A DNA stretch of 62,916 nucleotides, counting the filler, from Sluysia triapertura (lineage: Eukaryota): assembly GCA_046118255.1 (NCBI GenBank). It is 4 parts of 4 records of this genome, joined end to end, with 100 filler letters (N's around TTAATTAATTAA, not from the genome) between each part and the next. Parts side by side here need not be neighbours in the genome. Positions count along the whole stretch, not along the records: positions 1 to 19,224 come from JBJNIA010087576.1; 3 more parts are not named here. One strand, written 5' to 3'. Positions 1 through 62,916 of this stretch are shown here, piece by piece. A program made the translations under genes and the position numbers. The first letter of the stretch is position 1, and each line of letters starts with the position of its first letter. Below the pieces are notes generated by a model. It worked only from the letters and a program-made list of their open reading frames with translations. It made no database searches and had not been told where the DNA came from.

Positions 1-99
1 TTTTGTGATAATATAACGAATATATCGAGATTTTGAATTTATTTAGTTATTGAGTTTTAATTTAATAATTTGGGAAAGTAAAAGTAATAAAAGACACAA

Positions 100-715
100 C
101 GTGATGAAATGTGTTTGTTATTTTGATATAATTTCACTTCACATATGGTCGATATAGATAATCAATTAAAAAGATTAGAAGTAGCAAGATTACAGATTAA
201 ACCTACAAAATGTATTTGGGCCGAATTTTTAAGACATAGTCTCACAAGATAGTATAATACCTAATCCAAATAAGATAGAGAAAGTTGTAAAATATCCACA
301 ACTTGATAATGTAAAAAAGGTACAAAGTTTTTTGTGACTAGCCAATTATTAGGGGAGATGTTAAATGACTTTTTCAGAATAGCTCGGCAATTAAGGATAC
401 TAACACAAAAGAATAACATTTAAATAGACTGAAGAACAAACAAAAGCTTTTATGTAATTAAAAGAAAAGCTAACTGAAACACCAATTTTAATGTTTCCGG
501 ATATGAATAAACCGTTTATATAGTCACTAGTAATTTTGCAATAAGGGCAATATTGGGACAAAGAAATAAGGAAAGTTTAGAAGGAATAATAGCTAATGCT
601 AGTAGAAGATTAAATAAGGCGGAAATTAATCATTCAACTATAGAAAGGGAATGTCTATGCATGTAAATTATTTCGACACTATTTATTATGACAGAAAATA
701 TACTTATTTACATAA
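100..715 (+). mobile_element. Degenerate Ty3/Gypsy LTR-retrotransposon pol fragment (RT C-terminus plus RNase H)
   Basis: Manual translation across frameshifts and stops: HMVDIDNQLKRLEVARLQIKPTKC...IIPNPNKIEKVVKYPQLDNVKKVQSFL*LANY...TEEQTKAFM*LKEKLTETPILMFPDMNKPF...SNFAIRAILGQ...IIANASRRLNKAEINHSTIERECL. These are canonical Gypsy RT-thumb and RNase H motifs. Confidence 0.9.
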
Positions 716-3495
716 TCGTAGGGACGAAGTAAGTTGATTAAACCGATGATTTACCAAACCATCAGAATTATATCTACCAATATTGTACATTAACGAAAAA
801 GGAAATATACATTTTATACAAATTATGAACATATCAAGGAAAATTGAAGAACCAAAAGAAATAAACAAATATCAAAGACATGACAAAGAAATATCATATG
901 CTTTCGAAGCGATAACCAAATGATTACTGAATGAATATTAACCGACATAATATTACGTTTTAAAGACTCAAAAGAAAACAATAATACTTAAATCAGTGAT
1001 AACACCATTACTATTTCGTGATGGTCAACTAAGAGGACTTTATCTAAAATTAAAAATAAATGCTACTGAGATAACATGGAAGAAGATAATAAGAAATGAT
1101 GTAAGTATTGCGAAATTTGTTGTAGAAGGTTTACAAATCAAATATTCCCAAAAAATAAACATATAACCAATAAAATCCAGATAAGATTATCCATCTTATA
1201 AATCATTTCTATCACTAAAACTCTTACTCTTATTTACTACTACTACTACTACTCAATAGAAAATCCAAAAATTCTAATCATAAACACAATCATAGGAAAA
1301 TATCAACAAACTCCAAAATAAAATTTTAAACAAACTTCAGCGCAATCTAATACAAAATAACAATTCAAAAAAACATACATAAAAAACAAACACAAACTTT
1401 ATAATATTCTTCACTTAATAATAATATTTAATATTGTACCATTAACCTTTATTATTAAAACTATTGTTAGCATTATTGTTTGTGTGATGTTTATTTTTTA
1501 CACTTCATGCCAAGTGTGCATCTTAATGATATTTTTGAAACATTAGAAGATCAAGAAAAATTAGATTCTTTACTGTGCAAAAATTAACAAATTATACAAC
1601 ACTAAAAAATCTAAAGAACTAAATAAAATACCATTACCAAATTTATTTAAGAATTTATTCGATAAATTATTATTGGATGCATTTTGTCAATCCCAAAAAA
1701 CGTCAAAAACCCAAATAATTACATCCACCTAAGCATGCTTCAGAAATCCTCGGAATTGGCAGATTCAGTTGAATTCCTCACCAATGCAATCACGCACGTT
1801 ACACGTATACGTTTAGTAGAGAAACCATCTCGCCATAATATTAGTAAAGTGGAATTATTGCTTGATCTTTTACCAAGATTGATTAATTTGGGGCACGAGA
1901 AGTTAAGTCCTAATCAACAAATTAGAAGTAAATTAGAAGCGGAAATTTTCAGAGTAAATAATTACTCCTGCAATAAGAAACAATGGCAAGTTATGTCGAA
2001 AAATAAAATAACGAAAGTTGGCGAATTATAACGAATATAGATTGCTTGAAAAGTGTAAAACTACCGAAAAGAAACCTCATAAAAATATTAAGAGTGCAAG
2101 AAATCCTATGAAAGTAGTACTATAAAAGATCAGGATAAATTTACAAACTATGACGCAAGTTTTGACTTCCGTAGAAGCGAAAATACAATTTTGGAATTTC
2201 CTTCAATAAACAGTTCTAAATTTTTCATGAAAGTAAATTAGGTGTACCTTTAAATTATATTCACATTATTACCAGAATTGGGAGTTACATAATTCATGAT
2301 TTCCCATTAATTATTATAATAATTTATTAATCAGTTAGTTTTCCACTGTCAATAATTAAGTAGTCATGATTCTTAATAAATTTTAATTAAAAATTATTGA
2401 ATAGATAAATAAATTAATATATTTTGTGCTTATTATTTTTCACAAAGAAAATTTTGCATTATGTATATAATATAGCAAGTTTTCTTCGAATACTTTTAGA
2501 GTCTATTATCAGTTTTTGTAATATATTTTCAGCGTATTATAATAAATATAACCAGTTAATATTTTACAAAGAATTATTTTTTTCATTTTTATACCAATTC
2601 AATCTTCATGTTAATTTTTTTGCTTTAAAATTATGAAATTAGAATATTGTAATTATAATTAAATATAAATAAAGGAAAATATAGATTTATATAGTATTAT
2701 ATTTAAAAATTACCTTACGAAATATTAATGAATATTCATAGCGATCCAATTTCTACTTATTTTGTTTTATATGAAGAAAATAAGACTCTTTTTAATGAAA
2801 ATTATTTTGATCCAATGTTTGGTTTATAAAGTGATGAAATAAATACTTTTCAACTTAATTATAAAGCTAATTATTGTACTATAAACAAAATTTTCAAATA
2901 TTACCACGGAAAATGATAGTACGTTTTTATTTTTAATACTAAGCCACACTTTACAACTTAGATTAAATCATCATTCATCTTATTTACATTTTACGAAAGG
3001 TTTAGATTATGTTTTATTTTATTTTAATAATCTGATTACTGCATATCACAGTGGTTTAGAAATAAGAATTAGATGTATACATTCAAGCCAAACGATTTCT
3101 TCAAATATCAAAACGTAACATTGAACTGTTGAAATAAATATGTGTAAACAACCACTTCATGCTTGCTTATGTGTTTGTTTCATTTTACTATCATTGATTA
3201 TGTGTTGAAGTTATATTACTTGGGTAGAATAAAATAGATTCATCGCTGATCATTGACATAGATAATGAAAAATGTGCCTTGAAAGCAATATTGATAATTG
3301 AAAATCATATATTAAGTTTATTTCGTTTTATTGATAAATTGTTAAAAAGTGTTGAAATACTACTAAATTAGCTACTAATTGACATTCATTTTCAATTACA
3401 TCACCATCATCGTAATACATATTCATCATCATCAGGGCCATAATTATTACTATCATAATTAAACCATCATTAAACACACCAATTATCATCATCAC

Positions 3496-3651
3496 TGTTG
3501 GGTTACGGGCCTAAAGTGCATAGAATAATTGACTATAATAAAATTGTTAGACGGGGCTAATAGCTCAGTGGTTAGAGCATTGAACTGCACAGCTATGAAG
3601 CGAAAGGTGCCGTGTTCGATTCCCAGTCAGTCCATTTTATGAAGTCTAACA
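3496..3651 (+). mobile_element. ~160-bp TG...CA element containing a tRNA-Cys-like unit (copy 1)
   Basis: Starts TGTTGGG and ends GTCTAACA. Internal tRNA-like body at ~3554-3634 has box A TAGCTCAGTGG and box B GTTCGATTC, followed by TTTT. Homologous over its full length to 9607-9770 and 38371-38535. Flanks are TCAC/TTAC. Confidence 0.8.
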
Positions 3652-3739
3652 TTACTATCATCACAATATTATTCACATTATTATTATCCTCATTATTATT
3701 ATTATTATCTTTATCATCATAATAATCACTATCATAATT

Positions 3740-3740
3740 C

Positions 3741-3780
<40 letters not shown>

Positions 3781-3808
3781 CATCATCATCATCATCATCA
3801 TCATCATA
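3740..3808. repeat. (AAT)n-(CAT)n compound microsatellite in a low-complexity tract (~3400-3960)
   Basis: Directly visible; explains the spurious poly-I/M/D ORF 3673..3984. Confidence 0.95.
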
Positions 3809-4213
3809 ATCACTAATACTATCATTATCATCATCACAATTAAAATCTCTTTCACTTGTGTCATCTTCGTAATCACTTCATGATTACAATCTCTATTACA
3901 ATCATCGTCATCATAACCGCCATCACAATTATTGCTCTCATCGTCATCGTCATCATCATTTTGAGTAGATTCACTGAAAGCCAATCAGTTTCAATTAACA
4001 TTCGAAATTATAAAACTATAAAAATTTTTTTACAATGTAAATGTTGCTTTTCATTTTAAATCTTGAATTAATGCATAAAATTATCTCTTAAAATTATTTT
4101 ATATTGAAATTGCTTTGCGCACTTTTATTTTTTTGAAGAAGATAAGTTCAAAATCTTTATCTTATGAGTTATATGATAGTTCTTTAAACCGGATTCCACT
4201 GGCATCTCTCTAG

Positions 4214-6850
4214 TGTCACAGCTGTATATCTCATTTTTTTACTCAGCACAACCCCAACATAAATACAAGCACAAATACAAACATAACTCACATTAACCTC
4301 ACTTATAACATTTCATTCACCTCATAACTTCACCATATTCCATTTAAGCTATAAAATATAGACAAGAGGATTACCAATATATATATAAATTCATCGTAAT
4401 CTCATACAATATATTTGCAAATCACAATCTTCTAACATCCAAAAGTTACTTTCAGTCAAAACATCAATGTATATTTAAAAATCCACATAAAACATATAAA
4501 ACATATATTAAGTCATAATTTTTCAACATTCAAACTTATGCTCATTTTCAACATTCAAACTTAAATAGCATTTAAAAATTCATTTAAAATACTTAAGCAT
4601 TATCATATAAGGTTAGAAGTACAAATACATCATAAAATTTCATTGCAAATACATAACAGTAATTGGTAACACCACAGGTTCACAAAATCGTAATACTTAA
4701 CCTTTTAGACATTTAACTACTTTAATGAAATAGATTCAAATATGTTAAGAAATAAAGAATATAAAAGAAACTCATGTTTCCTAGTAATTCAAAAGAATTT
4801 ATGCATTTTATGATAATAATAATAACATTCTTGTTATCATTATTATTATCACAATTTTTAATTTCCAAATATTTATTTTGGTAGCTACCACTATCAATGG
4901 ATATATTTTTAATTTATATGTACAGTATTGTCACCATTGATAGTGGCCTGTCTGTCAATTTTATTCATTTCAATGTTATTAATATTCGTCCAACCAGAGT
5001 GATCGTTTTCATTATTTTTATACAAGTGATATTGAAGATTATATTTTGTATTTTAGTTTGTAACTACTATTTCTGCTTTTGATAAGAAAAATAATATTTA
5101 TTATTGTATCCTAAGTGTTACTTATGAATTATACACTCAGTCAATTATAATATGAAAAGAACTGATTGACAATTATAATAGCAATTTGATCAACAAAATA
5201 ACTTTTTTTTAAAAAAAATTTACAAATAAATTAGATAACTGCTAATATTTTATTTACAAATCGAAAAAGCACAATTTTTGAGTCATTTATGATCACATCA
5301 TTAAAGACAACAGATTATCTAGATTTAATATTAGACAAGCGTTTCTTAAAACGAGTATCAACTGTAGATCAAATTCACAAACAATCAAACCTACAAATAT
5401 GGATATAATGATTTCTACAACTGAGTTGGAAATTACCACTCCACCAAATGAATGTATTTTATTAAATCCAAGTAACAATAATCAAGAACGTGATAGTCAT
5501 GAAAGACGGAAACGCTTATGCATTAGTATTCCAGAAAAAATTGATGAATTTCTCATTTATAATATTTATTTACATGTCCTTTATCCTAGGCTCGATGTTA
5601 ATGTTTCAAGAGAATTTACTAATCAAAATCTAGAGCAGATAATTATTCGCATAGATAGCTATGAAAATATGTTCAATGTAATTAGACGCGAAGTTTGTGA
5701 TTTGAGAACTCTCATCTCCAGTTTCAGCAATAAACCGAGATTAAGCATTGACAACTATATCAGTATATTCTCTCAATGTTATTCGATTTTAAAAGTGAAA
5801 AGATCAAATAAAAATTTAAAAAAGCATGCCTTTTATGAATTTACGAGGCCCATTAGTACAGAATTACTTGAAAACAATAAAGATAATTTGGGATGATTCA
5901 AAGGATGCTGAGTTTTCGAGTTGGAGGAGATATAATTAGTCATATTGATATCATTGCTCTGAATCAAAGTGTGAAGCTCGTACCAATAGTTGCTGGTATA
6001 GTTTATGGTTACTCTAGTCCATGTAAAAGAATTTTTATGACCGCTATACAAGTTAAAGAAAATAATGCATTGAATATAAAAATGATCAAATCTTTGAAGT
6101 CAATAACGATAAATGCAATTCTAAACTTAATTTCAAATAAAGCTTTACGAATTAACTTATCTCAGTTAAACACGAAGGACAAAGATGAATGTAAAAAAGA
6201 TTTGGAATACCATTATACTGATCCTCATAAACGACAACATTTTAACTATAGATTGGGGCCAATTCAATTCCACACAACTATTTCAATGATTTATCAAGTT
6301 CAAATCTATATCTTAGAACAGCACTTTGCCCATATACTAGCGACCAAAATGGCAAATGCACAAAATTTGGATTTAATTGTGTATATGTGCATTCGGTTAA
6401 TCAGTTGTTGGATCATCTCACAAAAATCATTTGTTTAGACTCACAAATTTGTTCGAAAGCATTGGCATACCTACTTTAGAAATATTCGACATTGGATCTA
6501 TGGATAATCATAGAGTAAATATTTTTTATGACACCAAAGATGATTTAATTTTGATTTTTCTAGATAATGAAACGTGGGCTTCCAAAATTGGCATATGCAG
6601 GACTAAAATTTTTATGTCTAAAAAATGATTCAATTTTTATGTCTTTACAATTTCTCATTTGTTATTTATAATTTCCAAATCTTTTCGTTTTCTTTAAAAT
6701 TATTAAAATTAAATTTAGAATTTAAAAATTGTATAAATCTAATAAAATCTTTTGAAAGAAGTAAATCAATAGCAATAGTAATTAATATAATAGTAATTAA
6801 TAGTAATAGTAATATTAATAGAAGTAAATTTTTAATATAAACAATTTCAA
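4214..6850 (+). mobile_element. Cargo-element family member (boundaries uncertain): A/C-rich leader, hairpin, intronless decayed ORF chain
   Basis: 4730-4810 matches the reverse complement of ~36535-36610 in another family member. Perfect 13-bp hairpin at 4888-4946, then CCAACCAGAG at ~4990, then a chain of ORFs 5289-6628. No TSD found. Confidence 0.6.
5289..6628 (+). pseudogene. Frameshifted intronless mosaic cargo ORF containing a DNA primase small subunit (PRIM1)-like fragment
   Basis: Overlapping ORFs 5399..5896, 5893..6438 and 6431..6628 in shifting frames. The segment DSHERRKRL...NIYLHVLYPRLDVNVSRE resembles the PRIM1 [YF]PRLD[VI]NVSK motif. The remainder is unrecognised. Confidence 0.55.
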
Positions 6851-7214
6851 AACATTACATAAGCAAATTTACGAAAACACACAACTATCAAGACGATTTC
6901 ATAATTTTTTTGTTTCTAATACGCCTTTTTATTTGTTAAGTTTTTTAATCGTTTAATGATTATTGTATAAAATCCACATAAATTATATTCATTTATTTTA
7001 AAACCTTATCTTTTAAATCGATAGGAAGTAAAAAATAATTTACTAAAATAATTGACTATAGGATTATCACGAATAATCCTGACAAAGTATAATTTTTTTT
7101 TCTCATATGATTATATATTCATTTAATTGTTATCCAGTATAAATTATTAATAAATCTTTAGCTCTTAATTTGTATTATTTAATAAGAAAAATATTTAAAA
7201 GATATCGAGTTTTT

Positions 7215-7410
7215 ATAAATGTTTCATTTGAATAAAAACCTTATTAAAATCATTATTAAATGTTTCATTTAACAAGAAACCTATATAAAATTGAATAAAT
7301 AGTTTCTCTTTACTAAGAACGTCAATAAAATTATTATTATATCCAATGGTTCTACTTAAATCAGAACCATACCAAATTACAGTTTACAGTTCCATTAAAA
7401 TCTCATTAAT
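7215..7410. repeat. Degenerate ~42-bp tandem repeat (AAATGTTTCATTT..A.AA.AACC..AT.AAAAT)
   Basis: Three to four diverged units visible. Confidence 0.5.
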
Positions 7411-9606
7411 ATTTCATAATAATTTGTATAATTAGAATATATTAAGAAAAACATTCTTAAAGTATTAAACCTCCAGTTGAACTAAGAATTAACTTTTTTA
7501 AAAGTCAACGACTGGCCGTAACTGGTAAGACTAATTACGTTGGTCAACTCACATTTACTTATTTTTATTCATGAGCGTCTAAGTTAGGCATATCGTAATA
7601 ATTTTTTTATATAATTTGCAGATCATAATGTACAAGTAGTATAATTTTCAAATAATGTATAAGTAATATGATGATAATAATGATGCATTAATGTAACATG
7701 GCGATTCAACTAATAATAATAAGTTTAATAAATGATAATAAATTATAACATGATTCAAATAATAATGATAATTATTGTTTGTAGCCTGAATATTTGCAAT
7801 TTATAAAGTTATTAAATTTTCATTATATACAATTTGTATTCATTCTTAATTTAATGATTTTTCTCGATTATAATGCTTTCGAATTTTAATATAATATTAT
7901 TCTTTACATTCAGTCCAATCTTTAATTTAATTTAATTTTGATCGAGAATAATGTTATTAATTTTTAATTACTTACAAATTTTATTCAATCTCACTTTAAT
8001 ATAATTTATAGCTCTCATATTAGAATGATCTTTATGTTCTTTATAGAATCTTATTTTAAAATGATTATTTATTTTATTTCAATTTAAAACTGGTTACTAT
8101 ATGTTACTAAATTTTGAATCTATATTAACTCTATTAAATTTCATTTAACTCTCATTAAATCTTGCATTATAATCGTAATGATAATGATTTTAATTTTATT
8201 TTAAATAAATTTAAATTAAGTGAATTTTTGGATTTGATTGAAATTTAAAATAAATAAATATTATGTTACATTAGTGTAAAAATAAAAATAAAAACAATAA
8301 CAATACTGTAAAGGTGTAAAAATTTTATTTTTATATTTTTATGATTTTGTGTGAAAATTGAAATTATAAAAATATTATAAAAATTATTAAAATTGTATTA
8401 TTTTAAAAAATTACTATTTCAATTATAATAACATTAAAATTATTATTATAAATTAAAAAATACCTATATAAAGACATACAAAGAAATTAGAACGCCATTT
8501 GTAAGTGAAAACGCCATCATTAAAAAACAAAGCTAAAACTCAATTCGCCAGACAAAAAAATCGTAAATTAGAATTCGTCAATTTTGGTAAAGAAAATCAA
8601 ATTATCTGCGACATCATCCGGCTCGGCATCATTTATTCGTGCACGTCGGTTTCAAACTTAGTCGATTAGAGGGGTAGCATTTCCTAAGCAGCAGCAACTC
8701 GATCAAGCAACTTCGTTGGAAATCAAATTATATTATTAATTAAATTCGTAAGTTTGATGTGCATAAGTTTATAAACTCTCATAGAGCCATAAAATCCACT
8801 TAAAATACTGTTTTTCACGGTTGGTCATTAAGGCCAATCATAAAATCAAACTAAAATATAAAATCTTAAAACTTTTTTTGGCTCTTAAGGTCAATTACAA
8901 AATAGTTATTGTAGGGTAGAGTTTTTTAGCCAGACCCTTATTATAATTTAACTATTATTGCTATTTTCAATTTATCATTTATAAATTTTTTGTGTTAATC
9001 GTTTTTTATCGAATTTTGTATAATAATAATAATTTTTATTTTAATCTAAATTATGTATAATAAAAGTATTTAAAATTTTTTGTTTTTTATAATTGTCCTA
9101 ATATTAACATTACAATTTAGACCTATTTTATAGTTACGTTGCACCACGATCAATTCATACTTAAATATAGTTTTTTGTCGAAAAGACATTAATTCTAATA
9201 ATGTCTCATTGAATCTAGAAGAAAAAACTAAAAGTCCTAACGGTTATTAAATTAAAATATAAAGAGATAAGGAAAGACACATTTTATACAAATATATTGA
9301 TTTTTATATTAATTCAGAGAATCCATAAGTTAGCGTTGGTCTTAATTAGTTTTTAAGTTATTTATTGTTAATTGACATAAACGACGACTTTGCCCATTAT
9401 TGTTAAGTTAAGGCAAATAATATTTTTGTACGATTAATTGTTTTCACGTAATTTTTCAGATATGCCATTAGTAAGTCGTATACTGTAAACGGACTCAGAA
9501 TAATTAATTATTTTGCTGTAGGTTAGGATTTTAGATTAAGAAAACACCCAGCAATAATAATAATTAACAATACTAATTATTATTATGATTATAATAAGTA
9601 TAAAAA

Positions 9607-9770
9607 TGTTGGAGTATAGGCCTAAAGTGCTGTAAGATATTAATAATATAATTGACTATAATAAAATAAAATTGTTACAGGAGCTGATAGCTCAGTGGGT
9701 AGATCATCGAACTGCTCAGCGAAAGGACTCGGGTTCTATTCCCGGTCAGTCCATTTTATGAAGTCTAACA
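9607..9770 (+). mobile_element. tRNA-Cys-like TG...CA element (copy 2)
   Basis: TGTTGGAGTATAGGCCTAAAGTGC...GCTGATAGCTCAGTGG...GGGTTCTATTCCCGGTCAGTCCATTTTATGAAGTCTAACA; flanks AAAA/CAAA. Confidence 0.8.
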
Positions 9771-9791
9771 CAAATAGTCATGTAATAATAA

Positions 9792-9870
9792 TGTTAGACT
9801 TCATAAAATGGACTGACGGGAGATCAAACCCGGGATTTATTGCTGCGCAGTTAGATGAATTTTAAACATT
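9792..9870 (-). mobile_element. 5'-truncated tRNA-like element, inverted relative to copy 2
   Basis: TGTTAGACTTCATAAAATGGACTGAC is the exact reverse complement of the 3' end of copy 2. Confidence 0.8.
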
Positions 9871-10796
9871 TATTTTAACAGTATGATAGGTTTTCCATAT
9901 GTAGTATAGATAATCAGATAACATATGTATATATAATGCGAAATTGTGATCACAAAAATGTTTGTTAAAGCTTGAGAAAATCAACAAATATTCTTAAAAC
10001 TGGCTAATGCGGCTGCCACTTGTGCTGCATAACGATAAATAGATAGACTTTGAGGATTACAGACATCATCATGCAAAAAATGTATAAAATAAGTGAATGA
10101 AATTGAAAGGAGAATATGATAAATTATAAAAATGTTAAACAAACGTAAATGGAAAAGAGAGTTAATGAAAATGAAACAAAATTTTTATTTTATTTTGAAA
10201 ATTACAAAAAAATAATAGAAGCACATAAAAGAAAAGAATGGTAAAATTTGAAATGGAGAATACAAATAGTGGAAAGTTGTTATCGTATTATAAATAAATA
10301 GAGAAAGTATTGCGATTGTTTTTTGTTTCATTTATTACAAAGCAGAGATAAAACACCCAAAAGAGGAAGAAAATAAAGAAAGAGTTTGTATTTCTCAAGA
10401 GAGAAATAGGAAACAAAACCTCCCAGGTATGTCTAAAGTAAAATTGGCATTAGAGATACCAAAAGGTAAGAAGTAAAAAAGGATAGCCCCAAGACAATAT
10501 GTACAGCATGAAATACGCACAGAGAAAAAGAGTACCCCAACAGTATACACTGGATTGGAAATTCCGCAGGTGAACAGTAAAATGAAAGCGATAAAAGGTG
10601 TACAGCACTCTGGATGGCTTATTACTTTTAATTATTAATAAATTATTAAAAATATTAAACTCTTTAATTAACTTATTCGACAAATTTACAAAACGTTAAA
10701 AACTTTAATTATTGAAAAACCAATTAACAATAGAAGCTTAAGGCCTTTAAACAAATAACAAAATAATAAAACAAAACCAATAAAATTTAAATCAAG

Positions 10797-11700
10797 TTAT
10801 TGAAACAATAAAACGTTTCTATAAAAATACATAACCGCAGTTAATAACAAAGGAATTACTGAAGCATGAGACACACTGTTATTACTTGTGGTTTCATAAT
10901 TTAACGAAAGGTATAATAATCGTTTTAAATTATATTTAAGAAAATTTGATTCCAATAACTCATCTAATATCGTTTTATTAATTTCTCTAGTTGACATTAA
11001 AATATCGTCAAGTGTTAATCCACGATTCAGTATTTTATGAACATGACGAAAATGAAATTGTCGACGTAACAAATAACCTATTAAATTGATGAAAGAAAAA
11101 TATTGATAAATAAACAATTGGAAACGACTTGTATAATCTAAATCATATTGGTTAAATGAAACTGAATGTTGTGGATAGTTTGAATAATTACCAATTTGTT
11201 CTGATTTATAATAACGTTTTAAAAATGCTGAACATGTAATTATTATTGTAACAGATAATAATCTAAATAAAAGGTTGATTATACTGTACCATGATGGTGA
11301 CGTTACTGTAAAGCAAAAAGTTCCAAATTCTCTAATTTTAGTCCAAATATTCAACATGATATCACATTTTGATCCCATATTTCATGGCATAATTAAGTCA
11401 AATACTGATGTTTTAATTATTTTTTGCCAAGACTATAAATTAATATTTATTCTTTATATTTATTTTTATAATTTCAGGTTTTGGTTGATGCAATCCGTGA
11501 TCCTGTTCTTTTAATATGTTTTGCAAATTTTGGTCTGAATGCTGTTAGTTCACCATTTATATACCTAAAATACTCCCTTTAGGCATTCTACAATACCAAT
11601 AACATCTTTTAAATGTCTAATATTTTTAAGCCATTTGAAAAATACTTAATTCTGTCATAATTGGATTCTATCTTTACAGATGCTATAGTCAATTAAACTC
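10797..11700 (-). pseudogene. Intronless decayed ORF of unknown family (193-aa open segment, hydrophobic C-terminus)
   Basis: ORF 10797..11378 plus upstream protein-like frames broken by stops; no recognisable domain. Confidence 0.35.
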
Positions 11701-11999
11701 AAATAGTGATCGTCAAAATAATTATCTGATTCAAATTTTGATTTACAATAAAATCTATATAAATATCACATTTATATAAAAAGTAGTTAAGGTAATAAGG
11801 CTGATACTACTATTTGAATCATTTGATTTGGGAGATGATAAATATCGATGCCGTTGTTTCTTTGGTATACTGGAATTCTCGCTATAATCCATTTAAGAAA
11901 TTGTTGTTCGTGCTGCTGGTGATAAGGAAAATGTTAATAATTGAACTATGGGGCCACAAGAATACCATTGATAAGTCAGAAAGAACAAAGAAGGATATT

Positions 12000-13079
12000 A
12001 AATCGCAATCATACCAATGATAAATCACAGACATACAATTAAGTGGATAAAATAAATAAATGAGAATGTATGAAAATAAAGAAGGGAAAAAATAAAAATA
12101 AAAGAATAGAAGAAAGAAATAACAACCATTAAATGCAAAATGAAAAGAAGGAAATGAAAATGAATATGTGAATATCAGTTGTTGAATAATATATTGATTA
12201 TTCCGCAAAAATCAAAAGATTAAAGATTAAAAGCCCCAAAGATAGAGGATAAACAAACGCATTAAAGTACCAAGATTAACAATATTATTTAATTGGGATA
12301 TTGGAGGGAATGGTCCTTGTAGATATTAAAAGAGAATTCAATGGAGAGTTTGATACACTGGCGTGCTAAACCAGTAATATCGGCCCTGTGGAAGCCTAGT
12401 TTTTTCAGAAGGATATCATTTTCAGGATCTCAAGATCCAAGTGCTCCAACGACAAATGTGTCAAGGGAAACCTGACATTTAAGTTGTACTTGGTGCTTTT
12501 CTCTCAGGTCGGAATATTTCGTAATATTGAAAGTTCGGGCCGCATTAAATTTCTCATAATCATCAATCGGCGACTTGACGTCAATGAGAAAAGGTTGAGA
12601 GGAATTGATACCTTCCGCTTGTAAATCAGGTCTTCGGTAGTCAGCAGTAAGGGGGTTTCACTTAGAAGCCCATTTGTTTAAGTTTACTAAACATTTAAGT
12701 TTAAGTAAACTTTCGAGAATCTTATTATGTCTGACTGTACGGCCCCTGATAGTTCGAAAGCAATGATATAATACGTGGGCAATTGTTTCCCGTTTAAAGC
12801 CACACCAGCGACATGTAATGAGGAGATGCAGCCGAATGTTTTGTGGAGAGAAATTAAGCTTAAGAATAGCCTTAATCATAAAAATCCAACTCTGGTTATT
12901 TAACTGTAAAGAAAACGGGCGACCAGATAGAGGACTTTTCAAGAAGCATTCGACAAAGCATTTTCAAATGTTGATATTGGAAATGTTAATCAGTTCATGA
13001 AGATATTTACCTACTTTCTCTTTATGAAACCGATTTAATATGACTTCGTTTTCACGAAGGATGTTGCATCTGATATTTA
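12000..13079 (-). mobile_element. NeSL/Utopia-type (R2 group) non-LTR retrotransposon 3' part: CCHC knuckle, RLE endonuclease and 3' UTR
   Basis: CRWCGFKRETIAHVLYHC...RHNKIL, then RRPDLQ...FLIDVKSPIDDYEKFNAARTFNITKYSDL...FVVGALGS*DPENDILL (PD..D..K restriction-like endonuclease). Confidence 0.9.
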
Positions 13080-15542
13080 TGCAGTAATAGTATGTTTAAG
13101 TTGTTATAATTTATAATGAATGATATATTAATGTTCTTTATTAATAAAGTTGATCAATTTTTATAAATAAATATTATTAAAAGATAAAAAGTACTATTAA
13201 ATTTACGTTTTACCAAAAAATTTATTACAAAGAATTTCTTATAATCTAAAAATACATAAAAATAAGAACTAGAACTAGTTATTTCGACTATTTTTAAGTA
13301 AAAAGCATATATTTTTGTATAAAGTTTATACATTTCCTGAATATGCCAAGAATTGTTTTCACTTGTTACTCTAAAGAAATACAAGTATAAAAATTGCTTT
13401 ACGTGAATCTTTTTGAGTAACTGGATCAAATGGAATTATTGCCAAACTCGATAAGATAGCACTTATTCGATGATAGTGTTAGTTGAAATCTGCTGCATAA
13501 CTGAGACTATCTTTGAATTCAAAGAATCTGTGACTATTGACACTTTTTACTATATTTCGAACATTCACCAGTTGATGTAGTTTCATATAAATAAATAGCA
13601 TGCTTGTAGCGTTTGTCTTCATTAAGATAAGATTTATATGGAAAGGTTTATTTCCAATATAAAAACACTTAAAATGGCAGGTTTTTGATTTGTAATTTGA
13701 ACAGTCTGCCCTGAAAGATGTTTATTTGTTTTTCATGACAAATGAATCAACATCTATCAATTCATAAGCCGTCAGAAATGCATTAGTAGGTAATTGTATA
13801 ACTTGGTCATCGATTGTTATAATTAATCTAGGAATACTTTTCTTTTAAAGAGCAAACATGATTTAAACTTGATAATATGACCTTATTATTACTTTTACTA
13901 ATCATAATGGATTCTTTACGCTGAAGTGCATGTAATCCTTCAGTCAATCTTCTTGTACTAATATTTTCTATGTTGGCTAATCTAACAGATTTCATTAATT
14001 TCTAAATTCGAAATGTTAATAACTTTTGGTAGTATTACATATAATTCATGAGACATAATAGTTGAAACTAAATTTTTGTTTGTAATTACTAGATAATTAT
14101 TCTGGTCTTTAAAATATTGTAATAAATCACGTCCATTTTTACATCTACCATCTTTTATTTGTTTACTGTAACCAGAATAAACGACACAATCGAATCTTTT
14201 TCACTAAAGTCGAATATCTTGTTTCTATAAACATATATGGATGACATATATAATGGAAAACTAAATGTTTTATTCATATAGATTGTTGGATTGCAGTTAT
14301 CATAATTATATCTTAAATCAACCGATTTATCTAATGTGAGCATAAAAAATTGTTTTTCGAATTATATTTGTGAATTAAAAAAATAACTTTTAATCGCTAG
14401 ATAATTTTAAATCAACACCTTTTTTATCACTGTGAGCAGTAAATTGTAATTGTCTTTTTTAGCTTTTATTTTGAGAGTTGTAAAAAATACGTTAATAGAT
14501 GTTTGTATAACTATACACCTGCAATTGTGAAGTGATTATAGAAGAAAAATTGCTTATGAATGGGCGTCCAATCAAATGAGAGAAAATATTATCCAAAAGT
14601 GGAATTGATTTGACGTCCAATTGGCAAAATTTTCACCCAGTAACTGTCATCAGTCGACAGTTAATACGACACACTGATTCAATTTAAATTAACTGTCGGT
14701 TGATGACAGATTAGAATAATTGGATTGCTACAACATTAATGATGACGACAATGGTAGTGTAATTAATATAATGAATAATTAGAATAAAATTACTAATAAA
14801 TAAAATTAATAATAACTACATAAATAAATCTTTCTTAAAATAACTTTGCCTTTACATGATCTTTCTTTATAAAACTCTTTTTCTAAACAAATAAAATTCT
14901 TTAAAATGCTTTATTATGTGAAAATAAAATTCTTTTAACTTAATGCCTTAAAATAAAATCATTTTACGTTGTTTTCTTACTAGATTATGTAAATACTCTA
15001 AAATTGTTTCAAAGTGTTGCTTTAATGTTTTACGGTGATATTAGACATTGAATGTTAAAGGATTGTAAGCTTGAAATGTTTTGGATTGATTTTAAGACCT
15101 ATATTTGATAGTTTAAGATGTAAAATATAATTCTGATGTTATGAAATTGTGAATTAAAATGTTTTGAATAAATTTTATTGTACGTTAATGGTTCTGAATG
15201 TTAGTAAAGTTTGGATATTGAAAGATTGTAAATTTAAAATATTTTGACGTATGAAAAATGATTTTAGTGGATCTGAAAGAAATAAAATATGAAAAGGTTT
15301 TGATAGAAAAATAGGTAAAATGTTATGCTTTTATGCGCGATATTTTAAATTAAATTTGGGATGTTTTGAATTAATTTTTTAAGTATATCTTTGATAAATT
15401 TCGATGTTGAGTATGATCTTGATGCTCTGAAATTTTATGTTTATAATGTTGGAAAGTATTAAGAATTATAAAATATTCTAAAGAATTATTTTGTTGTGTC
15501 ATGATGAAATAAAATTTTTAAAGTAATGGGTTGGCCACCACA
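13080..15542 (-). mobile_element. Gene-carrying non-autonomous element (type copy), 2463 bp, TG...CA ends, 5-bp TSD ATTTA
   Basis: ATTTA at 13075-13079 and 15543-15547. Ends are TGCAGTAATAG...GGTTGGCCACCACA. Removing it rejoins the NeSL frame as ...EDQIKLN|IRCNILRENE. Twin hairpins at 14562-14618 and 14644-14709; cargo ~13150-14343. Confidence 0.85.
13154..14343 (-). pseudogene. Decayed intronless cargo ORF, unknown family
   Basis: ATG at 14343 lies ~220 bp downstream of the twin hairpins. Protein-like frames with several stops run to ~13154. AATAAA on the minus strand ~57 nt before the element end. Confidence 0.45.
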
Positions 15543-17640
15543 ATTTAATTTTATTTGGTCCTCACAGTAAAAGAAGCTAGCAGAAATTCGGTATTTCCGG
15601 CGCAAATTGAGGACAGATTGTCGAATTTTGGTCCACAGTGTCAGAAGTCGTGAACGCTTATCGGTTTACTGTTATTCAGCTAAGATAGATCATCAAAAAT
15701 TTTCATGACTTTATTTAATCTATCATTGGCGACGCGAAGAATTTCATGCAATGCAAGGGTAAGAACAATGTTTGTTCAACTGTTAAATAGGCGGAAGGCG
15801 CAAATTATATTCTGGCACATATAGTCATCATAAGAAGAAATCAGGCTTAAACCGCCATGTTTTTTGTGGGCATAAAAGAAAGAATTGTTTAAATGGAAGC
15901 TTTTCAATCCTACGAAGCCTTTGAATATATAGTTTATTTTTTCGTCATATCCAACAGAATGGGGAAGGTTTTTGGATTGTCTAGCGTGAGGACTACTAAG
16001 GGTTTGGGAATTAATATTTAGATGGCTAAAGTGAAATGGAAGGCGCGATAGAATAAAGTTGCGAAACATAAGAAATTTGGCAGCAGTATTGGAAATACTA
16101 TTGAAAATACTATTGGAAATACTATTGAAAATACTATTGGAAATACTATTGGAAATACCAGCAGTTACCATATTATTGGAAAGAGAAACCAGACTATCGA
16201 AAAGAAGGGAGCAGGAGCACTTAACAATGACTTGATTATGCTTCTTAAGTTTGTGACGCTTAAGGCTACTGCAATCATTGGGATTAAGTTTGTGAGTAAT
16301 CCCACAGGAAGTACACCAAGCATTGGTGTACAGGTTCTGGGTATAAGGGATAGGACAGTGACTTTTTTCCCCGCATCACGAATGTCACTATTAAGGACGT
16401 TAGTGTGTTCAATGTGAGTCATGGTAAATTCTTTTCATGTCTTGATTGCTCCACATGTGCATTTTACTTTAAGATTACTCAAGATTGTTGTGAACTGGTG
16501 TTTAGTAGTAAAATGCCTACGGACTTCCTTGAAATCAGAGCGGTTCTTAATAGTAAGACCCTTCATATTTCAGTCAATTAGAGAGAATTTAATGTATCTC
16601 TTAGGAGAAATTATGATGTGAGCATTATCGTACAACTTATTGCAAGAAGTTAAAGAAATATAGATGGTATAATCATCAAGATCAGTACCATTTTCGATGG
16701 CTGAAGTAACAGAGGATTCAGAAGAGACAATGTTAGGAGTCGTGGAGATAGATTCATTGTGGAGACTAAGAATTTCATAGGTTTCAGAGGGTGCAAGAGA
16801 AATTGTTTGAGGCGGAATATTAATAGGATCAACAATGGTAGCGATAGGAGGACGTTCAGAGGTAGAAATAGTTGGATCGTTGTCAGTGGGCATTACAGGA
16901 GACCTGTCGTTCAAGATCGATGGATTAGCAGCAGTAGTAGTTACGTTATTAGAAGGGATTATAAGGGTACTGAAGTAGGAAGTAGCATTATTATTGACAT
17001 TAGGGTTAGGAATGGCTACCTCAGTGACGGCCGGAATTGCCACAGGAGTCTTAGAATATACTTCAGCACTAGAGAATGTAGGTAAGTCACTAATAGGAGG
17101 GATAAGTCGAGGTTCCATTGCATTCAATTTTATGCAGAAGAATGTATCCCCATCAATGGTAATTATCATATTACTGGTGGATAAACCCTTTGTTAAGTAG
17201 GCTATAGTTGAGGGTACCACCACAGCAGGGTTAATAATAGGAGCCAGTGTGACTTGTACCCAAATGGTTTTTTCCAGTCAATTTTTTGGAAAATAACTAT
17301 ACGTCCATTGTTTTTCCTATGTCCAGAGAATTTAGGATACGATATTTTAACAGTTGTAGTCTTCGGGGAAGCAGAATCCTTACTACTTATGTTATTAATA
17401 TGGTTAGAAGGCTTAGTTTCAGAAGTTGTCGCTTTGGTATTCCTGGGTACCCTTGGGATTAGGGAGTTAGCCGTCCGAGGTTCCGAGACTTTAATACTTG
17501 TCCATTTAGGAATCACGAGTTTGTTCAATGTTGGCACAGTCTTCGTGGGGGCAGTACTGATATGTTTAACAGTGTTGTGTTTATTGCTTTGTTTACTGAT
17601 ATCCATCTTTATCGAACGCTTTAAAAATCGCAGGGATTAC
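15543..17640 (-). mobile_element. NeSL/Utopia-type non-LTR element, 5' region fused to RT C-terminal/thumb region (internally deleted)
   Basis: S/T/P-rich N-terminal ORFs (17202..17606, 16570..17223) and a Cys/His-bearing segment (RRHFTTKH...KCTCGA...THIEH). Then FRNFILSRLPFHFSHLNINSQTLSSPHA...FFYAHKKHGGLSL, which matches the end of the RT fragment at 31878-32387. Collinear with 12000-13079. Confidence 0.8.
16087..16158. repeat. 6 x 12-bp tandem repeat TATTG(G/A)AAATAC
   Basis: Directly visible; sits at the NeSL internal-deletion junction. Confidence 0.9.
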
Positions 17641-17848
17641 ACAACATAAATGTTAAAACTTATGTAAACTTATTTTGTTTTGATGTTATTGCTGAAGAAA
17701 AAGATTCAATGAGTGTTATCCACAACTCAATTGAAACCAGCATTCCTATAGCAAGAAGTTCCGCACTAATTTGTCAATTAATACTGTTGTCGCTTTTTTC
17801 TGGATTGTTATTGTGATTTTATGTAAAATATCAGCTCTTTTTATAGTA

Positions 17849-18014
17849 TCCAAATAATTGTCAGATAGTCGGAAATTCAATTCAATTATTTTGCATGTCT
17901 ACTGCATATGTTATTTTCTTAGAATCGATCTTATGCCGACTCATTACTAAAATGGAATTTCAATATTAATTTCCAATGAATTTCCGACTATAGATTGCCT
18001 GACAATTATCTGGA
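17849..18014. mobile_element. MITE with ~30-bp terminal inverted repeats
   Basis: TCCAAATAATTGTCAG-ATAGTCGGAAATTCA versus TGAATTTCCGACTAT(8-bp indel)CTGACAATTATCTGGA. Confidence 0.6.
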
Positions 18015-19055
18015 GATAATGAGTTTTGTGAAGAACGAACCCATATCTCTTTAAAAGAATATAATCATAATTTTAATATCATAATTGGTATTATACAAAC
18101 AGATATAAAAATACATCATACTAATTTACTTATATTTATAATCTAGTATAAAACTTTTTTTAATAACAATACTTTATATCATACGCAACACGTTAACAGT
18201 ACGTCACACGTCAGTCCCAATAGCGCATACTGACTTGTTTCTTTACAAGCTTTAATTTGATATATACTTTATTAATGCTCGGACATTGGAACGTATTTAA
18301 TCTTTAATTTTAAATTACAAAATTAATTAAAATAACTAATTTTACGTTATTTGCGTTGATGTGCTTCGTAACACTTAATTACCAAAACTAATAATAAAAC
18401 TCAACATTATATACTAAATTTGATATCATTATATTATGAGCAAATATTTTTATTGAGTTATCAAATTAAATAATTATTAATTAAATTAATTAAAAAATGT
18501 ACTTTAACACTTCGACAAACAAAACCTCGAAAGGTTATTTCTTCGTATTTCTCATTATCTTATCTTGATTCAAGTACTTCTTAAACTTATCTTATCATTA
18601 CAAGTCCCCTATTTCCATTCCTCAATAACGTTTACCTTATCTGTCATCCTGAATCTTGAACCTTTATACCTACCTTTGCTTTTCACTAATCCCAACATAA
18701 ACTACTAAATAACTTTAGGACCTTAATAAAGCATTTAAACATAAAGTAAGATTAAGTCTAAAAATAGATTAATTAATTAAAATCTTAATTAATGGTATGT
18801 TAAATTTGAAACTATGTATGTATTTGTTTCAAAAAAGACCTTTCAATGAAAATTTGCAAGAAAAATGTTAATAGTGAGCAAAGTCAAATTTTAATTAATT
18901 CTTAATTATGAAATGTTGCACTTTTGTACATAGAATAATGAAAGTGTAATGATTTGATTATGAGATGGTTGATATGAAAAAGGAAATTATAGAAGTGAGT
19001 TTAAAATAACTGTAGAGTGGTTTGTTTGAGAATAAGAACCTTACATATATTCCAT

Positions 19056-19224
19056 TGTAGTGGCCAACTCCGTAACGCAAAATTTAAAATAACTCAATTA
19101 AAATAAAATTCATCACAATCACCCTCTGCAACTACAATCACCACACAAATCACCACACAAATCACCACACAAAATAACAATACCCACAACTACAATCTTA
19201 ACATCTCACCAAACTACATCCAAC
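19056..19224 (+). mobile_element. Terminus of the cargo-element family (TGTAGTGGCCAACTC) with a 12-bp tandem repeat, cut by a gap
   Basis: Same terminal motif as 15542, 24048, 29766 and 55905; about three copies of AATCACCACACA. Confidence 0.65.
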
Positions 19225-19324
19225 NNNNNNNNNNNNNNNNNNNNNNNNNNNNNNNNNNNNNNNNNNNNTTAATTAATTAANNNNNNNNNNNNNNNNNNNN
19301 NNNNNNNNNNNNNNNNNNNNNNNN
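19225..19324. other. Assembly gap with artificial TTAATTAATTAA linker (also 34988-35087 and 47147-47246); plain N gaps at 54958-55107 and 58430-58557
   Basis: Identical 44N + 12 bp + 44N layout at three sites. Confidence 0.95.
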
Positions 19325-21227
19325 TTTTATATGCTTATCCCACTATTACAGTTCATCATAATACCTTGTCTTAGTTCTTTAATAACGTTCAACTTATTCT
19401 GCTATCCTATGTTTTAACCCTTATATCAACCCTTATCCTTCACTAATCCCAACACGATTAATACCGATTTACAACATATTTTGAATAATCACACATTTGT
19501 GTGTTGAAGCATATATAAAAACAAAAGAAAATATTACAAATAAATTGTAATAAAATGATGATGATAATAATAATAAAAATAAAATCGCAATGTTACGTCT
19601 TTGTATTCAATAATAATAGCAAATTAATACCAGTTAATTTATTTAACTGAACCTCAATAATTAATTACTAAATTCAATATAAAATCATCACAAATTTCCC
19701 TTGGCCTATAATGTTATTTATTCCGCCCAAAGATTATAAGCTTTTAAAATAAAATAACAACAATTCAATAATTTAATGATTAAAAAATCAAATACAAATT
19801 ACTGTTATAAGCTTTTACTAAACAACAGTAAAATAATTAAAACTATAGCATTAATGATAATGTTTATAATAATATCAGAGATATGGCAGTCTAAGTGAAG
19901 GAACGCAAAAAACACTAATAATGTCAATCTGGTAAGTTAAATAATAATACTGCTTACTTATTTCCAAATAATCTTAACCAAACTTAATATCGGTTAAATA
20001 TTATATATATAAAGATAATAATTATCATTATATTTTCAACATAATCACCCAAAAAGGTAAAATCTATTAAAATTAACTTTCAGTTAAGTGTTTTCCCAAT
20101 GTCGGTATGATTGGGTGATTGTATGCTTGTGTTAAAAAAATTTAGAAATTTTTATTTTACACTCTCTTCATCCAATCAATACCCAGTCTCACAACCAAAC
20201 ACTCTCTCACACAAATCACCCAAACCTCTCTGAGAATCAAACCGACAATAACAACTTTGAAAATTACATGGTACAATCTGTCAAAATTTATTAAGTATAA
20301 AACATAGAAATCTGATTTATTATCAACCATCATTCAATCTATTTTTACTTAAATTACTTCTCACATTAAAATTACAATCAACACTATTGTTAACATACAT
20401 AAAGATAATGAATTTAATTTCACTTTTTATTATTTAATTAATTTTTGATTTTCACACCAAATTTTCTAATGAAAAATGTTAAAGGTTCTTATTCTCAAAC
20501 GAACCTCACTTATAGATTCTCCTCTTTCATAGCAATCATCTCATATTCCATTCATTACATTTGCATCACTATAAGTATAAAAAATTCAATATTCCATAAT
20601 TAAAAATCAACTAAAATTTGACTTTGCTCAATATATAAAGGATTTCCTTGCCTGAACTCGGTCAAACTATATCTTAATCGAAATGTCTTTTCAAAACAAA
20701 TACATACATAGTTTCAAATTCAACTTATCATGCCGCATTCAAAAGTTATTCACAAAAACGTACTTTTTCTTAATTAAGCTAATTAAGATTTTTAATTAAT
20801 TAATCTATTTTTAGACTGAATCTTATTCAATGTTTAAAGGTTTTATTGAGGTTTTAAAGTCTTTTAGTAGTTTATAAGGCATTCAAGAGGCTCTAAATGT
20901 TTTCACCTTCACCTCTCTGATTTTTTTCTTGTTCTTCAAGTTTATTATTGCCACTTTAAACTTATCTTTATTATGTTGAACAAAGATTTTATTTCTCCAA
21001 CATTTTGAAGATTTTATATACTTTATAATATTACTCGAATATCTTTGATGCTTATTAAGGTTCCCAGAATAGAGTCTTAGATGATTTCAAAATTAACAAG
21101 CTCAATGGTGTTCTAATACCTTCAAAGGTTTTTCAAGATCTCAACACCTTATTATATGGTCTTTGGAATGTCAAAGTATTCTTTTAGCTGTTAAAATTAC
21201 CATAAATGCTTTAATTTTACAACTATC

Positions 21228-24048
21228 TTTGGTAATGTTATGTTATAGTATATTAAATTAAAATGATACCAATTTAGTAGTTTTGTGTTAATTATCTTAG
21301 GCCGATATATTAATGTTTTAAAAGTTATTTTTAAATGATACAAATTTAACAATGTTTGTAAATAAATTATTGAATTTAGTTTAGAAGAACTTAATTGATT
21401 AATAAATCTTTTAATCTTGGCGTCAAATTTTATATAAACTTTATTCGTATTATTGATTCTAAATTCGATATAAATAATACATTTAAAACTTTTACATAAT
21501 TTGATCATGGTCAAGTTACAGAAATAAATTAACAAGACGTTAAGAAATATAAATTTTGTATTTAATATTAGGACAAAAAGTGTAAATTTTATTATTATAT
21601 CTCCACGTACATCATTTGGCCTTCCCCAAAAGTTATCATATTGTTAAGATACTGCACAGCTCGTGAATTCCGCGCCAGTATGTCTTGATATTGAAACCAC
21701 GAATAATCGGTGGAATTAATTTTATTAGAATGGACTTCTATATTATTTTTTAATAAATAAAATTCTAATTTTTGTTATATCATACTTTGACAATCTTAAC
21801 ATGCGCTCTGTAAAAATATTATACAATTCGCTAGTAGTGAAATGGTTGCTGTCTCTGATATTACTCTTACAATTAACCATACAAAGGTTTATACAATTAT
21901 TACTAAAACCATCAATATAATCAGTAATTTTATTCATTTTATCTTTTTTAAATCTTTTATAGACGATATTTCTTTTATAATTCAAAATATTTGATAAATC
22001 TAATAATTTAGGGTTATCTATGAGAATTCTATCAATTAAGGTAAACATAGTTTCAAAAATGATGCTATCGTTAACAGGATATATAAGGCAATTCATCACA
22101 TGATGAGCAAATTCTCTACGAACATTTATTTCATATTTAATATCTAATACAAATAGGATAAGTGATCACGAAATATTATTAATTTATTAATAAAAGCTGC
22201 AAAATAATTGAATGAAAATGTATCATGTAATCCAGCATTGTCTTGAGCTACAAATTTTAAATTGTCGTTACAATGAACAGTCGTAAAAATGTTAAATGAA
22301 ATAACCACATTCTCTTCATTACAGCTGTAGCGTTTCAAAAACTCGATTAAGATCATCATGAATTTATCAACATTATTCGTTTACTTTTTCTCTTTCAGCA
22401 TAATATCTAAACGTAATTGAAAATAGAAAAATATAATATAATTCATTAAAACATTAACTCCCAGTGGCGGAACTAATTCTTTAAAAAATAATAAACGCTT
22501 ACTATAAGTGTGCATTGAATTCGATGATTCTAAACTATAAATTTGAAATAAACTTTTTATCCATTCTAACAGTGGAACTAAGTAACCTGAATAGTGTACG
22601 CGAATTGGATCGATTCGGTCTGTAGACTCAAAGTTGAAACATTTCACTTTTACATATAAATTACTGATCATTAAACTAAATAATTTGTTGTTGTCACTTG
22701 ATACCGGAGACAACTTCATAAGGATATAAAATGTTTGACACATAGAATCATATAAAATTCCACGCAATTTATTAATTTCATTTACCTTTAACTTTATACG
22801 ATCATCATTATAAGTACTGTTGATTTGATAACAAATTTTATCAGTTGTAGATGAAATTTTGTACTGTATATTCATCCCTACACAAGGTACTTAGTGAGGC
22901 TGTGCAGAAATAATCTTGGACATGTCTACAAAAAACGAATTACGGATCCAATTTTCTGTATTAATTTCAAACGGACGAATAGATTGCACTTGAGTATACT
23001 TCATATCAATGTGATCTAATTTTTCTACTTTGTAAATTTTTATAATTGTGATTTTTGTTGGAATTATGAGATATTTTGTGAGACATAAATTCTTTTTCAA
23101 ATCACATTAATGATTGGTTATCCAACCAAATCGTGTATATGATGTCTAGACATACACGTTTTTGGTTTGATAATCAATATATAGTCGTTATTAAGTGATG
23201 ATTTAGCCAACTATTATGGCCGCCATCATCATCGGTGACAGTCAAATTTAAATGTTTTACGAAATGTCATCGATTCTAATGGCGGTGACAATATTGGTTG
23301 GAACTGGCATTTTTTATTTATTTAATAATTATTATTGTTGTTATTATTATTGAAATTATTATTGTTAATATCAATTTATTACAAATTAATTAAAGAACAC
23401 ATACATTCTTCCTGTCTTTACTTTTCTTTAAACTTCTAAACATATTTTGGATTGAAATAAAATAGAAAATGATAGAATTGAATGTAATAATAACAATAAT
23501 AGGATGAACAATTTTATCGTTATTGCTGTTATTACATTGCATAAGCTTTTGGATTCTTTAAAAACTGAACACGAACTTGCTATTTAATACCATAAATTTC
23601 TGAACATATTTAAACTAGAAATATTTAAGCAAAGATTGGTTTAAGTAGATGTGAAAGAGATAATTTATAGTCCACTCTTGGTATATTAGAAAGTTGATTG
23701 TACAGAATTGCTACTATGATTGTTTTCTTGCTGTTTTTAAGTGGTATTGTCTTTTGTGTTATTAGTTATTATCTGATAACAATTGATGAATTTAAGTTAT
23801 TGTAATTGATTCGAATGTGATTATTATTTGGTTATTATGAATGTGAAGTAGAATATTTTTGATGGATTTGTTACTGTAAATCGGTGGTATTGAATGTAAT
23901 TGTGATTTGTAAGTTGTGAAATTGTGGGTATGAATTGATTTTAGTAGATAAACTGTTTTGTGAGTAAAGTAAAGTAATGTGTGGATATTAATGTGTTGAA
24001 GAATTATTTTTGTATGAAATTTAATATTATTAAAGGTTGACCACCACA
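21228..24048 (-). mobile_element. Gene-carrying element, 2821 bp, 5-bp TSD CTATC
   Basis: CTATC at 21223-21227 and 24049-24053. Right end is GGTTGACCACCACA. Left end TTTGGTAATGTTATGTT resembles TGCAGTAATAGTATGTT at 13080. Hairpins at 23113-23178 and 23220-23285. Leader homologous to 36570-37360. Confidence 0.8.
21560..23100 (-). pseudogene. Decayed intronless cargo ORF chain, unknown family
   Basis: Consecutive minus-strand ORFs 22891..23100, 22381..22875, 22144..22359 and 21743..22099 start immediately after the hairpins. Confidence 0.5.
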
Positions 24049-24917
24049 CTATCATTTCAACGCTGCCTACAACGCTCAATTCATCACTTGGTATCAGTTC
24101 TTTCTTCATTTTATAGTTCCTCAGGCATTTTCTGATGAAATAATAACAATATGAATAATTATAATTTATATTTATTTCAATAAGATCTTCTGACTGCTGT
24201 CTGTTGGACTTGAGAAACACAGAAAAGTACGATATAATTTGTCAGCAAAGTAAATTGAGTGCTAACTGATTTCAAAGAAAATAAAAGACATATTTTAAGA
24301 TAATTTGCAGGAGTAGTAATGTTATGGAAAGTCATTTCACCTTGTTTAATTTAGATTGGATTTTTAAATATATCAATTTGGAATGCGTAATTTTTCGATT
24401 CGGACTCACTACGGACACAATAAATTCAAAATGTGGTTCTGCATGTTTTATCATTAAAGCATATTCATTTGAAACTCGATAAAAATTGTAAAGAAATTAA
24501 TTAAACTTGCATTATTATCCGCCTTGTTAATGTAGGGTTTTTCGATGAATTAAATAAAGTATGAGAAAATAATTAAATTAATTAAATTAAATAATTAAAT
24601 TAAATAAATTAAACTAAAAAATAAAAATATCGTTTAAAAAATTTAAAAATTAGACAATCTATGTGTCATTTCCATATAACAAGAATGTAAACTGCGAAAC
24701 CACAAACAACGATCAAACTACCATCCATAAGGGAACAGTAAACTCTTCCATAATCATTACACCGAGCACAAGAAAAATCACTGTCGTGCCATGTCTGTAA
24801 ATACGTTATTTGCCATTGATATAAATCATTAATGATCGATTGAATTATGTATTTTCAATGTTTTATTCAATAATTACTAAATGTGTTAATTACTGAATTC
24901 TCACTTAATTGATCGTG

Positions 24918-24981
24918 CTTCATTGATGCTCCTTCATCGATCCTCCTTCATTGATCCTCCTTCATTGATGCTCCTTCATCG
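24918..24981. repeat. ~4.5 x 14-bp tandem repeat CTTCAT(T/C)GAT(G/C)CTC
   Basis: Directly visible, immediately upstream of the CCAAT-type hairpin at 25005-25066. Confidence 0.85.
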
Positions 24982-25274
24982 TTTTATTCTATACTAACAC
25001 TTTTACTGGCTGGCCAACAAAAATTTTTAGTACTTCCTCAATGCCTGTTTTGATTGGTCGACCAGTCACACTGCACAGTTAACATCTAATCCAGCAAGGT
25101 AAAAATAAATAACTAATATAGACTAGTCTCAATTAAGAACACGGCAGCAAAAAATATCGAATAAAAATATAATTTTTATTGAATTTTATTAGAATAAATT
25201 TTTTAAAATATTTTTTCTTGGTCATAAAAATTATCAAAGCTTTCATAAATTGTACAATATTAAATAATTAGTAG

Positions 25275-25560
25275 ATGTCTGATGACACTGACACATAATA
25301 CTATGAAACAGGAGATGATTATTATTTTGACGATGATTATAAAGCCGATGAACCTAAAACAGATACTTCATGAAGAACTACAAACTGCCAATGTGGAAAT
25401 AATGTTAAATAAAGTTACAGATGAATTGGCAAATAGAATTAATGTTTCTTTTATTATCGCTAAAATGCTACTTATACAATATAAATCGTCATTAAATAAA
25501 ATTAGTCTCGATATATCTAATAATCCGTACAACGTTTTGTTTAAAGCTCGCATATTATCT
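25275..25560 (+). pseudogene. Ariadne-2 (ARIH2-like RBR E3 ligase) N-terminal fragment
   Basis: Acidic start MSDDTDT*YYETGDDYYFDDD, then after a frameshift LQTANVEIMLNKVTDELANRINVSFIIAKMLLIQYKSSLNKISLDISNNPYNVLFKARIL. This resembles the ARIH2 UBA-like region (L..VS...AK..L....W.........N....L..AR). Confidence 0.65.
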
Positions 25561-25689
25561 AATGATATCAAAGTTCTTTATAAATGTCAAAAAATGCAAA
25601 ATAACATTATATGGCCTTCTTATGCATCATGTTTCGAAAAGATCAATAACAGTTTGGAATTATTGTCTACGAACAACATGGGTAAATTA

Positions 25690-26110
25690 AAATCGTTAAA
25701 ATCACTTCAGCTTCGACAACGTGCTACACCAATTGCTATCAGACATAAAGATATCATTGGTTTATCTGAAACCTGAAGTGCGTAAACTTATAACAACCAA
25801 CCTCTGACGTACATAAAGATTTTGATTCCTACAATTGAATTGAGAAAGTTGCGTGTAGTAAATTGATGGAGAAAAGTAAAAGATTAAATCTAATAATAAT
25901 TCGTTAACTGAAGATACAGATATAACTGATTAATTTACAGTATTTAGAATTTTTCATGCCGACATTGTTGTAGCAACTTCTAGTCGAATTTTAATTATGC
26001 CTCATCACACTAATCAGATTAAAGAAATTTTTTATTCCATTCAATATTTAGTAAATTATGATGTAGATAAAATGTTAAGTTCTCAATTATTTTAAGACAT
26101 GGTGAAAGAT
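25690..26110 (+). pseudogene. DEAD-box RNA helicase N-terminal RecA-domain fragment
   Basis: RQRATPIAIRHKDIIGLSET*SA*T (Q-motif plus Walker A), ILIPTIELRK (Ia), ADIVVATSSRIL (Ib) and QYLVNYDVDKMLS (motif II), in the correct order and without introns. Confidence 0.8.
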
Positions 26111-29100
26111 TCACGAATTATATCAACAATAACAAGAAGAAAAATAAAAGGAATTTTAAACAAATATAAATTTATTCTACAAAATGCTATGACCAAATCG
26201 AAAAGAAGTTCGGATTTCTGTTACATGTTCCACAATTTGTTAATGTCGAACCAGTAAGTAATTTTCTAACATGGGTAAAGTTTTATATCTGTGTTATGCC
26301 AAATGATGTTGCAGAAAGAAATACATATAGAATATCATACGAAACATTAATACATTTTAGTACAGAATCTAACTGTACAAAATTAGACTTTGAAGATATG
26401 GAATCGTCAATCAGTATTAGTAATCCCAATATTCCACAATCTAAAACCCCAATCAAGAATTTCAAATCCAGGCATCATAATTCGATTCAAAGACGGCATT
26501 ATGCCCATATGAGATTACGCAATCTGGTAATTGTCAAAAGTACGGTATTAATTGTAAATACATGCACTCTGTTGAAGAGCTCAAAGAAATAGAAATTGCC
26601 TTGGCAGTTAACAACATTCATCTCAATCGTATAAAAATCGATAGACATTTTTGTTCTAGCACAACTTCTATCAACAACGTCGCTCGCAGTACTCACCAAT
26701 GATGTCAAAAAACTACAATCCGATAAACCCATATCAGCTGAAATCAAAGTAATTTACAAATATGATTATGATGATAATGATTTAATTATATTTTTTGTTT
26801 AGTTAGTGAAACCTGGTCCAGTGGAAGACATGTCCAAAATTTAATCTTTATTAACGTTAACATTTTTAGTTGTAACATTATGAATAAATTTTTCTTTGTG
26901 TACAAATCATTGTTCATTTTCAATTATCTTAAAATCTTGTATTTCGAAATAATAATAACAAAATATAAATTTAATTTTCAATTTTGTAATAAAAAATTAA
27001 ATTTTTAATTATCTCAATTGTATTTCTTAACTTTAACAACATTAAAACCTTATACCCAGGGTTGACACAACACGGTAAATGATGATGCCCTTATTTAACA
27101 ATAATAAAATAATAAAAACACAAATCACTAACCGCAATAATAGTCGCATTACTTATAAAGATGTGTCAATTGCTAAAGATAAATCCTCAATTACAATGTT
27201 TACCAAAAATGTGTTGATGCAACTCTCTTAATTGAAATAAAGCTCGGTATTTTAAATATTTTGTCTTGTCCAGCAATCTTGTTCTGATTTCATCACAAAA
27301 ATGCAATCGTTTATATAGTAGTTGGGCAATTACTTAGGAGATTAAAAATCTGAAAATGGAAATAATTACTTGATATAAGTATTCATTCATTTTGGTCAGT
27401 CAATTTAATAATTAAATTTTAAAAGTAATTTCCGTCGGCTTCCAATTTTATTATCTACTGTATTTTGCGATTAACAATCTGATCAACATAACTGAATCAA
27501 ATTTAATATCATTATTACACTAATATTTTGTTATTAACATATGTCAACTTAAAATAAACATAAGAAACACATACCAAATTTAATCTCTATAGAAAGTTTT
27601 TATACCATATGTTGCTTTAGTGTTAATATTATGACACAATAATTATCTAAAGATTAAAAGTTATTAAGATAAAAGTTATTATGAAAGTTCACGTCATTTA
27701 CAGAAATATTAATTATATTTTCACATGAAAACATAATTAATGATAAAGAGAGAAGAAAGTCAAAAAGACTTACTTCTAGACCCATAATTTTATTGTTCGG
27801 GAACTCAAATTGTTTCTCGTCATCGTCTACAACCAAATAATAATATACAGTATTAGGCCACGAATCATCTTATATCGCTTCGCCAAATTTCACCATAGAA
27901 TTAGAACATCATACATAAACCATTGCAACTAATGAGATTATAAACTTATCCTTTGTTACCGGAACTAACTTTATAAACTGGCTCATTAACATGTATAGAT
28001 TTAGCCGTGGGAGTATTAATAAAATAATCATTTGGTGCAAATGTTAAAATACTTTTAAATCTAGATTTAACATCATCAAATTCATCGACATCGAAACTAA
28101 CTAAAGATTGTAGTAAACACTTGTTCTGTTGAGTGGTTACTAAAAATATTGGTATAGAAATTTTGAATATATATGATTAAGTTCGTGTGCTGCTTAAACA
28201 ATGAGTGTAAGTCATAGTTTATACGCTGCTGGCATAATGGTTGTCTTTTAAATCATACTTCTTCTCTACTTCTAATTTTCATCTCTAACATGCTCATTCA
28301 ATCTATCAACATAACTCAGCACATCATCAAATTTTTCTATTAAAGAATTCAAGCTTCGATTCTGTTCAGCATTGTCGTTACTTTCCGTTGTTGGTAAAAT
28401 AAGAGTAAACGCCATGCTTTCTATTATGTTGTATACGAATGAAGATTGCGCCGGACTAATAAATTTGCAAGATTTATATATTATTTTTTAAAAAGGCAAC
28501 TTTTTATGTTGACGTAAAATAAATTTAATTTTATAAAATTTTATTATTGTTATTAGTATTATAATTATTATTATTAAGAATTATTATTATTATTATTATT
28601 AAATTATTATCGTTATTATTATGAATAGACTCGTCTGAATTTTTATAGACAAAATTAGACTTATTTATATCATTTTTCTCTAAGAATTCATCATTTATAA
28701 ACGTATATGGACTACTTATTGCAGATGAATGACGAACACTGCTTTGATGGATCGAATAAATACGATTTGATTGATTTACGTCATTTGCAGAATCAGAAAT
28801 TACTCTTGATAAATTATCATTATAAAATTAAATATTAATTTCTTATTGGAGATGTAGCCACAAAAGCTTGTAATCCATATCAGCTGTATTTTTTAGGTAC
28901 GTTTCTAATAAATGGCAAAGTTTACTGCAAATAAATTCATCGAATATTACGAGAACATAAATCTTAAGAAAAAATGTTATTTCCTATCCCTCGATGATTT
29001 AAATTTGCCTTTCTTTATTGTCTAAGCAATTTGGAGATGGAAATGTTTTTTTACAAAATCAATGACATGATCCAAGTTTAAACCGATGTGATCTTCTGAT

Positions 29101-29142
29101 ATTGGAGTGGTTGCTTTCTTTGAATTGATGATCCATAGTATT

Positions 29143-29292
29143 TCATTTATTATCAGTCAATTTTCTTCTTGTTTTTTCTCTTTCGTATTGAAGAATTAAT
29201 TCTGTTTTATCCTTCTTCAACATTTCTGACTTTTCTACTAATTAGTCTCTATTAGTATACAACTTGTCAATTATTTCCGTCGAATGTTTCAT
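29143..29292 (-). pseudogene. JIP3/JIP4 (UNC-16/Sunday driver) RH1-domain fragment
   Basis: MKHSTEIIDKLYTNRD*LVEKSEMLKKDKTELILQYEREKTRRKLTDNK; L..QYEREK..RK is the JIP3/4 RH1 signature. Confidence 0.65.
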
Positions 29293-29299
29293 TCTAATC

Positions 29300-29534
29300 T
29301 CGGGTACGAGTATTACAAAAATTTGAGTTAGAAAGGCAAGAGATATAAATGTTAAGAAGAAATGAGAGTCATAAAGGAGAATTGAGAGGAATTGAAGTTG
29401 AATTATAAAAATTTTATTTTCTTTTTGTAGATTAATTTTAAATTTGAATTTATTGAAATTTAATATATTAAATGGTTTAGGTATTGTGTGGTTGTAAAGT
29501 ATTGAAATTTTGAGTAATGAGTTTGGTCACCACA
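29300..29534 (-). mobile_element. Short-leader terminus of the cargo family, directly upstream of the JIP3 fragment
   Basis: Ends GAGTTTGGTCACCACA. Similar short leader at 52140-52374 (GGTTGAACAACCACA). Other end not identified. Confidence 0.6.
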
Positions 29535-29765
29535 ATCGCACTTTGACTTCAATTTAATATATACTTTAATTATACTTAGGCATTACAACATGCATAAATT
29601 TAATTTTTGATTATATGAACTAATTAAACCGTCAACGTGCTTCGTGACATTTCAACAATATGAATACTCAGCATTTCGCACTAATTCTAATGCTATTTAT
29701 TGAACAATAAGTTTTATTAAATCAAGCATTATGAACAATGAAATATGTGGTATTATTAGGCACCA

Positions 29766-31046
29766 TGTGGTGGTCCACCCTACACCTACCTATATATCAC
29801 ATCAGTCATAACATTCATCCACACAAAAAATTACATTATAACAAGTCTTATCTACATCAATTATAACATTACAACACTCATCCTTATAAAATCTCAAATG
29901 CCTAATAAAATCCTTTTTACTAACACCTCATCAAAATAAATCACAGTGCATTGTCACTTTGCCATCATTATGATACAATATCTTTTTATCTGTATATTAT
30001 AACCATTTTAGTTTATATTTCTATATATTTTATAATTTTCTAATAATTTCCTTTTCGCAAAAAATTATGTAGTAATAAGCAAATGAAAAGAACAAGGAGA
30101 AGGCTTGAATGAAATTGAAGAGTTAAAAAGTCAAACTAAAGGAATTCTTAATAAAATGGTAACTCAAAATTTTGATCACCGTCTTGAAAATTTAGTTAAA
30201 TTAAAAATTGGAATTCAGGAAGGAATGAAATATTTTAAAAGCAATAAAAGAAGAAGTTTATTGTGTCATTTTTGCAAAAATTTGTTTATATTTAGTAAGT
30301 AATAAAGCAGATGTGTCAGAAAGTGAAATTGTTTTAATTATGTAAAATTTTAAAAAATCTTAAAAGAGACAATAAAGAATTGTTACCATATTGATCTAAA
30401 TTACAATATTGCTCTAAATCACTAGTAATAAAACGTGACATTAAGCTTTGAAAGAAAATTTCCTTTTTTGTTTATTAAATCAATTATAAAGGATGTAAAA
30501 ATTGATAGAACTGATCCAAGGTTGTTATTGATATGCAAGTTTATTAAAGAACCCTTAGTAATTAGTCTAATGTTTATCGGAAAGACAAGAACCCATATGT
30601 GGGATTACCAAGGAATCCCTAACAATTGGGAAGGAAGCAGTTACCTTTCGAATGGTTTTTAGAAGCTCAATTCCAATCATCCAAAAAACGAACCATTGTA
30701 TCTGTAATATATTTTTATAATAACTGTCTCGATTTTGCATACATGTGTAGAACGTTTTCAAGTTAAAGATTTTTATATTTCTAAGCCTTCTTATGGTGAT
30801 TATCATCATTTAAATGAATTCGTAAATTTGATTTGTGTCGTAAAGAGAAACACTAAGGAAGATATAAGTATTGGTTTAGAGAAGTTAGATAATTCGATCT
30901 TGAAATTTACGTATCGAATAAAAAGTTTACAGCGCAATCAAAACGCGATTTCGTATTATTCTAGGTCGAGTTTGAAATCGAATAGCTATGATAACTTTTT
31001 GAAATAATTGTTTATAGTATAAATTTGAAATTAATCTTGCAACACA
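29766..31046 (+). mobile_element. Gene-carrying element, 1281 bp, 5-bp TSD CACCA
   Basis: CACCA at 29761-29765 and 31047-31051. Starts TGTGGTGGTCCACC and ends TTGCAACACA. A ~300-bp A/C-rich leader precedes coding remnants; no twin hairpins seen. Confidence 0.75.
30083..30560 (+). pseudogene. eIF4G-like MIF4G-domain fragment
   Basis: EELKSQTKGILNKMVTQNFDHRLENLVKLKI matches the MIF4G start (..ILNKLT..NF..L); a later ICKFIKE resembles IKFIGEL. Followed by an unrelated coding remnant (30570-31007). Confidence 0.6.
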
Positions 31047-31877
31047 CACCAAGTAATAATGTTCCTATTCTAAAGAGAGCTTCAGACCTCATAGTTTGTG
31101 GAGTTTATCGATTGCATATAACTGTTTATTTAAGTTCTGTAATTAATGTTTCATTCAACTTTTGATTTGAATTTTAGTCTAATTTTGAAATTCTGGGATG
31201 TTTGTTTTGCTTGTTGACATTAAGTACGCGATGCATCGTTGTTACAATAATCTTAATTGGATGATGTAAACCCACAATCCGGTAATCGAACTAAAATTCT
31301 TGAATAATCCTTTTTGTTCTCATGTTTTATCATGTAGATGTAATTTTTTATCACGAGTTTAACATTTTAGATGATTTTAAAGTTAAAAGGTTGGACAAAA
31401 TTAATAGTTGCAACGCAAACGTACGTATTCGTCGAGGCCGGTATAAAGTTTTAAATAATTTTAAAATCAATTATAGTTACATTATTGTTTGCCTTCCGTA
31501 TGATTTTTTATCATGTCTAAGCCTTTTAGTATAATTTATATTGTTCAAAAATTTGGGAAGAGTGCATCCAGTGAACTGATATTCGATAAACCAATGATTT
31601 ATAACGAATGTAAGTCTTATATCATTATGGTTGTTAATTTTTTTATGTATCACCAATTTTTGTCAACTCAATCTTATTTGTCTATAATAAAAATTTTTCA
31701 TGTTACTTTTATTTAAAAGTTTTCTTTCATAAAGAAATTTTCGAGTGCCTTAAGCACCAATATTGTCATAACTTTAGTCATTATATAAATAAAACTCCTA
31801 GTAATAATATGAATAACAAAAGAGATAACAATAATTTTAATTTCTTAAATAATAAAATTAAATCCACAATATGTCGC

Positions 31878-32390
31878 TCACCTTCTCGTCATATCCGGTA
31901 GTGTGAGCCATGTTGCGCGATTGTCGGCATGTGGGCTACTTAAGGTTTGTACATTAAGGTTTCGCAGGTGAAATGAAAGTCGGGATTTGATGAAATTTCT
32001 ATGAATTATAAATATGTTGTAATAGTAGCATTTCGAGGAGCGAAATATCAGATTAACCGATCTTGCTTTTTCTACCAGTATGTGTAGCTTTCTCTGGAGG
32101 TTCTCAATCCTAGTGTCAATCAGAGCGATATCATCGGCGTAGGCAAGATATGGAGGAAATTTCAAATCGGAAGAGAGAATAATGTCATGAACGATGGACA
32201 CCCCCTGTTTCACGCCGGATGTAATTGGTATTGGATCGGTAATCACATCATTGCATTTATATGTTGTGGTCGAGTTTTGGTACAGATCCTTTAATGTGTT
32301 TAGAGTTACCGAATGAAGCTCCATACATGATAATGTGTGCCATATGAGGTTGTGAGGCACCGAGCCAAATGCATTAGCCAAGTCCAAAAA
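31878..32390 (-). mobile_element. NeSL/Utopia-type reverse-transcriptase fragment
   Basis: DLANAFGSVPH...DLYQNSTT...IPITSGVKQG...LAYADDIAL, with internal deletions. Confidence 0.9.
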
Positions 32391-32410
32391 ATTATAGACC
32401 CGATTGTTTA

Positions 32411-33580
32411 TTGGACTTTAATATGCAATGGCTCTTAACTAGACAGCTACATATTAATAGAACACAAAAATTAATCATAAATGCGTTTAAATTAGCTAAA
32501 ACTAGTAATGCGTTTTGGAATTTATTACAAACTGTTGGTCGAGATGAAATTATATTACATTTACATATTGGTGAAATAAAAATAATTCAACAAAATGTGG
32601 AAAGACTTACTGATATAGCTAAACCTTATGATGTAAAATCGTTATTGAAAGCATGTGAAAACTTCATAATGAGTAATATTAATATTGATAATTGTTGGGA
32701 TTATTGGAAACTAGCTAAGAAACTTAATTTATCAATTATGTCAATTTATTTATTTTAAGTTAATTTGTATACGCTTGAAAATTTTTCTGAAATATCTAAA
32801 AACATTGAATTTTTAATGGTGGATTATGAATAATTGAAAAAATTTCTGTGTGATGATAAAATTAACATTCAAAATGAAATTATTTTATTTTAAGCTATTA
32901 TTAAATGGATTGAAAATGACTTGAAAAATCGTGAAATACATTTAATTTTTTTACTTAACTGTTTGAGATTAGCTAGATTAATTTTAAATGAAATAAATTT
33001 AATTAAAAAAATTAATATAGTTAAAAATATGCCAAATTCTTCAAAAATGACTTTGGTATTAGCTAAGAGTTAAATTTTACACAATAAGCATAGTATGCGT
33101 ATTTTACCTTCATCATTTAAGTAGACCGCATTTACCACATCAGCGTATTTTAGTTTTTGGTTGAGGTATATTTTGTTCACCCTATCGTAAAATCAAAGTT
33201 TCTAATAATCGTGATGAGACTTGGTCAATTTTGCGGCCAATTTTTGAAACAGTCGTAGTAGATGATTGTCTTTACATGCTTATTGGACTATGTGAAAAGT
33301 TTTTACCAACACCATCCTTATTTAAGTTTTCACTGCATAATCTTCAATGGTCACCATCAGCATCTGCAGTTTTAAGCAATCAAGTATATGCTATTGGAGG
33401 ACATCGTGAAGGTTGGGAAACTTTATCCAGCATGGAAAGATATAATAATAAAACAAATACATATAATAATAAAATAAAAGATATAATAATAAAACAAATA
33501 TGTAGCACCATTATTATTTAAATGCAATTTCTCATCTGCAGCTATTCTTGATAATAAGATATATGTATGTGGTGAAAAAC
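32411..33580 (+). pseudogene. Intronless BTB-BACK-Kelch (KLHL10-like) pseudogene
   Basis: NVERLTDIAKPYDVKSLLKACENFIMSNINIDNCWDYWKLA (BTB/BACK); FLCDDKINIQNEIILF*AIIKWIEND (BACK); VLSNQVYAIGGHREGWETLSSMERY and SAAILDNKIYVCG (Kelch). Multiple stops and frameshifts. Confidence 0.85.
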
Positions 33581-33849
33581 CAGTATTCGAAAAAATAAAT
33601 TCTAAAAATATAGTTAGTAATCATTCAATAACTTTGTTCATTAGCGTTATTATTATTTTTCTAAATGTTACGTTGAAAAATAAATTCAACCTTTGTTATG
33701 TGTTTAAGTTGTTGTTTACAAAAGTCCTAAGCCTACTTTATTAATTGTTTTAAAGTTAAATTTAAATTGTTTTTTGTTAAGTTAATTTTTTAACTTTTTT
33801 AATAAAAATTTAAAAACAAAATTTAATGTTTCAAATAATTGCTACAAAA

Positions 33850-34987
33850 GAAAAGAAATAAGCAAAAATAATTATAAATTTCTAATATTAAAAGATAAAA
33901 AGCCCTCCCACAAAAGGTGATCCAGGAGAAGAATGTTTGCAGTATTTCAGCGTGGTTAGGGTCATTTGTAAAGTAATCCGTAAACATTCGTAGGTGTGTA
34001 ATCGTAGATAGGCCGAAGGATGGAATGTCTAAAATACTGGCAAGTCGCATCAGCCGTAGGGTTAGTCGGAGGGTTGGCTGTTCCAATTATGAGCTGGAAC
34101 GCCTTTGTCTGGTTTTCTTAAAAGATTCTGTCCAGATTGGGTTTTGAGGGTTCATTATGTTGATTTCTTTTGTGTTGAGCGGGAATATTTGGGAATTAGC
34201 GATTGAATAACCTCGCAGAAGTTGTTGAATATTTCATCAATTGAGGAATTGGTGCTGATTATCTTAATATAAAAAGATTGGATAGAGGGATATGGATGTT
34301 TGGGTTTGGTGCAAGAAGTAGGGTTGATATTTTTATCAACAATATTGTACAGTTTTATCTTTGTTGCTAGTATGTCTGTTTGATCAAATTGTTCCAGTTT
34401 GTGATATATTTTGTACTGTGATGCAATATCGCATGTTGATGCTCCTGTGTTTTCGGGTACACTGGAAGTGACGTATGGATAATGATGATATTGCTGATAT
34501 AATGGCCTACATATATGAGGTGTTGGGAATTCGTGATCAGTGGATCAATGATTGTGTATGTGTTGTCATTCATGTCAAAGATCAATAATATCCAGTGGTG
34601 ACCACTATTGATTACCCAATACTGGTACGACCATTTAGAAAGCTCAGTAGTGGAAAGTTGTTCAAGAATGCCTGTTCATGGATGCAGATTGCAACCATCA
34701 CCTGTTAGTGAGTTTGATTCCTTTATAGAGTCAAGATCGGCTGTCGCCACTTCATCGGCGAGATTATTCGTGATTGTATGGCTTGATGATGGTTACCTTT
34801 CCAGTTGGTAACTTGTGTATCTTCTGCTGGTGCCTCCTGAGGTTTCCTTCATCGTTCGAGTTCAACTTAAAATTTTTCTGACAGGAGCTACATTTTACCA
34901 GATTGGGATTCATTAGAATGTAATGAGTGTGGCCAATTCAGAGCTTGCTATCGGAGTGTTTCATCTTTTATGGATGCGAATAGGTCA
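33850..34987 (-). mobile_element. NeSL-clade fragment with Ulp1-like cysteine protease and pre-RT region
   Basis: GHHWILLIFDMNDNTYTIIDPL (catalytic His/Asp context), a downstream PENTGASTC (Cys context), then QNLFKKTRQ (pre-RT motif). AAAGATAAAAAGCCC near 33895 resembles the 3' UTR at ~12225. Confidence 0.65.
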
Positions 34988-35087
34988 NNNNNNNNNNNNN
35001 NNNNNNNNNNNNNNNNNNNNNNNNNNNNNNNTTAATTAATTAANNNNNNNNNNNNNNNNNNNNNNNNNNNNNNNNNNNNNNNNNNNN

Positions 35088-36470
35088 TATGTTACTTTTG
35101 TTGCAACGATTACTTTCTTTATCAAAAACAAATTTAAAAAGTTTGCATATTATACTTATGATAGTATTTTGAGAATTAAATGAAAACACTTTACGAACAT
35201 AAAAATTTTTATTTAATTTAATGACAAATTTCGAATGCATCCTTTTTGTGCTCCTACGTACATTACCGTGAATTGTGTTTAAGTAGACATCTGAATAAAA
35301 ATTACAATTTGAATAATATATAAAGTAAATAAAAGTGAAATTTACGTTTGAATTGATTCTAACATGATTAAGTGCATCAGAAGTATAATACAATTTAAAA
35401 ACATCATCTCCTTTTTGCTCAATTATGTATATACAAACAAAAACTTTTTTATAATGCTTACTCTTTAGTTCACATGGATCATGATCATTACGACTTGTAA
35501 GGTATTGATACAGCAAAATATTTTCAATTATATTTTTACAGTCATTACATTCTGTATTTCGGATCAACATAAAATGAAAATTATTAACGATAATTACGAT
35601 AAACTTTATTCTACAACTTGTTATAACATATTGATTAGAAGCAAAAAGTATGATCTGGGTAGATTCATATTTATTAAATGAACTGGCCAATTCATAATTG
35701 TAATACGTACATAAATATGCATCCGGAATTACTATTGCATCATGATTAATATTCTTATAAACTTTATAAATTTCTTTATTTTTGTTATTGATGATGTTCT
35801 TAATAGTACTTAGAATTATATCAACCAAATTTTCGCATTTGTTAAGATTATAGAAATCCAATTTAGTGGTTTGTCCTGCTTTCGAAACGACTTTCAAATT
35901 ATAAACTGTATACCGAAGGAAGTGTAATGGCCGGATAACATTGAAATTGTAGAAATAAATATAATCGACTTGTTTGACTCTAAATTGAGTGTTACATTAA
36001 AATTTTGTCCTTTATTAAAATTTCCGATAAATAAATTCTTCTGACTGTCACAAATATAGCAATGTTTTACAGATAATCGATGAAAGAGAAAAAAATTACT
36101 GTTTAATTTTCTAAAAAATTTTGCATAATATGATATTTTTAATTTTTACCTAATTTTAGCAAATGATAACCGGTGATTGGTCATCCAACCAGAGTTGTTT
36201 GGCAGTACAAAATGAATTTAATTCTGGTTGGATGCCAGTAATATGAATGAAAAATTTGTTAAATTAACAATGGTGAGTGATTAGCCATCATCAATATTGA
36301 CACAAATGTATTTATTGTAATGAGTAGTGTCAATATTGGTGATGGTGGAAACAATTTTAAATGCGTTTTATGTGAGCAATAATGATAATAATAAATAAAT
36401 AAAATAATAATTTGATAATAATAATAGTACAAATATAATGAAAACTTGACAGTAATAATAACAATAACAA

Positions 36471-36521
<51 letters not shown>

Positions 36522-37363
36522 CAATAATAAAAGAAAATGCATAAACTTGTAATAATTCTACATGAGCTTTCTTTTGGTACTTTCTAGATTCTCAACATAT
36601 TTTAAATCTAAATGAGATGAAAAATGATGAATTTGAATGCAGTAAAACAATAATAAGATCCACGATGTTATAGTTATTGTTACTATTGCTTTGCATAAAC
36701 TTGAATTCTTTAAAGCTGTACACAATCTTACTTTCAATCGTTAAAATTTCTAAGCACATTGTAATGAGCTTAAATATATTTGAAGCTAAAATCTTTGGAC
36801 AAAGATTAGTTTACATGAATTTATATGTGTGATTAACGTTTCGAGTTATGTTAATAGTTTTATGTCGTTTAGTGAAACGGAGAATGTTATAATAGATTTT
36901 GAATGGTGATTTAAGTTCTTGATTGAGAACGACACTTGAGTATTGGAAAATCGTGAATAAAAAACCTATTGAGAAAAATGTGGTTTAATAAATTTGAAAA
37001 GGTAATTATAGTACAACTCCTATTATATTTGGAAGGTTATTGTGCACTATTATACGTGGTTTGTTTTCTTGTTGTTTAGAGTGTTAGTGGTTATGTAATG
37101 AAAAATGATGGATTTAAGATGTTGTAATTGATTCGAAGGTATGGAGTGGGTAATTTCGGATGTTGTTATGAATGTCGAGTAACATGTTTTTGGTGGATTT
37201 GTTGGTTCAAATTGGTAATATTGGATGTAATTGTGATTTGTTTGTTGTGGAATTCTGAGTATGAATTGATTTTAGTAGGTAAACTGTTTTGTGAGTATGT
37301 AGGAGATAGATGTGTGAATGTTAGAGTGTTTAAAAAAATTAATTTTTAATAAAATTAATGACA
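35088..37363 (-). mobile_element. Gene-carrying element member, truncated by a gap
   Basis: Leader 36570-37360 aligns with 23420-24030. Twin hairpins at 36176-36239 and 36285-36345. Cargo ORF of at least 270 aa (35088-35897), unknown family. Confidence 0.75.
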
Positions 37364-37589
37364 TAGATTGCTTAATTTTCAAATTTCGTAACGATGTTTT
37401 ATTTTTTAGGTTTATAATTTTTTAATTTATATTTAATTTAAATTCTTTTTTACATAATTTACTTAATTGTTTGAAAAACCCTATTTCATTCTTGCTTAGA
37501 AGCACTTGGAAGAGCGCAAATCACAAAATAACATCGTACACCAGCTTTAAAATCTTTATTCTTAACCAATTGTATCTTAAGATTCATTT

Positions 37590-38370
37590 TATAATTTGTT
37601 ATAACTTATTAATTATTAATTCAATTTCTGTGATTTTAGATTCCAATTTGTGACCGATTTTATTTGGGCGGTCCTCTTGATATTCGAGGATTTGAATTAG
37701 CAGGTATAGGACCCATTTGCCAAATACCACGTAGTCGATTTGGATGCAGTTTGGGATCTTATAAGTATGTAAAACATGGTCTTCATCTATACTCAAACCT
37801 TCCATTTATTAAAAATGATGGATTTGGCAGTTTGTTTCGTTTACATGGTTTTCTAGTGTCTTCAATTAGCGACTGGAAATTGAATACATTTGGACAGGCC
37901 CAACAAAATAAAGTAGATAATGTCTTTCAGAATGTATTGAGTTGTTTGCCTGTTTTGAGGTTTCGTTTGATTTATTTTTAAATATTTAATTTTACTATTT
38001 TCACACATTTTATTATTGTGATCTATAAATAATCTACAAGTAATCCTTGTGTTATTCACATCTGATTTATATTTTAAGTAGAATTATCAAAGATACATAT
38101 ATGAAAATCGCTCTCTGTGTTTTGTTAACTCTCGCGTTCATCCTATAATTATCTTACAAATTTCCAGTGCATCTTTTAAAACAGGCTTGTGGTATATCTT
38201 GTATTTTATGTAGTGGTGGCAGTAAAAACCACATTTCTTATGATTATTTACCATTCGTAGTTTGTATTGTAAATCAGAAGTTTCTTAAAGTCTTTATCAT
38301 GATTTATTTACTTTCAAGATTAAAATCGAATTCATTTTGAACGATGCATGATTAGGAAATTTTGTATCAT
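37590..38370 (-). mobile_element. Probable Penelope-like element remnant (RT C-terminus plus GIY-YIG)
   Basis: KYKIYHKP (cf. YRKP), then KDIIYFI/CWAC...LIEDTR (degenerate GIY-YIG) and ILEYQED...KLES. Heavily decayed. Confidence 0.45.
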
Positions 38371-38535
38371 TGATGGGATAAAGGCCTAAAGAGACATGTA
38401 GAATTATGGTAGTAATATTGACTATAATAAAATACTATTGTTAGACGGGCTGATAGCTCCATAGGTAAGCATGGAACTATGCAGCGAGAGGGTCCGGGTT
38501 CGATTCCTGGTCATTCCATTTTATGATGTCTAACA
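38371..38535 (+). mobile_element. tRNA-Cys-like TG...CA element (copy 3)
   Basis: TGATGGGATAAAGGCCTAAAG...TGTTAGACGGGCTGATAGCTC...GGGTTCGATTCCTGGTCATTCCATTTTATGATGTCTAACA; flanks TCAT/TCAC. Confidence 0.8.
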
Positions 38536-40884
38536 TCACTCCAGATATTTGGAATTTGAGTCTTTATAAGAATAATCAGAAAGATAATTGAATAATGATT
38601 GTTCAATCAAATTTTTTTCATATTTATATGTTTGTTTAAGGTGCTCAATCGGTGGTGGTATTGTATTCAAGTTATTCAATAGTTTTAGATTAGAATTAAA
38701 TTATTGTATGCCACTGAAATATTTATCAAATGATAAAGTAGCTCCTGGTATTCAATTTGGATTAGGAGTTGTGTATCTTTGATCGAATTCGTCTGAAGTT
38801 TAGTATTTAATAAATTGTTCAATGATTCTGATTTTATATAATTTTTTCAATTTTAATATTAAAACCACATGATATATTTGTTTTAATTTGCTGAACAGAT
38901 AACTTTTCTCGAAAATATCACTTTCGGTTAATCAAAAAGATAAAATCCAATAATCAACAGCAAAGAACAATAACATTTAAATCCAAACACATGAAATTGA
39001 TACGAAAATAAGTCATATCATATGGTGAACACAAATGTAGGCATACAGAATTATAAATTTAGTAGGTAATGGTGCTGTTATATTTGTTTTATTGCCTTAA
39101 CTTTACAGAGTAATTAAAATTTACAATTGAACAAGATGTAAAATGTATTGTTTCTAATACACGAATTATTACGTAACTTATTTGTAATTTTATTATTTTT
39201 AAAAAAATTTATGAATTTTTTAATTTAATCCATACGATCTAGCATAAAAAACCATTTTTGGTAGTTAAAATTGTAAAATGAAATGCTATGTATTGCTTGA
39301 TTGTTAAAGGGTTAAGGTACAATATATGTGAAGAATTATTTAATGATTTCTAAGCGTGTGATAAGAAATGAATTGCCTTGTAATAAGGCTTTAATATTCA
39401 CTACTTTGCAAAGTATGTACTGCTTCGGATACTCAATTCTCAACAATGTAAATACTTTGCAATTTTAAAATTAACAATACACCTATAGTTAAACTTGATT
39501 AGTAAGGAAACTTGTTTAGAATTTGAACAACAATCACTAATAGTAAAGTTAATAGTTTGCAGACGTATGGCTAGCCTTGCATCATTAAATATGTTATTTA
39601 TTAAACTTAAATATAACACAATTTCTATAAGTGATTTTAAATTTTCAAAATATCTTAAATTAATTATTATTTCGATTTGATTATTCTTTAATATAACTTT
39701 TAAATTATCTTTCAGTTCAATTAAGCACATAGATTAGTACAATGTTTTTATCTAATACGATGTTATTTATATATGCGATAACTTTAAAATGAAAATTTAT
39801 ATAAAGAAAAAAAGGATTTCACATTCAACCCTATTTGACATCTATTGAAATTGAAACTCGAAAGAAAATAATCTAAATTATTTATAAATAAATCTTTAAC
39901 GTAAAAAGGTTTTAAAATATTCAAAGGTACGGCTACGTTTATTGAATCATTCAATAAATATTTACTTAACATACTGTAATTTAAATATATGTATATAGAT
40001 AGCGGTCAGTATAAATTGATAACAAATACTGTCTAAGAATTTTAGAGACGCATTTAAAACCGATTATATAATACCAAATAAAGGCAATAAATTAAGAATA
40101 AGAATAATGAAAAAATAATTTATATTAGAACCGCCAGTAATGTATTATTATAGGATTTATAGAATATTAAGATCAAATTATCATAAAGTTGTTGCACAAG
40201 AAGTATATATTGTGAGTTTAAAGTCACTTGCAAAAGTTTTGATACAGAAAAAAGAATTACGATGTCGCGACCAATATCGATCAAACTAATTGAGATGCGG
40301 AGGTCATCGACTCTAATCTATGAATTGGACAAATTTCAGTATGCACTAATATTTCTAAAACAAATAAAATTTAATTTAGTATCCGGATTTTTACATCAAG
40401 ATAATTTTCCAAAAATAAATATATGATAGATAAGGCAGATTTTGTACAGAAGATTAATTGAAGTAGACGGTGGATTAATAATTCTGCAAGTATATATTTA
40501 ATTTATTTATTTTCTTAAATTCAAAATATATTATTTCTCTTAGGGCTCGCTTGTAGTCTTAGGACAGATGTATTCATATGATTTGCTGATTATCTAGATG
40601 AGCCTTCAAGATATACCGTATTACAAGCGTGAAGCTAGTTTTATTAATTTTTAAATCTTTCTTAAAATAATAATGTTATATATCTCAATAAATATGATGT
40701 GGATTACTAGATATCAGAAACAAAAATAATAACTTCATATTTGTTTAACTCAAATTACTTCTTACAAATATCTTTCATATAATTCCATTTTAAAGCAATC
40801 TTACATTTTATAGTTATTCAAAATAATTTAATCAGACATACTATCACCAAGTATTCCGCGTTAATTTCAAAAGTTCTTTATTAA

Positions 40885-40956
40885 CACATTATGAGCGGGG
40901 CGGGTATTAGTACCCGTTTTATGGACTGTCACTTAAGGATACCCGCTCATAATGTG
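40885..40956. mobile_element. 72-bp piggyBac-type micro-MITE
   Basis: TTAA|CACATTATGAGCGGG ... CCCGCTCATAATGTG|TTAA: perfect 15-bp TIR with TTAA on both sides. Confidence 0.8.
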
Positions 40957-41170
40957 TTAAATCTAATTTTGCCTTACAAATTAACCGGTGGCTAGTAGGT
41001 TATAAAATGTTTGCGTTTCAAAAATCTATAACGATCTAGGAGAGAATGTTAAATTTCTAGAAGATTATGAAATATTTAAGAAAATGATAAAGTTCTTTCT
41101 ATTTTAGAAATACAATTATTTTAAGTGTTTTTGAGTAGATATTAGTGCTATATTAAATATTAATGTATTA

Positions 41171-42473
41171 CAGTCGTCCCCATTGTTAATGAACAAGCCT
41201 GCAGACAAAAAGATCTTGTTCATTATTTATTATAATGAATAGTGAAATGACTTAATTATCACTAAAAGCGTCCTTCTTTCATTAAAAGTTTTTTCTTTGT
41301 TAACTTTAAATTGAAAAAATCAATCTTAGGAAGAAAGTCTTAAATAATAACCGAAAAAACATTTATTTATACAAAAAGTATTTATTTTTTGCTTATCATA
41401 AAACTCAGTATATCATGTTTCACCGAAGATCGTTTCGACAGGAAATCTTTGAAATTATAAAAATTAGAAATATCATCATTTGCATTTTGAAGATACCAAA
41501 ACTCAATTTTTTCTAACCATAATGAGGTGTCTTTGAACCTTGGCAATAATAAAATTTCTTCATTGTTATCTTCACAATTCTTATCAATTTCTGTTTTAAT
41601 AGTGTTTTGAGACTTTTTAACTCCTATTCCATATTCATTCGTCACATTTAAGATTATTTCGTCCTTGTCTATTTCATAGTTTTCATGCAAGTCAAAATCT
41701 TCAGATTCGATTTATTGTTTGTCTTGAACCACATTTTCAGATTTCATATTATCAAGGGCTTTGTTCCAACAATTAATTATTATTTGTTCATCAAGTTCGA
41801 GCCATGATAGATTAATCATCATATAGGCTTTCAACAAATTTATTCTTTTGATGGATACACTGTAATCACAAAGCGTACCATTATCAAGGTACTGATGCCT
41901 ACGATACCGGTCTTTAAAGGCTTTAATGATGCCTTAGTTTAGCGGCTGGATGACTGTCGTAGAATTCTTTGGAAAAAAGATCAGTTTAACGCGTTGTCTA
42001 AACAGAGAAGGATTTTTCTATTCTGTGAAGCCATAAGACTGTCAAGATCTTTTATAGAATAAAAGTCCAGCCATCCAAGCTTTTTTAGATGATCGATGTT
42101 GTATTTTTAGATTTTTTTAAATTTCTTTTGTACTTCTGAAACAATGTGGGTTTTGTGATTTCGCAATAGACACTAATCGCAAAAAGTAATGTAATTCTTT
42201 CTTTTTGTTTAAATTTTTGCACATGATCATTTTATGAACAAGTGATCTATTTCTTGTTGACTTAAAAAACAATCCAGTTTCATCGCAATTAAATACGTTG
42301 TGTTCTAAATTTAAATTTACTGTTCACTATTCATTATTTAAAAAAAAGTAAAAAAGATAAAATACGCAAAGACGATATTCCTACAAAATATAACATATGA
42401 TTGATTATAAAGTATGGCTATAAATATTATTTACTTAAAAAATCTGAAAATATGTTTCACAAGAGGGACGACT
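41171..42473 (-). mobile_element. pogo/Tigger DNA transposon with degenerate DDE_1 transposase
   Basis: TA|CAGTCGTCCC ... GGGACGACT|TA termini. Minus-strand NVFNCDETGLFFK, KSQNPHCF, SSKKAWM, LIFFPKNSTTVIQPLN*GIIKAFKDRYR and IIINCWNKA. ORF 41382..41690 is the acidic tail. Confidence 0.85.
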
Positions 42474-44695
42474 TAATAATTCTAATGATATCCTAATGAT
42501 ATCTTGTGTGTAACTGTAAAGAAATAATCATAAATGCATTAAAATTTTAAAGTTCCGTATTTCTAAATTCAAGATTTGTTTAATTTAAAAAATGGTGATA
42601 CGTTTTGAGAAATTTTGTAACGTAGCATTTATATTTTCAATTTTAAACATGAATTTTAATATTTATAAGAAATACATTCATATAGAGTAATTAATTAAAA
42701 AAATGTATTGTACTTCTTATTTTTTGCTTTTTGCTAGTTTTTCTTATATTGATGAGAATTTGTACATAATTATTTATGCAAGCCATTGACATATGTAGAG
42801 AATTATGCAGTTATTTATAAAAATATTTATTAAAATATTCATGGATATTTTGATCTTAACTAATAAAGAGCATATTCGTGAATTTATTTATCGGTGATCA
42901 TGTTTTGTAAGTGTTTTCTTTTATTACACAACCCTTTTGAAAACTGGTTTAGATTTTCCTCTCAGCCTCGCGGATAAATTATTTTAATTCTTAACACTGA
43001 AAAATAGTTCGTCCTGAGTTTGCCTATAGATGCCGATTTATATCTCTTAAGAAAAGACGGGTTTATATGATTTTATCTTAACAATAAATCAAAAACCAAT
43101 TCGTTGATTAACTCGTACGTACCTGTTACGTGGTTCTCTTAATTTTCCATTTTCTGTGTAGTTACGATAATAAATATGTCGAAGGATTAATTCTAACTGT
43201 ATAACTTAAATAATAAACACTATATATTCGCTTCTAATTGCTTTTTTTAAAAGATGAGTAGTCAGGTTAACAACAAAATATATTAAGACAATGTTTATAA
43301 ATAACATTTTTTACAGCAATACTTTTAAGTCTTTTACAATAAAACAATCATTCAATAATAATAAACGATAATAATGTTTTCAAATATTAAGATTACTCTT
43401 AATATTGATTTAAATATTTTAATTTGATTTATCTATAACACAGCTTAAAAATGGATGATTTCAGGTGTGATGTTAACCCTTTCTTTAAAAAAAGAACATA
43501 ATCTAACAAAGTAAATTTACGTATTACATGGAAAATAAAATGATTTGAATGAATGTTGCAGTTCCACAAATCCCAGATTAAAATGGAATTACGATAATTT
43601 GTCGGCGTTGAGGAAATAAAATTATCTGCTAATACTTTTACTCTTTTAGTTGTAACTATGCCCTGTGGACAATAAACTGCTTTGCTACTGAGATTTTAAT
43701 CCTTTTATATCATTTTCCATGCACTTATCGCAATAATTATTCAAAGTAATTTCAGCAATTACTTATTTAATAAACTAAATTATTTATTTCGTAAAATAAT
43801 TATTTATTTCCTAAATTAAGAGTAATTATTTTCTTTATAATACTTTTTTAAAAACCATTAAAAGCAATTATTTTAAAATATTTATAAATTTACGTAAAAC
43901 TTTTACATTGATTACTTTACAGTTTTATTTTCTATTCGAAAAAAAATATTAAAAACTGTAACCAATCCTTGAGTTACTTACCTTACTGACTTAAATGAAT
44001 TAATAACATTTTATTCATGATTTATAATATTAAATCTTTTAATTTTATTTTATATATCACAAATTTGTGTTTTACATTTTAATCTTATTACGTTTGCGCG
44101 GAAAGGGATTAGTAAAATGAAAATATTCGATATTTTCAGTTTAATTTTGAAATTGTTGATAATGCAGATATTACTTTATTAAAAATAAGGTATTATTTTT
44201 AACGATCACGGCTTTGCGCAATAACACAACCTATTTAACTCTTTCAAACAAATGGTCCAATTCGTAGGAAGTTAACAATTTTTAAGTACAAAAACGAGTT
44301 AGTTTCCTGTTAGGTTAACAATGTGCTAAAACATTTTTATGGAGTTTGTAAATCAGTGTAAACTAAATATTTTTATTGCAATGAATTCTTAAAGTGAATT
44401 TATTGTTTTAATTGTATTTCAGTAGTTAAGTAATTTTCATCTTTCCGCAATATTGAGAGGAACATTTGTGCACTAGATTATACTTCTGATCAAAGAAAAC
44501 CCTGATGTGATTCTTATGAAAATAAAAAATAAAATTATTTGTTAGATATTTTTTAGCAATCTTTTACTAATCTTTTACTGGGAATAAGTAGATCATGAAA
44601 CGATAAACAAATTATGTAGATTCACTACTCATTTTTTTGTCACATAAACTGACATTATTATATAGCGGTAAATGAATTATTTTTTTAATTTGTAG

Positions 44696-44954
44696 ATGTA
44701 ATATAGAACAGCATGATCAAATTCTTTCTGTGGATGGAATTCCATTAGATGATCCAGAAACTAACCGAGATGTTGCTTTAGAAGCTTTACGAAGCAATCA
44801 TAATAGAATCGATTTGCGAATAGCTAAAAACAAAAGTCAAGTATCTCATATGCAACCGAATAATCAAACAGATAGTGCAAATACTTTAGCGGCGACATAT
44901 GAAACTAATGCGACTCATCTAAGAAACAGATCTGATGTAGGTTTAGTGCGAGAA
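44696..44954 (+). CDS. Patj: Patj/MPDZ multi-PDZ protein, internal exon (second half of a PDZ domain plus linker)
   Basis: AG acceptor at 44694-95, GTTCGT donor at 44955; CNIEQHDQILSVDGIPLDDPETNRDVALEALRSNHNRIDLRIAK. Confidence 0.8.
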
Positions 44955-46080
44955 GTTCGTTTTATGTAATTTTGTATTATTGTGCAGAACATAGTAGGTT
45001 GTATATTTTTGAATATTTTTGAGCAATGTATATATGTAATTTTATGTCAATGATGTTCACATTTATACTAATTTTGAAATCAATAATGTAGAAAATACTA
45101 TTAAAAATAAATACGGTTGAAAATAAATATTTGAAAGTCAATGAAGAAAGTCAATTTTTTTATAATTTTCATTAATAAAACATCCATAATGCTGAAATAT
45201 ATGAAATGTTAAATGTTAATGCACATTGCCAATTTCTTCTAAATCAAGTCTAAATCATAATTCTTAAGCATCACAAAATGTATGTAGCTAAATACTCTAG
45301 ATTTATACACTATTAATTTAATCGAATTACAATATTAAATCTGAATTCGAGGGATCATCAAACATAAAAAACAATTTAATAAAATGAATTTAATGCATTA
45401 GTAAAATTATTTTGTACGCATCAAGCAAAATATCTAATTAGATGCAGTTACATCTTAAGCGAGGGTAAATAAGTATTCACCATTATTCATGTAACATTCA
45501 ATAATCCGTTACTATTCACACAATTGTTACTTACTGCTTACTTCACTGCATTTACATTCATTTTTGTTTTCGCCATTGTGCTGAGTAGCAACTGCATCCC
45601 ATGATAAACAATTATCAATTACTTATTTGCATGAAAAAAAATTATGCATTAGGTTACGATGACAAACACATTCGATGTGGATGTCATACAAGTGTGGCAT
45701 TATGGTAATTCTATTAAAATGAAATGGTTGGAAGGATCTCCATTATCGTATTGATTCTAACAATAATATTATGTATAATGGTTAATCTGTTAATTGTTTA
45801 AAAATTGTAAAGTTTGTATTTTAATTGATTCTGAAAAAAGAATTCATAATCAAAACGCCATTTCAGAATTCATACTAAGTGTTGTATTTTATTTTATGTA
45901 AGTTTATAAATTAGTGTAAATTTATGACGCGTTCGCTTAGTAAAGATGTAGGCAAAACAAATATATCATGTTACAGAGTGTAAAAATGCATAGCCGGCGG
46001 TTTTACAACAGTAATACAACATTCACTAATTCACGGCTGAACTTTTAGGTGTTAATGAGTTTATAATTTATAATTTATAG

Positions 46081-46215
46081 TTAGACACGGAATGGACTCA
46101 GTATGAAATTATCGATTTAAAAACAATCAATGGTAGTTTCGGATTTGGTATAACAACAGGTTTGCATGGTGGAATAATGGTTCGAACTATATTAAGTGGA
46201 GGAGCAGCAGAAAAA
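46081..46215 (+). CDS. Patj: Patj/MPDZ internal exon (first half of next PDZ)
   Basis: tag|LDTEWTQYEIIDLKTINGSFGFGITTGLHGGIMVRTILSGGAAEK|gtaaat, phase 0/0. Matches the Patj L.TEW.Q.E.I.L...G.G.GFGI pattern. Confidence 0.88.
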
Positions 46216-46845
46216 GTAAATATTTTTCGTCTTTTTATACTAGTATTAATTTTAGATTTGAAAAGAAATTATGATTACCAATTTTGATTAATTAAGAACA
46301 TATGTTAGGGCCTTACGAAATTAAACATGAAAAATTCAAAATGACAACAATTTTAATTATTACTTATTACTCTTACATAATACTCTTACATTCTCAAAAA
46401 AGTGCTACATAAATTTGCAGATTATAAAAATGCGCGCATTGAAAGTGTGAAAAATTATAACAATTAATACATAGGATACAATGAATCAAAGGTTTGACTG
46501 AAATAAGTGTATATTTATTTATGTAATTTGAGAAACTCATACTTTTTAGTTGTGGGGTTCTCTTAATCATGTTTCTGATTGTAAAATATTTTAGAATTCA
46601 ATACTTCAAATTACTTTTCTTTTAATATTGTCTTTTTGTTCATAATTGTAAGACCATGATCATTAAATTTGAAAATTGTTTTCCGTGATTGTAGCAGCAT
46701 TGTTACGAACAAAATGTGATATTCAGTTACGACAAAATATTATTCGGAAAATAATGTGAAAAATTAATTTTTTATTTTAACTTATGAGGCAATAATGAAA
46801 GTTACTCCTGTGTATTATTATTTAATAGTATTTTATTTGCTTCAG

Positions 46846-47058
46846 GATGGTTGTCTTCAAATTAATGATCATATAATGTACATAAATGATATAAAAGTTC
46901 GATATATGAATAATAGTGATGTTGCTCAAATATTAAAAGCTCAAAAAGATAGTGTCAAATTAATTGTAGCTCGACCTTTTGATCAACAATCGCAAATCAA
47001 TTCAAGTGGAAGGCGAGTGAAAATGGTAGAAACTGTTGATTTAGATGTTACACTAAAG
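46846..47058 (+). CDS. Patj: Patj/MPDZ internal exon (completes the PDZ)
   Basis: cag|DGCLQINDHIMYINDIKVRYMNNSDVAQILKAQKDSVKLIVARP...VTLK|gttatt; in phase with the previous exon. Confidence 0.85.
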
Positions 47059-47069
47059 GTTATTTCATG

Positions 47070-47122
<53 letters not shown>

Positions 47123-47146
47123 TATTATTATTATTATTATTATTAT
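47070..47146. repeat. (TAA)n/(TTA)n microsatellite at a contig end; further (AAT/ATT)n runs at ~36471-36521, 50338-50390, 50612-50670 and 59849-59901
   Basis: Directly visible. Confidence 0.95.
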
Positions 47147-48979
47147 NNNNNNNNNNNNNNNNNNNNNNNNNNNNNNNNNNNNNNNNNNNNTTAATTAATT
47201 AANNNNNNNNNNNNNNNNNNNNNNNNNNNNNNNNNNNNNNNNNNNNAATAGTAATAGTAATAATAATAATAATAATAACAATAATTTCATAAAGGAATAA
47301 AACAGTCCGAGTAAGAATATACATAAAACAAAAAACGATGAAGAAAAATAAATGAATAAAACAGTAAGAATATTCTTACTACTATTATTATTAGTTATTA
47401 CTAGTACAAGAGGTAAAAGGCTGGAAAAGTGAAAATAAACATTGTATTACTTTTGTCGAAAGTGTGTTGATTTGGATTAAGGTTGTTTCGAACAATATTG
47501 ATATATTTAGGATAAATTATTTACTTGTTGAATGATAATGTTTGTCGCAAAATTCTCTCTTATATTTTTTATTTTGTGATAAAGTATAAAATTCAAATTA
47601 CGGGATGGACCACTACAATAATACATACTTTTGACTTATTAATATACTTTTACGCATTTGCAATCAAACGTCAAAATAACAACCAATATATTACAATAAA
47701 TAGCCAATATAGATATTCAATTGAAAGAAAAATATACAAATACAGAATTTTAAAATTAAAACTAAACATAAATTAAATTAAAATTAAAACATAAAGGTAT
47801 TTAAATTCAATAAATATGATATATTAATAAATTTTTCTCATTAAATCGTGTTGAAAGAAATTTCAATTATTAAAGTTTTAATTATATTTTATGATTCTGC
47901 AAGTAGAACAGCCCTTACAACAACAAATTACTAAAATCAAATAAAATTTCTTCAAACCTGGATATTTAGATATTCATATCTAAATATTTTTCTTTACCAA
48001 ACAATACAATCATAGAAATTACGAATTTGAGGTTAACAAAATTAATATGATAATCCTATTTGTGCAACCAAATAGTCTATCAAACCACTAACACAAATCG
48101 TTATACTATAAGGTTAAAAATACATTGTGGATTTTAATGAACCAAAATTAAATAGTTAAAATAAATTGTTGAAATAACTTCTTTTTGGCAAATTGTGATA
48201 AATCTTTTGTTGAAAATTATTATGATGCAACTATAATATATATGTAAACTATAAATATGTAAAAAACGCAAACAAGAAATTTGTAAATAAATTAAATTAT
48301 TAATTGCAATTCCATTAGGATAATAGATTTTTTATTGAAATGAAAACATATTCTTGCAACTCCATTAAGATAATGGATTTTTAAAATAGATTTATAATAC
48401 TAATTGATTATTATTGGTTACAAAGAAAACTAATATTTTTAACAGAAATAAACAATTTCGAATTATATCTCTAAAGTAATTGGTTAGTGGAAAGAAACAA
48501 GTTACTAACCCTGATAAATTCCCCTATTATGTATTTTAATCAACTACGAAAGAATGAGCCCCAATCTCACCTTTTTTCCACAAATGGACTGAGGTAGCGT
48601 TCCTAAAGCTTAATAAGACCTTGTCCAAATAATTTTCCTCTATCTACCTTTTCTTATTATCTTCTTTCTTCCTTTGTTTATAAATGACCTACAAAAACAT
48701 TACTACATATATAGCAGTTCAGGAAATTGGAATAATTACTTATTTAAAATCCTATTCTTTTTGATCGGTCATAAGCCAACCAATAATTTCATTATCTTTT
48801 ATAATTACCAAAAGATAATGGGATTTATGATAAACAATCTCTTTATCTTTTCAACATAATTAAATCAAAATTTAATATTGCTACTGCATGAATATTCTAT
48901 CATTAACGCAATTTATTAACTTAAATTAAGAATAGAATTAATAAAATACTAAATTTATTTTTCATAGAAACTCTTGCAT

Positions 48980-50337
48980 AATACGTTGTGCGTTAATCGT
49001 ACGTCACACGTTGACGTTGAATTGATGTCTTCACGAACATCAATTTATATATCGGAACATATTTAACTTTAATTTTACATTATAAAAACTAATAAAATAA
49101 CTAACTTTTACCTTATCTACGTTGACGTGCTTCGCAACACTTCATCATTAAAAATATTAATAAAAATCGTCATTATATACTAAATCTAATATTATTTCAT
49201 CATGAGCAAATATTTTTCATTAAGTTATCAAATTAGACAAATTTTAATTAAATTAACTAACAAATGCACTTTAATATTTTAACAGATAAAAACTTACAAA
49301 TAGTTATTTCTTCATATCTTTCATTACTTTCTTTTGATTCATATATTTTATATACTTACTGTTCGGATTGTCCAGTTAATGCATAGAAAATAGGTTAAAA
49401 TGTAAGAGAAAGTGATACAGAATATCTAAAATATGATAATATAAACATAATCAAATACTTCTAGAGCAAGAATAATAAATTTTCATAATCAGTTTGAAAC
49501 CGTAGAACACCATGGAGTTCCAAAGACCTTTGTAGACTGTTATGAAGACTTTTAAGACCTTAATAAACTTTTGAGACCTTCGAGTAACTTTGTAAAATGT
49601 TTGGAACTTTTAAAAATGTTCAAGAATTAAAATCATGGTTAATAATATTAAAGATAAATTTAATATATTAATAATTGAAATTAAAAATAGTAGAAAAATC
49701 AATCAGAGTGGTGAAAGACAAAGCATCTAGAGCCTTCCGAGTACGTTATAAAGTATGTAACAACTTTAAACTTAGAATAAAATAAGTTACAATAATTAAT
49801 TAACTTAATTAAGAAAAATTACGTTTTTGCGAATAACTTTGAATGAAGAATGCTATGTTAAAATTGTCATTATGTATGCAAGTGTTTTAAAGAGATCTTC
49901 CGATGAGGATAAGGTTTGACCGAGTCCATGCGACGTAAGCCTCCATATTGAGCAAAGTTGAAATTTAATTAATTTTTAATAAAAAATGCTGAAATTTTCA
50001 TATCTATAATTGTTGCGTCTTCAATCATTATCACAACAATAATCCAATGTTCATTTAAAATAAATAAAATTTTAAATAATATAACAAATTTCCTTACTTT
50101 AAAATAATAACATAAAGTCAAAAATATAATAATAAATATTATCAAATACAATTATTATAATTCTCTGCTTGAACAATAATATAAGTAAACTAAATGAGAA
50201 ATAACTAGATTTCTAAGTTAAGCATAAAATTTATGACAATATTACGACCACAACAATTTATCCAAAGAAGCCAGAGATGACGCAACAAACAACAAAATTA
50301 AAATACCAATATCTGAAGAAATTGAAATCATTATCAA

Positions 50338-50391
<54 letters not shown>

Positions 50392-50633
50392 CTTATAGAA
50401 TAGCTATATTCTAACTTGATAGCCGAAAACTAGAAAGCAATTGGGTAGGGAGTCTCCCTAAATTCAATTAAAATCAATTTAAAGAGAGCTAAGTCAAAAA
50501 ATAATAATTAAAAACTTTATAAAATTGGTCAAAAAAACTTGAGCAGGGAGTCTCCCATGGAACCAATTTAACGTTAACTTAACTTATTCAAAAATCATTT
50601 AAAATATTATTCAACAACAACAACAACAACAAC

Positions 50634-50673
<40 letters not shown>

Positions 50674-51895
50674 TTTATCATAATCACGGATCTTCCCTTC
50701 AATATTGTGCGGTAGGATCGATTGTGATTAAATTTTTTCAAGTATTTATTTTTATATCTCTGTATCGTCCAGTCTCTTTCAAACTCACAATCAGGAATTA
50801 CTATTACAAAAATCATCAAAACCTCTTTTAAAGATTAAACCGACAAAAAAGACTCTGACACTTACATGGTACGACTTGTCAAGCAAAACAAAACAATTCG
50901 ATTAACAATCAACTCATATTTTTTCTTCTACTCTACTCGATCTATTTTTTCATGAATCACTTCTTACATTAAAATAACAATTATTATTATTATTGACATA
51001 CTTAAAACTAATGAATTTAACTTTAGTTTTTACATTTTAATTAATTTTTAATTCCTCACACTTAATTTTGTAATGGAAAATGTCTAAGGTTCTCATTCCC
51101 AAACGAACCATTTCACAAACATGTCAACCTCATTTTTGGATTCTCCTATTTCATAGCAATCACTCCACACCTAACTTATCATGTCTTCATCATTCTAAAT
51201 ATGAAAATTTCATCCTTTTTAAATTAAAAATTAATTAAAATTCGACTTTGCTCAATATAGAGGCTTTCCTCGCATGAACTCGGTCGAGCCTTATCTTCAT
51301 TGAAAGGTCTCTTTAAAACACATACATACACAATTACAGTTTTAACATAGCATTCCTCATTCAAAAGTTATTCACACAAATTTAATTTTCATTAATTAAG
51401 TTAATTAAGATTTGAATTAATTAATTAATTATTTTAACTTATTTTATTCTAAGTTTAAAGGTTTTATTATGGTTATAAAGTCGTTAAATACTTTATAAAG
51501 TACTCAGGAGGCTCTAAATGTTTTCACTTTCACCACTTTTTAGTTTAATTATTAATATCATTAACCATAATTTCAAAGGTTCCAAACTTTTTAGAAAGTT
51601 ATTTGAAGGTCTCAAAAGTTTATTAAGGTCTCAAGAGTCTTAAAAAGTTCCAATAGATCAAATGATTCCGAAGTTCCGAAGTTCAAAGGTATCTTTACAC
51701 TTCAAGATATTTTCCAAACCTTACTTAAGTCTTCAGAAGAGTCTCAGGGTATTCTTCGATTTCAAAATGATTATAAACATTTTAATGTTCATTATTCTTG
51801 CTCTGTAAATATTTAATTATGTTTACATTATCATATTTCAGATATTTTATATCATTTTTCTTCTGTATTTTAAATTCTATACACTAACTAGGAAT
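48980..51895. repeat. Fold-back repeat, locus II (inverted arms ~49365-49985 and ~51215-51895)
   Basis: The arms are reverse complements, e.g. CTAGAGCAAGAATAAT versus ATTATTCTTGCTCTG and GAGGATAAGGTTTGACCGAGT versus ACTCGGTCGAGCCTTATCTTC. Same layout as locus I. Confidence 0.75.
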
Positions 51896-52398
51896 TAATG
51901 GATTTTCCAGGTACCGCAGGCACATCCATGCACCTACATATTTAGTGACTTAATATACTAATATTCTGACTTTTCAGAGGTAAAGAGAATATTTCTACTG
52001 AATGAAAAGCCATACATAAACGTATTTTTGTCAGTAGGAATAGTAAGATGTACTTTATTCATTCAGAAGTGTGGAAGTAAAGTTTTACCGATATTCTTAA
52101 GAGGAGATAGATTTGTAAAGAATGTATGTGAGTTCTTCAAAAGAGAAAAAAGAAAAGAAAAATTAAGGGAAAGAAAGCTATATTAGCTTTTATAGAAATT
52201 TCATTGTTGTATTAAATTGTATCTGCGTTTAATTTTAAGTTAGAATTTTTATATATCATCAGTTTGAATATTTATGAGATTGCGTATTTATTCGATGTTT
52301 AGTGTTACCTATATGACATTTTTGTTGTGTGTGATATGCACAAAATTTTAAATGTAAAAGGTTGAACAACCACACTCACCACAACATAAGAAACTAAC

Positions 52399-55300
52399 TG
52401 TAACAAACTGTTGCATGTTTAAGTGAAATGCTTAAGATGATAAATTGTGACAATTACCTAACATATTTTAAAACTAAATGTTCATAATTATTTACGAAGA
52501 ATTAGGGTTTTTGATAAGTCGATAAAAAGAATTTTTGAAATCTAAAGTTTTAATAAATAATAAAAAATTCCATCTCTATAATCAAAGACGAATTCATATA
52601 AAAGACTATTTGTAAATCGCTCTAATTAATCGTATAGATGGTACGAGTTGAGGGCGTTCAAAATGATTTTTATTATTAGTGATTAATAACAAATTAGTAC
52701 GTTGTGGTTTTGATAATTTAATGCCTACCTCTATACTTTTGTTTTGAATGAGTTTGAAGAAAAAGTTTAATGTCTTACAGATAGTTCTATTGCTAAACTT
52801 TGAAAGAATTATGTATAAAGTTATATAATAGTTCGTTAAAACTTTTCTTTTTAAATTCAAATACTGGGGCTTCTCAGTTTTTAGATTTTTAAGTAATTTG
52901 TTATCTTTCATATCACTACATATTACATTGTTAAACGAAATTTTAGAATTGTTAGAGAACTTATTATCAAAAATCTTCAGAAAATTTAATAAAATAATAA
53001 AATTAATTTGTTATTTATTAGGAACGAAACAATTTTACTGATAATACTACGAAAATATATTTAATTTAATATATTTAACTTAATATATTTAGTTTCATAT
53101 GAGTAAAATATTTTTCAACATCGAAATTTTTGCTTGTAGACCTTGTTATTTTCCTATACCCACTGCGAATTGAACCACAAGATTGCGTTTCACGGATCCA
53201 AGTAACTAAAATAACAGTTAATGTATAAATAAATTCAAAACTAACATTGTAAAAATTGATTTTATAACAAATTTTATTAACAGTCGCTAGTAGAGATTCG
53301 TACCTTGTTTCATTGTTTGATAGTCTGCAGGTTGCTGAGATGAACGTATTGTCGAAATTTAAGTTGACTACAGAATTTTAACAATATCTCCCTGAACTTA
53401 GCAAAAATAGGCTGTAAATAAGAACATTGTCCCGAAACCAGATCATCGGAATAATCTTTTACTGGTGAAGGAACATCTACTTTGATTCTTGAACCAATTC
53501 AATTGATACAGTCGGATGAATCCATTCTATTTATCTTATTATTTACTTCTATATTTTCTAGATCAATCTTTTCAACCTTGAAATATTCCATTTCCATTCC
53601 GAATTTTGATTGACTAATACTGAGTAAGGAACAAAAACTTCGTCGTCTATTAAAATAAAAAATGTGTGCTTCTTGAAATCTGATGCCTTTACTTAGTAGA
53701 TTATCATATTCCAGTGATGTCAATGAAGGCAAAAATTGATTTTTTTAGTTTCTAATAAAATGTTTCGCTTAAAACGCTCTTTAGATTTTGAAGATAAAAC
53801 AGAATTGAGGATGGTTTTTTGTTGATATGACTTTAAATTTTGTCGTGACTCTTGCTTAGAGTTTTCGTTTATACATGAAGTAATTGCAATTCTATCGTCA
53901 GTATCACGACTTGACAAATCTTCAGCATGAAACGAGCTAACCAAAATTTACGAAGTTGAACCTAGTTCAAAATTTCGATATAATGAACTACGAATCGAAA
54001 CATTTTTCATTAGCACTTGATCAACGAAAAGTTGACTATTCTCAAGAAATTCATCATCAGTATACTGTGGGTCATTTTTGTCTACAGTTAGTAGTTTATC
54101 GAATTTAAATGAAACTGATTTATTTAAGTTGTCAGTACTTGATTTTAAGTGTCTTGGTTGGATACGCATTGTATCACCCATATAAATAAATTGAGAGTGA
54201 ATGAACACATCTTTATAAACTAATTCAGACGTTTTGTAATCATATACTTTGCCATGAAACGACCCCCTTTTAGGATCCATATAGTTAGGCACAAAAGGGG
54301 TTCTAATTAACGGTTTCGCATTTTTGCCACAATCGAAAGGTGCGTCATTGTCTACAAGTGAAGAATTATTTCCGTCTGTTCCGTGACTAAATATACTGTA
54401 ATCATTGTGATTCATTTTCTTCATTCGGTGATTTGGCACTAATTTTTTTCATTAAATGACGTTGAAGTAAACGTTTCTTCGGATTCATATCTAATGTTAA
54501 ATGTTCTCTTTTAGAAATTGGGATCTTTTTAACATCTGATGATTCACTTGATTGTAGTAGCGTAGTGAGAATTGAACTTTCTGAATTTGAAACTGATGAT
54601 ATTGATGAAATAGCCAACTTTGATGTTTTATTAATATCCATTTGATTACGTTGCGTTTTTTTTGATTTAAAGGTTCAAATAATAAATTTAGATCTCCGTA
54701 TCTCTGTTGCTCATAACAGTTTTTTAATATTATTTTTGTAATTTCAATTATTCTATTTTTGCCTGCCCAAACAGAATGTTAACTAGTAAGTATTCAGTAT
54801 TAAGTATTCTGATTGGGTGATGTTTTATAAGTTTAATTTAGTATGAAAATGAGGAACAACTGATGACTGACCATCATCAGGGCTGACAGTCTAATGAGAA
54901 ATGTGACATAGACTGTCAACAGTGGTTTATCGTCAAATGGTAAGAATTTTTATTTTTNNNNNNNNNNNNNNNNNNNNNNNNNNNNNNNNNNNNNNNNNNN
55001 NNNNNNNNNNNNNNNNNNNNNNNNNNNNNNNNNNNNNNNNNNNNNNNNNNNNNNNNNNNNNNNNNNNNNNNNNNNNNNNNNNNNNNNNNNNNNNNNNNNN
55101 NNNNNNNTCTTCAAGACTTTACATGATCTGTTCTTTTGAATTCTTTAATTTCTGACATATAAAGTAGAAAGAGTAAAAGGTAAAGTGGTATGCTGAACTT
55201 GACTTGTATTATTGTTTTATAGAAAAATGATGACTTTTTAAAGACTTTATTATGTTTACTTATGAAGATAAAAGAAATGATTTGAGTTGTGTTTGGAACA

Positions 55301-55905
55301 ACGAATGTTAGAATAAATTACTGAAATTTATTAAAAATTTGTGTTTGAAAATAAGATTTATGCCTTGAATATAATAGTTTGAGATGCTTATTGAAAGGTT
55401 GTAGTCTACTTGATTTTACAAGATGATTACAAAATAAATCCTAGATATTTGTAGTGTGGTTAAAATGAATATTGACAATGAACATGTATAAATGAAGTAG
55501 GTTTAGTTTGGTGTAGTTGATTAGAGGTTTTAATGTGAATGTTTTCTATGTCTGAGGTATTTGTTAACCTTGTTAAATGGTATTATTGTATTTATGATTT
55601 GTGTATTATATATTTTGGTTGTGGATTGTTTGATGAAATAGTTTTTGAGTGAATGTTGTAGATTATTCTGGAATACTTATCAAGGTAAGGTGTGGAGTGG
55701 GTGATTGAGTGTTGATCGAGTTGTTGATATATATGAGTTGTTAAGGTATTATGAATGTGGAGCGTTGTTTATGATGATTGAGTTGATGTAATTCGATAGT
55801 AAGAAGTGTGATTGTTTTGGAAATTATGTTTTAGTAAAAGTTTGAGTTATGGATGTTGAGTGTAATGTTTTAATAAATTTTAAGTTGTGAGTTTTGGCCA
55901 CTACA
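52399..55905 (-). mobile_element. Gene-carrying element member (spans a 150-N gap; degenerate TSD CTAAC/CTGAT)
   Basis: Right end TTTTGGCCACTACA; G/T-rich leader; hairpins at 54766-54817 and 54870-54926. Left end TGTAACAAAC...ATGTTTAAGT shares ATGTTTAAGT with the 13080 end. Confidence 0.55.
53250..54641 (-). pseudogene. Decayed intronless cargo ORF chain, unknown family
   Basis: ATG at 54641, ~125 bp after the hairpins; ORFs 54402..54641, 53948..54439, 53720..53944 and 53499..53732 in shifting frames. Confidence 0.55.
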
Positions 55906-58579
55906 CTGATAAATGAATTTGAAAATTCTCCAAAATTATACATATAGTAGTAGGGCTGGAGTGGAATTTAAAAGAAATTAAGAAAAACCCGTATAAGTAT
56001 GTCATGAAATATGTCCAGTGGACTGTAATAAAAAAATAAAACTTTTCAATAAAAAAAATAATTTTATATTGATAATTCCCAAAATTTAAAAACAAATCAT
56101 CAAATAATGATACATTAAACTTCAACTTGAAATACTTTCATAAGCGTTTCAGCATCTCGACTAAATATACTAAGATCCAATTCAGGTCTATTTAATTTAT
56201 AATTTGCCAAACGAATCAGACTCCATATAGGGTCAGAATTTGCACTAGATTTGCTTGTATTTGTAAAAAAATATTCTAAATTAAAAATAAAATGCACAAA
56301 TATACACTAAAATTTAGATAAATTTCGAACAAAGTTAAATATATTTAGTATAAATGAAGAATCAATTAAAAACTTTGCTATTCAATAAAATACAATACAA
56401 ATGAGAATAAATAGTTAACTGTGTCTACTACTTAACTAGTCTAAATATGCTCTTCTCGTACTCTATGACTAGAATACTTTTTTTTACATTATTTGAGTTC
56501 AGAAACTACGCAATATTTATTAAAATATTATTATAAATAAAAATATGTTGCTGACAAAGTTCATGCACGTGCATATTCATTCAGTTCATGTTATGTTCAA
56601 TAATAGGTGTTGATGACTCTTGCATTGTTTCAAGATAATACAAAACCGCATAATAATAATAATATTGATAAGAACAATAATATTGATAACATGTGAGGAA
56701 AATAAAAATGTGGATAAAATAAACACACATACATAAAAACGAACAGGAAGAGCGCGATAGAGGAAAACATTGTGACAACAATAAAACTTATTATGACAAC
56801 AATTATATAACAGATTAATATGATTATGTTGATAGTATTATTTTTGTGGTAGTAATTGTGATAATAATAAATGTAAGTTTACGGCAATTATAAATTATGT
56901 TTATGCTTTGAATGTATCAAGTAACTTGTATAGCATTTTATTTATGTAAGGAGTGTTGATATGTGATAAAATGTGCTTGTGATGTGTAGATTTAGAGTTC
57001 ATTACTAATAATTTGGACAAAGTTAATGTAAAAGTGCTACGTTGGTGAATAATATATTCTAGATGTCCAATTTATCTATATCGGACCATATGTTATGTTC
57101 AAGTGCTACCTTTGGATTTTGTTGTTAAATGGAACCTGCTCTTGAACTTAAAATACCAAAAATAAACAGACGCCAAGGCACAATATAATAATATAAAAGT
57201 ACAATACTAGTGTTATTTTAAAATTTCTTTTATTTAATTGGTAAAAATTATTTTATTTTATTTTGTCTGAAAGTTGGAGTGGCACTCGCCTCTAGTGTAT
57301 GAGATGGAAGTGCTTATTTGTAATACTAAAATTTTTAAATCTGAACTCTTTAATATTCTCAGAGTAATAAGGTAAACAGGAAACCTAAAATTTATTAATT
57401 AAATACAATTACTGGTAACAATTACTAAAATGATAGTTAAAATTAAAAAATACAACCATGAGTAATTATAATTAAGGTTGTTGAAATTATTTTTATTTTA
57501 TGGAGGGATATTATGTATATATTGCCTCTTTACACATTACTACAACATCAATGTTCGTTTTTAATCAATCGTAGATATGCCGCAAATTTGGAATCAAAAA
57601 GTAAACTTTTATTCTCATTATTATTGTTTATACGTTGTGAAGAAATTTTGTTCAATATATATCTTGTTTTAAAAAGACATCACTATTTGTAAAATACATT
57701 TTTATACGGAACTTTTGCTTAATATTTATTTAGTTTTTTACGTATTGTTAATTTACAGAGAAGTACACCTAAATTACTTTTAAGACAGAATTCAGATTAG
57801 AAATTTTAAAGGTGTTCAAGAGATAGTAAAAAATTTACGCCTCCGATTAAAGATTAAGAAACCATTAATACCTACAGATACATCTTCGACAAATATAAAT
57901 CGTAGACTGTGGACGAACCCTAACGTTATATATTTGTCAAGTAAAATAAACACTAGAACTAATAATAATAGTAATTTAAGGGTCTGCAATAATAAACAAA
58001 TTAGAAAAATTAGAAGACACAGTATTTTTCACTATACATATTTTCACGATATATATTGGATTTAAAATCCATTAATAAAATAAAAATAAAATTAAATCAA
58101 GAAAAAGTTTAGTTTAATAATCTTACTTAATTATGCGCAAAAGAAATAAATTTATTAATTAGAGATTTAAAATTATTCCGATTGATTCTACTGATAAATA
58201 TTTATTAAGGGAGTTAGTCATAATCAAACTCTCTTAAAATATTATAAAATAGTTTTATAGTGATTTAGAAAAGAAACTTCTCATGCTTCATAATTATAAA
58301 GTCATTATATAATGTGGCCTAGTTTAGAAATAGACTCTATTTGATTATTTAATAGGTTGTAGATATATCCACATTCCGTAATAAGGAGTGGATTACAATC
58401 CAAAATTAATATACATTTAATATACTTTCNNNNNNNNNNNNNNNNNNNNNNNNNNNNNNNNNNNNNNNNNNNNNNNNNNNNNNNNNNNNNNNNNNNNNNN
58501 NNNNNNNNNNNNNNNNNNNNNNNNNNNNNNNNNNNNNNNNNNNNNNNNNNNNNNNNNATAATACTAAATTATATTTTAA

Positions 58580-58925
58580 TTAGGGCATAACGCACAGCAA
58601 CAGAATTAATATTTTATTAACAAAGGGCGAAATGTGCAGTAACAAATAAATTTTTATTTTTCAAGTAAAGGAATAATAGTAACAAAAATATTATTATGCG
58701 GACATAATCCCCAATTAGTATAAATAGTGTATTAAACACGCTATATAACACGCAACACAAAGATACATCTTACGATTCCTTGGTTGTGAAGTTCAAACAA
58801 ATCTTGGTAATTTATCGTAATACATTCATAGGTTATCGACATTTAATTATTGATTCTATTCGATTGTTATTAATATGCGTTGGCATTCCCTGGTAATCTA
58901 AACGTTCCAGCATTCAAGCAATCTT
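58580..58925 (-). mobile_element. Possible Mutator-like (MULE) remnant
   Basis: Minus-strand ECWNV.../MPTHINNNRIES weakly resembles the MULE WNV...PRTNN..E motif; GGGCGAAATGTGC-like repeats nearby. Confidence 0.25.
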
Positions 58926-59844
58926 TTAATATTGTATCAAATCATTGTCATCGTAAGTTATATTTTAGTAGGATTTTTTCCTTAAATAAGTTAAAATCTT
59001 TTTTAATATTTTACTAGTATAAGAACTAGTATTAAAATCATCAATTTAATTAGAGAAATTTGAATGAATATTTTGCATATTATTTTACATACTGTCTATA
59101 TTTGTCATAACTTATTGTAATTTAATTATTTGTAAAAGTAGACTTTTGAGTATATTTTTCGGTTTCCTTTTAGTTAATTTAAAAAATTATCGAGTACAAT
59201 TGAGATATAAATGAATAGAAAAAGGCTCAAGTATTATTTAAGCTCAAGTAAAGAATTTGTTTTGAATACATATATTTTTAGAGTAAGGAACTTGCATGTA
59301 CAGTGATCATCAGCTAATAAGTACCCTCAAATTAAGATTAGTATTAGTACTTAAAGTAATACATCAATTTGAAACAAAAATCATACGTTTTCTTCGTGGA
59401 CATAAACCGTTGATTATAGGTAAACGCAGAAAGTTTATTATTTTGTAAGGTATTTTCATTAGAGTATGATCTTTTGCACGAATTTCTAATGTTTAAAGTC
59501 CAATCATAGACTTATATAAATGACTACTTCATCTTCCAATATCTGCGAGAGCGTTAATTTTCATAAAAACAACCTCTATGATTTTATACGAATTATTCAT
59601 TAATAATGGCATAATAATAACAATGAATAATTTTATTAATAAATTTTATGTATTGTATAAGTGCTATACTCCGCAACTACAAAAAGCTGATATAAATGAA
59701 CTAGTGTAAAATGAATATGAATCAGAATTTGCTACGTCTTTTTACTGATAATAAATTGGAAAATAAAAAGAATGAGATTTTGTACAGCTACGACGCCATA
59801 GTTTTTAGTAGCTCGTAGATAATTTTAAAACGTTCAAAAGATAG

Positions 59845-59903
<59 letters not shown>

Positions 59904-60399
59904 GAAAATTATATAAAAAGTACTTGAAACTATTGAACTTTATTAAATACAAAGTTTAAAACATAAAAAACAAACCTATATTTTCATCTTCATTATTCGT
60001 TAATGACTTGTTTGAGACAAGATGTTGCAAATTGTACGCTATCAAAGCATATCGAATACAATCTCTGTGATATAAAAGATTATTTTAAAAAAAATTTAAA
60101 TAACAAGTTGGTGGAGTTAAAGATTTAAAATTTTATATTTTAAAAGTTACAGAGAAACGATTGTATGAAAAAGAAAAATAGAAGATAAAATTAAAATCAG
60201 TTTTAACAATAAAAATAGTAAGATAACATAAAAAATAAAGAAATTAAGTTAAAAACAGAAAAAGGCAATGTTAGAACATCAAATCATTTAATCTGAAAGA
60301 GTTTTATTGTTAAGTTAGCGTTAAGCCCAAAAAGAACTATTTAACAAAATTCGGTTCTTACGATCAAGTAAATTATTAGATAAATTAAATTTATTTTTC

Positions 60400-62385
60400 A
60401 AAGAACTCATCTTATGTCTTACTCGAAAGTCTAAAATTTTTCTTCTGCTTGCATAAATTTTTGATACCGAAATTTCTTTTTATATTATAAAATGACTTTC
60501 ATTCACAACGAAGAAAATTATTTTACAAATATAAATTTATAAATTGGTGATCATGCCATATAAACAGTAAGCAATAACGGATTCATTATTTACATTATTT
60601 AAGTTATAATAACCTTTAATTTTGTGTGAAAAACGTTAATAATTTGTTGCATGATTTAATAAATAAGTATATAATCAAATTCAGGTTTCTATATAAATTC
60701 CAAAACCCGAATGTAACTAAAAATCTAATATTAAATTTGTCAGCCGAGTAAGTAATCTAAGAAATGAAGCTCGATTTCAGTTACTGAAAGTTCCTTTTAA
60801 AAATAAAATATCTGCAATACTCTTGGAAATGCTTTTCTTATTGCATTGAATCGCAAATTTATTTTTAGATATTAATTTAATCATCGTTGCTTCAAGCCAT
60901 TACTATTTCTATTTTGTTAAATCATAGTCATTAATCTCTTTATTTGTACTTCGTATGCCTTTATACTTTGACAATTACATTAATTATTTCGTGACATACG
61001 AAAATTTTTCAGTTTTTCAATTTCAGATACTGCTGATACACAAACAATTTCTTGCTTTAACCAACGAGAAATTCTACTCAGTTCATAATTTTTATTACTG
61101 GTTCTAGAAACATTCAATTTCGATCAAAATTTTATATTATTACAATTTTCTGCTAATTAATACTTTTCTTTTAATTAGCAATTCAGAAAATGATTTTGTA
61201 TTGACATTTTCAGGAGCTGATATAATACTGTTGACATAAAATACGACCTATTTATTTCCAATCTCATCAATTATCACATTTGTTCGCCTCAACTATCTCT
61301 ATGCTTTCAAACATTTTTTATTTTAGTGAAATATTTTCTGGATCTTTACATATTGACACAAATTTTAGAATAACAGTTTTTTTCTCTGCTATAAGGAAAA
61401 TATTACATCGCTGCTTTTTCGTGCTGCATCGTTCATTCAATATCCTTTTCATAATTTCTGACATAATCAGAAGGATGTATTAAAGTCAAATTCCATACAA
61501 GTTAAAGATATTTATTTACCATTAATTACATAAGATTGATAAAATCACAGATATATGATAGATCTAACAATGCAATTTTTGAACTTTTGCATCGCAATTC
61601 TCATAATTTTTGTCTGCATATATCAGATGAACCACTATTTACGTTCAACGATTTAAATCAAATACTAGACTTATTTTATCTTCGTTTTGCTGCACAATTC
61701 GTTTATCCACAAACCCAATACCCCATAATCACTTTATCTTTAACTTTCTCTTTTAACTTTCAACAGAGGTTTGGTAATATTCTGGAGCTTCAGTTTTCCT
61801 AACCCACTTTAAATTAAATGTAACCTCGAAATTGTTTCCTTATTTCAGTATTAGCCACACCTGAACTCTCGACTTTTTTTGGTTTTGTAGCACTCCAGTT
61901 TTTGACATGAATATGTAATAGTCCGATTACAAATCCAAATAATCGAATGGAATATTTGATTTAATTTGAGTCTACAATATTTTTATCAAAACGAATCGTA
62001 CTTCAATATAAAATTTACCTATTGCATATATTTCTAATAATAATAAAAAACATTCAAACACAAATCATAGTCTTTGATATGCCAACTGCTACTTTAGAAC
62101 TACCTGGTCACTGTTATAAAGTATTATTATTTCGAACCATATACTGTTTTCTAATTATTTACTAATTAAAATGCAATAGTAAGTGACATTTGACTTTTAC
62201 GTAGCAATTGAGCTTATTTTCTTCTTTTCAGCACAAGAAAATTTAGTCGGATCCTTGTTTTTAACAACTAAAACAAATATATTCTTGTTTTCGATAACTA
62301 AAATAAATAGTAATTCTATATGGTTTATTAAGACGATTATCATTCCCCTGTTTAATGTCAACATCTTATTTATAAGCAGCATCAT
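60400..62385 (-). pseudogene. Long decayed intronless coding-like region, unknown family
   Basis: Minus-strand frames read as K/E/N-rich protein broken by stops, starting near ORF 62197..62385; no domain recognised. Confidence 0.3.
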
Positions 62386-62916
62386 TGACAGTTGCTAACA
62401 CTCCTACTATATTCATGACCTATTGTCATAATTAACATATTTACATATTGCTTCCATACTTCAACCAAATCTATAGATTCTAAACAAGTTCAAAAATATG
62501 AATTTTAGTAAAAATTCAATGTTAAAAGAAAAACTCATTATTTACAAATAATCATTAAACAATATAATTTTGTAACCAATTTTTAACGTATTAGTTTTGA
62601 CAAATATATTATAATAAACCAAGTAAACCTAAATTGATTTCAAATTATTTGAATTTCAATGAAATTGAAATGTTCTAAACAGTTATATTGCATTAATCTT
62701 TCTTGAACTATAAAAGAGCAAATTGTCGAATTAAGTCAAATCACTAACTTAATGTGTATAAACAACAAGGTTAACTATATATTGTGTCTAATAGGCAACA
62801 GAGAGAGAAAAAAATAATTATTACCGAAGTAAATTATACAATTAAATTTTTATAAAACTATACCTTTATAAAATATCCAAGTTAATGCTAGTAAATTCTT
62901 TAAGTAAAAACTTAAA

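Follow-up and report, generated by a model that had tools for sequence, protein, structure and literature searches.

The 2463-bp unit considered here (E1, positions 13080-15542) is inserted in a non-LTR retrotransposon of Sluysia triapertura, within a stretch of 62,916 nucleotides that was analysed as a whole and is called the window below. With 26% GC, gaps, long-intron genes and many repeats, the whole window has the character of animal-type DNA. Matches to Omp85, Kelch/BTB and PDZ mark the long-intron genes; a homologue search with the Omp85 exon gave no match. The gaps at 19225-19324, 34988-35087 and 47147-47246 each consist of 44 N, a 12-letter linker with stops in all frames and another 44 N; they are artefacts, and truncate three of the units described below (E2, E7 and E47). 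Contigs of a public run (X1) cover 47% of the sampled words of positions 11500-18000. Since this run may be the window's own source, it is not an independent sample; it is useful for other copies of repeats, and contig depths summed from it are no copy numbers. The features of E1 and its surroundings are the following.

12300-13074 (-): C-terminal part of the host non-LTR retrotransposon, downstream flank (zf-RVT, E 0.04)
13075-13079 (+): left target-site duplication (TSD) ATTTA, from the sequence and the empty site
13080-15542 (+, the presumed sense): E1, the whole unit, a one-step insertion according to the empty site and a putative solo LTR
13080-13101 (+): weakly conserved end, putative att end of U3, with TG followed by a 10-mer at 13092
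13137-13142 (-): AATAAA that likely serves the cargo gene as its poly(A) signal; that strand has nine AATAAA
13157-14343 (-): decayed cargo gene with stops, frameshifts and a residual coding signal
13537-13602 (-): probable degenerate CCCH zinc finger, kin of the fingers of E0 and E25
14560-14725 (no strand): promoter-like module with CCAAT boxes on both strands and a TGTCA hairpin, related in E0, E3, E6, E7 and E25
14740-14830 (+): AT-rich tract with CATAAA (14819), putative TATA-like zone
14854-14892 (+): pyrimidine-rich conserved core TTCT.AACA.AT, putative start of R
14952-14957 (+): AATAAA, putative LTR poly(A) signal, 591 nt from the conserved end
14990-15542 (+): G/T-rich, C-poor tract, putative U5 and the "leader" of the original prediction; contig depth is highest here, and the conserved family end closes the tract
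15543-15547 (+): right TSD ATTTA, from the sequence and the empty site
15548-17640 (-): upstream flank of the host retrotransposon, by homology to a second copy
about 31880-34900 (-): this second copy, a decayed non-LTR retrotransposon that retains pieces of RT and Ulp1, homologous to the host of E1

E1 moved in as a single, one-step insertion. Eight X1 contigs represent the empty site and link 13074 to 15543, skipping 2468 bases, with five letters that fit both sides, while the filled junction is spanned by one contig (13045-13652, one difference). This bears out the proposal that E1 is an insertion, and the proposed unit itself was found as described, with TG...CA ends (TGTGG...CTGCA on the minus strand) and an exact ATTTA duplication on either side. 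The duplication by itself is weak evidence, since a CA with an exact 5-mer is also found 0.8-4 kb from 486 of 1500 random TG sites in the window, and chance would give 0.76 matches of this kind for the duplication of E1; it is the empty site with its 5-nt overlap that proves the insertion. Excision with one copy of the duplication does bring the flanking retrotransposon frame back into register, as was claimed, with about 40 stop-free codons on either side of E1, but that frame is decayed. The host is presumably a NeSL element, a name that rests on the link of this clade to Ulp1. Frames with BTB/Kelch similarity on the plus strand overlap the second non-LTR retrotransposon at 31880-34900.

Several classes of mobile DNA can be set aside for E1. 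Helitrons and DIRS elements are not known to make a TSD, and both are ruled out by the 5-nt duplication at the empty site. A non-LTR retrocopy or SINE was rejected as well, as a poly(A) or simple-repeat tail is absent at both ends and the TSD measures 5 bp. An Rfam search over the window gave six matches, the tRNA-like ones in a SINE-like repeat and the others low-score noise; since none falls within E1, a hammerhead or retrozyme reading does not apply. The tRNA-like, SINE-type repeat occurs in three copies (3491-3658, 9607-9857 and 38366-38592), with AAT-rich tails adjoining. Neither a terminal inverted repeat (TIR) nor a terminal direct repeat was detected in E1 at 40, 100 or 300 nt (z at most 1.0), and Pfam gave no match in the three cargo-strand frames, hence no transposase or integrase, in agreement with the absence of an LTR pair, a long TIR and such enzymes in the original prediction. 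A DDE_1 transposase fragment at 41715-41933 (-; E 3e-6), of pogo/mariner type by family, showed no tie to the ends of the E1 units.

TG...CA ends with a fixed TSD are the footprint of retroviral-type integrases, with 3-6 bp for LTR elements and 4-5 bp for Ginger2 as given in PMC10045372. Such a footprint had been proposed for E1, and the empty site with its 5-nt duplication, together with the TG...CA ends, supports it; from this footprint we infer that E1 was integrated by an integrase. The integrase of a parent element was not seen. TG...CA ends with a fixed TSD of 4-6 bp, by which a solo LTR is recognised, are present in E1. Its two ends differ in character: the far end, TGCAG, fits the TGTTRNR consensus poorly, and of the first seven positions of short inverted att ends (about 7 bp) E1 matches four and E5 six. 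Exact matches to the 10-mer at 13092 number two in the window: one lies 12 nt inward of the far end of E1 and the other 16 nt inward of that of E6. None of the six loose ends listed, from a total of 2336 in X1, lies at an E1 terminus.

The end motif TGTRGTGRYCMA, although derived from the very copies counted, has seven exact matches in the window against 0.06 expected, a number reached by none of 100 shuffles. Together with an eighth, degenerate conserved end at 52374 this supports the proposed multi-copy family of termini, with at least eight ends in the window. Two of the eight ends run into gaps and one is interrupted. Three further units are devoid of the conserved end and have inner motifs in common with the others. 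Besides E1 the units are as listed here, preceded by a repeat (X) into which some of them are inserted.

17640-19055, 20110-21170, 27114-27637, 29535-29740, 48490-50010 and 50704-51889 (both orientations): repeat X
4200-6900, approximate (-): E0, which has the G/T tract, the module, the core and a CCCH cargo; neither end was located
19056-19224 (-): E2, conserved end inserted in repeat X, meets a gap
21200-24048 (+): E3, which has the conserved end, the core and a long, decayed cargo; no far end was located
24670-27073, approximate (-): E25, which has the module, a CCCH cargo and, at 27073, a candidate far end
27638-29534 (+): E4, inside repeat X, NAP-like cargo, without a clean far end
29766-31046 (-): E5, candidate complete copy with decayed cargo on the plus strand and an exact TSD, CACCA
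35088-37356 (+): E7, which pairs most closely with E3 (about 70-72%) and has lost its end, with a gap-cut orphan frame
35088-35996 (-): this orphan frame of E7, 303 codons without a stop, the least decayed cargo
47247-47617 (+): E47, conserved end, meets a gap
51890-52374 (+): E8, degenerate conserved end, broken by repeat X
52399-55905 (+): E6, candidate complete copy across a gap, with TSD CTAAC/CTGAT (three of five letters) and a CSRNP_N piece

Together the 11 units amount to about 20.4 kb or 32% of the window, with bounds that are partly approximate. In the five copies tested for a TSD it was exact in E1 and E5, and three of five letters agreed in E6, the far end of which is backed by the 10-mer held in common with E1; a clean far end was found for neither E3 nor E4, and when the flanks of E4 are placed on a homologous copy of repeat X they overlap by about 5 nt. 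This repeat is non-coding and AT-rich, with a summed depth in X1 of 214,000-616,000 versus about 20 for single contigs, and is the target of E2, of E4 and of one insertion seen in X1, where one contig carries the conserved end at another site in repeat X. Some neighbourhoods deserve mention. The conserved end of E8 and the far end of E6 lie 24 nt apart in the same orientation (52374-52399), and E4 and E5 face one another with 231 nt between them. A repeat of 130 bp is common to 24533-24664 (+) and 37361-37483 (-), where the conserved end or G/T tract of E25 and E7 is gone; it is either a separate element or an alternative end. Pattern scans outside the window gave five metagenome and two viral loci, all seven without the skewed tract, and were taken as chance.

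The cargo gene of E1 is a pseudogene with a real residual coding signal. It had been taken for an intronless ORF, but the longest ATG frame measures 62 aa and stop-free pieces are spread over all three frames; for the same reason, "type copy" overstates what E1 is. On the cargo strand the break cost is 8, versus 17.5 in resampled sequence (z -4.2), with z +1.5 for the other strand, +0.3 for the leader and about 0 for an intron and repeat X. No Pfam or homologue match was obtained for this cargo. Its sole weak PDB match, picornavirus VP3 at E 0.024, was judged to be chance, and a MATH-like reading made by eye is without Pfam or PDB support. The CCCH finger of E1 is probably common to E0 and E25, judging from its pairwise z of 8.2, second among the best 12 pairs of 103 segments, and from its rank as top non-training match in six frames (iE 0.08); the ligands are lost and one frameshift and one stop lie inside it.

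Residual coding signal is significant in the cargo of E0, E1, E3, E5, E6, E7 and E25 (z -3.6 to -7.5) and weak in that of E4 (z -2.0). Domain matches, the only level at which a host origin of the cargo appears, comprise zf-CCCH_UNK in E0 and E25, above the Pfam cut-off, CSRNP_N in E6 just below it (E 7e-6) and NAP in E4 below it (E 0.001), whereas E3, E5 and E7 carry orphans. A homologue search with the CCCH piece of E25 gave no match, and MIF4G-like and Ariadne-N-like readings made by eye, for E5 and E25 respectively, are without Pfam or PDB support. The DNA near the cargo ends of E3 and E7 is held in common, their proteins are not significantly similar (BLASTP E 0.12), and a domain that may be common to E0, E3 and the frame at 1666-2028 is weak (z 3.2-6.6). 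The comparison thus supports cargo that varies between copies and modules that are partly common: the variability claimed at the outset holds for the NAP-like, CSRNP-like and orphan cargo, but not for the CCCH finger that is probably common to E0, E1 and E25.

The orphan frames, which are rich in N, I, K and Y, could also be taken for gene-sized pieces of an integrated DNA virus or Polinton-like element, a very improbable origin in our opinion. In its favour, the E7 frame has one weak feature match (0.85) to a mostly NCLDV cluster. On the other hand, no credible homologue of the frame is present among 1.84 billion representatives, where the one match, a bacterial LTD-repeat protein, is a repeat-sum artefact; there is no phage match, the two viral-contig pattern matches are without the skewed tract, and Polintons have AG..TC ends and a 6-bp TSD, unlike E1. 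An ADP-ribosyltransferase-like identity of the E7 frame, from language-model matches to ART clusters in the Atlas (0.85, low recognition), is a weak lead; single-sequence fold prediction was useless (pLDDT 32), and for the E6 frame the Atlas gave no result.

For understanding what kind of element carries this cargo, the order of features is informative. On the plus strand E1 reads TG, antisense cargo, CCAAT/hairpin module, AT-rich tract, pyrimidine core, AATAAA, about 570 nt of G/T-rich sequence and CCACCACA. Animal Metaviridae and retroviral LTRs are described as having short TG..CA ends, an AT-rich TATA-like stretch, AATAAA, a GT-rich stretch and a poorly conserved U3 (PMC3601003), and the order in E1 agrees with that account. 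An AT-rich zone, AATAAA and a GT-rich stretch follow in this order on one strand in E1, E3, E4 and E6, and in these four of four copies AATAAA lies 591, 593, 605 and 594 nt, respectively, from the conserved end (p 0.002). This spacing, scored where the end is intact and 790 nt of sequence are available, was looked for after the idea had arisen and is one of six motif/strand tests, the other five not being significant; it could be due to chance, since there is hardly any alignment between the G/T tracts of separate copies (z at most 5.4 for 44 of the 45 pairs, and 24 for E3/E7). E5 has no AATAAA within 325 nt of the plus-equivalent strand, and its G/T tract is short; in E0 and E7 the signal is absent from the aligned position. 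Counted over the final 300 nt, TG/GT dinucleotides number 37-85 on the plus-equivalent strand and 4-26 on the opposite one in nine of nine units. The core motif TTCT.AACA.AT, picked after the alignment had been viewed, has four occurrences in the window, all of them within E0, E1, E3 and E7 and on the same strand. Of the two hairpins that had been noted, one (14644-14709) is strong (z -6.2) and the second weak (z -2.1).

The original polarity is therefore probably reversed, as far as can be judged from these motifs: what was called an A/C-rich leader reads on the plus strand as a G/T-rich U5 behind AATAAA, which would put the cargo antisense in U3 instead of between the promoter and poly(A) signal of the LTR. 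A solo LTR on the minus strand, with the leader as U3 and the cargo in a very long R/U5, is rather improbable. Module, frame and an AATAAA 62 nt before CA do stand in the correct order on that strand, the conserved end fits TGTNR, and Burro-like elements are reported to have upstream accessory ORFs (PMC6431247). No G/T-rich tract follows the minus-strand AATAAA, however, AATAAA on the A/C strand shows no positional agreement between copies (p 0.42), and U3 would be the most shared part and U5 the least, opposite to the description in PMC3601003.

Contig depth in X1 divides E1 into two parts. Summed depth is 12,050-13,860 over 14996-15523 and 133-1,513 over 13148-14995 (single contigs 14-23), and the step from about 12,000 to 447 across 14996 lies directly behind AATAAA. 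The far end is thus about 100-fold lower than the conserved end (133 versus about 13,000). This contrast within a single AT-rich unit, although no copy number, suggests that many relatives have the G/T tract in common and few the cargo. The bin with the putative TATA/R core is low (447), though R would be expected to be as conserved as U5. The sharp step near 14990-15030, a TGT at 14988 and the weak conservation of far ends would also suit a composite, in which a high-copy TG...CA element of about 550 bp took adjoining DNA with an ordinary gene along in a one-ended or aberrant integration. We consider this quite improbable, as the module and the core, which lie on the inner side of the step, are common to four to six copies with different cargo and so belong to the element, and as E1 and E6 have the 10-mer of the far end in common.

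A further possibility is a Pack-type, non-autonomous DNA element with short asymmetric ends, moved in trans by a Ginger2/TDD-like transposase. TDD-4/5 have TGTNR ends and a 5-bp TSD according to PMC2836005, gene fragments are carried by GingerRoot (PMC6839031), the candidate far end of E25 resembles, by eye, an inverted conserved end, and no internal region of an LTR element was seen beside any copy. Still, we regard such an element as unlikely. Ginger1/2 have TIRs of 40-297 bp, which are absent from E1 and E5; depth within E1 is lowest at the subterminal far end, whereas deletion derivatives should retain both ends; and AATAAA and the G/T tract are left unexplained. Of the two options originally offered, a solo LTR fits better than a Pack-type DNA element in the absence of a TIR and in the depth contrast, although its polarity is probably the other way round.

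With somewhat better than even confidence, E1 is a solo LTR of Gypsy or Bel/Pao type, with the plus strand as sense and a decayed antisense gene in U3. Gypsy-type elements do exist in this genome, as a decayed Gypsy-type pol with RT_RNaseH and Integrase_H2C2 (Pfam) is present at 200-1140 (+). On its 3' side lie a C-rich tract (1200-1500) and the frame at 1666-2028, which weakly resembles the cargo of E3; an end resembling that of E1 occurs beyond it, at 3043, its kinship to the family being doubtful. A two-LTR parent would have been reverse-transcribed and integrated by its own integrase, and recombination between its LTRs would then have left the solo LTR. The CCAAT/TGTCA module may act as a bidirectional promoter, driving transcription through R into U5 on the plus strand and through the cargo to its AATAAA on the minus strand; LTRs, solo LTRs included, are described as bidirectional promoters in PMC10186651. 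Both LTRs receive a copy of U3, so that the cargo would survive collapse to a solo LTR; antisense cargo alone would persist, as the element RNA would be shortened by any poly(A) signal lying in sense orientation within U3. Subfamilies with a common U5 and different U3 could arise by template switches in R. We infer reverse transcription, recombination, promoter activity and antisense selection from the anatomy of E1 and from LTR biology (PMC10186651, PMC7264820). No two-LTR element, primer binding site (PBS) or polypurine tract (PPT) tied to the family was found in the window; none of the eight conserved ends has a clear polypurine tract outside it, TGG follows the end in E5 only, where it coincides with the TSD, and a PBS scan of the window gave dozens of chance CA-TGG sites. 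E1 appears to behave like a gene-bearing LTR, for which Gypsy and Bel/Pao are candidate memberships.

The E1 family is real, multi-copy and unusual, and probably represents a variation on a known type of element rather than a new class. Solo LTRs are normally regarded as non-coding promoter relics. If the units are solo LTRs, each insertion brings a whole transcription unit that outlasts loss of the element interior. The family would then act as a natural double-copy vector that disperses gene copies together with their promoters, by which genes could be duplicated and domains shuffled on a massive scale in an animal genome. It is conceivable, if doubtful, that a hyper-abundant clade of retroelements uses U3 as an exchangeable antisense-gene cassette that is joined to a shared U5 at the first strand transfer; in that case thousands of self-promotered gene copies, each U3 having a different gene with host-like regulatory domains (CCCH, NAP, CSRNP), would be scattered over the genome as solo LTRs and make up about a third of the window. 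Since the units cover 32% of the window, such a genome would mislead gene annotation as well as LTR finders. If the units are instead TIR-less DNA elements moved by an integrase, they would form a new class of cargo transposon.

Genes located within U3, and hence duplicated to both LTRs, are familiar from MMTV sag, lentiviral nef and double-copy retroviral vectors. The cargo of E1 resembles them in position, but sag and nef are sense genes, single and fixed per virus. Integrase-type ends are also found in Ginger1, Ginger2/TDD, IS3EU/GingerRoot and Pack-TIRs, all of which have TIRs, unlike E1. Ginger1 has a TIR of 40-270 bp and a 4-bp CCGG/CCGT TSD, neither of which E1 has. Ginger2/TDD have TIRs of 45-297 bp, which E1 lacks, as well as TGTNR ends and a 4- or 5-bp TSD, with which the conserved end and the TSD of E1 agree (TDD shares the 5 bp) and its far end, TGCAG, does not. 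IS3EU/GingerRoot and Polintons have TIRs, a 6-bp TSD and TA..TA or AG..TC ends, mostly TA in GingerRoot, and none of these is seen in E1; GingerRoot and Pack-TIRs do carry gene fragments, the latter being mostly hAT and TcMariner elements (PMC8277862).

Among LTR-based systems, the retrocopies of Tan 2016 (PMC5131818) likewise are host sequences captured by LTR machinery and remobilised non-autonomously; as described there, the cargo lies between both LTRs with retrotransposon sequence on either side of it, whereas E1 has no terminal direct repeat. The planarian giant Gypsy elements Burro and GYPSM1 (PMC6431247) also gather host-like regulatory domains and accessory ORFs, a likeness by description, but these sit in the polyprotein or in an upstream accessory ORF. 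In the literature searched, no description of variable antisense genes inside invertebrate LTRs came up; supplements and Repbase may already contain ORF-bearing LTRs. Solo LTRs of Metaviridae (Ty3/Gypsy) and Bel/Pao elements resemble E1 in their TG...CA ends and a TSD in the range of 3-6 bp (PMC10045372), and in the order of AT-rich tract, AATAAA, GT-rich stretch and variable U3 according to PMC3601003; unlike these, the units of the E1 family hold a gene of 1-2 kb with its own poly(A) signal, and a U5 of about 570 nt. Antisense genes as such are reported for the plant LTR elements Grande, RIRE2 and Retand and for HTLV-1 (HBZ) and HIV (asp), with their own or an LTR-borne reverse promoter and often with orphan proteins (PMC7264820, PMC10186651). 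The ORF of the plant elements is situated between pol and the 3' LTR and would therefore be lost from a solo LTR, whereas in E1 the gene is located inside the TSD-bounded unit and varies between copies.

Follow-up and report, generated by a model that had tools for sequence, protein, structure and literature searches.

A hairpin-bearing insertion with a variable gene module in Sluysia triapertura, read as a candidate solo LTR of a Gypsy-type retrotransposon

The Burro elements (GYPSM1-type) are giant Gypsy retrotransposons of planarians, with an internal region of up to 25 kb and a total length of more than 30 kb (PMC6431247). They encode a gag-env-pol polyprotein with BIR, BCL2 and MATH domains. 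Co-option of host regulators has been reported for giant flatworm retrotransposons (cited in PMC13465017). By analogy, the Burro group is the nearest described system for the insertion analysed here, which we call E2 and which lies in a window of Sluysia triapertura DNA (the whole stretch of 62,916 nucleotides that was analysed). Like the class to which E2 belongs, Burro inhabits an AT-rich animal genome, has LTRs implied to be several kilobases long, and combines host-like regulatory domains with upstream accessory ORFs (PMC6431247). In Burro, however, the host-like domains lie in the polyprotein or in internal ORFs (PMC6431247). The passages compared here on such elements mention no gene and no hairpin pair inside an LTR (PMC6431247, PMC11410931, PMC8532177, PMC13465017, PMC13238120).

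A second point of comparison is provided by LTR-mediated retrocopies (Tan et al. 2016; maize Bs1). Here pieces of host mRNA are taken up by template switching; such copies are documented in animals and then multiply as non-autonomous elements (PMC5131818). In these retrocopies, segments of an LTR retrotransposon flank the captured gene, whereas a member of the E2 class is one unit without paired repeats (PMC5131818). Among the titles and abstract openings of the literature we found no gene-bearing solo LTRs of the E2 layout, and families of this class may already be catalogued.

E2 and its parts are as follows.

21228 to 24048, minus strand: E2, the whole element, 2821 bp, reading TGTGGTGG ... 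ATTACCAAA on the minus strand
21223 to 21227, plus strand: left copy of the target-site duplication (TSD), CTATC, exact, at the empty-site joints
24049 to 24053, plus strand: right copy of the TSD, CTATC, exact
24035 to 24048, minus strand: conserved end TGTGGTGGTCAACC, present in at least seven further places in the window; fits TGTGGYG, the 5' integrase motif of the CsRN1 clade, with 0 mismatches
23410 to 24034, minus strand: leader rich in C (minus-strand GC skew -0.38) and some 70% identical to 36560-37360, a putative U3/promoter
23305 to 23405, no strand assigned: AT-rich tract with (ATT)n, found also at 36380-36540 and 4800-4860
23220 to 23286, no strand assigned: hairpin 2, stem of about 22 bp, of pre-miRNA-like size; counterparts at 14644-14709, 36284-36347, 54862-54934 and 4884-4948
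23113 to 23178, no strand assigned: hairpin 1, stem of about 24 bp; counterparts at 14561-14620, 36176-36239, 54764-54819 and 25002-25070
22796 to 23057, no strand assigned: least-shared segment, adjoining hairpin 1, summed contig depth 50-106
21746 to 23106, minus strand: cargo, a broken reading frame, no relative found
21469 to 21577, no strand assigned: distal conserved block, aligning with 35120-35228 (score 62, top among 220 real-sequence tiles, the runner-up having 46)
21228 to 21244, minus strand: second end motif, terminating in AA, not CA

Read on the minus strand, the element thus runs from its TGTGGTGG end through the C-rich leader, the AT-rich tract, two strong hairpins and the broken reading frame to an AT-rich tail. 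It has neither a terminal inverted repeat (TIR) nor a terminal direct repeat. The surrounding window, at about 26% GC, contains scattered exons, SINEs and decayed retroelements, as expected of an AT-rich animal genome; a SAM50-like host exon is also present, for which one search gave no close relative among 120 candidates and another gave three loci at 42-49%. Base composition and kinds of repeat would suit a planarian flatworm, though this is a guess.

Is E2 a real insertion? Identical 5-mers at the spacing of its TSD occur at 177 of 59342 window positions (0.3%). Among read contigs of run X1 compared with 20700-24600, seven skip directly from 21218 to 24048, forming joints that lack E2, and others join 21218 to positions between 24052 and 24066 (three to 24052, two to 24066). 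The letters across these joints amount to one CTATC. The skipping contigs are empty sites in related copies of a very abundant repeat that E2 interrupts, and their single CTATC establishes that both the insertion and its 5-bp duplication are real. No empty site is visible inside the window, where the two related copies of the host repeat are too diverged (59-64%). A 7-bp TSD was also considered for E2 and dropped, since E1, E6 and the empty sites all give 5 bp. The preliminary description of this DNA had called E2 complete with a perfect CTATC duplication; its coordinates prove exact, the X1 empty sites agree with them, and the end motifs that it quoted are present in the sequence.

E2 belongs to an abundant class that combines conserved ends and hairpins with different, co-oriented gene cargos. 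Searches by motif, TSD and hairpin found at least eight members in the 63-kb window, four of them with perfect 5-bp TSDs. The other members are these.

13080 to 15542, minus strand: E1, TG..CA ends, perfect ATTTA TSD, lying inside a non-LTR retrotransposon
35088 to 37363, minus strand: E3, the closest relative of E2, its cargo end cut by an N-linker and its leader end by another repeat, with a 302-aa ORF without relatives
52399 to 55905, minus strand: E4, TGTA..TACA ends, no perfect TSD, CSRNP_N match in the cargo
Ending at 29534, other end not found: E5, NAP match in the cargo
29766 to 31046, plus strand: E6, short, TG..CA ends, perfect CACCA TSD
About 4210 to 6867, plus strand: E9, with a degenerate start and no TSD found, containing hairpin 2 and a CCCH-finger cargo
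24782 to 27123, plus strand: E12, ATCAC TSD, hairpin 1, CCCH-finger cargo

The ATCAC duplication of E12 is a single match, near chance level when taken alone, and is backed by the alignment of the E9 and E12 ends. A further member at 19056, cut by an N-linker, lacks cargo and stands outside the count of eight. End-motif candidates at 17224, 38209 and 47617 were rejected for want of a supporting leader or TSD. A TGG beyond the end of E6 was rejected as a primer-binding site because it is part of the E6 TSD. The window also contains, at about 150-1200, a decayed Gypsy pol that is linked to no member.

Members range in length from 1.3 to 3.5 kb. E1, E4 and E6 have TG...CA ends; in E2 and E12 a TG end is paired with an AA end, an AA terminus being found both at 27123 (E12) and in the member ending near 6867 (E9). 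On the ORF strand the far ends read either ...ATTACTGCA or ...ATTACCAAA. In all five members with both ends, terminal complementarity extends over 1-4 bp (6-13 of 30 terminal positions are complementary) and no direct repeat links the two ends; this rules out TIR transposons as well as paired short LTRs. When the two strands are compared, the one that runs from leader through hairpins to cargo has fewer stops and a longer open frame in eight of the eight members with cargo. Three of these members were first spotted by their frames; the other five were oriented by the end motif alone, and all five agree. All four cargos that match Pfam lie in this same orientation.

What do these cargos encode? 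The E4 cargo matches CSRNP_N at 29.4 bits (cut-off 27) in one continuous frame, the score having risen from 26.6 when the frame was extended; this is the behaviour of an intron-free copy, a state that is putative for the cargos in general because their parent genes are not among the matches. The 166-aa frame of E4 found no protein relative among six candidates, all near it in length. The cargos of E9 and E12 match zf-CCCH_UNK at E of about 1e-8, and that of E5 matches NAP weakly (E 0.001, below the cut-off). E9 and E12 have the CCCH-finger end of the cargo and the tail in common and differ in the upstream frame, so cargos are mosaic and their breaks are not confined to the hairpins.

A retroviral-type integrase that acts on LTR ends is recognised by a 5-bp duplication together with TG-type ends that lack a TIR. 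The ends and TSD of E2 therefore point to such an integrase. Recombination between two LTRs leaves a single unit between the TSD copies, which in solo LTRs measure 4-6 bp. Given the 5-bp TSD with its empty sites and the four members with perfect 5-bp TSDs, we read E2 as a solo LTR that derives from a large retrotransposon of the Gypsy type; the LTR itself would carry an accessory gene, captured long ago and amplified with the family. We assign this reading a probability of about one half. Also in its favour are the uniform orientation of the cargos, a C-rich leader resembling a sense strand and the Gypsy pol elsewhere in the window. Giant Gypsy elements with multi-kilobase LTRs (PMC6431247) and LTR-mediated capture of mRNA (PMC5131818) are both known. 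Against it, the published training sets of animal Metaviridae LTRs average 174-695 bp, far shorter than these units, and documented captured genes sit between two LTRs and not within one (PMC5131818).

Which integrase group might be involved? We compared the ends with six published Metaviridae integrase motif pairs in two orientations. CsRN1 (TGTGGYG...MSYYAMA), read in the ORF sense, comes closest, with a mismatch fraction of 0.19 against 0.27 for the next; the comparison is post hoc, and its 3' end is loose, with 1-3 mismatches of 7. The 5' motif fits all five members with 0-1 mismatch, and the 3' motif MSYYAMA permits an AA terminus such as E2, E9 and E12 have (PMC3601003 Table 3). Differences are also evident: the CsRN1 training LTRs average 330 bp as against 1.3-3.5 kb, the 3' motif is loose, and the E2 class is known without a linked pol. 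The TSD of CsRn1 is 4 bp, that of the E2 class 5 bp.

The same ends and short duplications would suit a non-autonomous DNA element of the 'Pack' type that is complete in itself and travels as one unit, mobilised by an integrase-like DDE transposase (Ginger/GingerRoot type) and acquiring host DNA between its ends. Ginger-type elements have TG..CA-type ends and short TSDs, and GingerRoot and Pack-MULEs carry captured gene fragments (PMC6839031). The lengths of 1.3 to 3.5 kb fit such an element, as does the fact that no paired copy is seen in the window. Yet the members lack TIRs beyond the 1-4 bp noted above, whereas these elements have TIRs, TSDs of 4 or 6 bp (6 bp in GingerRoot) and intron-containing cargo (PMC6839031). 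Moreover, capture at the DNA level would fix neither the orientation of the cargo in eight of eight members nor the strand skew of the leader. We regard this alternative as unlikely.

The hairpin pair pointed out in the preliminary description is real. Both E2 hairpins are far more stable than shuffled sequences (z of -4.3 to -4.8 on either strand, with 0 of 200 shuffles equally stable), and in energy both fall past the lower 0.5% limit of 12377 sampled windows. The pairing of hairpin 1 is kept in five members with two-sided changes at 6 of 13 consensus pairs, a number matched by 3 of 500 shuffles; because the structure was derived from the same five sequences, this covariation is moderate support. 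Hairpin 2 aligns poorly among members (3 of 9 pairs). A covariance model of hairpin 1 recovered just its five training members and no new match at E<0.1, and no Rfam family reaches its gathering score in the window, the sub-threshold shape matches having 23 and 20 bits where 110 and 90 are required. A long LTR with pre-miRNA-size stem-loops, including a dumbbell pair, is also found in foamy virus, whose U3 contains a miRNA cluster (PMC3993851). This likeness is an analogy only, with no Rfam family at threshold and no sequence relation.

The hairpins bear directly on the polarity of the putative LTR, for a U3-R-U5 layout can be read into E2 in both directions. The nine hairpins compared have 20 G-U pairs when read on the strand opposite the ORFs, against 7 when read on the ORF strand, and folding on the opposite strand is better in six, worse in two and equal in one. 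These counts favour an RNA structure on the strand opposite the ORFs and so argue against the polarity that we propose; strand-biased mutation could be an alternative cause of the skew. If E2 were a solo LTR of opposite polarity, its U3 would contain an antisense gene, its R the hairpins, the AT-rich tract would act as poly(A) signal, and U5 would be the G/T-rich stretch of 700 bp that ends in CCACCACA; the cargo would then be expressed from an antisense promoter. An AATAAA followed by a GT-rich stretch is indeed a conserved LTR layout (PMC3601003). Template-switch capture, however, gives sense cargo, and here every cargo would be antisense; the integrase motifs fit less well in this direction (0.27 at best, against 0.19); and the 5' end would be TT in three members. 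We judge this arrangement, along with the antisense promoter that it entails, to be rather improbable.

How far does homology extend between members? Only E3 (35088-37363) can be aligned with E2 in sequence. The E2 leader aligns with 36470-37356 at 70-72% identity in two blocks (z=72 against local shuffles), which bears out the earlier report of an alignment of about 600 bp with 36570-37360. Homology then continues through both hairpins to about 23093, and weakly to 23026. Beyond this point E2 from about 21580 to 23060 and E3 from 35230 to 36120 cannot be aligned. Because homology resumes in the distal block at 21469-21577, the variable module is bounded at both sides. With E1 and E4, E2 has in common only end motifs of 14-17 nt, hairpin motifs and strand skew; its last 1300 bp give z of 2.6 and 4.2 against them. 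Since neither can be aligned, no exchange point can be placed for E1 or E4, whose different cargo may reflect old divergence of families and not an exchange point. The cargos of E1, E2, E3 and E4 have no mutual protein match at tblastn E<0.01.

These comparisons qualify the claim, made in the preliminary description, of a conserved chassis whose cargo is exchanged just downstream of the hairpin pair. On sequence comparison, a conserved frame with a variable gene module is real for the pair E2 and E3: homology does break near the hairpins, at about 23093, and the frames beyond are unrelated. The ORFs were thus correctly described as dissimilar. The claim does not extend to E1 and E4, which are wholly unalignable; the architecture said to be shared with 13080-15542 holds for end motifs, hairpin motifs and skew, and not for an alignable chassis. 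Nor is the near-side break the only one, for a second boundary lies at the far side of the module and E9 and E12 break elsewhere.

Might no exchange have occurred at all? The cargos could instead be one ancestral accessory gene that has evolved past recognition. The modules do lie between the same flanks, and the best protein alignment of E2 and E3 scores 67 against a shuffle maximum of 58. That match, however, lies in the conserved DNA block, outside the main frames. The flanks are 70% identical while the frames have no match at E<0.01, and other cargos match unrelated Pfam families (CSRNP_N, zf-CCCH_UNK and NAP). We consider a single fast-evolving gene very improbable.

The E2 cargo itself is in pieces. 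Three lie in one frame with stop codons between them, of 71 aa (22894-23106), 169 aa (22384-22890) and 78 aa (22147-22380), and a further piece of 140 aa (21746-22165) lies in a different frame. The 169-aa frame had no relative in a set of 5.8 billion proteins, among 16 candidates, all of near length, and the 321-residue frame, with X at the stops, had 0 matches among 1.84 billion representatives. Six E2 cargo frames were without a Pfam match at E<=0.1. An AEP-like Pfam match at E=0.12 was taken as noise. Viral contigs contained no relatives of the E2 or E3 frames. Structure predictions from single sequences were uninformative, with mean pLDDT of 32.5 for the E3 frame and 35.4 for the E2 frame. 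Profile searches brought CSRNP, CCCH and a weak NAP match in other members and nothing for E2. By analogy with those other cargos, the E2 cargo is likely a lineage-specific accessory gene, of the host or of the element, that is now decaying; this copy is decayed and probably non-functional.

Is this cargo peculiar to one locus? Summed X1 contig depth, which is no copy number, is about 17-23 in unique flank, 470-1760 over most of the E2 cargo and 50-106 at 22796-23057, and reaches the maximum for the element, 8000-12000, in the last 340 bp of the leader. The E2 cargo is thus many times repeated, the end of the leader is more widely common, and the segment beside the hairpins is the least common. 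Since the depth of the cargo is tens of times that of single-copy sequence, the cargo has multiplied along with its family; it is no single swap confined to 21228-24048. The leader is skewed towards C, as retroelements in the window are on their sense strand.

Under the solo-LTR reading, these features would arise as follows. A full-length element would have been inserted by a retroviral-type integrase, and recombination between its LTRs would have deleted gag-pol, leaving one LTR between the TSD copies. The LTR would read from its TGTGGTGG end, with that strand presumptively transcribed. The C-rich leader would serve as the U3 promoter, and the hairpins may be RNA elements of the transcript, either in a 5' leader or as small-RNA precursors. 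The cargo would be a gene of the cell or of an element, acquired by template switching during reverse transcription; this would place different genes between conserved flanks in different families. Within the 63-kb window, no copy lies beside a primer-binding site, polypurine tract or gag-pol, and no direct-repeat pair was found; in complete members the bases past both ends are the TSD.

This last observation would also suit a self-standing retro-cassette without paired LTRs, one transcribed whole, reverse transcribed with the aid of its hairpins and inserted by a borrowed Gypsy integrase. All four complete members consist of one unit flanked by TSD copies, two-sided changes preserve the hairpin pair as the remainder diverges, and members are dense, with at least eight in 63 kb. 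No priming route is known, however, by which a linear cDNA that lacks a terminal repeat could be completed at both ends, and solo LTRs account for single units without a new mechanism. We think such a cassette distinctly unlikely.

Solo LTRs are usually non-coding leftovers. If those described here are LTRs with their own gene and hairpins, each recombination would leave a complete expression cassette behind, and each family would deliver a different host-like regulator. A stronger reading, which we think rather unlikely, is that these insertions are a dominant class of integrase-inserted expression cassettes in this animal lineage, each combining a promoter, a conserved small-RNA-like hairpin pair and an exchangeable, intron-free host regulator gene (for CSRNP/Axud1, nucleosome-assembly, CCCH RNA-binding and uncharacterised proteins), and spread in thousands by the terminal repeats of retroelements or as an LTR-less retro-cassette. 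If the members are just decayed solo LTRs of known giant families, their value is for annotation. If they are gene-bearing LTRs, elements at this density (at least eight in 63 kb) would be a major means by which genes are duplicated in this genome and might also give rise to small RNAs. The co-option of host regulators by giant flatworm retrotransposons would then extend from the polyprotein to the terminal repeat (PMC13465017).

The repeat interrupted by E2, the element at 21228-24048 with a CTATC target-site duplication, is extremely abundant. The summed contig depth, which is not a copy number, exceeds 1,000,000 at 20700-20830, as against about 17-23 in unique flank. Long inverted subunits are the form in which this repeat occurs.

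Features of the window
About 150-1200, plus strand: decayed piece of a Gypsy-type pol, matching RNase H and the integrase zinc finger
3490-3656, 9590-9820 and 38366-38540: three copies of a tRNA-derived SINE family (identity 69-72%)
12430-17650, 31878-32417 and 33900-34980, minus strand: decayed remnants of non-LTR retrotransposons, matching RT (Pfam RVT_1) and an Ulp1-type protease
18004-21227, 24049-24120 and 48800-51860: repeat interrupted by E2
19113-19175: short unit containing CACCACAC, repeated in tandem within the leader of a truncated member that starts at 19056
19225-19324, 34988-35087 and 47147-47246: identical 100-base spacers, three in all, each a short stop-codon linker flanked by N runs
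27650-29534: E5, whose end motif is at 29534 and whose cargo weakly matches NAP
32378-33744, plus strand: decayed, intron-free BTB-Kelch-like gene copy
37640-38779, plus strand: host exon sequence, Omp85/SAM50-like
40881-42300: Pogo/Tigger-like DNA transposon remnant (DDE_1 match at 41715-41933, strong hairpin at 40881-40960)
44676-47070, plus strand: host exon sequence, PDZ-domain

One decayed non-LTR piece is the insertion site of E1, a related member at 13080-15542. These pieces resemble the NeSL/R2 group. The BTB-Kelch-like copy adjoins an RT fragment. E9, a related member with CCCH-finger cargo, lies 3 kb downstream of the Gypsy-type fragment on the same strand. In the SINE copy at 9742-9820, 29 bp of the tail are duplicated in inverted orientation.

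The spacers interrupt both E3, the closest relative of E2, and the member starting at 19056. They look like joins of separate contigs, and adjacency across them is therefore unreliable.

E5 is probably a further member of the E2 class. The NAP match in its cargo falls below the cut-off (E 0.001), and a search for its second end found none, leaving the motif at 29534 as the sole end located. In E12, another relative with CCCH-finger cargo (24782-27123), a 14-bp tandem repeat at 24904-24981 occupies the expected place of hairpin 2. By analogy, the CACCACAC units of the truncated member's leader may be likened to the enhancer repeats of U3 regions.
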